From Auanema rhodensis (lineage: Eukaryota > Animalia > Nematoda): a stretch of 64,000 nucleotides of DNA. Location of the stretch: NCBI GenBank assembly GCA_964057225.1, contig OZ059898.1, positions 11,160,001 to 11,224,000 on the forward strand, given 5' to 3'. A program made the position numbers and the translations under genes. Positions within the stretch are counted from its first letter, which is position 1. Each line of letters begins with the position of its first letter. Positions 1-64,000 of the stretch are shown here, piece by piece. Below the pieces are notes generated by a model that was given only the letters and a program-made list of their open reading frames with translations, searched no databases and was not told the DNA's origin.

Positions 1-1283
1 GTGATGAAAATCGAACACTTATTCGAAACCTTCATTTGTTTTCAAACAAACTACAAAAATTTAGAAAAATAACATTTTTAGTTCTAACCTTTTACAGAAT
101 TGAGAACAGTTAAACAAAAATAAAAAATCATGTTTAAAAGTTTTTTTTGGACACTATATTGCCCGTTTAAAACGTCCAGGAGATGCTCCAGAAGAAGCTT
201 TACTCTTTGATCCAGTTCCAAATTTTGTTACAAAAATGTGTCCAAAACTTTATAATTATCTAAAAATAGTAAACCTTCAGTTTTCAATATATAAACAGAC
301 ATGGTGTTTTTGTATTTTTTTGTAGTTTGAACAGCATTTCTGAATTCTTTTAAAGAACACAGTATACAACATATCAACATTTAATTTATTCCCTATCGAG
401 GACATGTATAAAAAGTTCACTTTGTCCTGGTTTTGGAGGTAGACAAATGAGAATACAGGATGGGTTACATTTTTACTATTAAATGAGATTCTATAAAATG
501 TTTCATAAACATATGAGTATTATCGGGTTAATTAATAAAACACAAAACCCCTCCAAGGATCCATATGCTATAAATAAAATATTTTATATTATAAGAATTT
601 CATAATAATCTTTTATCTTGAATCATTTTGCACTATAGGGTACGGATGATGATAACGTTGATTCAACAATCGAAAATCGCTTCCCCTAAAGGAAGATAAT
701 CAAAACCTTTCTTTCAATTCCTTAAACAACAGTTTCCGCCAGTTTACCATTCCTGTTTATATCTATAGGTATGTGATATGCTATATATACATCTCGCATA
801 CCCGAACGACTTCATTAACTTGATTGCTTAAAAAAGCAATTTTCAATACGTGTCTTTGTTCTCAAAAGTGTCAAGTTTTGATGAACGATATTGAAATGTT
901 AAATGATTGGTGACGATATCAAAGATATATTGAGGAGAGAGCTATGCAAAATAATCGAAAGTTCTGATTGTTTAAATGTACGGGTGGGATTATGCTAACC
1001 AGGAACTAGCCAAACACCCAGCTGTTTTAAGGAAATATGATTCCTTAATAAATACGGTTCATATGATAGTGTGATCAGTTCAGTTTCTTCGTAGTCTAAT
1101 TGAATATTATGACGTTTTCGTCGTTCTCACATCCATTCTCTCAATCAAGCATTACAACACTTCGAATCAAAATCTCTTCCGATTCGCGGTATCGCTCAGC
1201 TAATTCTTCGAACCGAACAAAGAATAACTTTTTTCCATTGATATTCACACTTTGATCATTGCGAATCTTTGTTACCTTAACTT

Positions 1284-2366
1284 TTCCAGAAGAAAATGTT
1301 GCGTTGGATTGTAGGATTATTATTGCTTCAAATTTCATTGCAATGTATGAAAACAAATCCGGGAGAGACAAGTAAGTATAAATTTTGATAAATATTACAA
1401 ATTTTCTAATAATGTTTTAAATTTCTTGAATTCTTTTCAGCTACTGTCATGCCTGTAACTACACCTATTCCAGGTTTGATTAACTTATAATCAAAACATT
1501 TATAATTTGTTTTATAGCCACTACACCAGTTATCCCAGGTACTGACAATTTGTTTTAAACTTTCTAAGTATTTACAAACTTGTATTCTTTTTTCTCATTT
1601 CAACTCAAAAAATAGGAAGACCTATATTGAAATTTTAGTGAAAAAAATTAAAAAAGAAGAATAATTGACCCAACCTTATAAGCTTTGAATCTTTCTTACT
1701 ATTCAGATATTGCTTGATCATTCATCCTAACAACTTAACAACTTAACAACTAAAACTTAGTTATCACATCATCTTCATTCATATGCTTTATTACTTTTAA
1801 ACGAATATTCATTATGAGATATATGTATAAGATATTTCTAAACTTCCAAATCTAAATCTGTCCAATCTTTTAATCAAAAAATTAGAAATTTCTCTTTTTA
1901 CAATTGCAATTGAAATGACAAATCGAGGTTAATGCCCTATACTTACATATATCAACAGCTTGAGTTGTAAATTGTCTATCCAAAGAGAAAAAGAGTTTTT
2001 GGGTTTTTCTTCTTTCTCTTACAATCCTCCTTTCTGTTTTTTCTGTATCCATTTATTTTATAATTAAACTATAACAATAATTAAAAATCAAAGCACAATA
2101 TCTTGAAATTCTAGAATACTCCCTAAGAGAATGTTTGGGGAAAATGTCTAAAAAGGGTAAATAATCCTGTTAGAAAGCCATTTCATCCTAGACCAAAAAT
2201 CATAACATCCACATACAGTTTCAGAAGTTTGAAATAAAGACATTCAAATCAGAATTACTAGTTTAATATTGAAATTTGGAAATAATTTGAATATTTATTA
2301 ATAACTTATTATAACTTAAAACCAATTTTACTTTTAACAAACTCATTTTTCTATATTTCCGTACTA
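1284..2366 (+). repeat. Direct duplication copy 1 (partner 6768-7850, offset 5484)
   Basis: About 1080 nt with only two substitutions seen by eye. Covers the acceptor before the ATG, exons 1-3 and most of the long third intron. Confidence 0.95.
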
Positions 2367-5300
2367 TTTACATCATTACATTGCTCAACAATATGAATTT
2401 TTTTCTAATTACAACCATCATCAGCTGAACTCCACTACTGTGTTTACTACAACAGTATACTCACTTATGTTCTTTCTTTTCAAATTTGTCCAACTTGCTT
2501 TTCAGTTACAACACCAGCAGTTACTACCGCTGTGCCAGTGGATACAACAACGGAGATCATAAGTAAGAACTTCCTACTTCTGTTAACCAACTTCATGCTT
2601 TCTATCGCTTTTCTATCCCTTCTGCAACACCTGAGCTTTTATTGGTTCAATTCCCAAAGAGTTATTGAAGTTCTTCCTCTGAGTACCTGAACTAACCTCC
2701 AAAAAATACAGAAGAGACCGATCGCATGCTTGTAACCCAACTGTCCAACTTGCTTTTCAGTTACAACACCAGAAGTTACTACTGCTATACCAGTGGATAC
2801 AACAACGGAGATCATAAGTAAGAACTTCCTACTTCTGTTAACCAACTTCATGCTTTCTATCGCTTTCCACTTGCTTCTGCAAAATCTGAGCTTTTACTGG
2901 TTCAATTCCCAAAGAGTTATTGAAGTTCTTCCTCTGAGTACCTGAACTAACCTCCAAAAAATACAGAAGAGATCGATCGCATGCTTGTAACCCAACTGTC
3001 CAACTTGCTTTTCAGTTACAACACCAGAAGTTACTACTGCTATACCAGTGGATACAACAACGGAGATCATAAGTAAGAACTTCCTACTTCTGTTAACCAA
3101 CTTCATGCTTTCTATCGCTTTCCACTTGCTTCTGCAACTTCTGAGCTTTTATTGGTTCAATTCCCAAAGAGTTATTGAAGTTCTTCCTCTGAGTACCTGA
3201 ACTAACCTCCAAAAAATACAGAAGAGATCGATCGCATGCTTGTAACCCAACTGTCCAACTTGCTTTTCAGTTACAACACCTGAAGTTAGTACTGCTATAC
3301 CAGTAGATACAACAACGGAGATCATAAGTAAGAACTTCCAACTTCTGTTAACCAACTTTATGCTTTCTATCGCTTTCCACTTGCTTCTGCAACTTCTGAG
3401 CCTTTATGCGTTAAGTTCCCGAAGAGTTATTAAAGTTCTTCTCTTAAAACCTGAAATAACATCTGAAAAATTATGAAAAGATTGATCATATCCTTCTAAC
3501 CTAACTTTTCAACTTGCTTTTCAGTTACCACACCTCAGGTTACTACTGCTGTACCAGTGGATACAACAACGGAGATCATAAGTAAGAACTTCCTACTTCT
3601 GTTAACCAACTTCATGCTTTCTATCGCTTTCCACTTGCTTCTGCAAAATCTGAGCTTTTACTGGTTCAATTTCTGACGAGTTATTGAAGTTCTTCCTCTG
3701 AACACCTGAACTAACTTTCGAAAAATACAGAAGAGATCGATCGCATGCTTCTAACCCAACTGTTCAACTTGCTTTTCAGTTACAACACCAGAAGTTACTA
3801 CTGCTGTACCAGTGGATACAACAACGGAGATCATAAGTAAGAACTTCCTACTTCTGTTAACCAACTTCATGCTTTCTATCGCTTTCCACTTGCTTCTGCA
3901 AAATCTGAGCTTTTACTGGTTCAATTTCTGACGAGTTATTGAAGTTCTTCCTCTGAACACCTGAACTAACCTCCAAAAAATACAGAAGAGATCGATCGCA
4001 TGCTTCTAACCCAACTGTTCAACTTGCTTTTCAGTTACAACACCAGAAGTTACTACTGCGGTACCAGTGGATACAACAACGGAGATGATAAGTACGAACT
4101 CCCATGTTCTGTTAACCAACTTTATGCTTTCTATCGCTTTCCTTTTGCTTTTGCAATATCTGAGTTTTTATTGGTTCAGTTCCGAAACAGTTTTTGAAGT
4201 TCTAGCTTTGAAACTTGAATAAACTTTCGAAAAATCGAGAAAAGATCAACCACATGCTTCTAACCTAACTTTTCAACATGCTTTTCAGTCACAACACCTG
4301 AAGTTACTACCGCTGTACCAGTGGATACAACAACGGAGATGATCAGTAAGAACTCCCATGTTCTGTTAACCAACTTCATGCTTTCTATCGCTTTCCTTTT
4401 GCTTTTGCAATATCTGAGTTTTTATTGGTTCAGTTCGGAAACAGTTTTTGAAGTTCTAGCTTTGAAACTTGAATGAACTTTCGAAAAATCGAGAAAAGAT
4501 CAACCACATGCTTCTAACCTAACTATTCAACTTGCTTTTCAGTTACAACACCTGAAGTTACTACTGCTGTACCAGTCGATACAACAACGGAGATGATAAG
4601 TACGAACTCCCATGTTCTGTTAACCAACTTTATGCTTTCTATCACTTTTCTCTTGCTTCTGCAACTTCTGAGCTTTTATTGGTTCAATTCCCAAAGAGTT
4701 ATTGAAGTTCTTCCTCTGAAAACCCTAAATAACATCAGAAAAATTATGAAAACGATCGAGCGCATGCTTCTAACCTAACTATCCAACTTGCTTTTCAGTT
4801 ACAACACCTGAAGTTACTACCGCTGTACCAGTGGATACAACAACGGAGATGATCAGTAAGAACTCCAACTTTCTGTTAACCAACTTCATGCTTTATATTG
4901 CTTTTATCTTGCTTCTGCACTGTTTATGTTGTTTTTCTCTTGGTTATCATAATTTAAACAATATTCGTCGAATATAACAATAAAAAACCGAATTGCATAT
5001 CGGGAAAAATAGAAAGAAAAGAAAAAGTTGCGTTATATCTTGTTTTCGATCGAGATTTATGCTTTTTCAATTTCAAAATATAAAATCAAGAAAAAAAAAG
5101 AAAAATTGAACTTCTTTTCATAATTATCCTTTATGATTTCAATCTATTAATTACATATTCTTTCAGTTACAACCACAGAAGAACCAGTAACTCCAGTACC
5201 CACAGGTATCATCTCAATATTTTCTTATTTTTCAAAGTTTTTTTTAAATTTCATTACATATTAAACATTAATTATTTTATTTTAAAATACTTAAATGTAT

Positions 5301-6012
5301 AATCAGCATAGTTAAATAAACTTTACATGGGAGATATCATGAAACAAAGAAGTTTTAATGATTGTCGTTAAGACTTCACTAATTCTCATGATAGATAAAG
5401 CGGTACGATCCGATAAATCTCTAAATTTCCAGAACTGCCTGGTTCTTAACAACCGGCTCTCTTCTGGAACTTAAAAAACTTTGAACACATTTTAATTTTA
5501 ATCATATTTTAACTGTTTTTATTAAAATATTTCTTTCTTTTTTAACATTCATGTCTACATTTATAATCTACCCTGTTGACAGGATGTGGCGGATGTTTGG
5601 CCGAGGATCTTATTAGATTAACTATTCCCGAAGAAACATTCATCAATGGAGACGTATACATAACGTACACTTTTTCTTATTTATAACAAAGTATTTAATT
5701 CCTTTAGTGATTTTGAAATAAAAAATGGATGTGCAACAGCTATGTTAACATGCACAGGCCCTGGAAATGGAAAAGCTTTCTTACAGGTTTGGTTTCAAAT
5801 ACTTGATTTGCATATATAGAAATGGTAATGGTTTTCAGTTCAACGATCAAACAGTTTCAACTCCTCAGTATGGAGCGCAAAGAATTGTTATAGATATTGA
5901 GTGTAACAAGGATGGAAAGTGGCAATACACAGGACCAGATAAAAGTGTACCTCCAATCATGGTTACAACAGTTATGGATAATTTTTCCTGTGTTTATGGA
6001 ATAATACCTTAA
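1296..6012 (+). CDS. Secreted mucin-stalk / C6-domain protein, paralogue A (17 exons, 357 aa)
   Basis: Hand-spliced exons 1296-1371 (MLRWIVGLLLLQISLQCMKTNPGET), 1441-1473, 1518-1538, ten 57-nt exons starting 2506, 2761, 3016, 3271, 3525, 3780, 4035, 4289, 4543, 4799 (ITTPEVTTAVPVDTTTE[I/M]I), 5167-5205, 5583-5664, 5708-5786, 5839-6012. All GT-AG, phases consistent, total 1074 nt. C-terminal CGGC..GC..TC..EC..W..SC matches the nematode C6 domain pattern. AATAAA at 6070-6075. Confidence 0.85.
2488..4918 (+). repeat. Tandem array of ten 254-256 bp units (57-nt exon + about 198-nt intron), array A
   Basis: ttttcag|TTACAACACC...GAGAT[C/G]AT[A/C]A|gta[a/c]ga recurs at spacings 255, 255, 255, 254, 255, 255, 254, 254, 256. 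Confidence 0.95.
4799..5596 (+). repeat. Direct duplication copy 1 (partner 10410-11207, offset 5611)
   Basis: Last repeat exon, two introns and the linker exon are near-identical between paralogues. Identity ends immediately after GGATGTGGCGGATGT (CGGC). Confidence 0.93.
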
Positions 6013-6767
6013 TATACGTTAATATTATGTATAAAATAATATTGTCAAATATATAAATATTTTTATTTTAATAAATAAATGTTTATAACAGAATTTTCAA
6101 CCAAGAGATATATGATAAACATTTAGCTTTCACATTGTTATGCATTTGCTCTCACACGTTATGATTAAGAAGGCGATGGGGATACATGTGATATTTCATC
6201 AACAGCAAAACCCTTACGAATAACAATGATGAAAGTGTTTCTTTCACTAATTTTTACAATTAATTCTTATATATGTATATTCATAGATAATAAGAGTACT
6301 AAATTGAAATATCCCATTACTGATATTTAAATCTTCAGTACTGATGTCATAATCAGGAATATAAAGGTGTGAGGCTGTTTCAATACATGATCTTTATATG
6401 ATCATGATGCTTCGAATCTATTCAAGTTTTGGAAGATCTGCAATCAAGAATAATGAATAAGATACAGTTTTGTAGTGTTCCTGCTTGAAATCACTCATAA
6501 AACAAAGATTGAAAAAGAATTGAATCTTTAATATTTGAAGGAACATTTTCAATGAGTAAGTATTCCATAGATGTGAAATAACTTATAACTGCTTTAACTC
6601 TGATTAGCAGTAATGAGAAGCGGTTCAAAAAAATGCAAAATGAAATACATGAACTAATATATTAATATATTCTTTCTCTGGGCGTGGCTTATTTCGATCA
6701 TGGGGTGTGGCTTGTCTTTTGACCACACCGAGATCTTGATCATTGTTGAATTTCGATAGCAGAATTG

Positions 6768-7850
6768 TTCCAGAAGAAAATGTTGCGTTGGATTGTAGGA
6801 TTATTATTGCTTCAAATTTCATTGCAATGTATGAAAACAAATCCGGGAGAGACAAGTAAGTATAAATTTTGATAAATATTACAAATTTTCTAATAATGTT
6901 TTAAATTTCTTGAATTCTTTTCAGCTACTGTCATGCCTGTAACTACACCTATTCCAGGTTTGATTAACTTATAATCAAAACATTTATAATTTGTTTTATA
7001 GCCACTACACCAGTTATCCCAGGTACTGACAATTTGTTTTAAACTTTCTAAGTATTTACAAACTTGTATTCTTTTTTCTCATTTCAACTCAAAAAATAGG
7101 AAGACCTATATTGAAATTTTAGTGAAAAAAATTAAAAAAGAAGAATAATTGACCCAACCTTATAAGCTTTGAATCTTTCTTACTATTCAGATATTGCTTG
7201 ATCATTCATCCTAACAACTTAACAACTTAACAACTAAAACTTAGTTATCACATCATCTTCATTCATATGCTTTATTACTTTTAAACGAATATTCATTATG
7301 AGATATATGTATAAGATATTTCTAAACTTCCAAATCTAAATCTGTCCAATCTTTTAATCAAAAAATTAGAAATTTCTCTTTTTACAATTGCAATTGAAAT
7401 GACAAATCGAGGTTAATGCCCTATACTTACATATATCAACAGCTTGAGTTGTAAATTGTCTATCCAAAGAGAAAAAGAGTTTTTGGGTTTTTCTTCTTTC
7501 TCTTACAATCCTCCTTTCTGTTTTTTCTGTATCCATTTATTTTATAATTAAACTATAACAATAATTAAAAATCAAAGCACAATATCTTGAAATTCTAGAA
7601 TACTCCCTAAGAGAATGTTTGGGGAAAATGTCTAAAAAGGGTAAATAATCCTGTTAGAAAGCCATTTCATCCTAGACCAAAAATCATAACATCCACATAC
7701 AGTTTCAGAAGTTTGAAATAAAGACATTCAAATCAGAATTAATAGTTTAATATTGAAATTTGGAAATAATTTGAATATTTATTAATAACTTATTATAACT
7801 TAAAACCAATTTTACTTTTAACAAACTCATTTTTCTACATTTCCGTACTA
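6768..7850 (+). repeat. Direct duplication copy 2 (partner 1284-2366)
   Basis: Direct comparison of the two segments. Confidence 0.95.
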
Positions 7851-10800
7851 AAACAACGACAGTTATAACAACAACCTTACCTTCAATAAGAAAAGAATCT
7901 GAATGTAAGTGAACTAATCACTGCAACCCTGACGACAACTGAAGTTAAACGTAAGCTTCCTGACCCATGCACGCCAATGAAAGCTTGAGGATCCCTCCAC
8001 ACATAACCATTTCATTTCTTTCTCTGAATACCTGAAATATTCTCAACCAAATCGAGAAAAGATGGATCACATGCTTCTAACCTTACGGTCCAATTTGCTT
8101 TTCAGTTACAACACCAGAAGTTACTACTGCTATACCAGTGGATACAACAACGGAGATGATCAGTAAGAACTTCCGCCTTCTGTTAACCAACTTCATGCTT
8201 TCTATCGCTTTCCACTTGTTTCTGCGATATCTGAGCTTTTATTGGTACAATTCACAAAGAGTTATCAAAGTTTTTACTTTGAAAACTTGAAAAAACTTTC
8301 GACATATAATGAAAACAATCGACCACATGCTTCTAGCCTTACGGTCCAATTTGCTTTTCAGTTACCACACCTCAGGTTACTACTGCTGTACCAGTGGATA
8401 CAACAACGGAGATGATCAGTAAGAACTTCCGCCTTCTGTTAACCAACTTCGTGCTTTCTATCGCTTTCCTCTTGCTTCTGCAACTTCTGAGCTTTAATGC
8501 GTTAGGTTCCCAAAGAGTTATTCAAGTTCTTCCTCTGAAAACCCTAAATAACCTCAGAAAAATTATGAAAACGATCGAGCGCATGCTTCTAACCCAACTG
8601 TCCAACTTGCTTTTCAGTTACAACACCAGAAGTTACTACTGCGGTACCAGTGGATACAACAACGGAGATGATAAGTACGAACTCCCATGTTCTGTTAACC
8701 AACTTTATGCTTTCTATCGCTTTCCTCTTGCTTCTGCAACTTCTGAGCTTTTATTGGTTCAATTCCCAAAGAGTTATTCAAGTTCTTCCTCTGAAAACCC
8801 TAAATAACCTCAGAAAAATTATGAAAACGATCGAGCGCATGCTTCTAACCCAACTGTCCAACTTGCTTTTCAGTTACAACACCTGAAGTTACTACTGCTG
8901 TACCAGTGGATACAACAACGGAGATGATAAGTACGAACTCCCATGTTCTGTTAACCAACTTTATGCTTTCTATCACTTTCCTCTTGCTTCTGCAACTTCT
9001 GAGCTTTTATTGGTTCAATTCCCAAAGAGTTATTGAAGTTCTTCCTCTGAAAACCCTAAATAACATCAGAAAAATTATGAAAACGATCGAGCGCATGCTT
9101 CTAACCTAACTATCCAACTTGCTTTTCAGTTACAACACCTGAAGTTACTACCGCTGTACCAGTGGATACAACAACGGAGATGATAAGTACGAACTCCCAT
9201 GTTCTGTTAACCAACTTTATGCTTTCTATCACTTTCCTCTTGCTTCTGCAACTTCTGAGCTTTTATTGGTTCAATTCCCAAAGAGTTATTCAAGTTCTTC
9301 CTCTGAAAACCCTAAATAACCTCAGAAAAATTATGAAAACGATTGAGCGCATGCTTCTAACCCAACTGTCCAACTTGCTTTTCAGTTACAACACCTGAAG
9401 TTACTACTGCTGTACCAGTGGATACAACAACGGAGATGATAAGTACGAACTCCCATGTTCTGTTAACCAACTTTATGCTTTCTATCACTTTCCTCTTGCT
9501 TCTGCAACTTCTGAGCTTTTATTGGTTCAATTCCCAAAGAGTTATTCAAGTTCTTCCTCTGAAAACCCTAAATAACCTCAGAAAAATTATGAAAACGATC
9601 GAGTGCATGCTTTTAACCCAACTGTCCAACTTGCTTTTCAGTTACAACACCTGAAGTTACTACTGCTGTACCAGTGGATACAACAACGGAGATGATAAGT
9701 AAGAACTTCCAACTTCTGTTAACCAACTTCATGCTTTCTATCGCTTTCCTCTTGATTCTGCAACTTCTGAACTTCTATGCGTTAAGTTCCCAAAGAGTTA
9801 TTCAAGTTCTTCCTCTGAAAACCCTAAATAACCTCAGAAAAATTATGAAAACGATCAAGCGCATGCTTCTAACCCAACTGTCCAACTTGCTTTTCAGTTA
9901 CAACACCAGAAGTTACTACTGCGGTACCAGTCGATACAACAACGGAGATGATAAGTACGAACTCCCATGTTCTGTTAACCAACTTTATGCTTTCTATCGC
10001 TTTCATCTCGTTTCTGCAACTTCTGAGCTTCTATGCGTTAAGTTCCCAAAGAGTTATTCAAGTTCTTCCTCTGAAAACCCTAAATAACCTCAGAAAAATT
10101 ATGAAAACGATCAAGCGCATGCTTCTAACCCAACTGTCCAACTTGCTTTTCAGTTACAACACCTGAAGTTACTACTGCTGTACCAGTGGATACAACAACG
10201 GAGATGATAAGTACGAACTCCCATGTTCTGTTAACCAACTTTATGCTTTCTATCGCTTTCATCTCGTTTCTGCAACTTCTGAGCTTTTATTGGTTCAATT
10301 CCCAAAGAGTTATTCAAGTTCTTCCTCTGAAAACCCTAAATAACCTCAGAAAAATTATGAAAACGATTGACCACATGCTTCTAACCTAACTATCCAACTT
10401 GCTTTTCAGTTACAACACCTGAAGTTACTACTGCTGTACCAGTGGATACAACAACGGAGATGATCAGTAAGAACTCCAACTTTCTGTTAACCAACTTCAT
10501 GCTTTATATTGCTTTCATCTTGCTTCTGCACTGTTTATGTTGTTTTTCTCTTGGTTATCATAATTTAAACAATATTCGTCGAATATAACAATAAAAAACC
10601 GAATTGCATATCGGGAAAAATAGAAAGAAAAGAAAAAGTTGCGTTATATCTTGTTTTCGATCGAGATTTATGCTTTTTCAATTTCAAAATATAAAATCAA
10701 GAAAAAAAAAGAAAAATTGAACTTCTTTTCATAATTATCCTTCATGATTTCAATCTATTAATTACATATTCTTTCAGTTACAACCACAGAAGAACCAGTA

Positions 10801-11621
10801 ACTCCAGTACCCACAGGTATCATCTCAATATTTTCTTATTTTTCAAAGTTTTTTTTAAATTTCATTACATATTAAACATTAATTATTTTATTTTAAAATA
10901 CTTAAATGTATAATCAGCATAGTTAAATAAACTTTACATGGGAGATATCATGAAACAAAGAAGTTTTAATGATTGTCGTTAAGACTTCACTAATTCTCAT
11001 GATAGATAAAGCGGTACGATCCGATAAATCTCTAAATTTCCAGAACTGCCTGGTTCTTAACAACCGGCTCTCTTCTGGAACTTAAAAAACTTTGAACACA
11101 TTTTAATTTTAATCATATTTTAACTGTTTTTATTAAAATATTTCTTTCTTTTTTAACATTCATGTCTAAATTTATAATCTACCCTGTTGACAGGATGTGG
11201 CGGATGTACTCTCGATCAACTTCCCCGTTTCGTCATTCCTGAAGATCCTACAACTGGATTTGTAGAAGGAGAGGCATCATTATCGTTTAGTTTACATTTT
11301 TTATCAAAAATCACTCATTCTGTTACAGAGATATTAAAATAGTAAATGGTTGTGCTGTAACAGTTCTCACATGCACAGGCCCTGGAAACGGAGTAGCCTT
11401 CATAACGGTAAGTTTTCATTGTAAATCGTACATACAGTCTTACTTGTTTTCAGTTCAATAGTGAAACTGTATCTAGTCCGGATGCTGATTTAGTTGTTAG
11501 TGTTGAGCTTAATTGTGACGAAAATAAGCAATGGACTTTAATATCCCCGGACCATGAAAATCCGGCAAATTCTGTTACAACAGTGTTGAATAATTATTCT
11601 TGTCAATTTGCATCATTATAA
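6780..11621 (+). CDS. Secreted mucin-stalk / C6-domain protein, paralogue B (17 exons, 358 aa)
   Basis: Exons 6780-6855, 6925-6957, 7002-7022, ten 57-nt exons from 8106 to 10410 at exact 256-bp steps, 10778-10816, 11194-11284, 11329-11407, 11454-11621; 1077 nt in frame. Head CGGCTLDQLPRFVIPEDP...NGCAVTVLTCTGPGNG...ELNCDENKQW...NYSCQFASL. AATAAA at 11641-11646. Confidence 0.85.
8050..10530 (+). repeat. Tandem array of ten 256-bp exon+intron units, array B
   Basis: Exon starts 8106, 8362, 8618, 8874, 9130, 9386, 9642, 9898, 10154, 10410. Confidence 0.95.
10410..11207 (+). repeat. Direct duplication copy 2 (partner 4799-5596)
   Basis: Direct comparison of the two segments. Confidence 0.93.
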
Positions 11622-13668
11622 TATTATATGTATTTTTCTTAATAAAGATTTTAATTTATGCCGGGAACTTTATAATAAGTTTTTATTTCCCAGTGCAAAT
11701 GCAGAGCATGTCAAACCGATTTGTTCAATACCTTCAAACCGTAAACAAGACTTACTTTATGGTTAAGTGTTGATAATAAATTGAACAAGAAGTCAAGAAA
11801 TCAAATAATAAAATTTTAATAAAAAAATTGAAATAATGAAGAAGATACAGGGCCAACACATATGAATATGACAGCAGCTTGATCTCTCTGAATTTTTTTC
11901 CACTTACTTTCTCATAGTGGTTATCATATTTCTCTTTTTTGCTAAATAAGATACTTATACCGATGATCCATGCAGCACAGATTTCTCAAAACTTTGATTA
12001 ATACTTAACAAACTTATTTAGAAAATGTTTATAATATGTTATTTTAGTTACAAAAATGATATGACATATAAAACGTTGTAAGAGTTGTAGATACTAACAA
12101 ATATAGCACCAGTATCACGTGTTATTGAAATCCTGAAGCCTAAAAGTTGAAAAGTTAGGTTACAATCAGATGACAGATACAATTGAGCCACAATGCCTAG
12201 TTAGCAATTTCTTTTAATAAATCGATTTAATCAGTTTTTAGAAAATTCTGCTTTGCTTTATGATAATTATTTTTATTCATGAATTATGTTGTTTCTCAGA
12301 AAATATAGCATACAGATAGAGAAGACAAAAGAAATGAAAGACTCCACACTACTTGCTCCTCAAACTTAGCTCTGACAAGACAATTGATGGCTATCTCCAG
12401 TGTTCTTGAAATCTTTAGCAACTCTAGGATGTATTTCTGTCTGTCTGCCTCATTTTCTCAACTTTCTGTCTTATTTCTGCTCGTTTGGCTAATTAATGAC
12501 CTCTGACAATCAAAGTCTCAGCTTTATCACCATCTCCTAGTACTCCTTGTGCTGATTGCTTCTTGTCTTGCCTCTTTCCTTCATTCAATCTCATCTTTAT
12601 CGTATTTCTATCTACCTCTTTTTATTCTTATTCTTTTTATTTTTATTTTTCAATTTTTGAATTATCTCCATCATTCTCCCCTCTCCTTCTTTCTTACACA
12701 TGTTTTATCAATTTTTTCTCATATCATAAATCGTATCAGATGACTTAAATTTAAATTTTCTGGCTATACATACCTCAATCATCTATCTTCATACTATCAA
12801 TTGAATCTGGTAAAGAAGACCTTCACATAGGCTCCGCCCCATTTTCCAGCTATCATCTCATTGAGAGTCATCGATGTCATCTTCTGGTAATTCCTGTGCG
12901 AATCTTACCTGGTTTTCAATCATCTTTTTTCTTCATCTTTTTTTTAGCTTTTTGTTCATTGTATTGATTTTCATTTGTGCAACTTTTCTTCAACATTTTT
13001 GATTCAAATAGTTTTCTTAGTAATGCTGATATTCAAATGCTTAAACTACCGTAGGTGTTACAGAATTCTAAATTATAAACGAATTAACATAATAAGAAGT
13101 TAAGAGTATAACAAGAAAATTACAAATTACGATACACACAGACTTTGCTTATATTTCTACTGATATTCAATCCTTCGAGAGAAATTTCGAAACTCTTAGA
13201 TTTTTCAAACTTTTTTTTCAAAAATCTATCTTTTCAATTCTTCATTTTCTTTTTTTTTTCTCAAAAAATGAACAGAACTTTAAACCAGGAAACCTATACT
13301 AAGAATTATTGTAATTATCCCCTTTTAGTTGCTTATCTTTATATTTCTTTTCCAGCATTTTGCTAATACAAATTGTTAAAATCTACAAGCTGTTCAATCA
13401 ACAAATATAAGTTGTACTATGTGATAATGTTTCGGTATTTCAAGCTTTCTCTCTACGTGAACACTTAGTAAAAGGTTTCTGAATTTTATTTGTTTGAGCA
13501 ATTGCTAGTCTGTACTCTAGTTCCTGTTCTTCAGATTTTTCTTATAGCCGTTGGCAAGATATGATATCTTTTCATTTATTTGGTACATTGCCAAAATTGT
13601 TTTATTGAAATTTTTTGTCAGTTAGTCATGTGTTATATACATATACCTTTCTATTCCCTTTGTGTCAT

Positions 13669-14161
13669 TATATAAAAGTCCTTCTGAAAGGATAATAAAT
13701 AATGCTTTTATCTACAGCAACAGGCGCTGTTCATCTTGAGTTTAGTCGTTATTTCTTCAGCGTTTGCTTCTGCTGCCGTCCGTTGAGCTAGCCGTAGGTC
13801 CATCGGACTGCCCAATTGAAACGGACTAAGCTCACCGTCCCACGGCAGCGATCTTTCACGTCTCTCTTTTTTCTGTTTTTTTATTGTCTAGTGTAAGTAT
13901 TTTAATGATGCCAATCTACATTTCGTTTGTTTTCAGTATTATCCTTCCTCCTCACTTTATCATCTTATTCTGTTGCACAGTGATTTTCTGAATTGCAAAG
14001 TAGAATTGCAAAAGTATTGAAAAGCAATTTTCTTTTTTTTTCAATGAATTTCTTTACTTATTCATTATTTTGTATCTGTTCTCTCTTATTACTTTTTTGA
14101 ATTTGTTTGGAATTAAAATAAGCTTTGAAATTTAGTTCTGACCTCTACTTGAACTTCTACA
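13669..14161 (+). promoter_or_regulatory. Putative him-4 TATA box and spliced 5' UTR
   Basis: TATATAAAAG at 13669-13678; a canonical 44-nt GTAAGT...TTTTCAG intron at 13893-13936; TTTAG acceptor ending 14135, 26 nt before the ATG. Confidence 0.45.
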
Positions 14162-17100
14162 ATGAAGTTTGACCTAAGGCTGGTCCTATTTTTGGGGCTG
14201 GTCCAGTGGTCGCTAAGTCATTATGATATTCCACGACCCCAAGTGGATGAAACAGCAGGAAAAGTAAGATAAAAATATTATATAATACTGCTATTTATAA
14301 ATTTTAGAGTTCGTTGACTTTTGTCTTCGATATTACTGGTAGTATGTTCGATGATCTTGTGCAAGTACGTGACGGAGCTCGAAAAATATTCCAAACTGTA
14401 ACAGCACAGCGAGAAAAATTGATTTACAATTACATTATGGTACCTTTCCATGATCCAGGTAAGGTTTTCATGCGTATTTAATAGTTTAGCAGATTTTGTT
14501 GTTGTAAAGCTGTGAAAATTAAAAAAATAAGACGACAATGAGAAGATAAAGGACGCTTTAGTCATAAGATGCTGTTCAACATCTGAAATTGATCAGCTGA
14601 ATGATTAAAACTCACCAGTGAATTCTGAACTTCAGATGTTCTATTTTGTGAAAAATTATCGATTCATAAGAAGGGAGAAATAATAACTTTTAAAAAAATC
14701 CCTGAACTAATAGTTGAAAGGAACTTATTTGAAAAGTAATAAGAGATCTACTATAACTTTTAAGAAAAAAGAAATAGAGAATGTAAGAAAGAAAGAGTAG
14801 GACATGAAAAGATAGAAAATTTACTCACTGAAACAAACGGTTTTCCAGCTATTACAACATCAAACACTTAATCTTCCAGTCAATTAATTAGATCTAGACA
14901 ATGAAACTAGGTGGTACTAAGTGAAAAAAAAATGAGTCATACATGTTTTTTTTTTGAAATTTTTGAAAATTTTTAGTCGATATTCTTTAAACTTTTCTGC
15001 ATTTCAGGCGTTATTTACATTATTTGACATTTTCAGACCTTGGAGAAATTATCAATACTACTGATCAAACCTATTTCTTGCGCCAGTTGAACAAGGTGTA
15101 CGTACATGGTGGTGGAGATTGTCCAGAACAAACTTTAACAGGCAAGTTAATCATTTTATTTTGGGAGCTTTGCTTTTGAACAAAAACAACCAAGAACAAG
15201 CCTGAGGTGTAACGGGTTGAAGATCCAGAAGGAACGTGTCCTAATTCAATGAGGTGACTCAACCTGGAAAGGTCGTAGCCACGGTCCGTTAAGCACATTC
15301 GAGTCTGATGTGGAACACGAATAAATGTTGCGATTCTTTAAACTTGTCTAGTTTCACAATGTTTTTAAATTTTTTTTTTGCATTATTAAAATTTGGGATT
15401 TCGATTGCGATTTGAAGAGGTTTAAACAGCAGAAACCAAGATTAGCTAGTAAGGAAGTATTCAGAATAACAAATCGCTGACGAAACTGATACCGCTGAAA
15501 AGAAATATTCCGGTAAAGAGAGCTCGAGAAGAAGAAAACAAAAAGAAATAGAGAAAAATAGATCATTAAGATTATATGCATAGTTAAATTTGATATAATA
15601 CTATTTAATTGTCGGCTTAATCCTTTTGAAACTGATACCCAGACACTTCTCCTACTGGTAATAAAGCCATCTTCTGAGCTTTGTAAAGTAATTGTCTACA
15701 TTTTCTACAGCAGACAGATAAATGTAATCAACTTCTCTGTTATAGTTTATGTTTCTAGCAAAGCGAAGAACTCATTGATAAAAATGATTAAGGTGAATGA
15801 GTATGTCTGAATGAATCTATGTTACTCAGAATTTTTATTGTTAATGTTGTATGCTGAATAAAGCAAAAAAGGTGGGTGGATATGGCTATACTGTCACAAT
15901 GATCACCTTTGCTGTGTTACCGTATATTTTATCTCTTTTGATTCTGTTCTGAAGATTTCTAAAGAATTTGATTGGCTGTAACGACATTAGAATGACGTCT
16001 AAAGGAAGTTAGTTTCTTTCTCAAAATGTTAGACAGTACGAAGTGATAGATAGTTAGTGAGTATGTGGGTGCTTGTGCAAAAGAGAGAGAGAGAGAGAAA
16101 AGAGAGAGAAAGAGAGAGAATGTGATAAGCCACATAAGTGAATTCAAAAAGATGAAAGAAATGAAAGAGAGTTGAGAGAATGTGGAGGTAGAAGTGGAGA
16201 CGGATCCTGTTCAGATGCTGAGAAACAGCTTAGTATCTGAAGGTTTATTTAGAAGAGGAAACACTACTATAACAAAGAATTATGAGTAAAAGGAAAAGAG
16301 AGAGAGAATAATATAGAAATAAAGATACTTTAAGAGTGCAAGAGATAGAAAAAGGATGAATTGAAGAAGATATTAGATTGAGAGATAAAGAGATGATGAG
16401 AGAATTTAGAAAAGAAGAGTATTGAATATTGGAAATGTTTTGATAACCTGTGAATAGCGGGGCATTGTGTCGTGCTCGTTCAGCTAAACTGCGCAGAGGT
16501 TGTAAAATCGTAACCGGAGTGTTCTACTAGGGTGTCATATCTGCTAACATCTTCTCACATACTCTCATATTTTCTTAAACATTTCAATGGTTTCTAAAGG
16601 GAAAATAAACTGGGGTGATACATGATCAAACGCTGGAAATAATGCAGGAAGTTCGAGAATTCGAACATTAAAACTCATTTAAAAAAATAAACAAAAGAAA
16701 AAGAAGCCAGAGCTATGCTTTGATATATTATTGATTTCAAAGTGATTTAAGAAATCTTGTTCATCAAATATGAGAAATATTCCGAATATTTAACAACAAC
16801 ATCAATAGTTAGAAGTAGAAGTATATGAAATACATCGTATTATTTAGGTATTCTAATGGCTTTGAACATTTCCTTGCCGTCATCGTTCATCTATGTATTC
16901 ACTGACGCTCGATCTAAAGATTATAATAAAGAAGATCAAGTTCTTAATATGATTCAAGAAAAACAAAGTTCGGTAAGTTTTTTTATATTTACATAAAATA
17001 TAAAATATAAATTATAATACTTTAGGTTGTGTTCGTAATGACTGGAGATTGTGGTAATCGTACTCATCCTGGATTTCGCACGTATGAAAAAATCGCTGCT

Positions 17101-20100
17101 GCATCATTTGGACAAGTAAGAACGTCTTAAAAAATAGCGTTTAAGTATTCACGTGTCCACGTGAACACGTGAACGCAGCATTTCATTATTAGTTGAATTT
17201 GAATCCAAAGCGGTTGTTTATTGCAATTAAATCATTAATTTATATTTTTTATAATTTATATTTTAAGGTTTTCCATTTATCGAAAAGTGATGTTAGTACA
17301 GTTCTGGAATATGTTAGACATGCTGTTAAACAAAGAAAGGTTATAAAATACTTCATGTTTTATATTATTTTCACTTTTATATATTATAATTATATATTTT
17401 TCAATGTTAATATTAATTATTTTAAGATTCATATGATGTATGAAGTTCGTGATCGTGGAGGAACAGTATCCAAGAAAATTCCAGTTGATAAGCATATGAC
17501 TGAACTAACATTGTCACTATCTGGGGATAAAGATGATGAAGAACTACTGGATATCACATTAATTGATCCACAAGGTAATCAATTTAAACTATACATATAA
17601 TTTGTCTGTGTCATAAAAAAGTATCTGATATGTTTACTTTTTTATATGAGAGTTTTTGTGCATTTATTCTTCAATTCTGTACTTGGTTTGTCCTTCAAAC
17701 TAACTTGCTATATCTCATTCGATTTGTCACTTTCCGCCCTCGGCCAACTGGCAGTAATCTATCAATCGAACACAGAAAAAAATAGTTTAGAGTGTGTGCA
17801 GACTGAAATTGATCTGGAAAGTGATTTGGTGAAATTGTAGTTGAAATATGATAGGAATAATATGAATAATGACTAAAATTAAAAATAAATTATTAATAAT
17901 TTTTAGGCTATCATGTTGATAAAAATACATATAATAAAGAAGGTGGAACGATTGATTTGAAAAATGTAAAGTTGGTCCGTTTGACTGATCCAAAGCCTGG
18001 TATATGGCAGGTAACTATTACATCTTATATTATGTGAATTAAATTGGAATTGAGTATAGTATATAATGCACTAAGAGTTTATGTATTAATTCAATTTTGA
18101 TTTCTCCTTAAACCAAAAAAAAACAGTCTTCTGATTCTTTTTAGGTTGTCACTAATTCACGCTTGAAACATACTATTCGTGTATTCGGGCACGGCTCAAT
18201 TGACTTCAAATATGGATTTGCGTCAAGAATCGTTGATGAAATTGAGCTTGTTAGTTTATATTAAAACCTTTTCTTATTTTAATTATTCATATTTGATTTG
18301 TTAGGCTAGTCAACGACCCGTAGCCAATCAAAATTCATATCTAATAGTTAATATGACTGGAATGGTGCCACCGGGTACTGTAACTGAAATTTCTCTTCTG
18401 GATTACTACGGTAGATAGTACTTGTTTTAATGAATTTATCAAATTAAATGTTTGTAGGTACTGCTTTATATAGAAGTGAAGCAACACCTCATCGGAGTAA
18501 TCCTTATATGTACTTTGTTGGTCCGTTAGTTCCACCAAAAGGATTGTTTTTTGTTCAAGTTCGAGGAGTTGATGAAGAGGTATAATTTTATTTTTTAAAT
18601 AGTGTTTTTAATTTTTCTATTTTAGGATTATGAATTTCAACGTATTGCTCCAACAGCTATCGGTAGTGTTTCCGTTGGAGGACCACGAGCTTACATTCAT
18701 CCAAAAATTACTGCTTTTGCTTCAACAGTACTGATTTTGTATTTCACAGGAATCCTCATATAATTTGAAATTTAGGATGTTAATCTCACTTGTAAAGTTG
18801 AATCACATTCCAAGTTTACTCTATTTTGGTACAAGGGAAACGAAAAAATTGGTGGACCTTTATTCTATCAAATGACCGATACTGCCATATGGACCCTACC
18901 AGAAGTATCTTTACGTGATCGTGGAGAATATTCATGTGTTGTTGTTAGTGAAAATGGCAATCATACAGCTAAAACATTTTTAGAAACAAGAGGTACTAAT
19001 TTATCAGCGGTCATATGATATTTTCATCAAACTTCGTTTCTTCAGAATCTCCTCCAACTATTATTGGCTTGAGAAATGTTTCTGTTCCATTAGGGCATCC
19101 AGCTTTTCTTCATTGTCAAACGCAATCCACCAGCAAGGTAAGCATTTCGATTCATGCAAGAATACTGTAAATATTATAATTTTTTAAAATTCATCGCATT
19201 AAGGTGGAAATCAGGTGGGTTCGTCATGGAGTATCAGTTCTTTCAGGACCAAATACGGTACGTGTTTTAACTTATTATTTTCACGTTTATGTTTTTTATT
19301 TTAAAGGTCATTTATCCAAACGGAACTCTTCGCATTCATCAGACATCACGTGCTGATTCTGGAGGATATGACTGTCAAGCTAGAAATATGGGTGGAATGA
19401 TTAGTCAATCACTTGTTGTTAAGGTATAACTCTTTATTGTCAAAATTATAAATATTATTTATTGATTTCAAGGTTCTGGAACTTCCAAAAGCTAGTATTT
19501 CACCTTCCACTGTTCATTTTGTTCCTCATAATCCATTTAATATCTCTTGTTTCGTACAAGGCGATCCTAAGCCTGAGACACATTGGTTCCACAATGGCCG
19601 AAGAATCAGTCCAAATCACAAATATTTTATTAATTTTAAAAGTAAGTTTTTTTTATTAAATATAGTTAACAACATAACGTATATTAAGATGATTTATTTG
19701 TTCGTGATCCTGATGATTCTGATATTGGACAGTATGAATGCCGAGCTGTGTCTTCGGCAGGAGTTCACGCGGAGTCAGCTACTGTTATGAAAGCTAGTAC
19801 GTTTTCATACTTTTCATATTTAATGCTTGAACAAGGTTTAATAAATTTGTTTCAGTTGCTCCTAGAGTCGAATTGGCTCAATCAAAGTCAATGATAGGAA
19901 GAGGAGATAACATTACTTTTGAATGCAGAGTATGTTTCAGTGATCTTTTTATTAGATATATCATTTAATGTTTGTAGGTTCTCGATGGTATGCCTGTTCC
20001 AACACTTCAGTGGTTCAGAAATGGTCGTGAACTGTTACATAGTAGCAATGAATACATCAGAATTGCTGGACGTCAATTAACTATTTTGGTAACCAAAACA

Positions 20101-23100
20101 AAACAAAAGAAAATGCTAATTTTCTATTAAAGGGTGTCCAAGAAAGTGATGGAGGATCGTATTCTTGTGTTGCCGAAAATATTGCTGGGCGTGATATTGG
20201 AGTTGCTCAACTAACTGTTGGAAGTATGCCTTCCATTGCTTCTTCTCCTGAAACTGTTCGAGTTAATATTGAAAGAGGAGTATGTTTATATTGAATTTTA
20301 GCTGTTCACAAAATATATATTTATAGACAACATTACAATGCCGTGCTATTGGTAACCCAAGACCTAAAATTGAATGGCAACGCGATGGAGTTCCCTTGCA
20401 ACAACTTGATAACCCTCGATACGTTGTAGCGGATGATGGAAACTTAATGATAACAAGTTGGTTTTGTTTCACATTTTTTTCATTTCACATGAATTTTTTA
20501 TTGAAATTTTAATTTGTTCTTAGATGCTCAATTAGAAGATCAGAAGAGGTTTACTTGTATAGCTAAAAATGAATATGGACAACAATCTAAGACGACTATG
20601 GTTATGGTTGTTGGATTGGGTAAACATTTTTTAAATTTTTTATCAGATTTCCTATCATTTCAGTTTCTCCCGTGTTGGGGCATGTTCCACCAGAGGAGCA
20701 GCTCATCGAAGGAGAAGATCTTCGCTTATCTTGTGTTGTTGTGCTTGGAACACCAAAACCAACAATTCAATGGTTTAAAGATAATGAGCCATTGGTGGAA
20801 ACAGAATCTCTTGTTGTGAGTTATTCTTGAAAATTAAACTACGTAACGTTAAAAATTATATTAGATTGAGGGTGGTGGTTCTTCCCTTCTTCTCCGAAAC
20901 GGAAACCCACGTGATGAGGGACGCTACACCTGTGCAGCTATCTCACCAGCAGGAAATGCTACAATTAACGTGAATGTTCAGCTAATCAGTAAGTTTTTGC
21001 TCAAATTTCAAAATAAAAAGCCAAATTGAACAACTTTTTTACTCAAACGTGAAGTGATTTACATATATCAGAATTTTCTTTTCGTGTGTTGTAGAGTGTG
21101 ATAGATGGAAAAGGCAATTACGTATATACTTTTCCGTCATTAATTTTGTTTTTTCTTGTTTTTACCGCTACATACGTATTTGTGTTTTACTCTGATCTAC
21201 TCTAACACACGGTATAATCTGATGAATATACTATTTGTGTCATATAGTAACCCAAATGATATACCCTTCTAATTTGCTTAGATATATTATATGTATTAAA
21301 TATATTCATCAGATATACTATTATCATATTTTTTTGAAAGCATTTTATGATATCATCCTAATACACCTTTGTCTGTTACTGTCTTCTGCATGGTTGTTTG
21401 TTTGTTCAGAGAAGCCAGTATTCGAACCAATGGACGGCGAGCCGTTCATGGAAGCTGGAGAAGTGGCCGTTAAAGAAGGATTTCCAACCAGTATTCCGTG
21501 CAGAGTTAAAGGAACACCAACACCAACTGTTACATGGTCTTACGACGGTAGACCTATTAGTATCAATAATAAGGATTATACTATTACGGTAACTGATTAC
21601 TGTAGCTGATTACGGTAGATGACAAGAAGAATATTCGGTCATATATGGATCAGTTAGAGTTTTGCTACTTTCTTATTTTTTTGATTTTCAGCAAGATAAT
21701 ACTTTGATTATTCATTCTCCACGAAAAACAAATCAAGGCCGTTATACCTGTACAGCTATGAATCCAGCTGGAGAAAGTGATCAGGTAACATTGTTACTAT
21801 TCTATTATTCTTTATAATTATATTTAGTCATTTTCTTTGATGGTCATTGAAAAACCAGTCATTGCTCCTGGCCAATCTTCTTTTAATTTGATTCAAGGAA
21901 CTCCTGTACGTATACCATGTAACATCAAAACAGATCCAATGCCAAAAATAGTATGGTATTTGAATGAAAAACAATTCCTTGATGGTACTGTTGACTCTGA
22001 TGGAGCATTGATTATTGATAATGTAAATGAAATTCACAAGTGAGATTAGTAATTCAAATATATTTCAAATTCTGTATTTCAGAGGTAATTTACGTTGTGT
22101 TGCCGAAAATGATGCTGGCTCTGATGAACGTGTTATTAGTTTAACCGTACACACAACACCAATAATAGATGGAAGTGGACAGGTAAAATTTGTTTTTGCT
22201 CTTTCTCGGCTTGATTTTAAAACTTTTATTTTTCAGACTATTCCTAAAGTTGCTCATGTTAATGATTCGATTATTCTCCCGTGTCCTGCTCGTGCTCAAC
22301 CTCCTCCCATTCGTATGTGGAGCTATGAAGGGCAAGATCTTCAAGATTATGATGTTATTCCTGTAAACCTTTATTTATCTATCTAAATTCATGAAATATT
22401 GTTTCAGCATACAATTTCTGAAGATGGAGAATTAATATTGCAATCAGTTCAACTTGATTATAGTGGACATTTCACTTGTTTGGTTTCTAATTTGGCTGGA
22501 GATGACTCAGTTACCTACAATTTAGATGTACGAGTGAACACAAATATGTTAATCTCACAATCTTCGTTTTAGGTTCAAGAAAAACCTAAAATTATTTCTG
22601 AAACACCTGGTACAATAGATGTTGTCAAGGGTTTAACTCTGGAAATTCCTTGTAAAGCCATTGGAACACCTGATCCAGAGCGTACATGGGAAAAAGATGG
22701 AATTCGAGTATAAAACTATTAAGAAATATAATATAAAACTTCTGTACTATTAAGATTTCACCCGATGAATCATATAACATAGATTCAGCCGGTACTTTGA
22801 GAATCATGAATACTCAGAAGAATCATGGTGGACCATACACTTGTGTTGTTAAGAACGATATGGGAACTGATAGCCGTGTTACAAACGTTGTTGTACAGGG
22901 TATGATAAACTTTAATTATTATTTATTATAACTTAAATTGTCTTGTTATTTTGACGAAGTAAGAAAACAAAATGAATTTCAGAACCACCCATGATTTTGC
23001 CTACAACAATTTCAAATTATACAGCTGTTGAAGGAGATATGGTATGTTTAACGTAATCTATCATCATTTTAACTTCATACTTTGAGGTTGAACTTCGTTG

Positions 23101-26100
23101 TCATGTTGCCGCTTTCCCGCAGGCTATCATTCAATGGACACGAAAAGGAGTGCCAGTAACCGAACACACTCCCGGAGTTCGAATTTTGAATGGTAAATCA
23201 AAAACAAATTCTATATAAATGTGTTTTTGTTAAAGGTGAAACACTTGTTATCGATGAAGTTAACAAGGACGATGCTACTTTCTATACCTGTCGTGCTACT
23301 AACCCAGCTGGTAAAGCTGAGAAAGTAATCAGATTATCTGTTATCGGTACTTTAGTATCTAATTAACAGCTTTATATACAACTTTTCTCTTTAAGTACCA
23401 CCTGAAATTCCTGATCAAGATGAAGTTCTTCATGAGGCAGTGCGCGTAAATACACCTTTCGCTTTGTACTGTCCAGTAATTAGTACTCCATTGCCCACTG
23501 TAATTATCTTTTTTTATTCTTTTTCTACAATTATTTTAAAAAAATTTTTAGATTACATGGCATTTGAATGATAAACCAATTGCCGACGGCGATCCAAATA
23601 TCGTGTTGTCTGAGGATAAGAGACGAATGCATGTATCACAAGCACGTGAAACTGATGCTGGAGTATACAAGTGTATTGCTCGTAACAGTGCTGGTGAAAG
23701 CAGCAAATCATGGGACATAGAAGTGTTAGGTATAAATTCATTTTGCATATTTAAATATGTATTTCAATAATTTAGTTCCTTTAAATATCGATGAATCTGA
23801 ATGGAAACGAAAGGTTACTGTACTTGCCGGAGATGAGGCATGTTATAGTTAATCGAAATTAATTTATTCAATTAGTTTTAGGTCGAATTAGGATGTCCTG
23901 TAAGTGGATTACCTGATCCTACTATTACATGGGTTGTTGATGGACACATGGTTGGAAAGGATGACGAGATTCGAGGAATTCGTCTCGGGGAAAGCGGCGA
24001 AACAGTACAAAAACATCTTATATACATATATGTATTTAACTAATTTAAGCTCGTAATCAATGAAGCTGAAGTTGATCATACTGGTCAATATTCTTGCTTA
24101 GCTTCAAATAAGGCAGGAAGTTTGGATGTGGATGTTAGCTTAACTGTATTAGGTTCTTTAATCTATTTCTTCAATAATTATTATTTAAACACTTAAGCTC
24201 CCCCTCGTCTTGGTAAGGATGAAAATATGGAAATTATAGCTGGTAAAGCTGCTACATTATCTTGTGAAATCAAGGGAGACACGGATGACAAAAATTCTAT
24301 CTCTTGGCGATTGGTTGGTTAAAACCTCATATCATTATCGTTGAAAATCTGAGAAATTTTACAGAATAATACTGACATAAACGCAGTTAATATTCAAGCT
24401 CCGACTGGCGGCCAGAAAATCTTTATTGTTGATGCTGATTCATCTAATGCTGGAGTGTATAGCTGTATTGTGCGTAATTCTGCTGGTGAGAGCAAGAGAA
24501 CAATCAATGTTACTATCTTAGGTGCTGTCAATACTTGAATATATAATATATTAATTGTTTTCTAGAACCTCCTGAGTTTGTTGAATCTCAAGCTGATCAG
24601 AATGTTCAAGTTATAGCTGGAAGTGCTTTGACATTATCTTGCTACGTGAAAGGAAATCCTAGACCAACCATCGAATGGCGTAAGGATAGTGAAACGATTG
24701 TTGAAAAAGTATTCAGGTAAGTAACGATTGAACATTTTTGTTTTGAAGAAAACAAATTTGTAGTGATGATGGCCAGAATCTTAATATGGAGAACATCAAG
24801 CCTGGAACAAGTAGATATACTTGTTTGGCTTCCAACAAAGCTGGATCTATTGCTAGGGATTTCTTTGTTCAAAGTGTATCACCTCCAGAAATTATGGATT
24901 CTGGTGATCGATTGGTTATCGAAGTTATGGAAGGACAGACTGCTCGACTCGAATGTCCAGTTGTAGGTGAAGCTGATATTGAATGGAGACGACAGGGTGG
25001 AAAGATTGATGTGAGATTCAAAAAAATAATAATATATTACATTTATACCTTATAATTCAGCCATCTCATTCCAATTTTGTCGTGGATAACAAACTTCTTT
25101 TACTTGTAAATGCTCAAAAATCTCATGAAGATACGTTCACTTGTATTGCTAAGAACAGTGCTGGTGAAGCTGCTCGAGAGTTTGAAGTTATCATTCTAGG
25201 TATATTAATGAGCAATCTGTGTAACCACATAAATCTTTTCAGTTCCACCCAAAGTAAAAGGATTTTTGGTTGAAGACATTGATATTGTTGAAGCTTCGGA
25301 AATGAAGCTTGATTGCGATTACGACGGAAGTCCAGAACCTACAATTCTTTGGACAAAAGATGGTGTACCGATTCCTGACAAATCACAGGCATCATTCTTT
25401 TTTTTAATTATACTTTAAGCTATAACATAATTCTAGCTTCTCAATGATAACAGAACACTTGCTCTATCCGGCATTGAAGCTGAAGAAGCTGGTGTATACA
25501 AGTGTTCGATTGTGAATAAAGCTGGATCGGCTGATAAAACTTTCAATGTACATGTCATCGAAAGACCTGATATTAGTGGAAACCATGAAATTTCTGAGAT
25601 TAGAGTAAAACTAAGAATTGGAATAAATACTTCAGAAGTCTATTTTCAGGTGAATATCACTCGTCCAGTTACTTTGGAATGTCCAGTGAAGAATCCAATT
25701 GGAGTAGAAATTTCTTGGGCACGTCATCAACTACCTGTTATTCCTGGAACTGAAAATGTGCAGGTTGTTTCCTGGTTTATTTGACTCAAATAATAAAAAT
25801 AACAATTTTTAGATTTTGTCTGGTGGTAGACATCTTCATATTCCTGCAGCTCGCTTAGAAGATGAAGGAACATTTACATGTACAGCAAAAAATGAGGCTG
25901 GAGATTCTTCTAAAACTTATAAAGTCGTTGTACAAGGTTTTGTCAACAATTTGTCATATTCCTGTAAAGTCAATGTTTATTTAGTTCCACCTGCTATAAT
26001 TAACGAAGGAGGAGCTTACAGCGTTATTGAAAACAATTCCTTGGTTCTTCCCTGTGAAGTTGAAGGAAGTCCTAAACCAACAATTCTTTGGACAAAGGTT

Positions 26101-29100
26101 TTTTTTCTGTATGCAATTGGTTCACTTTAAAGTTTATTTCAAGGATGGAAAATCTGTTTCTGATATCAAATCAGTTAAAATTCTTTCTGAAGGACAACAG
26201 TTTAAGATAATTCATGCTGAAACTGATCATCGTGGCTCATATATCTGTCAAGCCAAAAATGGTGTTGGAAGTTCTGAGATTAGTTTTGATGTTGATGTTA
26301 TCAGTAAGTTCATTATCTGAAAGCTTTGATAATAAACCAAATTCAGCGCGTCCTGCTGTGGTTCGTGGCATCAAGGACACAGTGGAAGTTATTGAAGGTG
26401 AAACTGCTCATTTCAAATGTCCCATTGCTGATATTAATTTCAAAGGACAAATTACTTGGTATATCATAAGAACAAATGAAAATATATTTTTTTATTTTAT
26501 CATTCAGGTTATATGATTTCCGACCAATTGAATTTAACGATCGAATTTCGAAATCTCAGAATGATCGACGGTTAAATGTCCAAAGGTAGTCTTGTTCAAT
26601 TTATTTCTGATATATATGACTAGGAATATATAATGCTATTCAATTTACAGAGCTGAAACTAGCGATGAAGGTGGATATAGTTGTCGAATTAAGAATGATG
26701 CTGGTGAAACTCGTGTTGATTATAAGTTGGTAGTTCTAGTTCCACCATCCATCATTATGTTAGACAATAATAAGAATAGGTTAGATAAATTTTCTATAAA
26801 AAGTTATTGAGTAATTCATTTAAATTTTTACAGAACTGTTGTTGAGAATAGTACTATTACACTTTCTTGTCCAGCTACTGGTAAGCCTGAGCCATCAATT
26901 ATTTGGATGAAAGATGGACAAACTCTTTTTGCTAATAACATCAGTAGCGTTATCAGCTCCGCCGAACTTAATGGAAACGAGATTAAGATTGCACGTGTGA
27001 AAGTAATATATGATATTCTTAATAATATAATTATATATTAAATATTTCAGCTATTAGATGCTGGACGATTTACTTGTGAAGCTTCAAACAAGGCTGGCCA
27101 AACAGAGCAAGATGTCTTTGTCAACGTGATTAGTAAGTTTATTTGATTATAAAACTAATGTACATTAACATTATAACATTGTTATATATTTAGCTCCACC
27201 AAAAATTGTGAAGGAAGGTATTCCAAGTGATCATAGTGTTGCTCAACATCACAAAGACTTCACCTTATCCTGCCCTGTATATGGCGTACCTACACCAAGT
27301 GTTACATGGCTCAAGGTATACATTTGAAAAACAATAAAAAACATTAATCTTCTATTTTGTTTCTGTATACTCTTTTCCTCAAATTTTCGAAAAAAAAATA
27401 AATTGAGTTTGTTTTCTTTTCGTTGAAAATAGTTTTCTTGATTAGGGTGGTCGTCCACTTGCTGATGCTCATCTTCGTGTTTCTGCAAATGGACAGAAAT
27501 TGTATTTAAAGAATCCTGGTAAAGAAGATGCTGATAGGTTATAATATCAATAGGATTCTTGAATAATCTTTAATGCTTTCAGATACACTTGTGTAGCTAA
27601 AAATGCTGCTGGTGAAGATAAACGAGATTTTAATATCAACATACTTGGTATATTAAACTTGTTCAGTTTTCTATATTCAATATTATATATTGTAGAACCT
27701 CCTCAATTTATTGGACCAAATATTATGAATCGACATATGGTCAATGAAGGTAAACCTGCGGTTATCAATTGTCCAGCTGTAGGATCACCGGCACCTGAAA
27801 TTACTTGGTTCGAATATTTTTTTGATAAAAAAATAATGTTATTTCTAAGGTTACGTGATGGTCAACCTCTTCAACCTTCTAATCGTTTTGTGCTTTTGGA
27901 TGGTGGTCGACAGCTTCAAATCAGTAATACACAGCCTGATGATAAAGGAGGGTATGTTCAATAGAAAATAATAAAACTATTGTTAAAGTTGTTTTGTTTT
28001 TCAAATTTTTCAAATTTTTTTTTTAAAAATCAATAATTCAAATTTTTAAAAAATAATTTTCAATAATCACTAATATAAATTTTTGTTATAGATATACTTG
28101 TATTGCTACAAATGTAGTGGGAACTGCTGATTTGGAAACAAATTTGGAAGTTGTTCCAACTCCTGTGATCGAAGGAGAGAAGTTCGAAAAGATCGAAGTT
28201 ATCGAGAAGAATAGACAAGAACTTCGTTGTGAGGTATCTATATTATTCTTTTTTTTGTTAAAAAATCATTATATTTAGCTATCTGATACTGGATCTAATG
28301 TAGATATTGAATGGCAAAAAGCAGGACAAACCATTACTTTGGATGCACTACGTGGTGATCGTTACCTCCAGATTCAACAAAATGGCCAACGTCTTCATAT
28401 TTTATCAGCTCGTACAAGTGATACTGGAAGGTATATAAACAAAATTTTATCTGTATTAATATTAATTCATTAAGATATACATGTATTGCAAGAAATCCTG
28501 CTGGAGAAGCAAGAAAGACATTCGATTTCCGAGTTTTGGGTATTTAGAAATAATAATTTTGGAAAATAACATTTATTTAGTTCCTGCTGTCATCATGGAA
28601 GATACATCATCTGAAGTACTTCAAACCGTTATTCCTGGTACTCGCCTATCATTAACATGTGATGCTGAAGGAATTCCAACACCCGAGGTTTCGCCAGATT
28701 TTCTTTTCATTTTGGAGCAATGTTTTTAAAGAAAATTAAAACAAGACCGTAGTCGTTTTTTGTCTGTTTTTGTCAGTTTTGAGCATATATCTACGACACA
28801 TCTTTCGTTTGTTTATTCGAAATTGTTTTCATACATTTGAAGTGCATTTCTATTTTTTTTTAAAAACTACATCTAATTTAAAATACTTAACATGCACTAT
28901 ATATACATCTATGTATATGTATTGCATGATAATGGTATTAATATATTTAAAAAAAAATTAATTTATAGATAAAATGGACAAAGGGATCAGCTGAAATTGA
29001 AGAAAATGAACAGAATCGTTTCTTTAATCAAAAGGAAACTCTTATTATTAATACTGTAGTCGATAAAGATGCTGGAGAGTATCAATGTTTTGCATCTAAT

Positions 29101-32100
29101 AAAGCTGGAAACGCTTCAAGAACATTTGTTGTTAGACTCACCGGTAATCTATACATATAGAAAATATATTTGTGTACTTCTTATAATTTAGGTCCACCGG
29201 TACTCGATCAAGGACATGAGACTATGGATGTAAAAGTTGATGATAGCTTAACTCTTACATGTAATGTTGTTTCTGGAACTGGAAATCTGAGTTACTCGTG
29301 GATGATTGACGGAAGACCTGTTGAAAATGGGGGACATAGCTCTACTGTGCAGGTTGCACAGATCCAGCATCAGCTTACAATAATAGTCTTTCAGATTTCT
29401 GATCGTCGTATTCAAGTGACAAATGCTCGTCTTAGTGATAGTGGGCAGTATGTTTGTATCGTACGCAATGAAGCAGGAGAAGCCAGGAAAACTTTTGATT
29501 TAGCCGTATTAGGTTTTTCAAAATTTTTTTCAGTTTTAGCATGGTAAACGATCTTTTTGCACATTTTAGAAGTTCCACGCTTCTTGGACATGACAAATAC
29601 GAATCCTTCAATTATAATTGGACGACCACAAACGTTGGATTGCTCGGTTTCCGGAACTCCCAAGCCAACGATTACCTGGATGAAGGTTAGTTAGTTTTTC
29701 ACAGTTTTTGCTACAACTAGTGCTATATTGAAATAATATGAATAACGAGCATATAGTAATGAGTAGGAAAACTTGTTTTTTCTCTTGTTTAAAATTGCTC
29801 TATTGAAAACGGAAAATTATTTCAAAAAAAAACTTTTAGCTAAACAATGAAAAAAAATATAAAAAATTTATTAATCGATTTTTTAAAAAATAATGTCAGG
29901 TAAATGAATGTTCAAGGTTATATTGCTTGACCCGTAATAACAATACTCACAGGATTTAAAAGAGTAAAAACATACATAAATATCCTTCATAAAAGAAATA
30001 GATAATTTAACTATATCATATAATAAAATTATATATATATATATATATATATTGGATAAACAAGTATGTATTCTCGGAAATAAGTTGAAAGATGGAAAAG
30101 TGGATTTGATTCTTTTGAATTATCTGAGTTTCAAAATGAGAGAGAAAGTTCTAAGGCCTCTGTTATATTTTTGAAAAAAGTTTTCTTTTGGAAAAAATTT
30201 GTAATATTGTATTTGGTTGCTGAATGATTGTTACTTAAAACAATGTTTCAGTTAAAAAAATATTGGATAGTAGTAGTATTATAAGAGAAAGACACGTGTT
30301 TACAAGGAAATTAAGCCTATTCGATGACAGGTATTAGTGGGGGGGAATCCAATCGAGTCAGAAATGAATGGGAAAAGCAAGGAAAAATGAATTTTCATTT
30401 CATTTTCTTCTTCATAAAACAACATTTAAATTATATATACCATATATAGAAAATGGCTAACAATAAGAATCCGATTGATAATGGATTGATAGATGTAGCT
30501 GAGCAGACACCGTATTTATTACACGTTTTGCCTCCTGCACAATCGATTCCCACACGGAAAATCGGTTTTTGAAATTGATCCATGATCTTGTATTTTCGAT
30601 ACGCATTCTGACATCTTCTATTGGCAGGCTTCTGAAATACAGCTTTATTAACCTTTAATGTTATCAAGAGACCCTCCTCCTTTTCTTTTCTAATGAGTGA
30701 ATACAATTTTTTTTGTAATTTTGTCAGCTAGTTTCATAGTAAAAAACTAAAGTTAAAGAACTATACGATAAACAAGACAAAACCTCAAGCAATAAAGCTA
30801 CAAGTCTCGTTCTTCTGTTCCCTCATTCTATCCCAGATGCCGTCAAGAAGAAATAATGGTTAGAAAATGAATGACATCGAGGCTCATCTCCAAACATGGA
30901 AATGAGATGGCTCTATGGACTAATGGTGGACTGCATGAGAGAACAAGCCGCTTTTCTCAATAAATCACAAGCTTTTTTTTTGAAAAAGAAAGGCTTGACA
31001 TTAGTGAACTGACTGATCCTTATTCACTACAATTTGGAAATTGTGAAAGTTAATCGAGCTTACTGATGATTGATGCTAATTTAGAAGCAACATGAGATCA
31101 ACCTGGACTATTCAAAATTCGTTGTTCAATATTGAAATTGCAAAATTTTAATCATAATGATATCCCACGGGTAAATCTTGCTAGTTTAAAAAATTTGTTT
31201 CTGTTGTTTGACGATTACCACACAAAACGATTTGCTGAGGTAGATATCGGACAACTATCTTTTCAGCTTCTCCATTTTCCTTCCCTTTCTATATATACAT
31301 GAATATATATTTCTCTTTTTCCTCACTACTCTCCTTGGTCAAAGTATTCTAAAATTCTTTTTTTTCTTTTATTTTTGGACAACTGTCTTTAGAATTCAAG
31401 CATTGTATTTCAAAATGACAACTTGTTGTTGTCTTAAAACCACGTTAAGCAGAAAATACATGGTGATAGCATGACATACATAAGAGACGAAGAGACATAG
31501 AGGTGGGAACAAGCTAATTGAAAGCTTCATCTAATTTTCTGTTCGAATACTACATTGTTATATGACCTGACGGCCTCTGTTCAGAAAGTCAGACTATTGG
31601 GACTGACCCTATTTCATTCGATCGTCTCTTCTTCATCTCGTTTAGTTGACATGCTCATCCACCCACAAACACACATACATCTCTCCGCACATATATACAA
31701 CATTTTATTTTTGGTTCTATCTAGCTCTATATCCATACTAATCAGGTAGTACGGAAAGAAACAAAACAACTATTCTCTCTTTCAAAGTATACAATTTTCT
31801 CACTTACACATCTCTATTCAGTAATATTTGAAACATGCTTAACATACCAAATTGAAATCATAGCAACAGAGCTGACAACGGTCTTCTGATGCAAATCCAG
31901 TATCTTGATCAATTGCTGGACAATCACAGACCATAAGATGTGATGCAAATCGAGCACATGGGTTTTCACATGTATTATCTACACATAGCTTTTCCAATCT
32001 GAAAATATTTAATTTTAGTTTTTAAACTACTAACATAGCTTCTTGTATTAGTTCGCACAGCTACTTGCTGTATTAGCATCAGTTTGCGGGTTCAAGTTTA

Positions 32101-33760
32101 AACATATTGCTTAGTCACTCTTATAGTTTAAAGAATATTTCACTCATTTAACATAAAATAAGATGAAAAAAGAAACAAAAAAAGGAAAAAAATAAAAAAT
32201 TTAAATCTGTAATGAATTTTTAATATTGCTCCCAAGCACTTTACGGTGTCTTTTTGTTCATTTAACATCATACTTCTCTAGTAACTTTCCAGTGCCAACC
32301 ACAAACGTTTTGTAATGAAAACGAGAGTTGAAGAAGAATGCTGGAAAGCAAATCATCACATTGCGTGTCTTTCATCCATTTTGCTTTAGCTCTCATCTCA
32401 TGTCATTCCACATAAAAATTGAGGATGAACCCTAAAGTTGACGAAGGATAGCTTAAAAGCTATTCGTTTATCATATCGTGATTAGAGGTCATAATACCTC
32501 AACCATATAAATATACATATGCATATATATTTCAGAGTTTATATACGCATAATCAACTCAAAATATATAATTGATCGTAAATTTTTAGTAAAAAAAGTTG
32601 ACAACGTCAAAAAAAAACCGTTTCCAATCAAAGGGTTAGTGTCAGTTTCAAATGAAGAGCTATGAAATGAAAAATAATTTTAATAAAATTAGTCTCTCTA
32701 TACTTTTTCCGTATATTAAGAAGGGTTAAAAGCTCATAATAATGAATATTATATTTTCTTTTTTATAAGAAAACATTCAAAAATTCAAAATATTGAGCAT
32801 TGACTATGGCAATAAGCTCTTCCCTATTTTCTCAATATTTCAAGTAAAAATATTCAATTAATTTGCAAATTTCTTTTTTTATGCAAACAATTTAAACTTT
32901 ATGTATTTATTTTTCATTCCATTGTCAAATTTTACATGCCTATTCATATCATAGCTTAGAAAAGTAAATCCTCGTCATTCAATCGGCTTGATCTCAATTT
33001 GCAACTTTTTTCATTTCGTTTTTCTTTCTTAGGTTCATACAAATTTTTGTTGCAACTCAATTTTAAAAATTGCCAGGAACTTGACTGAGTCCCTTTCTAA
33101 GCATTTAACTGATTGTGACAGGTTTGGTTTGTAAAAGGAGATAATAGCTCTGAACTTGCTGAATATGAAGTAATTCATGGAAAATGTGTACTTGAAGAAC
33201 AAACTCCAATCCACGTTAGCAAAGTGGTGAGTTAGAAAGAGAGATAGAGCAAAAGAGAGAGAGAAATGGGATGAGGTAGAAAAAAATCGAACAAATAAGC
33301 TTAGCAATTGAGAGAATATTTTTAATAACTCAAAAAAGGTTTTCTATCTGGATTGTCTCCTTAGTTTACATGTCGCTCACTCTGAATAGCCTGAAATCCC
33401 GCAGCGAATGTTAAAATAGTTACTTCAATTGTTCAAATTCAATGTAATGTCAGCTTTTCTGTTTCTTTCCTCCATCGTAGTTTTTCTTTATTGAGAGTAA
33501 TTGTGATTCTTGAGACAATATTTAGAGTAATTTTGTCTTCAGCTTATTCATATATGAATTAGAACAAGTAACTTAGAAATTATTGTAGTTATAAGTACAT
33601 GCATTCATGATTATATGATTGAAGTAAAAAATAATTGAAGCAACCGTTAAATAATCCAGGAAATTATAAAATGAGACTTCACGTTTTAAGTATGGAACTT
33701 CACGTTGAATATGCTAATCCCAGCGATGATAATATTTGATTTTTAAACAGACATGAGGGC

Positions 33761-33823
<63 letters not shown>

Positions 33824-36800
33824 AATAGAGAGAGGTTTAGATAGATTTTCATGTTGGAATCATATCCAAAGTCCATTTCTTCGTAAAAGTGAAAAGACAT
33901 GAATGGATGTATAAGTAAAATCTTGTATTAAAGCTAATTCTTTGGCATTATCAAGTGCACTCATTACGAAAACTGTTATTATGCTCTATGAATTTCCTTG
34001 AACTTGAAAGATAAACCAACTAGATCCTCTACGTTTTGTTCTTTGTTAAGTAAATGAGTTTGAACACCCCCTCCTCATCCCTCCCTCATTTCTTCTAAAT
34101 TGAGTCAGAGCGAATGAGGAAAAGAGCTTGGATATTCTCTAATCAAAGTCTTTTGCTTTTCCTTGTTAATAACATAATTATAAATAAACACAAAAGGAAC
34201 AAAACGGAAGGAAATAGAAAGAGAATTGCTTATACTAATAGATATTTATTATTTAAAAAGAGATGGCAGAAAAAGATGTAACATAATAGTGCAGTGGTAC
34301 TTCTTTTTACCAACCAACCTCACCCTTTGAACCCCTTTATTCAACGACCCCCCCCCCCCTTCTCTTCTTCGAAATCATTTTTTCTCCTACGTTTATCAGC
34401 AACTCTTGCGCTCATACCAATGAACCAGTTAAAGAAAAAGCATATTATAGTGACTGAAGAATTTCTCTTATGTCCAAAATTTTGTGGAAACGGATTAAGG
34501 GCAATATAAGGACGGAATGGTCTCTTTTCTGATCCTCATTAACTCTGTTCCCTCTTAATTCTCAATTGAAGAGATTATAAGCTAATTTATGGCTTGAATA
34601 TATTTTGTTCAGTTTTTTCCATAGTACACCAAATGTACATGATGCCGGACAGCTGGACCAAAACAAAAAAAATCGAAATCGAACTCCCCTCATGCTGGTT
34701 CAGAGCCGGTGCTTATTTCCAGCAGGCCAATACTATTGGATTGGTTGGAGATGGGAGAAAGGGAGAAATGGAAAAAGAAGAGACGCAAAAGGAAAGTTTT
34801 GATTGCCCCTTGAGGAACAATACGACCTGCGTTTCGTGTCAATGGTCTCCGAAAACCCAATCGAGATTGATAATCCTTTGGTTCAGCTAGCTGGGATTAC
34901 TTGTTTGACGAGAACAGCTCAATTGCCTTGCAAACTACCTAATTCGTTAAGGAAAGAGTATCGAGGGCATACTAACGTTTACAAATAGAAAAATGGATTA
35001 AAAGACGGCTGAAAAGCAATATTCTGAATTGCTTTAAGGTTCAGGGGAGAATGGAAAATGATTTAAGCAAAAATACAAATGGAAACATTATCCTTTCAGC
35101 TTCAATCATTTTAATAATTTTAATTGTTTCTATTCTCCGATTCTTTTTATTTTTGTTTTATAATCTTTCATTAATTTTCTTATTTAAACTAAGCTTTCTA
35201 GTATTACATGATCAAACTGTTGGTCCTTTTATTTGTTCACTTATGATAATTTGTTTAAATAAACTTAAAATAAAAGAAAAAACGTACTTTCGATCACAAT
35301 AAGATCCTGGTTGTTTCGTATGACATACAGAGTTTGAGCATTTTCCCGCAATACATAAGCGTGCCGAATCAGTATCATCGCACGGCAAGCCTTCAAGCTC
35401 AGCTCCATGCATACGACACCGAGAGCAAGCTTCTCGTTCCCATCGTTCACCATTAGGCCTGTAAAAGAGAATATTGCTTTTCATGTTAGCAACGTAATGT
35501 TCGAAGCTGATTCGACGTATTTTTCGTCCCTCCAATCAGAGAATATGTTTTTTCATTTCTCTTCTTAATATTCGTGGCATTCATTCTTCGTTATAATCTT
35601 GACAGAAAGACCTCTTTTATCTTCATCAAACGTAATGAAATAAAAGAAAAAAAACAAAAACATAGAGGAACATATGTTTTTTCGAGTTTTTGCCTGCAAA
35701 TTTACAAGAGAACAAGCTGATTCTGCTTCAATGAGCTTGCAAAGTTTTGCTTTCAACATTAAAAAGTGCACGATGACTTGTACATTTTACTCCGGAACTA
35801 CTATAACTATTTGGGTGAAAATAGAAGTTAGAAGTTGTTGTAATCATTGAAGATGAAAAGATGGATGATCAGTGATTATGGGCTAGTCTCACAATGTATA
35901 GATACCAAGCTGTTTCTCCCTTATTCTAAAAACGATTTGTTCTACTATCGTCTATACGTTCATTTCTTAGAAGTGTATCTCCCTGCTCTGTCTCTCTCCC
36001 TACTCTTTCTCTCACTGCACTCTCACGCCCTGCGCTCTCTCTTTCTGCTAACTCTCTGATCTTTCCTTTTGTTCTTTCTTTATGCTTTCTCTCTCTCCCT
36101 CTCCCTCGTTCACTGTCTTCTTAGTCCATCCCGTTCTTAATTTTCCAGGTTAGTTGCCATCCGTAGCTATGTTCACTAGGCAGGAAACCTTTCTATCTCC
36201 TATTCCCCTATCTTTCTATATATTTCGTTTTGTCTTCTTCTCTCGCTGTTGCTGACCAGTTTCTATACTTTATCCCTCTCTCTCACACCGAGTGTCAAAT
36301 GGTGATGTATTGGCAGTATGTTAAGCAAGGGAGAAGATGCTTTGAATGATTCATGGTTCTATCACGCCGATAAAAAGATATCCGGGCCGTTCTTATTTCA
36401 GCGTACTTCTCTCCAGCTCTTAATCAGAACCGAATCTTATAACTCATATGGAATGTCTGTTTAAGATACAAAACTCAAGCAAACATATTGTCCTGATAGA
36501 AGTTTCATCATCATCAAACATCATAGCAATAAGAGTTCAAGACAATGTTTCAAACTATTTTGATTTTTTTGTGGAAATCGGGCATCTTACGGTCCCATGA
36601 GACACACATATAACTCATTATTGACACTGTAAGAATATAAGGAAGCTAAGAACAGGAGGCTGAAATCAGGAATTACACATAAACGTCCCATTTCAGTCTC
36701 ACTATATCATTCAAGTACGAAGTCATAGTGAAACAACAAAAATATTCCAAAGGGTTAAATAACTAATCAAAGGACAATCATAATATCAGGAACATAGTTA

Positions 36801-39800
36801 AAAATATTTAGCTTGCATAGCATAGATACTCACGTTTCATATTACATTTCATAGAAATATTGTTGGTAATCCCTGCATTGTCACATTTGATTTTCTATCG
36901 TCACATTCTTAGCCATTTACAAGTTTTTAGCTTTCTAATTCTGACGTGACATTTGCCTCTTGAACGCATTATGTCGCGTTAGAAATGACTTTGCCCTTAG
37001 TTTGACCGACGACTGCTTCATCAACGTTACCTCGAAAGTATGGCTGTCAGAAGGCACATACGTGGCAAGAGATACAAATAGATAGATTTGTTCTATATAT
37101 AATTACGTACTCACTCTCTCTCTCTCTCTCTCTCTCTATATACATATATATATATATATATATTTGCCTCCTTCTTTCTTCCGTTCTCTATTTTAGGATC
37201 TTCTTTTCATTTTTATGTTTGGGAAATTTGGTTTCATGTTCTAGCAATGGGATATGCGTGAGAGCGCATGAAGCTCTCGGTTGTATTTCATAAAAGATCT
37301 GACTTTCATGCCGATTTTCCAAAATAGAATAAGTACAAGTTCATACCTATTGGAAACTGAATTCATTGTGGTTCGGAATCGTTCAAAAATCAATCTGAAC
37401 CTTTGACACTAATTCTTTGCTCCCAACGGGACACGTTTTGACGTCAGAATTACCAAATAATTGGAAGACAAGAATGACTATTATCTAATGCTCTAGATAA
37501 TTTAGAGCAGCTTGTAAGCGGTAACAGACAAGCATGGCTTGTGTCGAGTCAGACTTGAATGCATGACTGATTCAAGACACACTAATTTGAACAACGACAT
37601 AAGATAAATTCAACAAATCAGTGGCAAAATCTTTCAACTCAGCAATGAAATTTAATAAAATATTTACCGTAAAATATTATGATGATGTGCAGCTAAGCAC
37701 TGATGGTTTGCATTACCACAACATAAATAACAATAATTATCTTCTTCAACATCACATTGACATTCTTGCATACCACGTAATGAGCAAGCTGATACACAAC
37801 TGAAAAGAATAATATTTGTAAAAGAATGTTTTTTTCTACTAATTCTAAAGAAAAAAAAGAAAAAAAATGTTTCATGTTGTTAAATGTGTAAAAAAGTTTA
37901 GTATAATCTGTCATTTAAACATAAAAAAATATATCAAATACAAAACTTTGAAAAATTGAAATACATCTGGCAATTTTTTTTGTCTATTCTCTAATAAAAT
38001 ATCATGATTTTCCCATATATATATTCTAAAATGTCTTTCTTGACGAGTTTTTTAAAGTCAAAAAGCTTATGAATAATGAGATTATTTACGATAAACAGAA
38101 TGATGTTGAAATGAATAAGCTATTGTGCTATCAGCATTGGAATTCAATACGATTTCTCTGTTTTCACAAAAATTCTTTTCATCTTCGGGCGTTTATTTTT
38201 GAAAAATGAATTCAAAACGGTATTTTCATCATAATTCACTTCTCAGCTATTCTAAAATATTTCTTTTTTTTTCATTTTGGAAAGAAAAGTTTATTAAAGT
38301 TCAATGAAAATTCCCTGTAGCTCAATGAGATGGACTACCGCCGACGTCTGCCCTCAAGCGCTGTCCTTTGTATCTCTTTTGTCTTTCTCCAATCATCATG
38401 GATATCATCAATAAAATTCAGTTATTTCACATTGTTCTATAGCATTTTTTCAAAATGGAAAATAGCATTCCGTGTCTATTTAGATCTCATTTGAAGTACA
38501 ATTAGGATGAACTAATCGTAACAAATATAATTTTGTTAAATGGAAATGATGAAAATGGAAGAAAATGACTAAGAGAAACTAAAACAAATTGATAGAATGG
38601 GAGAGAGAGAGAGAGCTGAAAGCGAATTCTAGAATCCCTCTTCTCACCAAGCTATGTTGCATACAATTCTATTTATTTCGGACTTTTCAATCATATTTTA
38701 AACTAAAAATTGGTTCTCCCTTTCTATTTGGGTCATTTATTGCATAAGAATAATTAATTGAATGTGATTTGTAGTGGAAAAAGATGATTTGCTAATCATC
38801 GGAATTAATGTGTTCTCCAGAATGACTACGAAAAAAGTTCAATGAATAGCCATCTCACTGAACAATCTTTGTCGAAATTTTATGGTTTGAATACAAGATG
38901 AAGCTTAGTTAACATTAGATTCATACACCCCTTCGTATTCTGTTTGGGATTCAACATCATTCTGTCAAACATTCTAATCGATTATAGTCATTTATGATGG
39001 TTGAGGGAGAGATGAAGCTGAGACTGACACAGTGAAATACGAAATGAAAAGCAATAGATAGATAGAAGTGCCTTTCTATCTTAACATGGACACATGAAAC
39101 AGATGATGATGAAAGATGTCAAACTCTTTCTCTTCTTCGTTATTGCGCTTACTATACTCTCTTATGTTGAAACTACAAGATAGAGAGACAAAAACTACAA
39201 TTGAGAGAGAAGGCCCAATCGGAGAGAAAACCATTGCATTTTCACATTATCGTCTCGTCATGATCTTGCTTGAAACTATTCCCCCGAGGTCACTCTGCTT
39301 ACTAAATGGACTTCAACAAAGCATTGTGCTCAGACCAAAGAAGTCAGATTACATACATACATACACATGAGAAATCTCGTCATTGTCTATGTTTCAAATT
39401 TCTCTCTCTCATTCTTGTTATCCTTTCTGGTTTTCAAAATTCAACATTGCTCATTTGACTGGTTTACTCGGTTTAGCCATCCATGAAATCTGCTCCGTCA
39501 TGTACCTGAGTTTCAGGTAATGCAACTCATGGCTTGTGAGTGTGTCAAGTCCCTAAATCCCCTCCTTGCCTCTGTTATTTTCACATTTCCTCAAACGATT
39601 TCACCTTAATATTCTCAGTTCACCCAGTTTGTCAGTTTCTGACCGAATATAGAGAGACAGCTGTTGTGGGAGCAATGAAAAGGTGAAGAGTGGATGCTTA
39701 AGTTGGTTGGAAAAGAACAGGAGTGGGATGCTGAAGCCAAGCGCTAACTACATCTTTCGCTCTAACTAACTGGAAGAAATAGAAATATAATTTTAATAGC

Positions 39801-42800
39801 CAGGAAATGTATATAAATATATATATAAATAGATATTAGAATTGAATCACGGTTTTAATCCTATTCTTTGTCAGAATCAGAAAAAAAAAATTCTGAGTAA
39901 AATTTTATTTTCTCAATAATATCCATAACGAAAAATAGGACAAATAGAATTATTAAGTTATAAATATGATTCGAAATTTGATACAAAAATACAAAATATA
40001 TTTTGCATATTTCAATATATTTGCTTAATAGTTCCTTACTATCCATATTTTTGTTTTATATTTCTTTATATATTTAGTTTTTCTATCTTAAGCTATATTC
40101 ATTCTTTTCTTGCTTCTGTCTTTTCTTCGTCTCCATGTCAGCATACACGCATTTTAGACAATTGTCCCAATGGGTAGTAAAGAAGCAAAGTTGGAATTTA
40201 AGCTCAATACGGAAATCTCAAAGAATGAGAGATAGAAACGAAGAAAAAGAAAAAGAGAAACTGAAATAAAACACAATTGTGAAGATCTTATATACTTTAT
40301 TTGCTTTGGATTGTATCAGTTAAGCTTGGTTGTGTCTATGATGCTCGTTCTAAGCATTGTCTCCCTGGGTTACCGAGAAGATTAGCCATATACACCTCCC
40401 GATACATTTCATTTCTCTTCCCTGCATGAATTTGATAACGGAACTCAGAAGTTGAATTCAAACCAAGTCCTCACGTTTGTTTTGATGTCTGAACAAAACA
40501 AAACAAAAATGGCTTCAGGACGTGGCCCACAGAGCAAATCATGTGAAGACCGATGGTGGAACCTTATGATCAAAGCTATTACAACTTATCACAAATTGAA
40601 TAAATACATAGCAAGAATCTATACTACTTTAAAGAAAAGTAGATAAATATACGAAGATACTTGACGCTTTTTCATTCGTCAAGACTGTAATTTTTTGAAG
40701 ACAGCATGAACATTGGGTATGCAAACTCGTTTTGTTCAAGTTGAACGATCAACAGAATTAATGGCAAAAACATATTTGATATTCGCGTTTTTTAAAGCAA
40801 TTTCTATTAATTTTTTTTCTGTTTCGGTCTGACTTCAAAGTTAATGTGAATCGTAATTTTGTTCCCCCTTCTCTTTTCGCCCTCCCCCTCTCTGTTCGAA
40901 AGAGATGCATGGCTTAGCCTTTTAGCCACCCCTTACTCTCATCTTAGTTTGTCAGCAGGGAAGGGCCAATCCTTGAAATGCGGATATCCGTTATGACCTG
41001 GACTATGAAATAAGGGAAACAGTGAATGTGAGAGAAGATGAAAAAAACGTATGAACAACTAGAAAGAGCTTTGTATTGATTAAATAAATGAAAAGAATAG
41101 GTAGAGCAAAAAAAAAAACAAAAGAAAAAGGTAGAAAGAAAACAGAATAAAAAGATTAGAAAAGGACAATCTGTGTGAAGCTTGATGTCTTGTCTCATTC
41201 AAGCTTCTGGCAACAAAATTTTCATTGATATCAAAAGGAATTCAATTTCCTATCGAATTTGAAGAATTATTTTGTTTCTATATAATATTGGCATGTTGTC
41301 CTTTTCGATACATCTGAGGCAAGCCACTTTGTGTTCAATTGGCCTTTGCTTCGATGCCCCGAGAGTTCAAGTTTTTTTTCTTTTTTTCTCTTGTTTCTTT
41401 ATTTTGTCTAATCTTTTACTTGGTATCTTTTTCTCTTTTAAGCTTTTTTATTCACATGTTTTGTCACAATCTTTCTACTTACTTTATCATTGAGAAAAAA
41501 GATTGGAGAGGGGGGAGAGAAGGAGACGGAGCAAAAAAGCAAAAAAAAGAGAAAGCTAGAGGACGAGAAAAACTGATAGTAATGAATAACAATAAAGCTA
41601 AGGTGTCGATTTTCATAGCTCATCCTGCCTTTGCGAAAGATTTAATTCAATTTTTATGAGTGCATCCAAGCCAACGTCATACTCATCCTGCTCAGACACG
41701 CATGATTTGTTTCATCTTCTCTCAATTCTGCTCGGTCGATCTTTCTATCGCGCTTTACAAGTTTTTTTCGTTCTGACCCTGAGTATCCCCTATCCCACCC
41801 AAGGCTACCCTCAACCTCCTTTCCCTCTTTCTCGTAGTTCACCCTGTTGGCTCGTGGGAAATTCGATAGCAGCTCCCCCAGCGGATGTCCCTTACTATGA
41901 AGCAAGATTAACTGCTCAAGTCACTCTTCATGCTTGTATTTCGCCATTAGATGAGTTCATAGATGGAAACGTCTCTTTCAGCTTAAACTTGATAGTTCTT
42001 TCACTCATTGTTAGATTTTCTAATTTTTTTATACAAAAGAAAGAAAAACTCTTAAAGATTATTCAATAAACGTAGACAAAACTTCTGTTAATAATATTGT
42101 TTCATTTTGAATTGAAATACTTGTTGCTCTAGTTCGGAACAACAATCTCATACAGATAACAGTCAATTCAATGAAGAGAATGAAGAAGAATAGAAGGACG
42201 GATAAAGCTTGTATATGAATGAAAGGCAACTGACTATTATACACGTTTCTCAGTCATTGTTCTCTTTCTCAGTAAATACTTTGAAATTTCCAATTTCTAA
42301 GCAAAATCAAATTATTGCTTGAAACGAAAGGAGCAATGGAAGCAGAGAAAAGAGGAATAGCGGTATGAGATGGCACAGACGATATCCTCATACGAAAAAA
42401 AGACAAAAATGGAAATAATCCAACATATACAGCAACTTGCGTGCGTAGTAAGAAGAAACAAGAAGATTTTTGAGAGAGAGAGAGAGAGAGAGAAAGAGAC
42501 AAAAGGGTGATAGTTTGTTCTATAAAGAAGTTGTCGATGTTGTATTTTTCATATGAATATATGTATTTATTCTATTTTCTTTCAAATTTCCAGGTTTTAC
42601 TTTAAAAAACGCCTGTGTATGTAAAGTGAAAATGAGAAAAAGACAGATGTAATGTATAAGAACACATACATAGTTTGTGTTGTATATACATCTACATACA
42701 TCTATGTGTATATTCATCTATTCGACATACTTTCCCTCTTTTTACATATATGGTCTTTTCCTATTATACATCTATGAAGCTATCTAAAAAGATGATGATC

Positions 42801-42873
42801 CTTCTCATCATTATTCGACGAGAAGATTGATGTGCAATGGAAGCTTTTCTATTACTTGACATCAACACAGCAA

Positions 42874-42913
<40 letters not shown>

Positions 42914-45900
42914 GAAATGCAATGGCATAGTGAATAAGTTTTAGATTTTATGGTTATATAGATGCAATATTCCATTTATCTTTAATTTTCAATTGAAATA
43001 GACCTTCAATGCCAATATAAGTTAAACATTGAATATGATGAAAGATAATAATAATGATAACAGATGAAATGAAATCATATAAACGATTTTCAATGGATTT
43101 CCTATAAGATTGATAAATTATTTTTCATTAAACTACGTACGTCACAGCTATTCCGTACTTTTCCTTTTTTCTCTAACTATTATGTTTCTCTCAAACTTTT
43201 TCTCGTTCTCCATCAAATCTGTCTCTCAATTCCAAATCCTGAGGAAAACCTTTATTCTAACATCTTGACTTAGAAACAAATATATTTTGATAACTATGTG
43301 GTTGTTAGCTATATAGCTGAAAGCTGAAAACCATTTTTTATGCCGAGAAAAACGGCTTTTTTTCCGTTTTTCGATCGTCTTGATGTCAGCAACAATCAGC
43401 TTTGAATACCAAGTAAGATGAGCTCTCATTTCAAGGAAGAGAGTAAAGAGAAAGAATTTGGATAGATGATAGAACAAGTGAACGAGAGTAAAAATGGTCA
43501 TCGAAAGACAGTTGAATGATGGAGTTGGTACTATGAGCTTTACAACTGGAACACATAATGCTGAACACTAAGAATAATTAAATTTAAATATGTAAATCAT
43601 CACAACTGGTTAGAGTGTCTGTTTAGAGAAAAATTGGAAATATAACTTATAATGTAACATATGCATTACACTCAGCAATCAAATCATTCTCTATCCTTCT
43701 ACCAGAACCCTTTGAACTTATTGTCAAACTTCTGTCTTACCCTGTTCATTTTCCTTTCTCTCTCTCTCTCTCTTTATCTTTCTTTCTTTCTCTTTTCGTG
43801 TCACAAAACCTCTGTCACTTTACTGACTCAATCGGAGACGAGAAAAGTTGAAAAGAAAGTTTATCATACACAGGACGTATGTACCAATGAATATTTCTAC
43901 ATCCTAAAATTTAGTTTCATCTCTTAAAATCAATACATAGAGAAAAGTATTAACAGCCAAAATTACAGTTTGGAAATATTTTTATTGTTAGTTTTAGAAA
44001 ACACATGTTTATATATATATATATATATGTGTGTGTGTATATGTATATATACATATATACATGTATACTAACATATAATTCGAGTTCTAGCTCAGATTTT
44101 AAATTCTGGGCAACTTAATTATTTATATATGTAGTAGTATCCTTTATTTTGCAGTAAATTACCTAAATTATGCCGACACAAGAGTCGCAGAGTCTTCTAC
44201 TTTGTCTTTGTTCCTTCTCCCCCTTCTCCTTCTCTCTCTCTCTCTCACTTGATCTCTTCCCTCTCCCCCCCCCCTCTATAAGAAATATTCTCATGCAATA
44301 ACTGAGAAACTCTCTTTCCCTCGTTCTCTCTTTCATTCTCTCTCTCTCCACTTCTCTCTTCTTTCTTGTCTTCTTCTATTTGAAGGATTACTCTCCACTT
44401 TTCTCTTTCAATAGACATTGTGCCACATTGCGAGAGACATGGTTCAACAGGGAAATATTTCGTTTTTCTTTTCTTTTTTTTCATCGCCGTCTTTTTTATC
44501 CTCCAAATGTGTTCCATACACAGCCATACACATACACGCACACATATGCCCGAAAAGCTCATTTTGATCATCATCTGTCCTCACCCTTTCTGTCTTCAGA
44601 ATCCTTTTTTGCTGTTCATCTCCTCACCTAATTTTCATAATCAATGTTTTCATCACCACATAATTTTACAGCAAATATGCAGCAAATCTGCTACGCTATG
44701 GTAGCAGCTGAAGATAACATTGTGCTTTATCAATTAGCAATGGCTACATTTGTTCATTGCTTAAAGCCTCTCAGATGGCCATTTTCTCTATATCCTATTC
44801 CCCTCTCTTGCTTTCACCCCTCCCCCCGCCTCCTCCCTATTCACACCGTCCTTTTTCATCTTCTCTATTTCTCTTCACAGCAGCTTAGCCAGAAATCATC
44901 TCTCAGTTATTCTCGAATTTTTCGAAAATTTATTGATGTTTAGGAAAGTATTAATTGCCTTTCGCCTACCTTCACAAACATCAATCGTTTTTTCTCCGCC
45001 TATGAGATGCGGAATATATTATTTTGTTTCAAGCAAAGAAAAGAAAAGAAAAAAGGCTAAAAACAACAAAAATATTTCTGAATGTTGACTTGAATAGTAA
45101 CAGTGACGGAATAGAAATGAAATGCCTCTGATATAATAGATATGCTAGATATAGAGAAAAGCAATACAGATATTTCTGTATCAACGGAATGTAACAGAAT
45201 TTCCTCTTCTTCACTATTTTACATACTCCTCACAGTGAATAAAATTTAGATGACAGATAATACTATAACAGATTCAAAACCGAATTAGAAAATATCAATT
45301 AAAACAATGAAAAAAAATGAAATTAATTGGTTAACTCACGTTCCGTTTCTACAAATGGTTGCGGAATTTTCTGAACAAATAGTGTTTTCACGAGTACATG
45401 CTTGACCATGTGAAGACTGATGCTGGTGCTGGAGGTGGTGCATCAAACTGCTTGTCTGCTCAGCAGATACCATCAGAGATGATGTCAGCATAATAGTAAT
45501 ATACAAGTATGTTGTCAGCACTGAGTAACCATGATGAGCAAAAAAGAATAAAGACGACGGCGAATATGGTACTGAAGAAGAGGCACGACAGTTTGGTATT
45601 GAACAGCACGATGATGACGCAGAAGTTGCTGAATTAGCAGCAATAGTAATATTAACTGAAGATTGTTTGGTAGTCAAGGCAATAGTCTCAATAACTGCAT
45701 CGGCTAAAGAATCGAATCTAGACGACAACGACGACGGCAACCACGTTGACGACGAAGACGGCTGTGTTGAGCTACAGCTAGACTCAACTGAGCCATCATC
45801 TATCGTTGCTTTTGAAAATGATAATACTTCATGTTGATTGTCATAGGACGAGCATTGGTTTAGAGAATTGTGGAGAATACAATTTTTATGTAATACGAAA

Positions 45901-46947
45901 TCATCTTGTCGACGATCCATGTCATTCCTATGAGGACGTGCTCGTCCGCGTCTGCAGATGGAGCACGTGACGAATGGATGAGCTAAACGTGTAAAACTTT
46001 TTGAATTAAACTCATCAAACGACAAAAAAAATAAAACGATATTATAAAAAAAGAAAAGAAGATATATTATGTAACAATCTAAAAAAATAATAATATAAAT
46101 AGTTACTTTGATGCATAGTTAAAATGGGGGGGGGGGGGGGGGTAATTCAATATATTTAAGTTGAATTAATATAGGCGTAAATATCAGCTTAAGTTCGTAT
46201 TTCTGCTCAGGGGGCAGCTGACTAGAGGACGTAAGGATGTGTGAGGAAGCTTGATGGTGCCGGGACACTCACCCACAGGCACACACGCACAGCCTTCTCT
46301 CTCTCTTTCCTCTGTTCCTCCTGGTCTCCACATAGCTCATTAGACTCCGCCCCATTTTAGTTGAAGCTCCGCCTATCTTCAGCTCTGGAGCACAAGGAGG
46401 ACACGTTGAAGAGGGATGGAGATTAAACTAAATAACCTGATGACCATATATGATCACAGAAAATAGAAGTTAATTGGTTTGGGAGTTCAATTTGAGATCA
46501 AGACTCAACAAGGACAAGATAATCAGCATCATATTTTAAAACGTTATGAAGCAAATAGCTGCTATCTCTCAATGATTAATGCATGGAATTGAAATAGTTA
46601 TGATAAAAGAATGTTAAAACATTTTACTTTTCATTTCAAGAACAACAGAAAACTAACAAGAAAAATGATATTTTCTCTCATTTTTAATGTTTAGACACAT
46701 GAACAATGATTTTTTTCAGTGATGTTGTGTATTCTATAAACATAAAATTATCGAAGAAAATGATTTACTAGCCAACCAAAATATTTAGTTTTAAACAAAA
46801 AAAAAGTTCTTTTTACTTCAAAGGAAAACTTTGGTTTTAAAAAATTAAAATCACAAACAAAAAATGTAATAACAATATTGGATGAAAAGAAAATGAATCT
46901 GACAGATTATGGCTTATTTTAGTTTTTCAGGGGGTGGGCTACAAGGT

Positions 46948-47000
<53 letters not shown>

Positions 47001-50000
47001 TTTTATTTTTTATCTATTCATCACTTTATTACTCTATCTCTCTCTCATTCTCTCTCTGTCGCATTGATATGAGCTGATTTTTTGGTTTTGTGGAATAATT
47101 TAGTGGTACATAATAAAATCTCAATCAATATAAAGCTATATAGATAATTCAAGCTGAATAATTTTTATTCAGAAAAAACAAGAGGAAAAACCACCTGCTT
47201 CTATAGATAAGCATATTAGCTATGATAATTTAATATGGTTCTGCTTCAAACATTCATACTAACCATACACAGCATAAAATATCATAGCATAAGCATAAAG
47301 GAAAGGATTTAGAGAACATATTGGGTGCCCTTTTTATGATCAGGAATAAACAACTTAGATTTATGGTGACAGTCGATTGATTTAATATTTTTATATTATA
47401 TTATATTATATATATACATACATATATATAATATTGTTTTACACTAAAAAAATGTTCTACCACAATCATTGATTATAGTTTTTTCTTTCATAAATGATCA
47501 AAAAAATAGTAAAATAAAACGTAATATTTTACAAAAAAAAAAGAAAGAGGAAAGATAGAAAAAGAGAAAGGGCTAGTTTTTCGAAACTTGTATTAGCTTT
47601 TACTTAAAACGATAAAATACATTTCTTCCCTTCTCTCATACCCCCCCCCCTTCTAGAACTATCATTTTCCTGAAATTCATTGCTGCAAATTTATTTTCAT
47701 TCTCATCTAGCCTGAAAATAGATTTGTCTTATATTTAATTTTTTTTCCGTTGAATCAATCCTCAAGAAAGGAAAACTGCTGTATTGCCTAAGCCAGATTC
47801 TGCCTGATTTATGGCAAATGGTTTTGTTCTCATTTGTTGTGTGGCAAAGAAAAGAAAAGCATAGAGATATTAAAAGAAGGAGTTAACCAGAGACATAGAG
47901 AGAGAAGATTAGGATAGTAAAAAAATCTAAAAAGAGAGAAGGAGAGAGAAAGACAACGAGAAATAGAGGGAAAAGTAAGATGAAGTTAGTCATTTGAGAA
48001 ATTTATAGTTCAGTTCAAGGCTAACAATAATATAACTGTTATCCATATGTTATTTACTTCATATTCTAGCTGAAATGTATAAAAGAAACATAAAATTTTT
48101 ACTTTTTTTCTTGTTTTTGTATAAAACAAAATAAGTAAAAAATGAAGAAAAAAAAACTAATTCACTGTCAACAATATGTTGATTAGGAATAAGATGAAAA
48201 TTATAAACAAAAAGTTTTGCAGAATGGTATCCGACTGAATGATACAGATCTTGTCTTCCATAATGATCGTCAACAACTTCTGATAGAAGATGCTCAGGTA
48301 TTTGAATGATCTTTAATCATAAGAAATAGTTAAATATCAAATAAAACAATATTTAAATAATAACAAAGAAAAAAACACGAGAAAAAGTCATTTCTATGTT
48401 GTTCTTATCTAAGCTTGCAACTTTACTAAAGAAGACTTTGTGACATTTTCTTGGCTTTCTCCAGGAATAATTCATTTGTCTGAGCGCGTCCTTTACTTAT
48501 CCACCAAGCTCAGATAATTTTCTTTTGAAAATACGATACTAAAGACAGGAGATTTTGAAAAATTGTGGTGATAAAATGGAAAAAGAAGCTTTTAAGGTTT
48601 TATGAACTATAGAACTGAGCATGAAATCAAAAAAGAATTTTATTTTGTTTTTTTTCTAATTTAATTCATTATTAATAATAATATTATTATATTATAGCCT
48701 TCTGATGCTGGACGTTATACATGTTTGGCTGAAAATAAACCAGGAAGAGCAGAAAAAGATCTTATTGTGGCTATTCTAAGTAAGATCATGAGCATTACTC
48801 AAATTCATCTCTATCAACTTCTAACATCGTCCCTACTCTCTTTCATCATTCTACTCTTTCACTCAACTTCTTTTTTTCTCTCGCTTTTCTTTTCTATCCC
48901 TCTCTCACTCTCATACATACATAGCCGTTCATTCTGGTATTCATCAGAATTGATTATGAATTTTATACATTTTAGAACCACCACAGATGGCTGTTAAAAA
49001 CGTTGTCAAAGAAGTTCAACAATCTGATCAATTAACCATGGAATGTCCCATCCAGGTTCAACACATCAATGAATCTAATATTTCATTCTAAATTTAGGAT
49101 CACACGGTTGATTTTATGTGGACGAAAAATGGAATTCCAATCACGACATCTGATAAACTTCAAGTTTCTGTTCGCCGTGATAAGCTTTATCTTATGGGAG
49201 CTGAACCATCTGATGCTGCTCAATATTCTTGTATTGCCAAGAATAGTGCTGGAGAAGATCAGGCTATATTTGATACTGTTGTCAACGGTAACTTCAAACT
49301 TTGAATCACAAGATATCATTAATCTAATTTGTAGTTGCTCCAAAAATAGCTGGCCCATCGTTCCGATCAGTTGATGCTATTTTAAATCAAACAATACAGC
49401 TGCTTTGTGAAACAAGCGGTGTGCCTGCTCCTGAAGTCGAATGGCTACTTGATGGTCGTGTTTTACTCCAAAGCGAGAATGTTCAAGTTAGAGCCGAAAA
49501 CAGTGTTGTTTTCTTTTAAAAAGTGATTTCAGCTTATTGAAAATGGACGTGTTTTGATTCTTTCTGGAATTCAGACATCACAGGAAGGACGTTATACTTG
49601 TAAAGCGGAAAATAAAGCCGGAAAAGCTGAAGCTGACACATATCTTCAAGTAACAGGTAATTAAACAACTTCCGAAATGAAAGATATATTTGACGTACGT
49701 GGCGGAAGTATTTAAATTTGGTTTAAAATTAGGAAGTTATTTCTGAGTGTTCATTTATAAAAAGCGGTTGATCATCAAAAATGTAATATCAAACGCTAAT
49801 AAATTCTGTTTTTCAGCCCCCCCAAGAGTTCAAATGCAAGCTGATGAAATGAAAGTTGTAGCTGGTCGTGGAGTTACTATTAGATGCGAAGTTGGGTGAT
49901 AATCATGTTCAAGATATTTATATAACATATAGGTATTTGGAAATCCTGCTCCTTCTGTTGAGTGGCTGAAGAACGGTCAACCGTTCCGTTCAGAACTCTT

Positions 50001-53000
50001 ACAAAGCTCAACAAATTTAAGATATCTTCATCTTAGAGAAGCTCATGTTGAAGATGCTGGACGGTACAAAAAAGAAAAATTCGAGTATAAAAACTTTAAT
50101 TTTCAGTTATACTTGCATTGCTACGAATAGAGCTGGCGAACAGAGAACAAGCACTCAACTTCATGTTCTGGGTAATTTTTAAGTTTTAATTTATTAAAAA
50201 TTCTTTGATATTTATAAGTAAAGAAAAAAATTGATTTACATTGCTTTCAGTTATTCCAATGATCGAAGATGGTGAAAGAATAATACAAGTTAAAGAAGGA
50301 AATGATATGAGTATTGACTGTAATGCTAATGGAATTCCTGCTCCAACTATCAGTTGGAAAAAAGATGGACAAATTCTTGAAGGTAAAATTATTAATATGA
50401 AAATATGAAACAAAATGGTTTTCATAGGCAAGGAAATCTCAAGACTTGTTGTTCCTGCTGTTGATCTAAGTGATGGTGGAAGATATACATGCATTGCGAA
50501 AAATGAAGCTGGACAAGCTCAAACTGATTTTGCTGTTGATGTTTTCAGCAAACCAAAATTCAAGGAAACTAGTCGTGATATCAAAGTATGTTTTAAGTGT
50601 GTTAATTAAATATCATGCAATTAATCAGGTGATTGATGGAGAACGAGCACGTATTGAATGTAAAGTGGAAGGACATCCAACACCAACTATTACGTAAGCT
50701 TCACAATGTGGATAAAATGTTTTATTTTTCTTAGATGGTTGCGCGGTGGGCGTCCAATTGAAGATATGTCGAATTTGATTTTATCCCCACGTGGAGAAAC
50801 TCTGATGATTCTTAAAGCTCGTCGTGCTGACGCTGGATCTTATTCATGTGTAGCTAAGAACGGAGCAGGAGAATCAGAAGCTGACTTCACGGTAAAATTA
50901 TAGGAAAAATCATCGTTTGCAACAAAATGTGAATTATTTGTTCAGGTTTCTGTCTTTACTGCTCCCCACATTGATGAATCAATCGATCAAAATCCAAGAG
51001 TTGTTCAAGGAAAACCATTAATGTTCACATGTCCAGTGTTAGGAAATCCGTTACCTAAGGCATCATTCAACTTTATTCAATTTTTCATTTTTTTTCCATA
51101 TTCAGGTTGAATGGCGTAAAGATGGACTACCATTGTCTTCAGATTCACGAATTGAAGTGGTTGATGGCAGACATCTTAAGATTAATGAAGCTACCGTATG
51201 TACTTCTATGATTCCTAAACTTACTTCTTTCTAAACGTTTTAACATTTTTTGATTTATAATCATGATAATCCATTTGGATATTTGGTAGATTTTCGTATA
51301 TTTTATATTTAAAGACTGATGACGAAGGTCGTTATACATGTCATGCAACTAACGAAGCAGGCTCATTAGACACACATTTCAAACCAGAAGTCATAGGTTA
51401 GTTAACTATTCATATAATTACCATCTTACATAAATATCTAATATATATTCTTAATATTTAATTTTGAACTTATTCGTTTCTGAATTATCTATTATACCAT
51501 TTATTATAGCTCCACCAAAGTTCCAACGTGAAGGAGAATCTGTTTATGAAGTTATTGAGCATGATTCTATAACATTAGATTGTGCAGTTTCAACAGATCC
51601 AAAACCTGAAATTAATTGGTATCGTGGAGATCAGCCATTATATTTGACAGAAAATATGGTTATTTCACCTGATGGAATGGTAGAAGCAATCATATCTTTG
51701 AGTGAATATACTAAGATTTTCTTTTCAGCAGTTAACTATAAGATCTGCTTCTCTTGGTGACGGTGGTAAATATATGTGTAAAGCAAGCAATGAGGCTGGA
51801 TCATCTGATAATGATTTGATTCTCAAGGTATGTGAAGACATTTAATATCAAAGACATATATTCAACTTATTAAAGGTTTTGATTCCACCAAAGATTGATA
51901 AATCCAATATTATTGGTAATCCATTAGCAATTGTTGAACGTGGAATCATACTTGAATGTCCTGTTTCTGGAATTCCCCAGCCTGTAGTATCTTGGACTAA
52001 AGATGGTGTGCCAATTGATCTTAGTGATAGCCGTATTGTTCTTACCCAGGTATTTTATTTATTTTAAAATTTAATTATATATAGTTATACTTTATAGAAT
52101 AATCAAACATTTGGAATTGAAGGAGTTAAAGTTTCCGATCAAGCTCGCTACACTTGTGTTGCTACAAACAAAGGAGGAACTGTTGAACAAGATTTCAATC
52201 TCGAAGTTTTATGTAAATTTTCGTTGGTTTTTTCAATGAGGTTATCAAAAAAATTTGCAGCTCCTCCTGTCATGGATTACAGTGAACAACAAATGATAAC
52301 TAAGCGAGAAAATGATTCCTTAGTTATCAACTGTCCTGTTCGTCCAAGTACTGATCCAGGATCACCTATCTCTGATGTATCTTGGGTTAAGGATGGACGT
52401 CCCCTTGATCCGGAGACATCTATAACCACCAAAGTATATAAATAAAAAATTTTCATTTTCACACTATTTCTAACTATTTGATTATAGTTCTCAGCTGATG
52501 GGAGAAGACTTTCAATCGATCATTCACAACTTACTGATGCTGGAACATATACATGTGTGGCTTCTAACCGAGCTGGAGAAACGACTATGGACTTCCAAGT
52601 GGAAATTCTCTGTATGAATCTTGCTACCGACAAGTGCCGTGAATTAGAATATGCTCACATAAACAAAAAACGTGCTGATTATAATCGACGACAAACTGAA
52701 CGTGAACTTCAAACGAGATCACGACAGTCGTTGAATCAGCGAGCTTTATCACATACGTCGTCCTCGCCCCTGTCAATAACAACGCAATCTAACTCTAATC
52801 CTAATCCTGATGACGTTCCAACTGCTTCTTCCAGACCATTAAATTCATTACCTCACTTATCAGTGTCTTCCATTTCGCAACATTCCAATTCTTTATCAAA
52901 TTCCTCTTCTCAATCTGATCTTTCGCATATTCCCAATTCCACTATTTTTGATGCTGATACTCAAACCACATATCCAGATGTTCAATTTATATATGAACAA

Positions 53001-56000
53001 TATCGCCGTCGTTATGATGAGGAACGTGCTCGATATGAAGAACATCTGCGTAGACGTCATGAGGAACAGCGACGTCGTGAGCAAGAGCATCAACGACGTC
53101 TTCAACGGCATCGAATGGAAGAAGAGCGTCGCCATGCCTTCTATCAACAACAGATAGAAGAACAACAGCGCCGCCGCCTTGAAGACGAGAAATTAGCTCA
53201 AATGATTCGTCAGAATCGTCGTCTTCAGCAAAATTTACATTTGATGACCAACAAAGAATTGGATACACTTGTTCCATCGGATGTAGACATGATGAAAATA
53301 TCAGAAGATGTTACCTCATCACCTGAATCTCAAGCTCTCGCTCAACGCTGGTTAAAAACTCGTTTTGATGTCGTAGATCTTCGTCCATCAGAGCGAGTTA
53401 AAAAAGTTCGTTCATTGCGTATTCGAGCAGCTCCAGACGTTCGGAAACGTCGACGTCATCATCCTTGTCGTCCTATAAAATGTCGTTTTCGAGCAATTCA
53501 CTTGAGAACTTAGCTTTTTGAAAACTTTTTTTTGAATTTTTTATATATTTTGAGATGAAACTACTTGTAAATAGGAGAACAGAAGTTTTTTTTTAATCAA
53601 AGTTAATGCATTCCATATTTCAGAGCAATACATATCTGGCTTTGTCTTTGAAAATTCATGTTTTTACTATATCATATATGTGTCTTATTAATGTTTTCCA
53701 AGTTTGCTTCTAATTTACAGTGTGTTATGTGTATCTAACTTGTTTTAAAAATTAATAAATGTTTATTTTACTAATCAAAAGCATGTTATATGTTTCTTAC
53801 TCATAACTTCATTTTTTTTTTTGAAAAAAATGTTATTTTCAGTTCGTATTCAAAAAATTTAATTATTCTTCGCTTTATAGCTCCTCCACTCATTGATACA
53901 TCTCGAGCAGAAGCTAAGCCATCTGTTGTCGAGGGGCATCCCGTTCTTCTTAATTGTCCAGTTAGTGGTCATCCTTTCCCATCTCTGAAATGGCTGAAAG
54001 ATGGATCTAACGTTGAAAGTACAATAAAACAATATCTTCAATTTATTAATTCATATTGTTTTAGATAATGATCAAATTCAAATAACTGAAAATGGACAAA
54101 CTCTTGAGATTCTTGATGCTCGTAAAATACACAGTGGTCGATGGGTATGTATTGCTGAAAATGATGCTGGTGTTAAAGAATTAGAAATTGATTTGGATGT
54201 TTGGAGTACGAACAAACAAAGTATTTTATTCATTAAGTGTTTTTAATTTTAGCTGCTCCAACTGTCTCAGTTACATCAGATTCTCCCATCAAGGCAATAG
54301 GTGATACTGTTACTCTTTTCTGTACTGTTACTGGAAATCCAAATCCAAGCATTTCCTGGAATAAGGCAGGGCAACCAATCATTAACAGTCCTGAAGGAGC
54401 TCGTATATCGCTCAAGGTTTAATAAATTTTTGAAAAATGATAAAAGTTATTTTATTATTGCTTCAGGGAACTCGACTCGATATTCCACATTTAACAAAAG
54501 AAGATGTTGGAGATTATACATGTTTTGCTCAGAATGATGCAGGAACAGCTGAAGCTAGTATTCATGTTGATGTTTTGGGTACCTCACAATACATTTCAAT
54601 CAAAATTTTGAATCATTTCAGTTCCTCCTATTATTAGCAGGGATAATGTTGATATGTCACCTCGATTACCTGCAGGCCAAACTCTTACTTTGGTTTGTGA
54701 TGCTAGTGGTAAACCGCCACCAAAGCATGTCTGGTATAATAAACAAACATTTCATAACATGAAAATTGAAATTAAATCATTTTAGGTATGTGAATGATAC
54801 TGAAATTACTCATGATATGGAGGGAATTACATTGGGAACAAATGGAAAATATATTCAAGTCTGTTATTTAAAGTTTAGAACAAAGTTACAGCATTTTCTA
54901 CAGATTAACAATGTTACTCTACAAGATAAGGGAGTATATTCCTGCGTTTCTTCTAATGTAGCTGGAAATGATTCTTTGATTTTCAATGTGGATGTAGTTC
55001 GTAAGTTTTCAATCTTTATAGTTGGATCATTCAAACAATACAGAGGCACCTATAATTTCTAATGGAGGAGCTCAACAAGTTATTGAGGGTGAGCTGGCTA
55101 AAATTGAATGTTTAGCTGAAGGACATCCTGAGCCTCAGGTTTGAGCGAATTTTTGATGCTTATATATCGTTTTCATGAATCTGTAGATATCTTGGCTTCG
55201 CAACGGTATTCGAGTTGAAACCGGAGTTCAAGGGCTTCGTTATACTGCTACCGGAAAAGTTTTAAATGTATTTGAAGCTCGTAGCTCTGATTCTGGTATT
55301 TATGTTTGTGCTGCTACCAATGAAGCTGGAACTGCTCAACAAGCATATACATTAGAAGTTCTTGGTAGATTATTAGACTTGTTAACGAAGAACGATTATA
55401 CTTAAATGTTTATTTTTAGTTTCTCCAAAGATTATTACCGTATCTCCAACTGAATCAAACATTGCTGTTGGCACTTCATTCTCATTGAAATGCGGTGTCC
55501 GCGGATATCCTGAACCACAAATTACTTGGACAGAGAATGAAGAAGTTATAAACAACAAAGATGGATATACTATTGGTAAGATGACGACACTTTTTTTTTA
55601 ATTAATTCAGCAAAAAAAACAATTTTATAACAAAAGTTCACAAAAATTAAATTTTTTTTTGTGATGGTCACAGATTATATAGTTATAATATACACTTATA
55701 CAAAGTTTTTAATTTAAATATTACATGATCAATTCAATGTTTCTCGAAAATATATTTTTCATTATAATTTTTTCAAACGTTTTAATATTTTGGAATGATT
55801 TCTCTCACTATTTTCTTACGAACAAGTCAGAGAACCTTTTTATTAAAAATACTTGACTAGTTATTAGGATTATATTATTTTAGATGATGATGGAACCTTG
55901 CATGTTGATATGGCTCAAGGCAGAGATTTGCACTACAGGTGTATTGCTGAAAATGATGCTGGAAAAACTGATATTGAATATAGCATTAACACAATCAGTA

Positions 56001-59000
56001 AGAATTCTTATGCATTTCCAACGTTTGGAACATGTTTTTAGGCGCTCCTGTTGCAACCGGAGATGGTGAGACAGCTCAAAATGCTACAGAAGGCAATCCT
56101 GCCACAATACGCTGTAACATTGATGGAGACATGCCGCAGATATCTTGGCAGAAGGTTACTACTTTTCAGAATTTTTTTGTTTTGCTGTTATTTCGATAGA
56201 AACTCTAAACAACTGGAATTATTTCAGAGTGGAATGGCTGTTTTGCCATCAACCACTATCGACTTCAGTGAAGATCGTATGGAATTGCTGTTAAAGTCTG
56301 TTCGATTAAGCGATGAAGGTGTTTACATCTGCACAGCCATTAACTCCGCCGGAAATGCAACTCATAAAACAATTCTATATGTTGGAGGTACGAGTTTATC
56401 AGGATTGATTAAAGTGAAAAAATGGTTTGAATTGGCTAATAATCACTTTAATCATTTGAACAATGTAGATCTAAATTATAGAAAGAAAAAAGAGATTGGG
56501 AAAGAAATATGTATGTGTATGTAGTGGGTACGAGGACATGGATGTAGAAAATAAATTTGAATTTAAAAGCTAGAATAGACTATTTACGTCAATTCTATAT
56601 AAGTTGAAGCTTTTGGATTACAACTTTGTAAAATCTGTATTGCACAAAACTTGAAACATTAACAATATCAGATAAGACAATGAGCTTTTTTAACATAAAC
56701 GTTCATGAGGAATTAAAATATTATTGAAATGTTAGTTTCCTTTCGAGACCAAGTATATTCCTGTTAGCTAATCATATTCATAGTACTCATCCATTATTCC
56801 CTGAAATATTTTAATAATAAGAAGTATAACTTAAGTTTTAGCAAGGCAAGCACGTCAACCTAGTTTCTAATCTTGCATATTAAATGAAAAGATTTATCTC
56901 GACACACCTTGTTTGGCAGAAATTTTTTCCGAAAAACTCGCAAAAAATTTTTAAATACTTTGGGATCCATCTGTTCGTCTTCAGAATTCTAAAATAAAAG
57001 AAATTAGTTTTTTGGTATAAAACTATGCTGTTACTTCTGAATTATACAGATCGTTCATTATTTCATCAGGATTGAGTCCTTAAAAAAATAAATTCTTGCA
57101 TAGTTTCAACAAATATATGAGAACTTACGGAAAGCCGATGTCACGTAAAAAACACTAAGTGTTAATAAAACTAGTGAAACTAGAAACGACTTCATCAATC
57201 TCCCTGAAATCTGAGGGCATTTAGTCAACAGTAAACACAAAAGACACAACATCTCAAACGGAATCGTCAAGAAATAAATACGAATATGGGAAAAATCTTT
57301 AGCGAGAGAGAGTGATAATTTGAGAGATAGAGAGAACAGGGGGATGAAAGAGAAGAACTGGGAAATCGAGAGAAATGGAATGGAAGGGATAAGACAATTT
57401 TTGCTAGAGAAGGGTTTGAATTGTGTAGTGAAATGAAATGAAACGATGTAATATGTGATCATGATGAGTTTGAAACGAAGAATAAATATGGAAATATGTC
57501 GGTTCGCAAGCTTTTGATAGAAATATTTTTCAATACAGCTAATTACATGGAAAAAATGTAACAATTGTGAAAATTAAATCGAAAAATGACAATTATATCC
57601 AATTTAAAAAGAATTTTTTTATTGAACTGTAAATTGAATATTAAATATAAATAGAAGAGCAAAATTAGTAAGGTATAGATGACGGAACATAGGGAGAATG
57701 AGATAGGGGAGGAGGAGAATGAAAGGACGTCAGGATAGGATGATGTAACTTGAAAGGCACACATTATGTTTTGGAAAACAATAGTAAAATCTTGAATAAA
57801 ATTTGAAGAAACAAAAATGATACTAGTTTTATATAGTAGAAAAATGATAAAAACGTTGTTCAAATCAGTTTTTTAAATTATATTTTCAGTACCACCCAGA
57901 ATATCTGATGGATCTCCTAAAGTAACATTTAAAAATGGAGAAGCTGCTACATTATGGTAATCTGAAACTGCTTTTAGTAGACATTTTTAATAAATTCACG
58001 GAAAAATAGAACAGAAAATCAAAATAAAATTAGAGAAACACTTTTTTTAAATCATGTTTTTAGGTGTGAAGCTGTCGGTGTGCCTACTCCCAATATAACA
58101 TGGTGGAAAGGTGACACGATGCTCAACAACAGTAAGTTATTTCCAACATTTTTCTCAAATTTGTAAAAAGTTAAAATGCATTCTTACATTGAATGTACTT
58201 ATAAATTTCAATTATTTTATGAAAATTGGTGTGCAGATGGTAATAGAAATTAGTGTTTTTGAACTTAAAGATTTGCTTTCTTCTAATTTACAACGTGCTG
58301 CAAAAAACTTCAAAAAAGTTATATTAGATGCACAATTTGATTCAAATTCGTTTTTCCCAGTCAAAATATAAATAAATGATAATTAATTGTTAAACATAAT
58401 TCAACTATATATTTTAGCTGGTATTGATGATCATAGTAATTCACCAAAAAAATCAGCAATCTTCAATGCTGTGTCAATTGATGATGCTGGAATATATACT
58501 TGTAAAGTGGATAATTGGGCCGGAACAACAGAAAAAGATTTCGATCTGATCGTGCTGAGTAAGTTTGAATATAGCAACATCTGAAGCATTTGAAAGAAGG
58601 TTGGGTCTCGAACATAAAAGAGGATGGCGCATTTGAGTATGAAATCAAAAAGGGAAACACATAACGAGAAGAGATTAAGTGAAAGCGTAGCTTGCTAACT
58701 AACTAACCGAATCGAGATATATTAGAAAACGTTAGATGAAAGTCGAAAACTATTTTTATTCCTATTGGTGTATAGTTTGCATAAATTAATAAAAAATGAC
58801 CTTAAAGTAAAATAACACACATATACTATGATGATATATCATTTGAATATGTGTAGGATGTTCTAGTGAAGCACAAAGTAATTAGTTGTGTATTTGATTG
58901 AGAAGTATCCGAGAATGCAATTGTTTTTCAATTTTTTTCTATTGATAGTTTCGTTGGAGGAAGAAAAAATGAATGATGTGAATTTTTAAGTGGTTGCCAA

Positions 59001-59207
59001 CTTTTTTTTTGTGATTAAAAATGGAGAGGGGGAGATAAAGATGTAGTGATACGAAGAGAGAATTGAGCAATAGCATAACGATAAACTTGAAATAAAAAAA
59101 TAATTTTTTTTTATTATTATGTGTAATAGTCATCCAGTCTCTATTTAACTACACTGAGCATATTATAGTAAATATAATATAATATATACATATCTATATA
59201 TATATAT

Positions 59208-59250
<43 letters not shown>

Positions 59251-62200
59251 TGTGTACACATGGATATTTCCTGAAGTTTTTTTCTGTGTTGATTGAAAAT
59301 AATTTCAAAATTTTAACAATTATAAAAAAATACTAAGACTAATAATGTTAGAAAGAAGAAAACTAAATGAAGATAAGGCAACTAGAAGGCTTCGTTAGAA
59401 CATATTCTTCATTTTGTCCAGGAAAAACAAGCATTTGATCGGTCAAAAGCCTTTAGTAGTAACCGGGTCTCTTTAAAAAATAACCAAACTAATATCCAAA
59501 GGTCAATATTAGATTTCATTTCCGCAGGATATTCGTATATTGCTTACATGTAAAGATACAAGTTTTCAACAAAATTAAAAAATAATTGGTATTATTCTTC
59601 GTCTTCATTTCACTATTTCTTGAAAATACGATGTTTTTTTCTTAAACAGGTTTAACCAATTAATTCCAGCTCAGCCGCAAATATTCCCAGAGCGTGAAAA
59701 TGTGACCACAAATCCACGCCAGGAAGTAATTCTTCGCTGCAATGCTACGGGAAATCCTGAACCAGTTGTTACTTGGATTAAAGCGCCAAATGAGCCAATA
59801 GAAGTTTCACAAAGTAGTTTTCCTCATTATTTCTGCGTGAGAACTTAATTTTCTATGCAGAATATCAATTACTGGGAACATCCTTAGCCATTCGTAATGT
59901 ATTGCCTGAAGATGAAGGATTCTATCACTGCATAGCAAAAAGCGATGCTGGTCAAAAGATAGGATATCGTCATCTTGTTGTTAACAGTAAGCATTAAAGA
60001 TTATCAAGAATGAAAACAAAATTTACTTTAATTTTCTGCAGAAGTCGATCATGAACAGAAAGTGATTTGGATGGATTGTGATGAGAATAATATGCCAATC
60101 AAGAGTTCTTATGTGCAGAGTCGAGGCGATGTTCCTGATGATAAAACTGAGTTTTTACCGTGGGGAGAAATCCCGGTATGTTTATAAAGTTGTACTCAAG
60201 AACATAGCTTGTGGACTTGTCATACACATGCTTGCATACTTTGTGATACATACGATATTTTATATTATATATTAAACAAATAACTTTTTCTAGGACACGT
60301 CATTGGAAGGCACTAATGTCACTATTCGATGTATTCCTGGTCCTCGGCAGATTTCACAACGAAAAGTTTGTTGTTTCCAATTTCGCGAAAGAATTAGGTA
60401 TACATTTAGGTTGGCTTACAAGTTCCTCCAAAGTTTGTGATTACCCCACAGCCTAACAAAGCTTCTCTGGGTTCCCTCGTTGAGCTCACTTGCAGGTTCG
60501 GAATCGTTTGAATAACAGTTACCTAAAATATGTTCCAGTGCTGCGGGCCCGCCAATTCCAACAATATTCTGGACAAAAGATGGGGATTTAGTTCCTGGAA
60601 AAGAACCTGAAAGTCAGCTTAGTCGTCTTGTAATCCACTTGGTGAATGAGACAGCTGCCGGAAAGTATGCATGTCATGCTCGAAATGGTGTCGGAATCGT
60701 TTCCGTAAGAGTGGAAGAAGCAAAATTTGTCTTCATGATCTTCTTCTAGGCTGAAGCTCTTGTCGAAATTGACTTGAATATTGATGCTACGCCCTCACCA
60801 ACAACATCACAAACACGTAAAGTAGCCGTATTGACATGTTATGAACGTGGCGTTCCTTTTACAAGAGGAGTGTCATGGGAGTTCCATTCTTCACCAATTG
60901 ATCGCCGATTACGTGGGCACAATTTTATGAATAACGGAAGCTTAGTTATATATGATAGAACTCCAACGGTACTTTAACTTAATTGAGCAAAACCATTAAT
61001 ATCGTACCTTTCAGCCAGAGGATCTTAAAGGATATTCTTGTAAAGTCCGTAATCGTAGACGTCTCCACTCTGTTGACTTGGTAACTTTTCGTTTTGACAA
61101 TTTCTGAAACAGAAGATATAATTCTAGGTTGAAGTCGAAGAAACAGCTCCTGTTGTTGAAACCAACCCGTCTACCGTACAAGTTCCAACAAGCGGTCAAA
61201 TTTCATTGCAATGTCACTTGTCTTCCAATCCTCTTGTTACCCATGTTGAATGGACTCGAAATGATCAGCTTGTTCATACTGATGAGATCACACATGTTAT
61301 GGTACTGACTTACTTTACAAATAATTCATTATTTTCATATGATTTTCAGCCAAATAACTCCCTAATAATCTCAGAAATAGAAGATTATGACAAGGGAGTT
61401 TATAAATGTGTTGCCAGTAATTCTCTTGGAAAAGCATTTGATAGTGTTGAAGTTGTTATAGATGGTATGTGTTAACGCTGATATAGTCATGTTACTATAC
61501 TCGCTCCAACTCATCGTTTTTCTAAAATTTGTTTCTTTTGTTAGAGCCCTTACTCACTTTTCTGTTTCAAAATAAGTTATTCACATAGTCTTTGGATAGA
61601 AAATAGAATTGCATGTATGTAATAAATTGTTTTAGATGGCAGCACAACTACAATTGGATATATTGATGAAGTAATAGAAAACTCACAAACCTCAACAGGT
61701 AGAATAGAAGAAAAATACGTATTTACTAACTACTGATTTAGATATAGCTTCATCGACATCTACAACAACCTCATCATCAAGCACAACAACGACAACGTCA
61801 ACTACTACAACTACAACTACAACTACAGCACCAAAGACAACGTCTACTACCACGACGACTACCTCCACAACTACTGCTGTTCCAACTACTACAGCAACGC
61901 CCATAACAACAACTTCCATAAGCATTGAACCAACCAATAGTTCTCAGGAATATGAAGAAGAGTATGAAGAAATAGAAGGTAGCGGATATGACGATGTAAG
62001 GATGCCTGAAGTCAGTGTTTCTATTCAACAAGAGAGCATATGTCCAGCTGGATACACAAGTATCAACGGGTTATGTACTGGTACGAACAAAAATTAACAC
62101 ATAAGACTAAACGATTATTCAGGAGCTAATCCAAATGGAACTAACCTTAAAGCCATTCCATACATTACAAATGATAGATGCCCAGAAGGCTTCTTTTTAC

Positions 62201-63356
62201 ATGATACATTATGTGAAGGTATACATGAATCAAGCTTTTATAAGCATGTTCGACCAAACAATCTTCAAAACAAAATTCAGATATTGACGAATGTGCTTTT
62301 GATCGGCCTTGTGATTATCAATGTTTCAATACCGTTGGTTCATATGAATGTAGTTGTCCAGATGGTTACGATTTAGATGAAATTTGCAAAGGTAAATATA
62401 TATAAACATATATATTTTTAGAAACAAACAGTTTTCTCCTTCACTGGCTATATAAAATAAAGTTAAAGCTACGAAAGCTGTATTAGAATAGCTCATTTCA
62501 AACACACAAAAAAACAAAAAAACAATAGCGGAGCCTATCATGTTAAGCTTGAATGCTGATGTTATCCCAGCATTTCCACTGAGGAGCATTAGAATAAAGC
62601 ATTGAGCAGAAGGAAAAAATCTAATTAATCAAATATTCTTTCAAGATATTGACGAGTGTGCGGAAAATCCCTACATTTGTGACGTTAGCGAAGTATGTTT
62701 CAATACTTTTGGAGGGTTTGAATGTATGCCAGATCCATGTCCTCAAAACTATACCGTAGAAGATAAAAGGTTTGTGTACACCATTGCAGAGCATTAAAAG
62801 AAAAATAACTCTGTTTCAATGCCATAAATTTACTTTTTATTTCAGATTATGTGTTCCGGAATGCACAGATTGTGATGACCCACCAATTCAACTTCAAATG
62901 TTGGCTGTACAAGCAGGTCTACCACCAGGTATTTTCAGAGATATCTTGTTGATTCATTATATTTCGAAATTGCTTTTCTATTTCTCTCTTTTTATAAATT
63001 ATAAAATATAATTATATTTTTCTTTATAGGAACACCTCTTGCTCAGTTGACAGCATATGATAAGAATGGAAAGGTTTTAACAGATACCAAATTCTCAATT
63101 GCTACAACATTAGAGGGATTATCTAAAGGTATATTTTAGAATATGAAAAGAAAAAAACTGCTACTTCTCAGGATTGTCACGATCTGGACCATTTACCACA
63201 CGAGCTAGGAATGGACAAGCCACCGTAATCACAAACAAATTGTTGGTAGCGGGATCTAGACATCGTATTCGTGTACGAGCCGAATCAGACGCTCGTCATG
63301 CTCACCGTGAAACACATTTCCTCCTTTTGATTGATGTTGGGCAATTCGATTTTTAA
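14162..63356 (+). CDS. him-4: Hemicentin (HIM-4 orthologue), about 126 coding exons
   Basis: Signal peptide [19 protein letters not shown] (exon 14162-14263). vWA domain [21 protein letters not shown]...[18 protein letters not shown]...[12 protein letters not shown]...[33 protein letters not shown], recognisably hemicentin. About 47 I-set Ig repeats counted by hand (18.8-61.5 kb), SRGDVP linker, Thr-rich linker, DIDEC cbEGF modules (62281, 62646) and fibulin-type end ...[14 protein letters not shown]-stop. AATAAA at 63512-63517. Confidence 0.97.
30030..30052. repeat. (TA)n microsatellite
   Basis: Direct reading. Confidence 0.85.
30431..45920 (-). CDS. Nested antisense gene: tandem ADAM10/17-like Cys-rich domain protein with hydrophobic (GPI-like) C-terminus, about 411 aa
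   Basis: Minus-strand exons 45920-45340, 37799-37668, 35458-35288, 31998-31848, 30631-30431; GT-AG, phases 2, 2, 2, 0, all consistent. 30 Cys downstream of the hydrophobic segment, two CxC...CxLCC units, tail [20 protein letters not shown]-stop. The start codon is the least certain part. Confidence 0.9.
33761..33819. repeat. (AG)n microsatellite
   Basis: About 29 units with one interruption. Confidence 0.95.
42874..42913. repeat. (CAT)n microsatellite
   Basis: About 13 perfect units. Confidence 0.95.
46126..46142 (+). repeat. G17 homopolymer (G-quadruplex capable)
   Basis: 17 consecutive G. Confidence 0.9.
46948..46998. repeat. (CT)n microsatellite
   Basis: Direct reading, one interruption. 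Confidence 0.9.
52611..53513 (+). CDS. In-frame intronic extension of the him-4 Ig36 exon: candidate alternative terminal exon (300 aa)
   Basis: Donor CTC T|gtatga at 52612 normally splices to 53881. Read-through gives 300 open codons to TAG at 53511-53513 with coding-like composition, then a U-rich segment and AATAAA at 53754-53759. Confidence 0.75.
   Translation, partial: CMNLATDKCRELEYAHINKKRADYNRRQTERELQTRSRQSLNQRALSHTSSSPLSITTQSNSNPNPDDVPTASSRPLNSLPHLSVSSISQHSNSLSNSSSQSDLSHIPNSTIFDADTQTTYPDVQFIYEQYRRRYDEERARYEEHLRRRHEEQRRREQEHQRRLQRHRMEEERRHAFYQQQIEEQQRRRLEDEKLAQMIRQNRRLQQNLHLMTNKELDTLVPSDVDMMKISEDVTSSPESQALAQRWLKTRFDVVDLRPSERVKKVRSLRIRAAPDVRKRRRHHPCRPIKCRFRAIHLRT
56768..57195 (-). CDS. 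Nested antisense gene: small secreted peptide precursor (4 exons, 74 aa)
   Basis: Exons 57195-57129, 57078-57035, 56988-56908, 56800-56768; introns 50, 46 and 107 nt, GT-AG, phases 1, 0, 0. ATTTCAG acceptor 8 nt before the ATG. Protein [74 protein letters not shown]. Confidence 0.72.
59214..59247. repeat. (TA)n microsatellite
   Basis: Direct reading. Confidence 0.9.
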
Positions 63357-63772
63357 TATTAAAAGCAGGAAACCAAGAATATATTCAAGAGCAATTTACC
63401 GATTCCAATGTTTGTGTTATTGTTTTCTTTTCTTTACTTGTATATCGGTCTTATCTTAATTTTTAATTTTATAATTTGATCTGAAACTTTACATTTATTT
63501 TATAAAGTCCTAATAAATATTGAGCACTATCATTATTATCAACAACTATAACTAATGAACAAATAATTTTAGACAAATTGATTGACTTAAAAATTATAAG
63601 TAAGCGAAAATATTGTTGAAACATTCTTTATACTCTATATGATAATCACAACCAATGCTTAAAAATTGAAAATGCTGTTGACCAGGAAACATAGAACACC
63701 GCATAAAACTAAAAACGGATCATCCAAATACAAATGGAAACTGAAATGCATTCACAGAACACGTGAGAGAAT

Positions 63773-64000
63773 TTAGAGACGAGCTTCGATAAGTTGCTCC
63801 AGAAGTCTAGCATCCTTAGCGAAATTGCGGATTCCTTCAGCTAATTTCTCAGTAGCCATAGCATCCTCATTCATAGCCCAACGGAAATATTTCTCATCAA
63901 CAGTAATAGCAGGAATATCGAGAGAAGCGACTGAAAAAAAAACGCTACTTAACTTGATCGTAAACAAATGCGATACCGTTTTCACTCTTGAGAACATGAG
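63773..64000 (-). CDS. tald-1: Transaldolase, 3' end (partial, runs off window)
   Basis: Last exon 63930-63773 encodes ...[42 protein letters not shown]-stop, the conserved transaldolase C-terminus. 46-nt intron 63976-63931; penultimate exon ends at 63977. Confidence 0.93.

Follow-up and report, generated by a model that had tools for sequence, protein, structure and literature searches.

Results

Two tandem genes of 17 exons each, A and B, lie on the + strand directly upstream of hemicentin on this nematode contig. Positions refer to the window, i.e. the whole 64,000-nt stretch of DNA that was analysed, and all features described below are on the + strand. The predicted model of gene A (1296-6012, 357 codons plus stop) comprises i) three leader exons (1296-1371, 1441-1473, 1518-1538), ii) ten 57-nt exons starting at 2506, 2761, 3016, 3271, 3525, 3780, 4035, 4289, 4543 and 4799, iii) a 39-nt linker exon (5167-5205) and iv) three head exons (5583-5664, 5708-5786, 5839-6012). 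Gene B is modelled at 6780-11621 (358 codons plus stop), with leader exons at 6780-6855, 6925-6957 and 7002-7022, ten 57-nt exons starting at 8106, 8362, 8618, 8874, 9130, 9386, 9642, 9898, 10154 and 10410, a linker exon at 10778-10816 and head exons at 11194-11284, 11329-11407 and 11454-11621. A further exon, specific to B, may lie at 7863-7904. These models were built from the sequence: the frame is open across all exons, donors are GT, acceptors are mostly TTTCAG and the phases are consistent. Both 17-exon frames are intact, intron positions and phases match between the genes, and a poly(A) signal AATAAA is found 58 nt past the stop codon in A (6070-6075) and 20 nt past it in B (11641-11646).

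Both genes are predicted to encode, in this order, a signal peptide, a Thr-rich mucin-like stretch and a divergent C6-type six-cysteine domain. The mucin-like stretch stems from the ten 57-nt phase-1 exons, and a 230-residue region contains 36% Thr and 12.6% Pro. Thr/Ser- and Pro-rich tandem repeats behind a signal peptide, the latter read from the sequence only, place both proteins in the mucin type (PTS), and they are probably secreted and heavily O-glycosylated. We use “stalk” and “head” merely as figures of speech, as nothing anchors the protein once the signal peptide is cleaved.

Head A (5583-6012) is a divergent C6-type domain spread over three exons, with introns in phases 2 and 0, and the C6-type domain of head B (11194-11621) has its introns at the same positions. 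The cysteine layout of the heads (C-x2-C / C-x6-C-x-G-P / C-x2-(D/E)-(G/N)-K-W / C) is that of the six Pfam-confirmed C6 domains in P0002, a 6xC6 protein of Pristionchus entomophagus. Likewise, it resembles the Pfam C6 family (PF01681) with its C-x2-C, C-x6-C-x-G-P, C-x2-(D/E)-(G/N)-K-(x)-W and final C, and with its secreted nematode context. C6 domains are also carried by FIG-1 of C. elegans (PMC8871372). Compared with Pfam C6, FIG-1 and P0002, however, the heads are very diverged, and detection is marginal, with no single exon reaching the cut-off. When the head peptides were scanned exon by exon against Pfam C6 (curated cut-off 27.9 bits), exon 3 of head A alone scored 19 bits (E=0.002, profile positions 59-89), which is below the cut-off, and the other five single-exon peptides gave no score. 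ShKT had no match among the six peptides in the Pfam scan at E up to 10. BLASTP of head A exon 3 against P0002 gave 3e-07. A local profile of the P0002 domains placed both exon 3 peptides in the region of the fifth cysteine and exon 2 of B in the region of the third and fourth cysteines, whereas exon 2 of A aligned to another part of the profile, all with low scores.

A HMMER profile of both exon 3 peptides yielded four matches at E<1e-3 among 1.84 billion representatives, of which a Pristionchus C6 protein is the single genuine one, at a marginal E of 6e-4. The other three (a bacterial Ig-repeat protein, a protein with a Pfam match to the phage Gp49 family and an unannotated repeat protein) were discarded. 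A word search of protein collections with head A exon 3 found nothing and the ESM Atlas gave no usable match for it; neither the protein word search nor HMMER against the 1.84 billion representatives found an orthologue of the heads.

Along two segments, A and B are nearly base-identical and mostly intronic, in agreement with the initial annotation. Block 1 (1284-2366 in A, 6768-7850 in B) is identical at 1081/1083 positions, the only mismatches being at 2258 and 2354, and spans a TTCCAG acceptor, which is probably a trans-splice site, the 5'UTR, the signal-peptide exon, two small Thr/Pro exons and ~86% of a 967-nt intron. The second segment, 4799-5596 against 10410-11207, agrees at 794/798 positions (mismatches at 4821, 4905, 5132 and 5558), and identity reaches back to 4763 without a further mismatch, giving 830/834 for block 2 (4763-5596 in A, 10374-11207 in B). 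According to the exon table, the intron share is ~88% in block 1, ~86% in block 2 and ~87% overall. In A, sequence of the B type extends even further, over 4528-5596, and includes units A9-A10 of the array described below, a 311-nt intron, the 39-nt linker exon, a 377-nt intron and 14 nt at the start of the head exon (Cys-Gly-Gly-Cys); up to 4527, every B unit mismatches.

The limits of identity are sharp and lie where they had been placed before. Identity sets in exactly at the TTCCAG acceptor (1284/6768), and it ends just after the CGGC codons, 14 nt into the first head exon, following GATGTGGCGGATGT, which comprises the two final bases of the Gly codon at the boundary and the Cys-Gly-Gly-Cys codons. 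Within the blocks, neutral sequence differs by only ~0.3% between A and B. The identical runs of 974 and 425 columns compare with a longest run of 141 in 20,000 permutations of the discordant sites, which excludes chance; identical tracts beyond the expectation from discordant sites are a hallmark of interlocus gene conversion.

The blocks occur only twice in the 181-Mb assembly, which rules out a transposon or dispersed repeat as their source. The initial annotation also proposed to look for further heads attached to the same leader. Genome searches with leader, unit, linker and head sequences found no third copy of any of them in the 181 Mb, so there is no outside donor for the blocks and a third donor gene is ruled out. 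An Rfam scan over window positions 1-14000 had no match, and the conserved introns are thus without a known RNA.

Near-identical blocks of ~1 kb that lie 5.5 kb apart beside 2.5-kb tandem arrays are a hard region for any assembly, and reads of one paralogue correcting the other, or a mis-resolved repeat, might in principle have produced them. We regard such an artefact as very improbable. The assembly is highly contiguous (112 contigs), the blocks retain six differences, the arrays are unlike in unit length and type, and heads and flanks are clearly those of separate loci. Besides, polishing could lift an identity of ~97% to 99.7%, whereas it is unable to make sequence as unalignable as the flanks identical. 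The six block substitutions together with the differing arrays and heads indicate that A and B, as assembled, are probably two real loci, and polishing cross-talk could have raised the identity of the blocks somewhat.

Outside the blocks, little similarity is left. Over 500 nt upstream and 300 nt downstream, the identity of A and B is at the level of shuffled sequence, in line with the earlier view that the promoters differ, and a sensitive blastn search for residual flank homology gave a signal no different from that of an unrelated control pair. The head introns are 59-60% identical (shuffled ~50%) and the head exons 51-73%. At the protein level, the heads of 110 and 111 aa share 48 of 107 aligned pairs (45%), close to the ~46 of 111 counted by hand before, and they have kept all six cysteines, the TCTGPGNG motif and both intron positions. 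The pairwise estimates are dS ~0.87, which is near saturation, dN ~0.52 and dN/dS ~0.6. An old duplication appears well supported by flanks and head introns that have almost no similarity left. The near-identical neutral tracts thus stand directly beside homologous sequence of old divergence, a second hallmark of interlocus gene conversion.

A recent duplication of the whole gene, followed by extremely fast divergence of the heads under positive selection, would fit the dN/dS, which is fairly high for a folded domain. Nevertheless, synonymous sites, head introns and both flanks have diverged as much as the replacement sites or more. Since positive selection cannot produce such divergence of neutral sequence, this explanation is refuted and we give it practically no chance. 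In the same context, the proposed diversifying selection on the heads is not borne out by a pairwise dN/dS of this size at near-saturated dS and by the conserved features; ordinary divergence under constraint accounts for the heads equally well.

Between the blocks, each gene carries a tandem array in which exon and intron are repeated together. Array A (2422-4919) consists of ten units of 254-256 bp, each with a 57-nt exon of phase 1-1 and an intron of ~198 nt, and array B (8022-10530) of ten 256-bp units of the same design. Each exon encodes one 19-aa repeat, for example ITTPEVTTA(I/V)PVDTTTE(I/M)I, from 18 whole codons and one codon split over the junction, and variation among the repeat exons is mostly silent (14 variable nucleotide but 4 variable amino acid positions). 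The ten-unit design of the stalk and its unhomogenised interiors add to the first description of this locus.

The array interiors are only 82-89% identical between A and B, as against 93-99% within unit types. The types A1-3/5/6 and A7-8 are 11-18% off all B units and occur neither in B nor elsewhere in the genome. Unit A9 (256 bp), on the other hand, deviates from B4 at 2/256 positions (99.2% identity), and in the unit tree it falls among the B units, with B4 as its sister (support 94/97). The arrays are also unlike at their 5' junctions, where unrelated sequence measures 55 nt in A and 171 nt in B. Of the earlier claim that leader and stalk had been homogenised as a whole, the leader and the 3' part stand, whereas the array interiors are gene-specific and show concerted evolution of their own. 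With such interiors, the unit comparison points to two homogenised blocks of ~1.07 kb and not one.

In principle, one large recent transfer, i.e. a single tract of ~4.3 kb or the replacement of 1284-5596 in one gene by a partial duplication, might have been followed by later divergence of the array interiors. The divergence of the two blocks is statistically similarly low (2/1083 and 4/834), and each gene has exactly ten repeat exons, both of which speak for this scenario. However, the distance of the A1-3/5/6 and A7-8 types from the B units, together with their absence elsewhere, is too much for the time that a divergence of 0.3% allows, and the differing 5' junctions speak against it as well. 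Accordingly, we judge a single transfer improbable.

Discussion

We consider it likely that an old tandem duplication was followed by recent interlocus gene conversion in two blocks, with gene-specific array turnover between them. The core of this reading, in which promoter and head are spared and which had already been put forward in the initial annotation, is upheld by the difference of ~0.3% in the blocks as opposed to the dS of ~0.87 in the heads and the introns and flanks near or at saturation. After the duplication, flanks and head introns would have lost their similarity. Recent non-reciprocal copying between A and B would then have made two stretches near-identical, one from the acceptor just ahead of the ATG into the long intron, the other beginning at the penultimate repeat unit, crossing the linker and ending at the CGGC codons (4528-5596 in A). 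For the second stretch, the unit comparison makes B the probable donor; the direction could also have been from A to B, with subsequent amplification of that unit type inside B. Between the stretches, each array would have undergone its own unequal exchange, leaving gene-specific unit types and a nearly constant 19-aa repeat.

The blocks would come to a halt where the similarity of A and B collapses, i.e. at the promoter/outron and at the head. Both borders lie no more than 15 nt from a functional border (the acceptor ahead of the ATG at one end, the beginning of the cysteine domain at the other), so that the pair could serve as a test case for models of “islands of divergence”, in which selection or lost homology fences off regions from conversion. 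Introns that are more similar than the folded domain had been taken as a reversal of normal paralogue divergence; instead, this is the pattern that conversion classically leaves when selection or a loss of homology works against it. The placement of the borders may reflect selection for distinct expression and distinct heads, or lost homology alone may have blocked the spread; the positions could also have arisen by chance in one or two events, with no part played by selection. A conversion templated by RNA or cDNA, an idea raised by the 5' border at an acceptor of the trans-splice type, is ruled out: intron makes up most of the tracts, the upstream sequence contains no spliced leader, and the match breaks off within an exon.

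The process itself is well known, and the pair is a clean example of it that leaves current understanding unchanged. In C. elegans, conversion tracts range from 12 to 2958 bp and can include introns, and long Caenorhabditis tracts have been interpreted as several events added together in regions where no divergent selection works against them (PMC3966223). Mosaics of tandem paralogues in Caenorhabditis, as summarised there, include the survey of Semple & Wolfe and the cases of fog-2/ftr-1, hsp-16, col-12/col-13 and zim/him-8 (PMC3966223). Like these, A and B are adjacent paralogues of the same orientation, a few kb apart, with sharp identical tracts in otherwise diverged genes. In contrast to them, the tracts in A and B, ~1.07 kb each, fall towards the upper limit of that size range, consist of ~87% intron and flank an internal exon+intron array with its own turnover. 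The new points of our analysis are the gene-specific interiors, the position of A9 among the B units and the uniqueness of the modules in the assembly.

A comparable stalk is described for the polymorphic mucins SmPoMuc of Schistosoma mansoni, in which a small mucin-repeat exon is tandemly repeated with its introns and the repeats undergo concerted evolution, both inside a gene and among genes, through conversion and unequal exchange, selection being invoked to keep some exons different (PMC2576457). A and B share with SmPoMuc the small exon+intron unit and its concerted evolution. Differences concern the units (~1 kb with 27-bp exons and microsatellite spacers in SmPoMuc, 255 bp with 57-nt exons in A/B), the number of genes (many versus two) and the 3' part, which is conserved and multi-exonic behind the 5' repeats of SmPoMuc and is the diverged part in A/B (PMC2576457). 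The likeness is one of layout only, and no sequence relationship is expected.

Among nematodes, the surface-coat mucins TES-120/MUC-1 to MUC-5 of Toxocara canis, as presented in PMC9477421 (Loukas et al. 2000 cited there), are likewise secreted proteins in which a signal peptide precedes a Ser/Thr-rich mucin stretch and one or more six-cysteine domains form the C-terminus. According to the same account, however, their cysteine domains are paired ShKT/SXC domains, as opposed to the single C6-type (PF01681-like) domain predicted here. By their predicted domains, A and B are not members of the TES-120/MUC family, and the architecture is analogous only.

Repeated conversion might also hold a shared leader, mucin scaffold and linker identical as far as the CGGC codons while selection keeps two promoters and two C6 recognition heads apart, which we consider unlikely. 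If true, such a modular pair would follow the plan of the polymorphic mucins of schistosomes, but with the variable part shifted to the 3' domain, in a nematode of the free-living type. The symmetric phase-1 units would then permit changes in stalk length by unequal exchange or exon skipping, and a role with microbes that bind to the worm surface or gut would be conceivable. Besides, the pair documents a nematode mucin-like gene with exon+intron repeat units in place of a single long exon, and contributes two very diverged candidates to the barely studied C6 domain family.

Gene models

The window (G000:C6:11160001-11224000) lies on a nematode rather than a human contig. Both genes of the tandem pair, A (1296-6012, + strand) and B (6780-11621, +), keep intact frames over 17 exons (357 and 358 codons, respectively), with GT donors, matching phases and TTTCAG as the commonest intron end. 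Exons 1-3 encode MLRW...SLQC, which by eye reads as a typical signal peptide, together with short Thr/Pro stretches. They are followed by ten 57-nt exons, each of phase 1-1 and encoding a 19-aa repeat from 18 complete codons and one that the junction splits, then by a 39-nt linker exon and three exons for the C-terminal six-cysteine head; AATAAA lies 58 nt (A) and 20 nt (B) past the stop codons. Judged by its composition (36% Thr, ~15% Val, 12.6% Pro), the 230-aa region between signal peptide and CGGC is mucin-like. Spliced models assembled from the window coordinates served for translation and for the A/B comparison; database and family searches were run on single exons.

Two near-identical blocks between old paralogues

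Aligned globally, 900-6300 and 6384-11900 pass from random-level identity to windows of 100%, then to 72-95% over the repeat arrays and 99-100% beyond them, before the identity collapses. At an offset of 5484, block 1 (1284-2366 in A, 6768-7850 in B) has mismatches only at 2258 and 2354 (0.18% divergence), and at an offset of 5611, block 2 (4763-5596, 10374-11207) only at 4821, 4905, 5132 and 5558 (0.48%). Mismatches resume upstream at 1283, immediately 5' of TTCCAG, and downstream at 5597, immediately 3' of GATGTGGCGGATGT. The identical runs of 974 and 425 columns exceed the longest permuted run of 141 in 20,000 permutations. The initial annotation had reported near-identical introns and stalk beside diverged heads; this observation is real and exact, and its coordinates and counts all proved correct.

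Outside the blocks, the flanks of A and B (500 nt on the 5' side, 300 nt on the 3' side) align no better than shuffled sequence, and a sensitive blastn of these flanks gave no signal over an unrelated control pair. The head introns are 59-60% identical, compared with ~50% for shuffled sequence. Set against the divergence within the blocks, these values make neutral sequence inside younger, by some two orders of magnitude, than that immediately outside. Purifying selection cannot account for 1 kb of identical intron, and fast evolution of the heads cannot account for diverged head introns and flanks. This leaves non-reciprocal copying between the two paralogues, both of them old, as the explanation.

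Repeat arrays and extent of the tracts

Each repeat exon and its ~198-nt intron form a tandem unit of 254-256 bp, ten per gene (arrays 2422-4919 in A, 8022-10530 in B). Across units, exons are 93.7% alike versus 86.9% for introns, and the 14 variable exon positions alter the residue in only 4 codons, so that the repeat peptide must be under constraint. The repeat exons number exactly ten in each gene (2506-4855; 8106-10466) despite differing unit types and lengths (254-255 vs 256 bp), which may reflect chance or selection on stalk length.

When the units of both genes were compared pairwise and in a tree (paired support values), A1-3, A5 and A6 formed one clade (97/97), A7-8 a second (99/99), and B2-B9 fell in a third, poorly resolved group. 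The initial annotation had inferred homogenisation of leader and stalk; recent conversion of leader and linker stands, but it comprises two blocks, as the three unit groups, and with them the array interiors, are only 82-89% identical. A single 4.3-kb event followed by divergence of the arrays is unlikely, as A-type units are found nowhere else in the assembly. With this two-block correction, the proposed conversion mechanism holds. The exception among the A units is A9, which shares the 256-bp length of the B units and groups as sister to B4 (94/97), with 2 positions differing between them. Mismatches to all B units continue as far as 4527 and stop there, so that the B-type stretch in A covers 4528-5596, its 1069 nt being close to the length of block 1 (1083 nt). 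In the simpler reading, the 3' tract would have been copied from B to A; copying from A to B would additionally involve amplification of that unit within B.

A possible additional exon of 42 nt and phase 1-1, encoding ITTTLPSIRKESE, is present only in B, just beyond block 1 (7863-7904, +); it has a GTAAGT donor but a weak acceptor (aacgacAG), followed by degenerate repeat-exon remnants at ~7925-7950.

Borders and comparison with known systems

At the 5' end, the border is 6 nt upstream of the AG of an acceptor which itself lies 6 nt before the ATG, and the 3' border lies 14 nt inside the head. Conversion would spread until it reaches sequence that is held different by selection or too diverged to pair, and the border positions fit this idea, although on one genome it cannot be told apart from one or two events that ended there by chance. 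The idea itself is already in print, as Walsh's 'terminator mutations' and as long tracts in regions where conversion meets no opposition from divergent selection (PMC3966223), and as the 'islands of divergence' of PMC3728101.

In tandem paralogues of C. elegans, documented conversion tracts measure 12-2958 bp, and some of them take in introns (PMC3966223). In SmPoMuc, genomic repeats of exon plus intron undergo concerted evolution, with conversion described as intron-confined and exons kept different by selection; the authors extend this to SOWgp and to the genes of spider silk (PMC2576457). Toxocara MUC proteins resemble A and B in their layout of signal peptide, mucin and six-Cys domain, but their domain is ShKT. 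The A/B mosaic adds another case to an already known kind of system.

The heads

Heads A (5583-6012) and B (11194-11621) are identical at 48/107 aligned residues (45%), and have in common all six Cys, TCTGPGNG, the Trp after the fifth Cys and VTTV. Nei-Gojobori estimates are dS 0.87 and dN 0.52 (ratio ~0.6). Of the initial reading as conversion plus possible diversifying selection, the conversion mechanism is essentially right, but the heads give no evidence for diversifying selection. Within them, a 20-nt identical run, ACATGCACAGGCCCTGGAAA (~5746-5765 / ~11367-11386), encodes TCTGPGN; it is longer than expected by permutation (P=0.004) and points either to strong motif constraint or to micro-conversion.

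Scanned exon by exon, Pfam C6 (PF01681) matched in head exon 3 of A only, at 19 bits and thus below the 27.9-bit cut-off. When the exon 3 peptides of the two heads were combined into a profile and run against 1.84 billion representatives, the one genuine relative (E 6.4e-4) was a protein of Pristionchus entomophagus in which Pfam confirms six C6 domains. Since the cysteine spacing and motifs of these domains match those of heads A and B, we regard both heads as domains of C6 type that have diverged strongly. Such domains are also present in FIG-1, a secreted glial protein of C. elegans (PMC8871372). A six-frame C6 scan of the genome, a lower bound in which both heads went undetected, exceeded the cut-off only on another contig (G000:C1:7764761-7765075, +; 41.8 bits), in a match holding two stops, likely introns.

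Family size and neighbouring sequence

Throughout the assembly (181 Mb in 112 contigs), leader block, repeat unit, linker block and both head exon 3 peptides had no matches beyond A and B, and the further heads on the same leader that the initial annotation had considered were likewise not found. A 53-nt match of 85% identity to part of the linker intron (query 633-686 of 4856-5596), at G000:C5:16888860-16888912 (-) on a third contig, is probably due to chance or to a short low-complexity stretch common to both sites.

The spacer of 2.3 kb between gene B and a downstream hemicentin gene on the same strand is strongly pyrimidine-rich on the + strand at 12300-14000 (GC skew -0.19, AT skew -0.19), and this stretch (+) held no convincing reading frame. 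The hemicentin exons, of which a VWA-like one, read by eye, starts at ~14.3 kb, gave Pfam matches to the hemicentin GBD domain and to I-set domains.

Follow-up and report, generated by a model that had tools for sequence, protein, structure and literature searches.

The minus strand of the window (the whole stretch of 64,000 nucleotides of Auanema rhodensis DNA that was analysed) carries a real, transcribed five-exon gene that lies antisense within a giant intron of a hemicentin gene. Sequence comparison identifies it as a clade-V-like nematode's orthologue of C. elegans F15G9.5 (UniProt Q10037, NP_509637.1). The identity and architecture of its product are very likely those of two tandem ADAM10/ADAM17-type Cys-rich (membrane-proximal) domains with nothing else from an ADAM. 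As an overall explanation, it is fairly likely that this nested gene encodes an ADAM10/17-type double-domain protein that acts as a binder.

A five-exon gene read from the minus strand

The five exons (Table 1) join in frame to a CDS running from 45920 to 30434, with canonical GT..AG at every splice site. Spliced together, the exons give a stop-free frame of 446 codons (411 aa from the first in-frame ATG, at 45920) with 38 Cys. Exon 1 corresponds to an open stretch at 45340-46025 in the gene model; its frame is free of stops from 46118 to 45340, whereas the other two frames are stop-rich, and its donor is AC/GTGAGT at 45340/45339.

Intron-less transcript contigs from four runs of one study skip from 31998 to 35288 and from 35457/8 to 37667/8. 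The loose contig end at 31848 leads into the first part of exon 5, and the one at 37799 into the last part of exon 1; all four junctions were therefore seen in RNA. Since the skipped ends read CT..AC on the plus strand, the transcript is that of the minus strand. For exon 1, contigs run 650-654 nt past exon 2, and 93% of sampled words of 45340-46025 are present in the runs. On the 3' side of exon 5 the contigs carry about 370-390 nt more, which is a 3' UTR to about 30050 provided that this sequence is collinear with the genome. Word depth of the spliced mRNA in the transcript contigs is 22-38. A sequence-only reading of this DNA had proposed five exons splicing in frame, had quoted one peptide for each of two repeats and had named RNA-seq as a check on the predicted junctions. 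The splice sites and the open joined frame agree with that gene model, both peptides are present across the junctions exactly as quoted, and the transcript contigs contain 4/4 of the junctions.

Table 1. Positions of the nested gene and of its hemicentin host in the window
Feature	Positions	Strand	Content and evidence
Exon 1	45340..45993	-	5' leader ~45993-45921; CDS from ATG 45920
Exon 1 content, in order	45920 to 45340	-	125-aa Ser-rich extension; signal-like hydrophobic segment; start of Cys-rich repeat 1
Hydrophobic segment	45465..45548	-	Ends ..MVSA/EQ; at the position of the orthologues' N-terminal signal peptide; hydropathy and family alignment
Exon 2	37668..37799	-	Repeat 1 core (CxC ... 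CxxCC); junctions in contigs; sub-threshold ADAM17_MPD match
Exon 3	35288..35458	-	Repeat 1 end, including conserved extra CxxC, and repeat 2 start; contigs, family alignment
Exon 4	31848..31998	-	Repeat 2 core; splice sites and contigs
Exon 5, coding part	30431..30631	-	Repeat 2 end, small-residue stretch, hydrophobic tail 30434-30502, stop codon 30431-30433
Hemicentin galactose-binding-like domain	17193..17597	+	Pfam PF23560 GBD_Hemicentin, 33.4 bits against a cut-off of 27; I-set repeats follow
Hemicentin Ig exon directly 3' of the nested gene	29557..29685	+	Upstream exon of the host intron
Host intron	29686..48222	+	18,537 bp; holds the entire nested gene
Next hemicentin exon	48223..48297	+	Starts NGIRLND..LLIEDAQ; middle of the same Ig domain as the exon before the intron

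The N-terminus sets the window gene apart from its orthologues, in which the start codon adjoins the signal peptide. In A. rhodensis no ATG adjoins the signal-like segment, and an open Ser-rich extension places the beginning of the hydrophobic segment about 125 aa after the ATG at 45920. The segment is homologous to the orthologues' signal peptide. Between the ATG at 45920 and an internal Met there is no other ATG, and the internal Met leaves an h-region that is too short; an out-of-frame ATG lies just ahead, at 45925. Exon 1 (259 aa) gave no match when used in a word-index protein search, and the N-terminal extension had no relatives there.

The F15G9.5 family and its position within hemicentin

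Blastp of the spliced product against C. elegans F15G9.5 gave 74% identity over 271 aa (E 5e-153). This identity extends over the whole mature protein, and the two repeats, the Cys count and the hydrophobic tail are shared with F15G9.5 and its orthologues. Identity is 86% to strongylid orthologues (Ancylostoma, Cylicocyclus) and 37-43% to those of Trichuris and Trichinella. Family searches returned 32 and 46 matches, in which every named match was a nematode and no homologue outside nematodes was found. A family member is about 270 aa long: a signal peptide leads into two related Cys-rich repeats with 16 and 14 Cys, and the chain closes with a short C-terminal tail that is hydrophobic. Among 30 members counted, nearly all keep the 16 + 14 Cys. 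The window protein fills every Cys column in an alignment with 14 orthologues, and all 30 Cys are kept between Trichinella and Caenorhabditis orthologues at 40% identity. Aligned with one another, the two homologous repeats are 26-29% identical and match at all 14 shared Cys, and in both the framework CxC ... CxxCC ... followed by three closing Cys is directly visible. The introns of the window gene are far longer (15.6 kb) than those of its orthologues in C. nigoni (about 5 kb) and Trichinella (0.9 kb).

The sequence-only reading was unaware of the identity with F15G9.5, whose family is already annotated as 'uncharacterized'. A search of the available literature library found no paper on F15G9.5. 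The table and figure of the lone paper that names it show F15G9.1; the name F15G9.5 there is most probably an error, and no localisation for F15G9.5 can therefore be taken from that paper.

The C-terminal end of the product has the layout of a GPI signal. In the window protein SATS-INPLS is followed by 14 hydrophobic residues and then the stop. The same layout, diverged in sequence, was found by inspection in nearly all of 29 scored orthologues. At most a few residues follow the hydrophobic stretch, and the protein has neither the transmembrane helix nor the cytoplasmic tail of ADAMs. The GPI-like hydrophobic tail described earlier is thus recovered by inspection as small residues, a short spacer and a terminal hydrophobic stretch. 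Both the signal peptide and the GPI signal of the family were judged from hydropathy, alignment and inspection.

The host gene contains a GBD_Hemicentin domain above the Pfam cut-off followed by I-set repeats, and is therefore hemicentin. The donor of the host intron is AAG/GTTAGT after ..ITWMK at 29685, and the acceptor is TTTGCAG/AAT at 48223. The exon that follows was located by a simple motif scan; an earlier tblastn hunt had given only noise. The size of the intron and the nature of the host confirm that the gene is nested antisense in a giant hemicentin intron, as had been claimed. Inspection of the him-4 intron in other nematodes had been suggested as a check, and in 6/6 other species checked (Caenorhabditis, Pristionchus, Steinernema, Bursaphelenchus, Trichuris, Trichinella) the orthologue lies antisense in an Ig-repeat gene. 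VWA_4/GBD_Hemicentin matches identify this host as hemicentin in 5/6 of these species, and the same flanking hemicentin exon was shown in three further species. In C. nigoni the close orthologue, which shares its 90% cluster with F15G9.5, is placed antisense between the two gene models of hemicentin. The antisense nesting seems to date from the base of the nematode phylum. The antisense translation of the flanking exon at 29557-29685 forms the spurious C-terminus of two public models, P0047 (Dictyocaulus) and P0046 (Steinernema carpocapsae cluster), with E 1e-9.

This recurrent position in six species, five of them with a hemicentin host, together with the shared flanking exon and the extreme conservation of the ectodomain, could also imply that the GPI-tethered product binds hemicentin, or another basement-membrane component next to it, and acts as a membrane receptor or assembly factor, with nesting kept by a shared regulatory domain and co-expression. 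However, nested genes can persist simply because relocation is hard, and no binding of hemicentin by the ADAM C-domain is known. We consider this alternative quite unlikely.

Resemblance to the Cys-rich domains of ADAM10 and ADAM17

The reading of the product as a pair of ADAM10/17-type domains rests on fold searches and on the Cys framework, which we take to match that of ADAM10/17, consistent with the structural alignments. These bear out the likeness to the ADAM10/17 Cys-rich domain that was proposed from the sequence, but no sequence model reached significance. The Pfam, PDB, folding and large-scale search tests used either pieces of exons or, in place of the window protein, the orthologue P0049 (79% identical) with its family alignment; the spliced window protein itself was compared in scripts only.

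In the sequence searches, no Pfam model scored above threshold on whole orthologues. The sole recurring Pfam match was ADAM17_MPD (PF16698), with 16.8 bits (E 0.0085) on exon 2 and 19 bits on the orthologue P0025 against a cut-off of 26.2; it recurred below threshold in 2/30 family members, with E of at least 0.029. The HMM check that had been suggested thus yielded only this sub-threshold model. PF21299 (ADAM10_Cys-rich) was never matched in the Pfam searches. Family and repeat profiles run against PDB sequences found no ADAM10/17 chains even at E<=10, all matches being chance ones with E>0.2, and neither single exons nor a profile of exons 2 and 4 matched an ADAM there. The remaining ADAM modules were sought as well: HExxH is absent from the spliced protein, no Reprolysin Pfam match was found in the exons or in 30 orthologues, and the disintegrin model PF00200 gave no match in the Pfam searches of orthologues. 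These results agree with the claim that prodomain, HExxH and disintegrin are missing. Several UniRef entries of the family are named 'Disintegrin domain-containing'; these names are automatic and were not reproduced by the Pfam searches here.

AF2 models based on the orthologue had a pLDDT of 83.9 for the whole protein and 87.6 for a single repeat. In Foldseek against the PDB the top matches were all ADAM10 D+C, ADAM17 or SVMP chains (best E 7e-4; prob 0.98-0.99). An exhaustive VIA search of 48,161 chains gave 10 that reach Z>=2, all of them ADAM10, ADAM17 or ADAMTS-type metalloproteinases; among them are 5L0Q (Z 5.2, 90 aa), 9E6K (Z 4.8) and 2M2F (Z 4.2, 61/62 aa, rmsd 2.6). In a second look with VIA, repeat 2 matched ADAM17 564-646 (Z 5.5) and ADAM10 550-648 (Z 4.9), and repeat 1 matched ADAM10 549-646 (Z 4.8). 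The top five clusters in the ESM Atlas were ADAM10, ADAM17 and ADAM10_Cys-rich (TM 0.46-0.50); a search of the Atlas by features gave no usable match. The AlphaFold and Foldseek check proposed earlier therefore came out in favour of the resemblance, with three independent structure searches returning ADAM10/ADAM17/ADAMTS Cys-rich domains. The structural alignments cover the whole domain at 20-30% identity, with Z of only about 5 and rmsd of 3-5 A, values that are usual for small disulfide-rich domains and not overwhelming.

Among the closest known domains is the Cys-rich domain of ADAM10 (SUP-17/Kuzbanian; 5L0Q, 6BE6, 8ESV), which was the best match in three structure libraries. Each repeat superposes on residues ~550-648 (Z 4.8-5.2, 71-91 residues) and probably shares the CxC...CxxCC framework. 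The window protein differs as a tandem pair that lacks the prodomain, the catalytic and disintegrin domains, the transmembrane helix and the cytoplasmic tail, and has no significant sequence-profile match. In the case of the ADAM17 MPD (ADM-4/TACE; 2M2F, 8SNL, 9E6K; PF16698), the whole 62-residue MPD aligns with an rmsd of 2.6-3.1 A and 26-30% identity. By contrast, Pfam scores of the family do not reach the gathering cut-off, and the domains are neither followed by a CANDIS stalk or a transmembrane segment nor joined to a protease. The extra conserved CxxC of repeat 1 recalls the thiol-switch motifs of the ADAM17 MPD.

We regard common descent with the ADAM10/17 Cys-rich domain as likely. The absence of a significant HMM match, the structural Z of about 5 and the restriction of the homologues found to nematodes would fit instead a nematode-specific Cys-rich fold that is convergent with the ADAM10/17 C-domain, not descended from an ADAM and of unrelated function. 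This seems quite unlikely, since all matches with Z>=2 among the 48,161 chains are ADAM/ADAMTS Cys-rich domains and Foldseek and the Atlas agree, the whole domain is covered at 20-30% identity, ADAM17_MPD is the only Pfam model that recurs, and several UniRef entries carry an automatic disintegrin-domain name. Finally, the location inside another gene, the missing protease and the odd context of the start codon might suggest that an ADAM duplicate is decaying here, or that the hemicentin locus yields a non-coding antisense transcript, but the chance of this is negligible, as the ORF is intact over five exons, the spliced mRNA reaches a word depth of 22-38, and the protein is 40-86% identical to those of other nematode clades, every Cys being kept; conservation and RNA evidence rule out the pseudogene and non-coding readings.

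Possible role of the double-domain product

The protein is among the most conserved uncharacterised nematode-specific proteins met in the analysis, its gene is built solely from the domain that ADAM10/ADAM17 use for partner recognition and self-regulation, and a nested position that lasts this long is rare for nested genes. The presence of an orthologue in C. elegans opens its function, GPI anchoring and links to SUP-17, ADM-4, TSP-12/14, Notch, BMP and HIM-4 to standard genetics. As a modulator of sheddases it would represent a new class of endogenous regulator; otherwise it still offers a clean case of domain capture and long-term nested synteny.

As an ADAM10/17-type binder, the product would enter the secretory pathway, become GPI-tethered to the outer leaflet of the plasma membrane and work purely by binding, through the surface with which ADAM10/17 recognise partners and substrates. 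In ADAM10/17 the Cys-rich recognition surface serves TspanC8 tetraspanins, substrates and membrane lipid. With no protease attached, such a surface might therefore act as a competitor or scaffold of SUP-17/ADM-4 partners, or attach to matrix, and conservation this strong points to a partner that is fixed and essential. The sequence-only reading saw a decoy or adaptor for ADAM sheddases or their substrates, which the product may be; a specific role as modulator of the ADAM pathway is tentatively put forward as possible. It is rather unlikely that the protein is a dedicated non-catalytic, GPI-tethered partner of the ADAM10/ADAM17 system which competes for TspanC8 or substrates, or connects these with hemicentin at sites of basement-membrane attachment, with phylum-wide residence in one hemicentin intron reflecting obligatory co-regulation of the two genes.

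Precedents for non-catalytic ADAM domains as pure binding modules are the protease-less disintegrin-like/Cys-rich fragments of P-III SVMPs and catalytically dead ADAMs (ADAM22), and SVMP chains are present in the Foldseek lists. These fragments and ADAM22 keep classical disintegrin and ADAM_CR domains, and are either products of processing or proteins that have lost catalytic residues, whereas the window gene is a separate gene with the ADAM10/17-type domain only.

Gene structure and transcription of the nested gene

The five minus-strand open segments in the hemicentin intron share one frame and have canonical splice boundaries (donors GTGAGT, GTAAAT, GTACGT and GTATGT; acceptors AG after a pyrimidine-rich tract). 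Spliced, they give 446 stop-free codons. The sequence-only reading had joined five in-frame exons and quoted two peptides; GT-AG sites and a common frame bear this out, the four junctions recur in RNA-derived contigs, and both peptides occur verbatim across exon junctions. If translation begins at ATG 45920, the earliest in frame and the end coordinate given in that reading, the product has 411 aa including 38 Cys.

Positions of the nested gene and of the flanking hemicentin features within the window
Feature	Position	Strand	Remarks
Exon 1	46025-45340	-	open segment; canonical splice boundary, common frame
Exon 2	37799-37668	-	open segment; canonical splice boundaries, common frame
Exon 3	35458-35288	-	open segment; canonical splice boundaries, common frame
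Exon 4	31998-31848	-	open segment; canonical splice boundaries, common frame
Exon 5	30631-30431	-	open segment; canonical splice boundary, common frame
GBD_Hemicentin	17193-17597	+	Pfam, above cut-off; many I-set Ig exons come after it
Ig exon of hemicentin	29557-29685	+	ends ..ITWMK; donor GTTAGT
Continuation of same Ig domain	48223-48297	+	NGIRLND...LLIEDAQ; preceded by TTTGCAG
Hemicentin host intron	29686-48222	+	18.5 kb

With exon 1 as query among sequencing runs, four runs of a single study were found to contain 93% of its sampled words, and their contigs were mapped onto 31825-37824. In each run one contig of ~1.7 kb spans 31848-31998, 35288-35457 and 37667-37799; both introns are absent at the predicted sites, and the gaps end in CT..AC on the plus strand, equal to GT..AG on the minus strand. 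Of the loose contig ends, that at 31848 is the reverse complement of the first bases of exon 5, and that at 37799 of the last bases of exon 1. Since all four junctions are present in intron-less nucleic acid, its source must be RNA. The contigs overrun exon 2 by 650-654 nt, which together with the 93% word share places the 5' end of the transcript near 45993. They overrun exon 4 by 568-591 nt, and if they are collinear with the genome the 3' UTR measures ~370-390 nt; this RNA support shows that the transcript exists and how it is built, and does not extend to its level or precise ends.

The 5' end is unusual. In the orthologues the initial Met stands a short distance ahead of the hydrophobic signal core, by a few residues, and the homologous segment in the window (45465-45548) has no ATG close upstream. 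Ahead of an internal Met, from which the h-region would be too short, 178 codons run without a stop; the other two frames of this stretch are full of stops, and transcript contigs cover it entirely. A start at ATG 45920 adds a Ser-rich extension of 125 aa, for which the protein word search with exon 1 gave no relatives; Ser-rich extensions occur in strongylid gene models too, at 30-50 aa. The hydrophobic segment may serve as a signal located internally or as a signal-anchor, and cleavage after ..VSA may still occur. An out-of-frame ATG at 45925 (minus strand), 5 nt upstream of ATG 45920, begins an upstream ORF of 22 codons, which runs over the main start and might modulate translation of the nested gene.

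Antisense position in the hemicentin gene

One hemicentin Ig domain is split between 29557-29685 and 48223-48297, which defines the host intron. The nested transcript (~30050-45993) takes up most of it, with its 3' end toward the upstream hemicentin exon, so that the antisense nesting in a giant hemicentin intron noted earlier is now bounded. The intron also contains CT/GA dinucleotide and GAT-type trinucleotide microsatellites (33750-33840, 42270-42500, 42860-42930 and 46930-47070).

The sequence-only reading had asked whether the equivalent him-4 intron of C. elegans and other nematodes hosts an orthologue. In all six species compared (Caenorhabditis nigoni, Pristionchus entomophagus, Steinernema hermaphroditum, Bursaphelenchus xylophilus, Trichuris suis and Trichinella zimbabwensis) the orthologue runs antisense to an Ig-repeat gene, either inside it or between the two halves into which it is annotated. 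The host model has VWA_4 and GBD_Hemicentin besides I-set in five of them; that of Trichuris has I-set/Ig matches only. In three of the six species 2888-2955 aa of hemicentin precede the nested gene, which points to the same nesting position. Furthermore, the C-terminal peptide of two orthologue models, P0047 (Dictyocaulus viviparus) and P0046 (in a Steinernema carpocapsae cluster), is an antisense translation of the Ig exon adjoining the window gene (29415-29663, minus strand; 55% identity, E 1e-9), and the same exon therefore flanks the gene in those nematodes. Taken together, the nesting in 6/6 species and the shared flanking exon suggest that the arrangement dates back to the base of Nematoda.

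The antisense peptide stands in place of a GPI-like tail in P0047 and P0046, an annotation artefact that is incidentally proof of shared synteny. Annotated hemicentin is split in two models exactly at the nested-gene intron in C. nigoni (locus L001) and Steinernema (L005), its N-terminal model stops there in Bursaphelenchus (L004), and in Pristionchus (L006) it is one model of 5404 aa. Another hemicentin intron of the window holds a 318-aa open frame (52557-53513, plus strand) with a Ser-rich start and later charged ERRR/EEQ runs, without Pfam match. At 8394-8807 and 9674-10087 (plus strand), 1.3 kb apart, lie two open frames of 137 aa that are nearly identical and look like tandem paralogues.

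Family membership and relation to the ADAM10/ADAM17 Cys-rich domain

A protein word search with exon 1 gave no match. When exons 4 and 2 were combined into a two-row profile, exhaustive HMMER searching matched 32 proteins from all major nematode clades, several of them 250-330 aa long with two matched stretches each. Two further family searches widened the list to 37 and then 46 matches, spanning Caenorhabditis, Pristionchus, strongylids, filariae, Strongyloides, tylenchids, aphelenchids, Steinernema, Ascaris relatives, Romanomermis, Soboliphyme, Trichuris and Trichinella; all named matches are nematode proteins. The cluster of the C. nigoni protein includes C. elegans F15G9.5 (Q10037, NP_509637.1, "uncharacterized protein"). 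The spliced product is 74% identical to F15G9.5 over 271 aa (E 5e-153), 86% to Ancylostoma and Cylicocyclus, 79% to other Caenorhabditis and 37-43% to Trichuris and Trichinella. These identity levels identify the nested gene as the F15G9.5 orthologue and the source of the window as a clade-V-like nematode; the locus is thus a further member of an annotated, uncharacterised family and not itself new.

The family alignment shows an N-terminal signal peptide, repeat 1 (16 Cys), repeat 2 (14 Cys) and a short tail, and almost every member keeps these Cys counts. The repeats are 26-29% identical and their 14 shared Cys all line up (C..C..C-x4-C-x3-C..CxC..CxxCC..C..C..C..C), and an insert of repeat 1 contains an extra, nearly invariant CxxC. 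Past the last Cys follow a small-residue run, a spacer and a terminal stretch of 12-20 hydrophobic residues, conserved in character and freely diverged in sequence. By inspection this arrangement is that of a GPI-attachment signal, and the GPI-like tail proposed earlier recurs in nearly all of 29 scored orthologues. The reported lack of protease parts was likewise upheld: HExxH is absent from the product, and the Reprolysin, propeptide and disintegrin Pfam models matched none of 30 orthologues.

The resemblance of the repeats to the ADAM10/17 Cys-rich domain, claimed from Cys spacing, stood in all structure searches but stayed below significance by sequence methods. ADAM17_MPD (ADAM17 membrane-proximal domain) was the sole recurring Pfam family, each time below cut-off; exon by exon, only exon 2 matched it (E 0.0085, 16.8 bits, cut-off 26.2). 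Profiles of the whole family and of its repeats matched no ADAM chain among PDB sequences even at E<=10. Structure was assessed on two AlphaFold2 models, one of the C. brenneri orthologue (mean pLDDT 83.9), which shares 79% identity with the window protein, and one of a single repeat (87.6). Foldseek against PDB, the check originally suggested, put ADAM10 disintegrin and Cys-rich structures at the top (E 7e-4, prob 0.99), with ADAM17 and P-III snake venom metalloproteinases after them. ADAM10/17 structures among the matches of the structure searches include 8ESV, 6BE6, 8SNL and 2M2F. VIA-align placed repeat 2 onto ADAM17 564-646 (Z 5.5) and ADAM10 550-648 (Z 4.9), and repeat 1 onto ADAM10 549-646 (Z 4.8). 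A Foldseek-independent search of 48,161 representative chains returned just ten at Z>=2, all ADAM10, ADAM17 or ADAMTS-type metalloproteinases, with 61 of 62 residues of the ADAM17 membrane-proximal domain aligned (rmsd 2.6 A). The five nearest ESM Atlas clusters were ADAM10 endopeptidases, ADAM17 and one ADAM10_Cys-rich cluster. The absolute scores are modest, which is normal for small disulfide-held domains. Because the matches are exclusive, cover the full domain and share the Cys framework, which we take to be that of ADAM10/17, common descent is the best reading and is probable.

Possible function

The nested gene thus encodes a conserved, transcribed, secretory-type protein with a GPI-like end that, unlike ADAM10 and ADAM17, consists of two such Cys-rich domains only, without a protease. 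The product would be displayed on the cell surface and would work by binding. In ADAM10/ADAM17 the Cys-rich domain contacts TspanC8 tetraspanins, substrates, membrane lipid and the catalytic domain of the same enzyme. On that basis a free double copy could act as a competitor for these partners or as their scaffold. This idea from the sequence-only reading is put forward tentatively. Some other binding role is conceivable, and a role as putative membrane partner of hemicentin appears improbable. The hypothesis is well defined and directly testable in C. elegans.

The stand-alone tandem of the ADAM10/17 recognition domain, its GPI-type tail and its phylum-wide antisense stay in an Ig-repeat (hemicentin) gene may be undescribed, as a literature search on these points found no paper. 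A search for F15G9.5 found no paper naming the gene besides PMC3096668, whose section 6 text gives it as a muscle filament/dense-body protein. Since Table 2 and Figure 4 of that paper give F15G9.1, the text probably contains a typing error.

Follow-up and report, generated by a model that had tools for sequence, protein, structure and literature searches.

The hemicentin gene of Auanema rhodensis carries, directly behind a weak 5′ splice site, an intronic frame of 300 codons that continues the preceding immunoglobulin (Ig) exon, is conserved as coding sequence in a second nematode and is found in RNA that is continuous with the spliced upstream exon. We consider it likely that the frame lengthens the hemicentin exon at its 3′ end to give an alternative, protein-coding composite terminal exon; the extension is probably a real alternative C terminus of hemicentin that is absent from the annotation. 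A first-pass annotation had proposed such a C terminus, reached by skipping the donor at position 52612, and the proposal is supported by an in-frame extension at the same exon end in the second nematode and by RNA contigs that join the upstream exon to the tail.

All positions refer to the window, the whole 64,000-nucleotide (nt) stretch of DNA that was analysed, and all features described lie on its + strand. The host gene resembles canonical hemicentin (C. elegans HIM-4; vertebrate HMCN1 and HMCN2) in combining a hemicentin-type von Willebrand A (vWA) domain with a long I-set array. The N-terminal vWA domain is recognized by Pfam VWA_4 (PF25106), which is matched by exon pieces at 14314, 15024 and 16856 in profile order (profile positions 2–49, 49–83 and 87–121), with E-values of 1.5e-14 to 8e-8 that all pass the curated cut-off. 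Between 18.9 and 61.4 kb, the F-strand motif (Y.C.A.N..G or D.G.Y.C) occurs 37 times in strict and about 8 further times in loose form, which amounts to a tandem array of more than 40 I-set modules, and the exons sampled from it match I-set in Pfam. By motif count, about 35 modules precede position 52612 and about 10 follow it, so that the label Ig36 given earlier to the module before the donor is approximate. Further downstream, an EGF-like cysteine pattern follows a Thr-rich linker; this assignment is by sequence pattern, and Pfam returned no match for two short C-terminal pieces. The terminal exon lies at 63174–63356, with other genes beyond it.

The last exon piece shared by both forms (52488–52611) encodes the end of the approximately 36th Ig module and ends in phase 1. 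It is followed directly by a GT (52612–52613), and the intron spans 52612–53880 (1,269 nt) with its acceptor AG at 53879–53880. The first-pass annotation had put the acceptor at 53880, which holds for the last base of the AG; the following exon starts at 53881 and runs to 54018, encoding the start of the next Ig module ((S)PPLIDTS...), and the joint 54018^54065 has a side of 138 nt, concordant with the record arithmetic. At 1,269 nt the intron stands apart from 14 of the 15 other introns, which measure 43–73 nt. The 5′ splice site GTATGAAT (52612–52619) is the weakest of the 16 RNA-confirmed donors of this locus: it scores 2.9 on a matrix derived from the other 15, which themselves reach 4.3–8.8. 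It contains the ATG (52614–52616) that forms the first full codon of the tail. The same local matrix gave no in-phase alternative donor with a convincing score within the frame.

Translation of the window gives an open frame of 318 amino acids at 52557–53513. Counted from the ATG at 52614, the frame (52614–53513) encodes 299 amino acids and closes with TAG at 53511–53513, so that the exon extension (52611–53513) comprises the Cys codon at the junction (T|GT), followed by 299 codons of tail and a stop; the junction peptide predicted earlier was confirmed by this translation. Measured from stop to stop, the open stretch of 1,023 nt is the longest on either strand of the 64-kb window, the next longest being 780 and 480 nt. 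That 300 codons remain in frame past the donor was said to be far beyond chance, and our estimates agree: the chance probability is about 1e-10 under the composition of the window and 3e-8 under the frame's own composition, and 2,000 shuffles of the intron gave no open stretch longer than 594 nt. The frame has a G+C content of 0.42–0.45 compared with 0.24–0.28 in the remaining intron, 25% G+C at third codon positions and C-rich first positions; by G+C content and codon periodicity it is coding-like. The rest of the intron (53514–53880) is T-rich, with G+C of about 0.22 and no RNA coverage, and contains three hexamers resembling polyadenylation signals: GATGAA at 53554, TGTAAA at 53566 and AATAAA at 53754–53759. 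No second copy of the frame was found in the species' own genome. Pfam reported nothing above threshold for the tail; its one sub-threshold match, to PGP_phosphatase (E 0.13), was set aside as chance.

Among 1.84 billion representative proteins, the sole match (P0001; E 1.5e-17) is encoded on L002, a genomic contig of another, GC-richer nematode. This protein passes from the end of the same Ig exon through the Cys into the tail, in a single frame, to a stop that is kept in both species. The contig retains a 43-nt upstream intron, and its Ig exon is 70% identical in protein sequence to 52488–52611. At the donor position it reads GTACGAAC, which keeps the GT and not the ATG. Over 173 aligned codons of this one species pair, with a single orthologue found, pN is 0.328 and pS 0.735 (saturated), the latter equal to that of the neighbouring Ig domain (0.732). 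Identity at the three codon positions is 0.64, 0.72 and 0.38; the other two frames of the tail contain 11–18 stops, and all differences in tail length between the species are in frame. The extension at the exon end is thus in frame, has its own stop and is conserved as coding, and the comparison argues that the tail is constrained as translated sequence between the two species. Conservation is strongest in its first 32 codons, with a pN of 0.16 compared with 0.19 for Ig36. Because the first tail codon is ATG in the window and ACG in the second species, where neither the exon nor approximately the first 105 codons of the tail contain an in-frame ATG, this most conserved block would be translatable there only as a continuation of hemicentin. 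Relatives beyond this contig were found neither by Pfam nor by sequence: a homology search with the 299-residue tail gave none, a two-sequence profile returned P0001 only and a profile of the N-terminal block gave zero candidates. A metagenome protein-pattern scan produced 119 pattern matches with 0 confirmed, a metagenome scan with a 63-nt degenerate DNA pattern for KCRELEYA...RADYNRRQ gave 0 matches, and an ESM Atlas feature search with the tail gave no usable match.

RNA was represented by assembled contigs from one study with five runs, four of which were aligned to the window and the fifth compared by k-mers. The joint 52433^52488 is present in four runs. As in canonical hemicentin, splicing in the major form continues as far as the C-terminal end: the major hemicentin contigs take the join 52611^53881, which follows from the arithmetic of contig X2 record 6 (708+124+138+141=1111). 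A second form ignores this donor. Contig X3 record 10 (52349–52433^52488–52690) has the upstream intron removed and reads through 52612, as expected of a composite terminal exon, and X1 record 3 (52582–53094) starts exactly 30 nt (k−1) before the donor, which is the signature of a branch in the assembly graph at 52611/52612. These two records provide the RNA continuity across 52611/52612 that had been named as one of the checks on the proposal. Besides 52582–53094 and the 52488–52690 portion of the spliced contig, the tail is covered by contigs at 52628–52799, 52868–53044, 52951–53155, 53170–53472, 53192–53471 and 53256–53445. All four aligned runs cover the frame, and the fifth contains 33% of its words. 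The tail contigs are shallow compared with the main hemicentin contigs (depth about 3–5), of unknown strand and possibly chimeric.

This coverage is confined to the coding part of the intron. No 31-mer from 53473–53880 occurs in any of the five runs, the bin 53510–53703 has zero depth in all four aligned runs, and the k-mer shares of the runs agree with contigs that end by 53472. Plain intron retention and DNA contamination are therefore ruled out as the source of the tail contigs; the 308-nt intron at 55575–55883 likewise has zero coverage. The distal contigs end at 53445–53472, short of the stop codon, and leave the putative 3′ untranslated region (UTR) uncovered. The first-pass annotation had drawn a U-rich UTR ending at the AATAAA at 53754; with no RNA over 53473–53880, that signal is unsupported and the 3′ end unseen. 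Nor is intronic polyadenylation as such demonstrated, since no contig extends past 53472 and the assembled contigs, which cannot show RNA ends, contained no poly(A) site, poly(A)-tailed contig or A-tail loose end.

The position at which the contigs end bears on a different use of the frame. An alternative donor near its end (for example, C|GT at 53469/53470) joined to 53881 would insert about 286 residues between two Ig modules of the full-length protein and make the extension internal. In two runs the last contigs stop at 53471 and 53472 with none beyond, protein conservation with L002 likewise ends at ...TGT CGT, and a join from 53469 to 53881 would preserve the frame, although the same holds for any CGT codon in this Arg-rich frame. 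However, the site GTC|GTCCTATA scores 0.9, compared with 4.3–8.8 for real donors; the contigs end without loose letters, and no such joint is among the 15 listed of 23 joints. Near its end, the L002 frame has a single good donor-like site, TGG|GTAGATAA, which is out of phase, and an in-frame stop follows within 14 codons in both species. We regard such an insertion as improbable.

We give a similarly slim chance to non-productive read-through, in which partly processed or decay-bound hemicentin RNA extends over an old, untranslated frame. The low depth of the tail contigs relative to the main hemicentin contigs fits this, as does the lack of a visible poly(A) end, whereas a pN well below pS, a least conserved third codon position, in-frame length changes and a kept stop do not. 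The confinement of coverage to the coding part of the intron across five runs also argues against it: under uniform intron coverage, such confinement would be expected, by a rough estimate, only a few times in a thousand. An independent, intronless nested gene starting at ATG 52614 and encoding a charged nuclear or cytoplasmic protein with an NLS-like end, which the first-pass annotation had offered as its alternative, has an ATG right at the frame start and an E/R-rich helix and RKRRR composition that look intracellular, but we consider it very improbable, because the second species lacks a conserved start codon and has its best-conserved codons upstream of any in-frame ATG, the frame begins 2 nt into the intron with no space there for a 5′ UTR or promoter, and the RNA contigs connect the frame to the upstream exon in its spliced state, with no leader-like loose end (spliced leader or cap) listed near 52600–52614, assembled contigs being a poor test of RNA 5′ ends.

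We return to the composite terminal exon and the tail that it would encode. The CX7C pair, Ser/Pro-rich spacer, E/R/Q/H-rich segment, RKRRR and CX4C of the first-pass annotation, as well as its AATAAA, are all present. The N-terminal block (tail residues 1–46; 52614–52751; NLAT(D/E)KCRELEYA.I...) is the most conserved part and is predicted to be helical (AF2 pLDDT 86–94); its Cys forms the CX7C pair with the junction Cys. It is followed by a Ser/Thr/Pro/Asn-rich spacer (residues 47–120; 52752–52973) that is predicted to be disordered (pLDDT 38–55) and contains two N-X-S/T sequons. The spacer of the second species is shorter, with in-frame length changes and a Thr-run, LPTTTTQAPTTTTT. Such a Thr/Ser/Pro spacer fits a secreted protein; the canonical protein has a Thr-run linker of its own at 61708–62097. 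Residues 121–219 (52974–53270) are modelled by AF2 as one 99-residue helix (pLDDT 95–97), of which about the first 60 residues are conserved and about the last 36 are absent from L002. This helix opens with a conserved Tyr stripe (Y..Y...Y......Y...L), which could serve as an interface. D/E/K/R make up 46% of its residues in the window and 62% are charged in L002; opposite-charge i/i+4 pairs number 22 in the window and 20–22 across both species, and hydrophobic residues are few in mid-helix and form stripes at the ends. As a predicted long, charge-dense helix with opposite i/i+4 pairs, it is in sequence a candidate ER/K single alpha-helix (SAH). A short helix with the conserved motif W(L/I)KTRFD(V/I)V (53322–53366) and a polybasic, disordered end with R.VRSLR, RKRR and then CRPIKC (53367–53510) complete the tail, both delimited by alignment and AF2; conservation with L002 stops at ...CR. 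The furin-type R-X-K/R-R motif RKRR (53442–53453; tail residues 277–280), aligned with RHRR in L002, lies in a segment with pLDDT below 50 in both species, and its sequence suggests that a proprotein convertase may cut there. It counts against the proposal that highly charged helices and stretches of the RKRRR type are commoner in nuclear or cytoplasmic proteins than in those of the matrix.

We propose the following model, in which the termination site, translation and function of the tail are inferred. The major transcripts splice the weak donor at 52612 to 53881 and would give the full protein with its vWA domain, about 47 Ig modules, EGF modules and fibulin-type end. In a minority, skipping of this donor would lead through the Cys codon and 299 codons to the TAG at 53511, and the transcript would end within the intron at about 53.47–53.6 kb. 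The predicted isoform would be secreted and would keep the vWA domain together with approximately 36 Ig modules from the start of the array. Where canonical hemicentin has its last approximately 10 Ig modules and the EGF/fibulin-type end, this isoform would instead end in a conserved tail made up of a helix with Cys, a mucin-like spacer, a long charged helix and a polybasic terminus. The first-pass annotation suggested oligomerization, GAG binding or furin release as roles for the tail. Our own guess favours attachment of a non-polymerizing hemicentin to the polyanionic matrix through its basic end and free cysteines, with the charged helix as a stiff spacer and the RKRR as a possible convertase site. 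A broader reading, which we consider possible but on balance doubtful, is that rhabditids possess a conserved second hemicentin that retains the cell-binding vWA domain and about 36 Ig modules but has the polymerizing EGF/fibulin-type end exchanged for an orphan tail, making it a distinct matrix organizer or a capping antagonist of hemicentin tracks. On this reading, the tail would combine a helix able to form disulfides, a mucin-type spacer, a single alpha-helix that is secreted and a polybasic end cut by a convertase.

Short and long matrix isoforms made through alternative 3′ ends exist in C. elegans, as in papilin (MIG-6S and MIG-6L) and perlecan (UNC-52 short, medium and long). The work of Kawano and colleagues in 2009 and of Rogalski and colleagues in 1995 is said to describe these MIG-6 and UNC-52 isoforms. 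Like them, the hemicentin described here is a large, modular, secreted matrix protein in which a minority transcript from the same promoter would end early and drop C-terminal modules; unlike them, its early end adds a conserved 300-residue tail without a known domain. In the literature searched, whose coverage was incomplete, we found nothing relevant on a short or truncated him-4/hemicentin isoform or on intronic polyadenylation. Similar to the ER/K SAHs of myosin VI, myosin X and caldesmon, the tail's predicted helix is dense in charge with i/i+3 and i/i+4 pairs, but it is rich in Arg, His and Gln and not in Lys, has a conserved Tyr stripe and would, if our reading is true, be secreted; to our knowledge, the known SAH domains are intracellular. 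Basic tails that retain secreted proteins in the matrix are found in the heparin-binding C-terminal exons of VEGF-A and the retention motifs of PDGF. The predicted hemicentin tail resembles these in that an alternative C-terminal exon would give a secreted protein a polybasic stretch, but it has no sequence relationship to them, and its binding and cleavage are predictions.

Tissue linkage, cell invasion and cytokinesis are studied with hemicentin (him-4) as a model matrix protein, and work on it assumes a single architecture whose C-terminal modules drive assembly. The EGF/fibulin-type end reportedly mediates its self-assembly, as Dong and colleagues are said to have found in 2006 (in J Biol Chem). 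If our reading is true, a conserved, expressed isoform without these assembly modules would be a new player in hemicentin biology that could either compete, without polymerizing, for vWA- or Ig-binding sites or anchor by charge. In this nematode matrix gene, the balance of a weak 5′ splice site against early termination would be open to direct testing, and the tail might exemplify a secreted single helix of the ER/K type. If the broader reading of a second hemicentin holds, some of the him-4 biology now credited to the full-length form would be due to an unrecognized isoform. C-terminal alleles and tags would miss the short isoform.

The gene that hosts the tail is a hemicentin, because exon pieces at 14314, 15024 and 16856 match, in order, consecutive segments of the vWA profile PF25106 (hemicentin type), about 45 Ig F-strand motifs lie on the plus strand between 18.9 and 61.4 kb, a Thr-run linker followed by an EGF-like Cys pattern is present at 61708–62097 (+), and a terminal exon ends near 63356, with other genes in the following 10 kb of the chromosome. 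By motif count, about 35 modules precede 52612 and about 10 follow it; the first-pass annotation had placed the feature after Ig36, which is about right, the number being approximate. The Thr/Ser run of the linker extends over about 70 residues and is mucin-like, and an acidic Tyr-rich patch between it and the first EGF-like Cys pattern may be a sulfation site; to our knowledge, drawings of C. elegans HIM-4 do not usually show a Thr/Ser linker before its EGF modules. On its downstream side the hemicentin locus ends at a transaldolase-like gene, which follows immediately on the minus strand (63773–63997 in the window; 246–470 (−) in L003).

On the plus strand, an open frame spans 52557–53513, running through the end of a constitutive exon (52611) and its donor GT (52612–52613). 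From ATG 52614, which sits within the donor hexamer GTATGA, 299 sense codons lead to a TAG at 53511–53513, bearing out the proposed 300-codon in-frame continuation past the donor. Stop to stop, the frame measures 1,023 nt; no other stop-free run in the 64-kb window, whichever the strand, is as long, the second and third reaching 780 and 480 nt. The chance of 300 open codons is about 1e-10 given the window composition and 3e-8 given that of the frame itself, and shuffling the intron 2,000 times gave open stretches of at most 594 nt. G+C content is 0.42–0.45 across the frame versus 0.24–0.28 in the remaining intron; with 25% G+C at third codon positions and C-rich first positions, the frame looks as genuine codons would in a genome rich in A+T. 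The genome (181 Mb, 112 contigs) carries one copy of the tail. The motifs listed in the first-pass annotation were all found, including the AATAAA at 53754–53759, and its donor stood; the acceptor required correction (AG at 53879–53880, next exon from 53881), giving an intron of 1,269 nt at 52612–53880.

A full HMMER pass with the tail over 1.84 billion representative proteins returned a single match, P0001 (194 aa; E 1.5e-17), called on L002, a 1,020-nt Logan contig of another run from a GC-richer nematode. L002 is genomic: it starts in an intron and keeps a 43-nt intron between the first and second exons of an Ig module. At 70% identity, this module is much closer to the one in the window than hemicentin repeats are to each other, and is therefore its orthologue. 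The L002 frame runs on past ...DFRLEIL, through a Thr-run spacer, VYEIYKKRYEIEKARYEEQLKKRHEEHRRRE..., LWIKTRFDIV and RVRSLRRHRRRHLRCR, to a stop. Over 173 aligned tail codons, silent-site difference is saturated (pS 0.735; 0.732 over 98 codons of the neighbouring Ig module) and replacement difference (pN) is 0.328 (0.19 in the Ig module), with 0.16 over the first 32 tail codons. These values, together with tail identities of 0.64/0.72/0.38 by codon position, 11–18 stops in the two other frames and length differences that are all in frame, indicate that the tail is translated and has been kept by purifying selection in two lineages separated by at least silent-site saturation. An independent gene starting at ATG 52614 had been offered as the alternative; in L002 this ATG is ACG (Thr), and its exon and roughly the first 105 codons of its tail contain no in-frame ATG, so that the best-conserved tail block can be translated only by reading on from hemicentin. 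Both species share the donor GT (GTATGA in the window; GTACGA in L002, a form confirmed as a donor elsewhere in the window), so that the splice as well as the read-through frame is maintained. Of the 31-mers of the tail, 97–100% are also present in DNA runs carrying two other organism labels (B and C; studies P3 and P4); such runs either stem from this species, named differently, or contain worm DNA from host or mixed samples.

Assembled contigs from four RNA runs (X1–X4) of one 2019 study were placed on 50600–56400 (5,801 letters). All listed joints are GT..AG introns, indicating that the runs contain spliced RNA; the main contigs for hemicentin are long, at 5.3 and 9.7 kb. In contig 6 of X2, exon 52261–52433 ends at position 708 and exon 54253–54414 begins at 1112; because 708 plus exons of 124, 138 and 141 nt equals 1111, in the major form 52611 is spliced directly to 53881. 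The tail is covered in each of these runs by short, low-depth contigs (X1, 52582–53094 and 53192–53471; X2, 52951–53155 and 53170–53472; X3, 52488–52690 and 53256–53445; X4, 52628–52799 and 52868–53044), and 33% of its sampled words are present in X15, a fifth run of the same study. RNA continuity across 52611/52612 was found in contig 10 of X3 (288 nt), which joins 85 nt of 52349–52433 to 52488–52690, the upstream intron being spliced out and donor 52612 read through. Contig 3 of X1 also spans the junction; it begins exactly 30 nt before the donor (k−1 for a 31-mer graph), as produced by an assembly-graph branch at 52611/52612, and contig 2 of X1, carrying spliced upstream exons, stops at 52609. 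Among the loose ends listed for the RNA contigs, none near 52610 is leader-like. The exon ending at 52611 has two mutually exclusive fates, of which splicing is the major and read-through the minor one.

On a matrix built from 15 other RNA-confirmed donors, 52612 is the weakest (2.9, versus 4.3–8.8), and its intron of 1,269 nt compares with 43–73 nt for 14 of the 15 others. Composite terminal exons are usually found where a weak donor stands ahead of an exceptionally long intron. With an in-phase alternative donor inside the frame, the extension would instead be inserted internally. One candidate, at 53469/53470 beside the ends of two contigs and the point where L002 conservation stops, scores 0.9; its phase match carries no weight because every CGT codon of this Arg-rich frame is in phase, and a good donor-like site near the L002 frame end is out of phase. 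We regard an internal insertion as improbable. Across the 16 RNA-confirmed introns (51679–56228), donors are loosely defined, mostly GTA then anything (GTAAG in 3 of 16, GTCTGT in one, GTT in two), and lengths cluster at 43–55 nt, with one of 73 nt and outliers of 308 and 1,269 nt.

The first-pass annotation had proposed a U-rich 3′ UTR with the AATAAA at 53754, against which counts the lack of RNA coverage at 53473–53880 in every run. Tail word shares equal those predicted from the placed contigs (X1, 0.79; X2, 0.53), and thus no run holds 31-mers beyond 53472. Coverage is limited to the coding 68% of the intron, which argues against DNA contamination and whole-intron retention; by a rough, inferential estimate, uniform coverage would give this coding-only pattern in five runs a few times in a thousand, T-rich sequence perhaps being under-sampled. 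The second unusually long intron here, of 308 nt (55575–55883), has no long open frame, serves as a negative control for intron coverage and had no RNA coverage. Contigs cannot show RNA ends; those on the tail end 39–66 nt before the stop codon, free of poly(A) letters. The ends in three runs (53445, 53471 and 53472) all precede the stop codon at 53511, and two lying 1 nt apart is more than expected from random low coverage. Past the stop, PAS-like hexamers occur at 53554 (GATGAA) and 53566 (TGTAAA), both on the plus strand.

AF2, run on the single tail sequence, predicted a helix at tail residues 1–46 (pLDDT 86–94), which with the splice-forced junction Cys makes a conserved CX7C; a disordered Ser/Thr/Pro/Asn spacer at 47–120 (38–55); a single 99-residue helix at 121–219 (95–97); a short helix on W(L/I)KTRFD(V/I)V at 237–251 (about 56–64); and a disordered polybasic end at 252–299 (<50). 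The long predicted helix is 46% charged in the window and 62% in L002, with 20–22 opposite-charge i/i+4 pairs and a Tyr stripe at its conserved start; its last ~36 residues, heptad-like in the window, are absent from L002. Both species have a pI of about 10.3 and an R-X-K/R-R motif near the tail end; CX4C occurs in the window but not in L002, which has one Cys at that place. The Thr-run spacer in L002 is of a kind typical for O-glycosylated linkers in secreted proteins, which fits better with a hemicentin than with a nuclear context. Pfam, word-indexed protein searches, metagenome scans and Atlas yielded no relatives, and the tail has no known family.

Early-ending short isoforms are known in nematode matrix genes (papilin MIG-6S/L and perlecan UNC-52), so the mechanism proposed here for hemicentin would be of a known kind. 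No such isoform of hemicentin was described in the literature searched; it may already be annotated somewhere. Sequence comparison shows that selection has kept the read-through frame as coding sequence; its RNA would end within the intron and be translated to a vWA domain, about 36 Ig modules and the tail. We can only guess at what the tail does: its basic end and cysteines might anchor this form to polyanionic matrix or make cross-links, its charged helix might act as a rigid spacer, and its last 13–19 residues might be removed by a convertase. Dong et al. (2006) are reported to have assigned hemicentin self-assembly to the EGF/fibulin end and cell-surface targeting to the vWA domain. A hemicentin form that lacks the EGF/fibulin end would then target but not polymerise.

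Follow-up and report, generated by a model that had tools for sequence, protein, structure and literature searches.

Orphan small secreted-protein genes nested in introns form a broad class that is common in nematodes. In working genes for secreted proteins, the signal peptide is typically encoded in exon 1 and is followed by a phase-1 consensus donor. Ascaris cecropin precursors have an acidic C-terminal pro-region, and both they and the amphibian preprodermaseptin-type precursors are built in the order signal peptide, acidic piece, Lys/Arg/Phe amphipathic segment and acidic tail.

Here we describe a candidate gene that lies antisense within a hemicentin intron of the nematode Auanema rhodense. 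We put the probability at roughly one half that the candidate is a real, lineage-restricted (orphan) gene for a small secreted protein. The window, i.e. the whole 64,000-nt stretch of DNA that was analysed, is C6:11,160,001-11,224,000 of the 180,911,798-base A. rhodense assembly. The germline assembly of A. rhodense APS4 (180.9 Mb) consists of seven chromosome scaffolds with 11,943 annotated genes, nearly all of which carry functional annotation (bioRxiv 10.64898/2026.08.27.747507). Small orphan genes may well be under-called in such a conservative annotation. Hence, the absence of the candidate from the published annotation means little.

The features of the locus are given below by their positions in the window; the bit scores of splice sites come from an approximate C. 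elegans-type matrix and are valid for relative ranking alone.

56389-57889, plus strand: 1,501-nt hemicentin intron that hosts the candidate, with Ig-domain exons read on either side
57204-57210, minus strand: ATTTCAG acceptor, a consensus 3' splice site of trans-splice-like type, read directly
57195-57193, minus strand: start codon ATG, separated by 8 nt (57203-57196) from the AG of ATTTCAG
57129-57195, minus strand: coding part of exon 1, 67 nt, translated into 22 residues and ending in phase 1
57079-57128, minus strand: intron 1, 50 nt, from GTAAGT to AAG, donor 4.5 bits, acceptor 3.7 bits
57035-57078, minus strand: exon 2, 44 nt, translated into an acidic stretch of net charge -4
56989-57034, minus strand: intron 2, 46 nt, from GTAACA to TAG, donor 0.0 bits, acceptor 1.7 bits, the weakest intron of the model
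56908-56988, minus strand: exon 3, 81 nt, with an acidic start and then an 18-residue Lys/Arg/Phe-rich core that contains RKK
56801-56907, minus strand: intron 3, 107 nt, from GTGTGT to CAG, donor 1.9 bits, acceptor 5.5 bits
56768-56800, minus strand: coding part of exon 4, encoding 10 residues, three of them Tyr in an Asp/Glu setting, and the stop codon TAG (56770-56768)

The hemicentin exon before the host intron stops at 56388 and the next begins at 57890 (plus strand), and the candidate sits mid-intron, with about 680 nt upstream of its ATG and about 380 nt downstream of its stop. The host intron exceeds the neighbouring hemicentin introns, which measure approximately 44, 73, 107 and 286 nt, 5- to 35-fold in length. 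It is single copy (a DNA search of the organism's own genome returned only the self-match), and scans of it gave no Rfam match and no notable repeats. The literature on the C. elegans him-4 locus (F15G9.x) yielded nothing relevant on small genes there. Upstream of the candidate, the tract at 57300-57900 has a strong strand skew, with a CT-rich minus strand and a plus-strand GC skew of up to 0.57, and holds CTCT-type low-complexity runs; it could be promoter or outron material, or a mere simple-sequence tract in the hemicentin intron.

The hemicentin gene itself departs from the usual splice sites. Three of its five consecutive introns at 55998-58417 (plus strand) end in TAG rather than CAG, and non-consensus donors (GTTACT, GTACGA and GTAATC) occur among them, with donor scores down to -0.8. 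Hence, the splice consensus is looser in A. rhodense than in C. elegans.

We found the gene structure proposed in the initial annotation to be present in the DNA. The ATTTCAG at 57210-57204 stands 8 nt before the ATG, the three introns are GT-AG and phase-compatible, and the four exons add up to 225 coding nt (74 codons plus stop), through which the frame runs uninterrupted (0 stops and 0 frameshifts). The acidic, cationic and acidic/Tyr-rich parts that had been described for the product agree exactly with our exon translations. Exon 1 had been called the only exon captured by an open reading frame, and it does lie at the end of a longer one, the 152-aa frame at 57106-57564, which is the sole long plain ORF at the locus. 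The alternative ending that had been predicted was found too: with intron 3 retained, the frame ends 15 codons on with two Cys (ORF 56860-56970).

The 21-residue signal peptide claimed for exon 1 passed a heuristic rule, which asks for a basic residue soon after the start, an uncharged core of 12 residues with a mean hydropathy of at least 2.0 and small residues at -3/-1. In the exon 1 product, residue 2 is K, 16 uncharged hydrophobic residues follow one another, and the predicted cut comes after T-S-A. Applied to both strands of 244 kb, the rule gave 20 native ATGs, listed with their flanking sites, versus 3 in reversed DNA; an earlier count of native signal-like ATGs was 23, and the listing of 20 omits sites near the ends of stretches. 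The hydrophobic core of the candidate (mean 2.68 on the Kyte-Doolittle scale over 12 residues) ranks at the top of these 20, and the candidate alone among them has a consensus acceptor on one side and a GTAAGT donor on the other. Two other listed ATGs have a GTAAGT-class donor, and both are part of a clearly real duplicated secreted-protein gene.

That duplicated gene is a tandem duplication of a roughly 5.5-kb unit within positions 1-11000 of the window (plus-strand ATGs at 1296 and 6780, arrays at 2487-4919 and 8056-10530). The two copies have identical signal-peptide exons, each up to the GTAAGT donor, and each copy carries about 9.5 repeats of a 255/256-bp unit. This 255/256-bp unit resembles an exon together with its intron, repeated as a module of a secreted, mucin-like protein rich in Thr, Pro and Val.

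The donors and acceptors of the candidate all score within the range of the five adjacent hemicentin introns. ATTTCAG scores 5.5 bits; across 488 kb of strand sequence, only 1.2% of ATGs have an acceptor this strong up to 40 nt upstream. From the candidate ATG, 39 spliced paths are possible; of the long ones, the proposed path ranks first by mean site score. Two features of the locus count against a gene: the ATG context lacks the usual A at -3, and no canonical AATAAA was found within 250 nt past the stop.

We weighed these features against the explanation that no gene exists and that the frame is open by chance, the A- and T-runs of an AT-rich intron mimicking a hydrophobic start, Lys and Phe codons and GT/AG pairs. 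Overall, we hold this explanation to be somewhat unlikely. The rate of a signal exon with its sites was estimated from 1,500 block-wise dinucleotide shuffles of the window. Signal-like ATGs of equal hydrophobicity arose 0.7-1.0 times per shuffled window, i.e. about once per window by chance, in keeping with a chance frame, and those that extended to at least 70 aa arose 0.07 times per window. For a signal-like ATG that also has an equally strong acceptor no more than 40 nt upstream and is followed by a GTAAGT-class donor, the rate was 6.7e-4 per window. Because the thresholds were set at the observed values after the data had been seen, these chance rates are optimistic and the true ones are possibly 1-2 orders of magnitude higher. 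When exon 1 was held fixed and the downstream DNA was shuffled, a continuation to at least 70 aa through sites no weaker than the weakest one used was obtained in 0.7% of trials; in reversed real DNA, a 48-aa continuation was available for 0.26% of donors. The joint structure was seen nowhere in 488 kb of reversed real DNA, which argues against chance, as does the proposed path being also the best-scoring spliced path. With the chance rates multiplied and the post hoc thresholds allowed for, a genome is expected to contain well under one instance of the full set of signal peptide, acceptor, donor and 52-codon continuation. Thus, the sequence anatomy and the chance statistics support the reading of the candidate as a gene for a small secreted product.

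Codon usage was scored after training on 56 long frames of the A. rhodense genome. The candidate scored +2.0, which falls between the -6.2 (sd 5.1) of the null and the +5.3 (sd 5.3) of real exons; this corresponds to a likelihood ratio of about 2.9 in favour of coding, i.e. weakly coding, and places the candidate in the top 6% of chance frames. The GC content of its exons (0.30-0.33) is barely over the intron background and under that of the hemicentin exons, which counts against a gene and agrees with a chance frame. Gene-like anatomy combined with weak codon usage is also what would be seen if the exon-intron structure were real and made no working protein, as in a decaying gene, a nascent gene or an antisense non-coding hemicentin transcript. 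The frame is intact through four exons, without a stop or frameshift, and the signal peptide falls exactly in exon 1 ahead of a phase-1 consensus donor; both speak against this explanation, which we consider clearly unlikely.

Relatives of the candidate were sought with single exon frames as queries against collections of 5.8 and 15 billion proteins. In word-based searches, a 60-aa reference that ends in exon 1 had no match among targets of 33-105 aa, and the 42-aa frame of exon 3 with its intron read-through had none among targets of 23-73 aa, an upper limit that lies just under the 74-aa model. We found no credible match to the 42-aa frame by an exhaustive phmmer search of 1.84 billion representatives of any length, in which an identical exon 3 scores 50.9 bits and would be listed. 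Hence, no protein in the searched collections contains exon 3. The lone phmmer match, a 516-aa translated tandem repeat, aligns seven times, weakly and in part to intron-derived residues, and was rejected as spurious. An exact look-up in the protein collections of nine ATG-start ORFs around the candidate found 0 of 9, and searches of the A. rhodense genome for paralogues of exon 1, exon 3 and the 443-nt locus returned only self-matches.

The orthologous locus was sought through the flanking hemicentin exon frame, which had no match in a word-based protein search. The single locus from a metagenome scan, contig Ga0126335_1029113, was considered as a hemicentin orthologue and rejected: its Ig domain is 59% identical to the hemicentin exon over 29 residues, and the contig holds a generic Ig domain together with reverse-transcriptase ORFs and is of animal, unrelated origin, not a nematode hemicentin orthologue. 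The absence of homologue, paralogue and product from the collections and genome searched is in line with a frame open by chance, and the lack of a product in the collections weighs somewhat against expression. Likewise, the failure of these searches to return relatives of any kind, or the product itself, fits an exon-intron structure that makes no working protein.

If the candidate is a gene for a secreted protein, as we favour, predicted cleavage after residue 21 would leave 53 residues, 12 of them acidic and 8 basic (net charge about -4). The cationic amphipathic core announced in the initial annotation is borne out in its charge, which is +7 over 18 residues; its amphipathicity is modestly above chance, the hydrophobic moment of 0.55 having p = 0.06 versus permutations and p = 0.03 versus equally cationic 18-mers from chance frames. 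The moment reaches 0.8-1.0 in the first 11-14 residues, and a Pro sits inside the core. Among all 18-mers in chance frames of the A. rhodense genome, 1% already have a charge of at least +6, and the DNA of the core alternates between A-runs and T-runs, a coding of K/F-rich sequence that tends to be typical of AT-rich non-coding intron DNA; both points favour a chance frame. A 10-bp periodicity of the A/T-runs, as the origin of the amphipathic pattern, is faintly visible and is not claimed.

The layout of signal peptide, acidic flanks and cationic core had been taken as that of an alpha-helical antimicrobial peptide precursor, in which the amphipathic helix would be masked by the acidic flanks until its release. 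These parts are all present, and the charge of +7, the high moment of the 11-14-residue stretch and the likeness to the amphibian and Ascaris cecropin precursors agree with such a product. However, the core has no basic cleavage site at its borders, D-P and K-G-I; RKK, the one basic cluster, is found inside it, directly after a Phe. Hence, processing of the known type would split the core and not release it. In addition, the product is net acidic (-4), the amphipathicity of the full core is marginal, Pro interrupts it, and similarity to known families is nil, the sole match being the spurious tandem-repeat protein. We therefore regard an antimicrobial precursor as very improbable. Amidation is not expected either: the basic cluster is not preceded by Gly, and the single Gly stands before I-M-D.

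Sulfation of the C-terminal tyrosines, which had been suggested as well, fares better. Three Tyr and four Asp/Glu occur among the 10 C-terminal residues, and the A. rhodense genome contains a match to PF13469 (Sulfotransfer_3, TPST-type) of 102 bits at C6:8456201-8456656. This domain, at C6:8456201-8456985, is split over at least two exons and lies on the same chromosome as the window; the locus is probably a tyrosylprotein sulfotransferase gene. Hence, with Tyr among acidic residues and a TPST-type domain in the genome, sulfation of the predicted product is plausible.

From the layout of the locus, we propose the following course for the candidate as a secreted-protein gene. Transcription would start within the stretch of roughly 680 nt that separates the ATG from the next hemicentin exon, and the 5' end would be trimmed at ATTTCAG, either by trans-splicing or by joining to an upstream non-coding exon. 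The three short introns would then be removed. The 74-residue product would enter the secretory pathway, shed its 21-residue signal peptide and be released as a 53-residue, net acidic protein, in which the two acidic flanks would surround, and probably neutralise, the short basic amphipathic segment. The C-terminal tyrosines of the released protein would be good candidates for sulfation. A prohormone convertase, if one acts, would have RKK as its only site and would produce two fragments and no free cationic helix. We consider a processed secreted peptide with a signalling or matrix-associated role more likely than a membrane-active antimicrobial. A bolder version, in which this is a young, Auanema-specific and possibly de novo gene for a self-masked peptide of a new type, whose cationic helix is kept inactive by its acidic sulfated flanks and serves defence or matrix binding, strikes us as highly unlikely.

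If real, the candidate would be one more unannotated orphan secreted peptide for a nematode with a conservative set of 11,943 genes, a second gene nested antisense in hemicentin and a small example of AT-rich intron DNA yielding a secreted peptide gene. It is an ordinary kind of finding and, taken alone, opens no long-standing question.

We compared the predicted product with four known kinds of gene or precursor. The antimicrobial precursors share its order of parts, as set out above, and differ in that their KR or polybasic sites lie exactly at the borders of the pro-pieces, whereas the candidate has none there and has RKK inside its core; the core is also short and Pro-interrupted, and sequence similarity to these precursors is lacking. 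FLP/NLP neuropeptide precursors are, like the candidate, small secreted precursors with one internal basic cluster (RKK in the candidate), and the end of the stretch before RKK loosely recalls the FLRF of FLP-1 peptides. Unlike them, the candidate has no Gly as an amidation donor, no RF-Gly motif and no repeated peptide copies, and neither the word-based nor the exhaustive search, whose reach is limited by the short queries, found an orthologue of it in a nematode proteome. Sulfated tails of the hirudin, PSGL-1 and cholecystokinin type resemble the C-terminus of the candidate, a predicted secretory protein with three Tyr in 7 Asp/Glu-rich residues, and share no homology with it.

Of the unannotated antimicrobial or signalling peptide first proposed, the small secreted gene is supported by anatomy and statistics. 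An antimicrobial or signalling function is supported by none of the tests, and of each of these classes the candidate lacks one defining feature. Among known kinds, the orphan small secreted-protein gene nested in an intron fits it best. The candidate differs from the nested orphan genes of nematodes in an exon composition that is barely distinct from the intron background. Like them, it is small, has its signal peptide in a first exon that precedes a phase-1 intron, contains tiny introns, carries a trans-splice-type acceptor near its ATG, sits in a long intron within a large host gene and lacks relatives outside its lineage.
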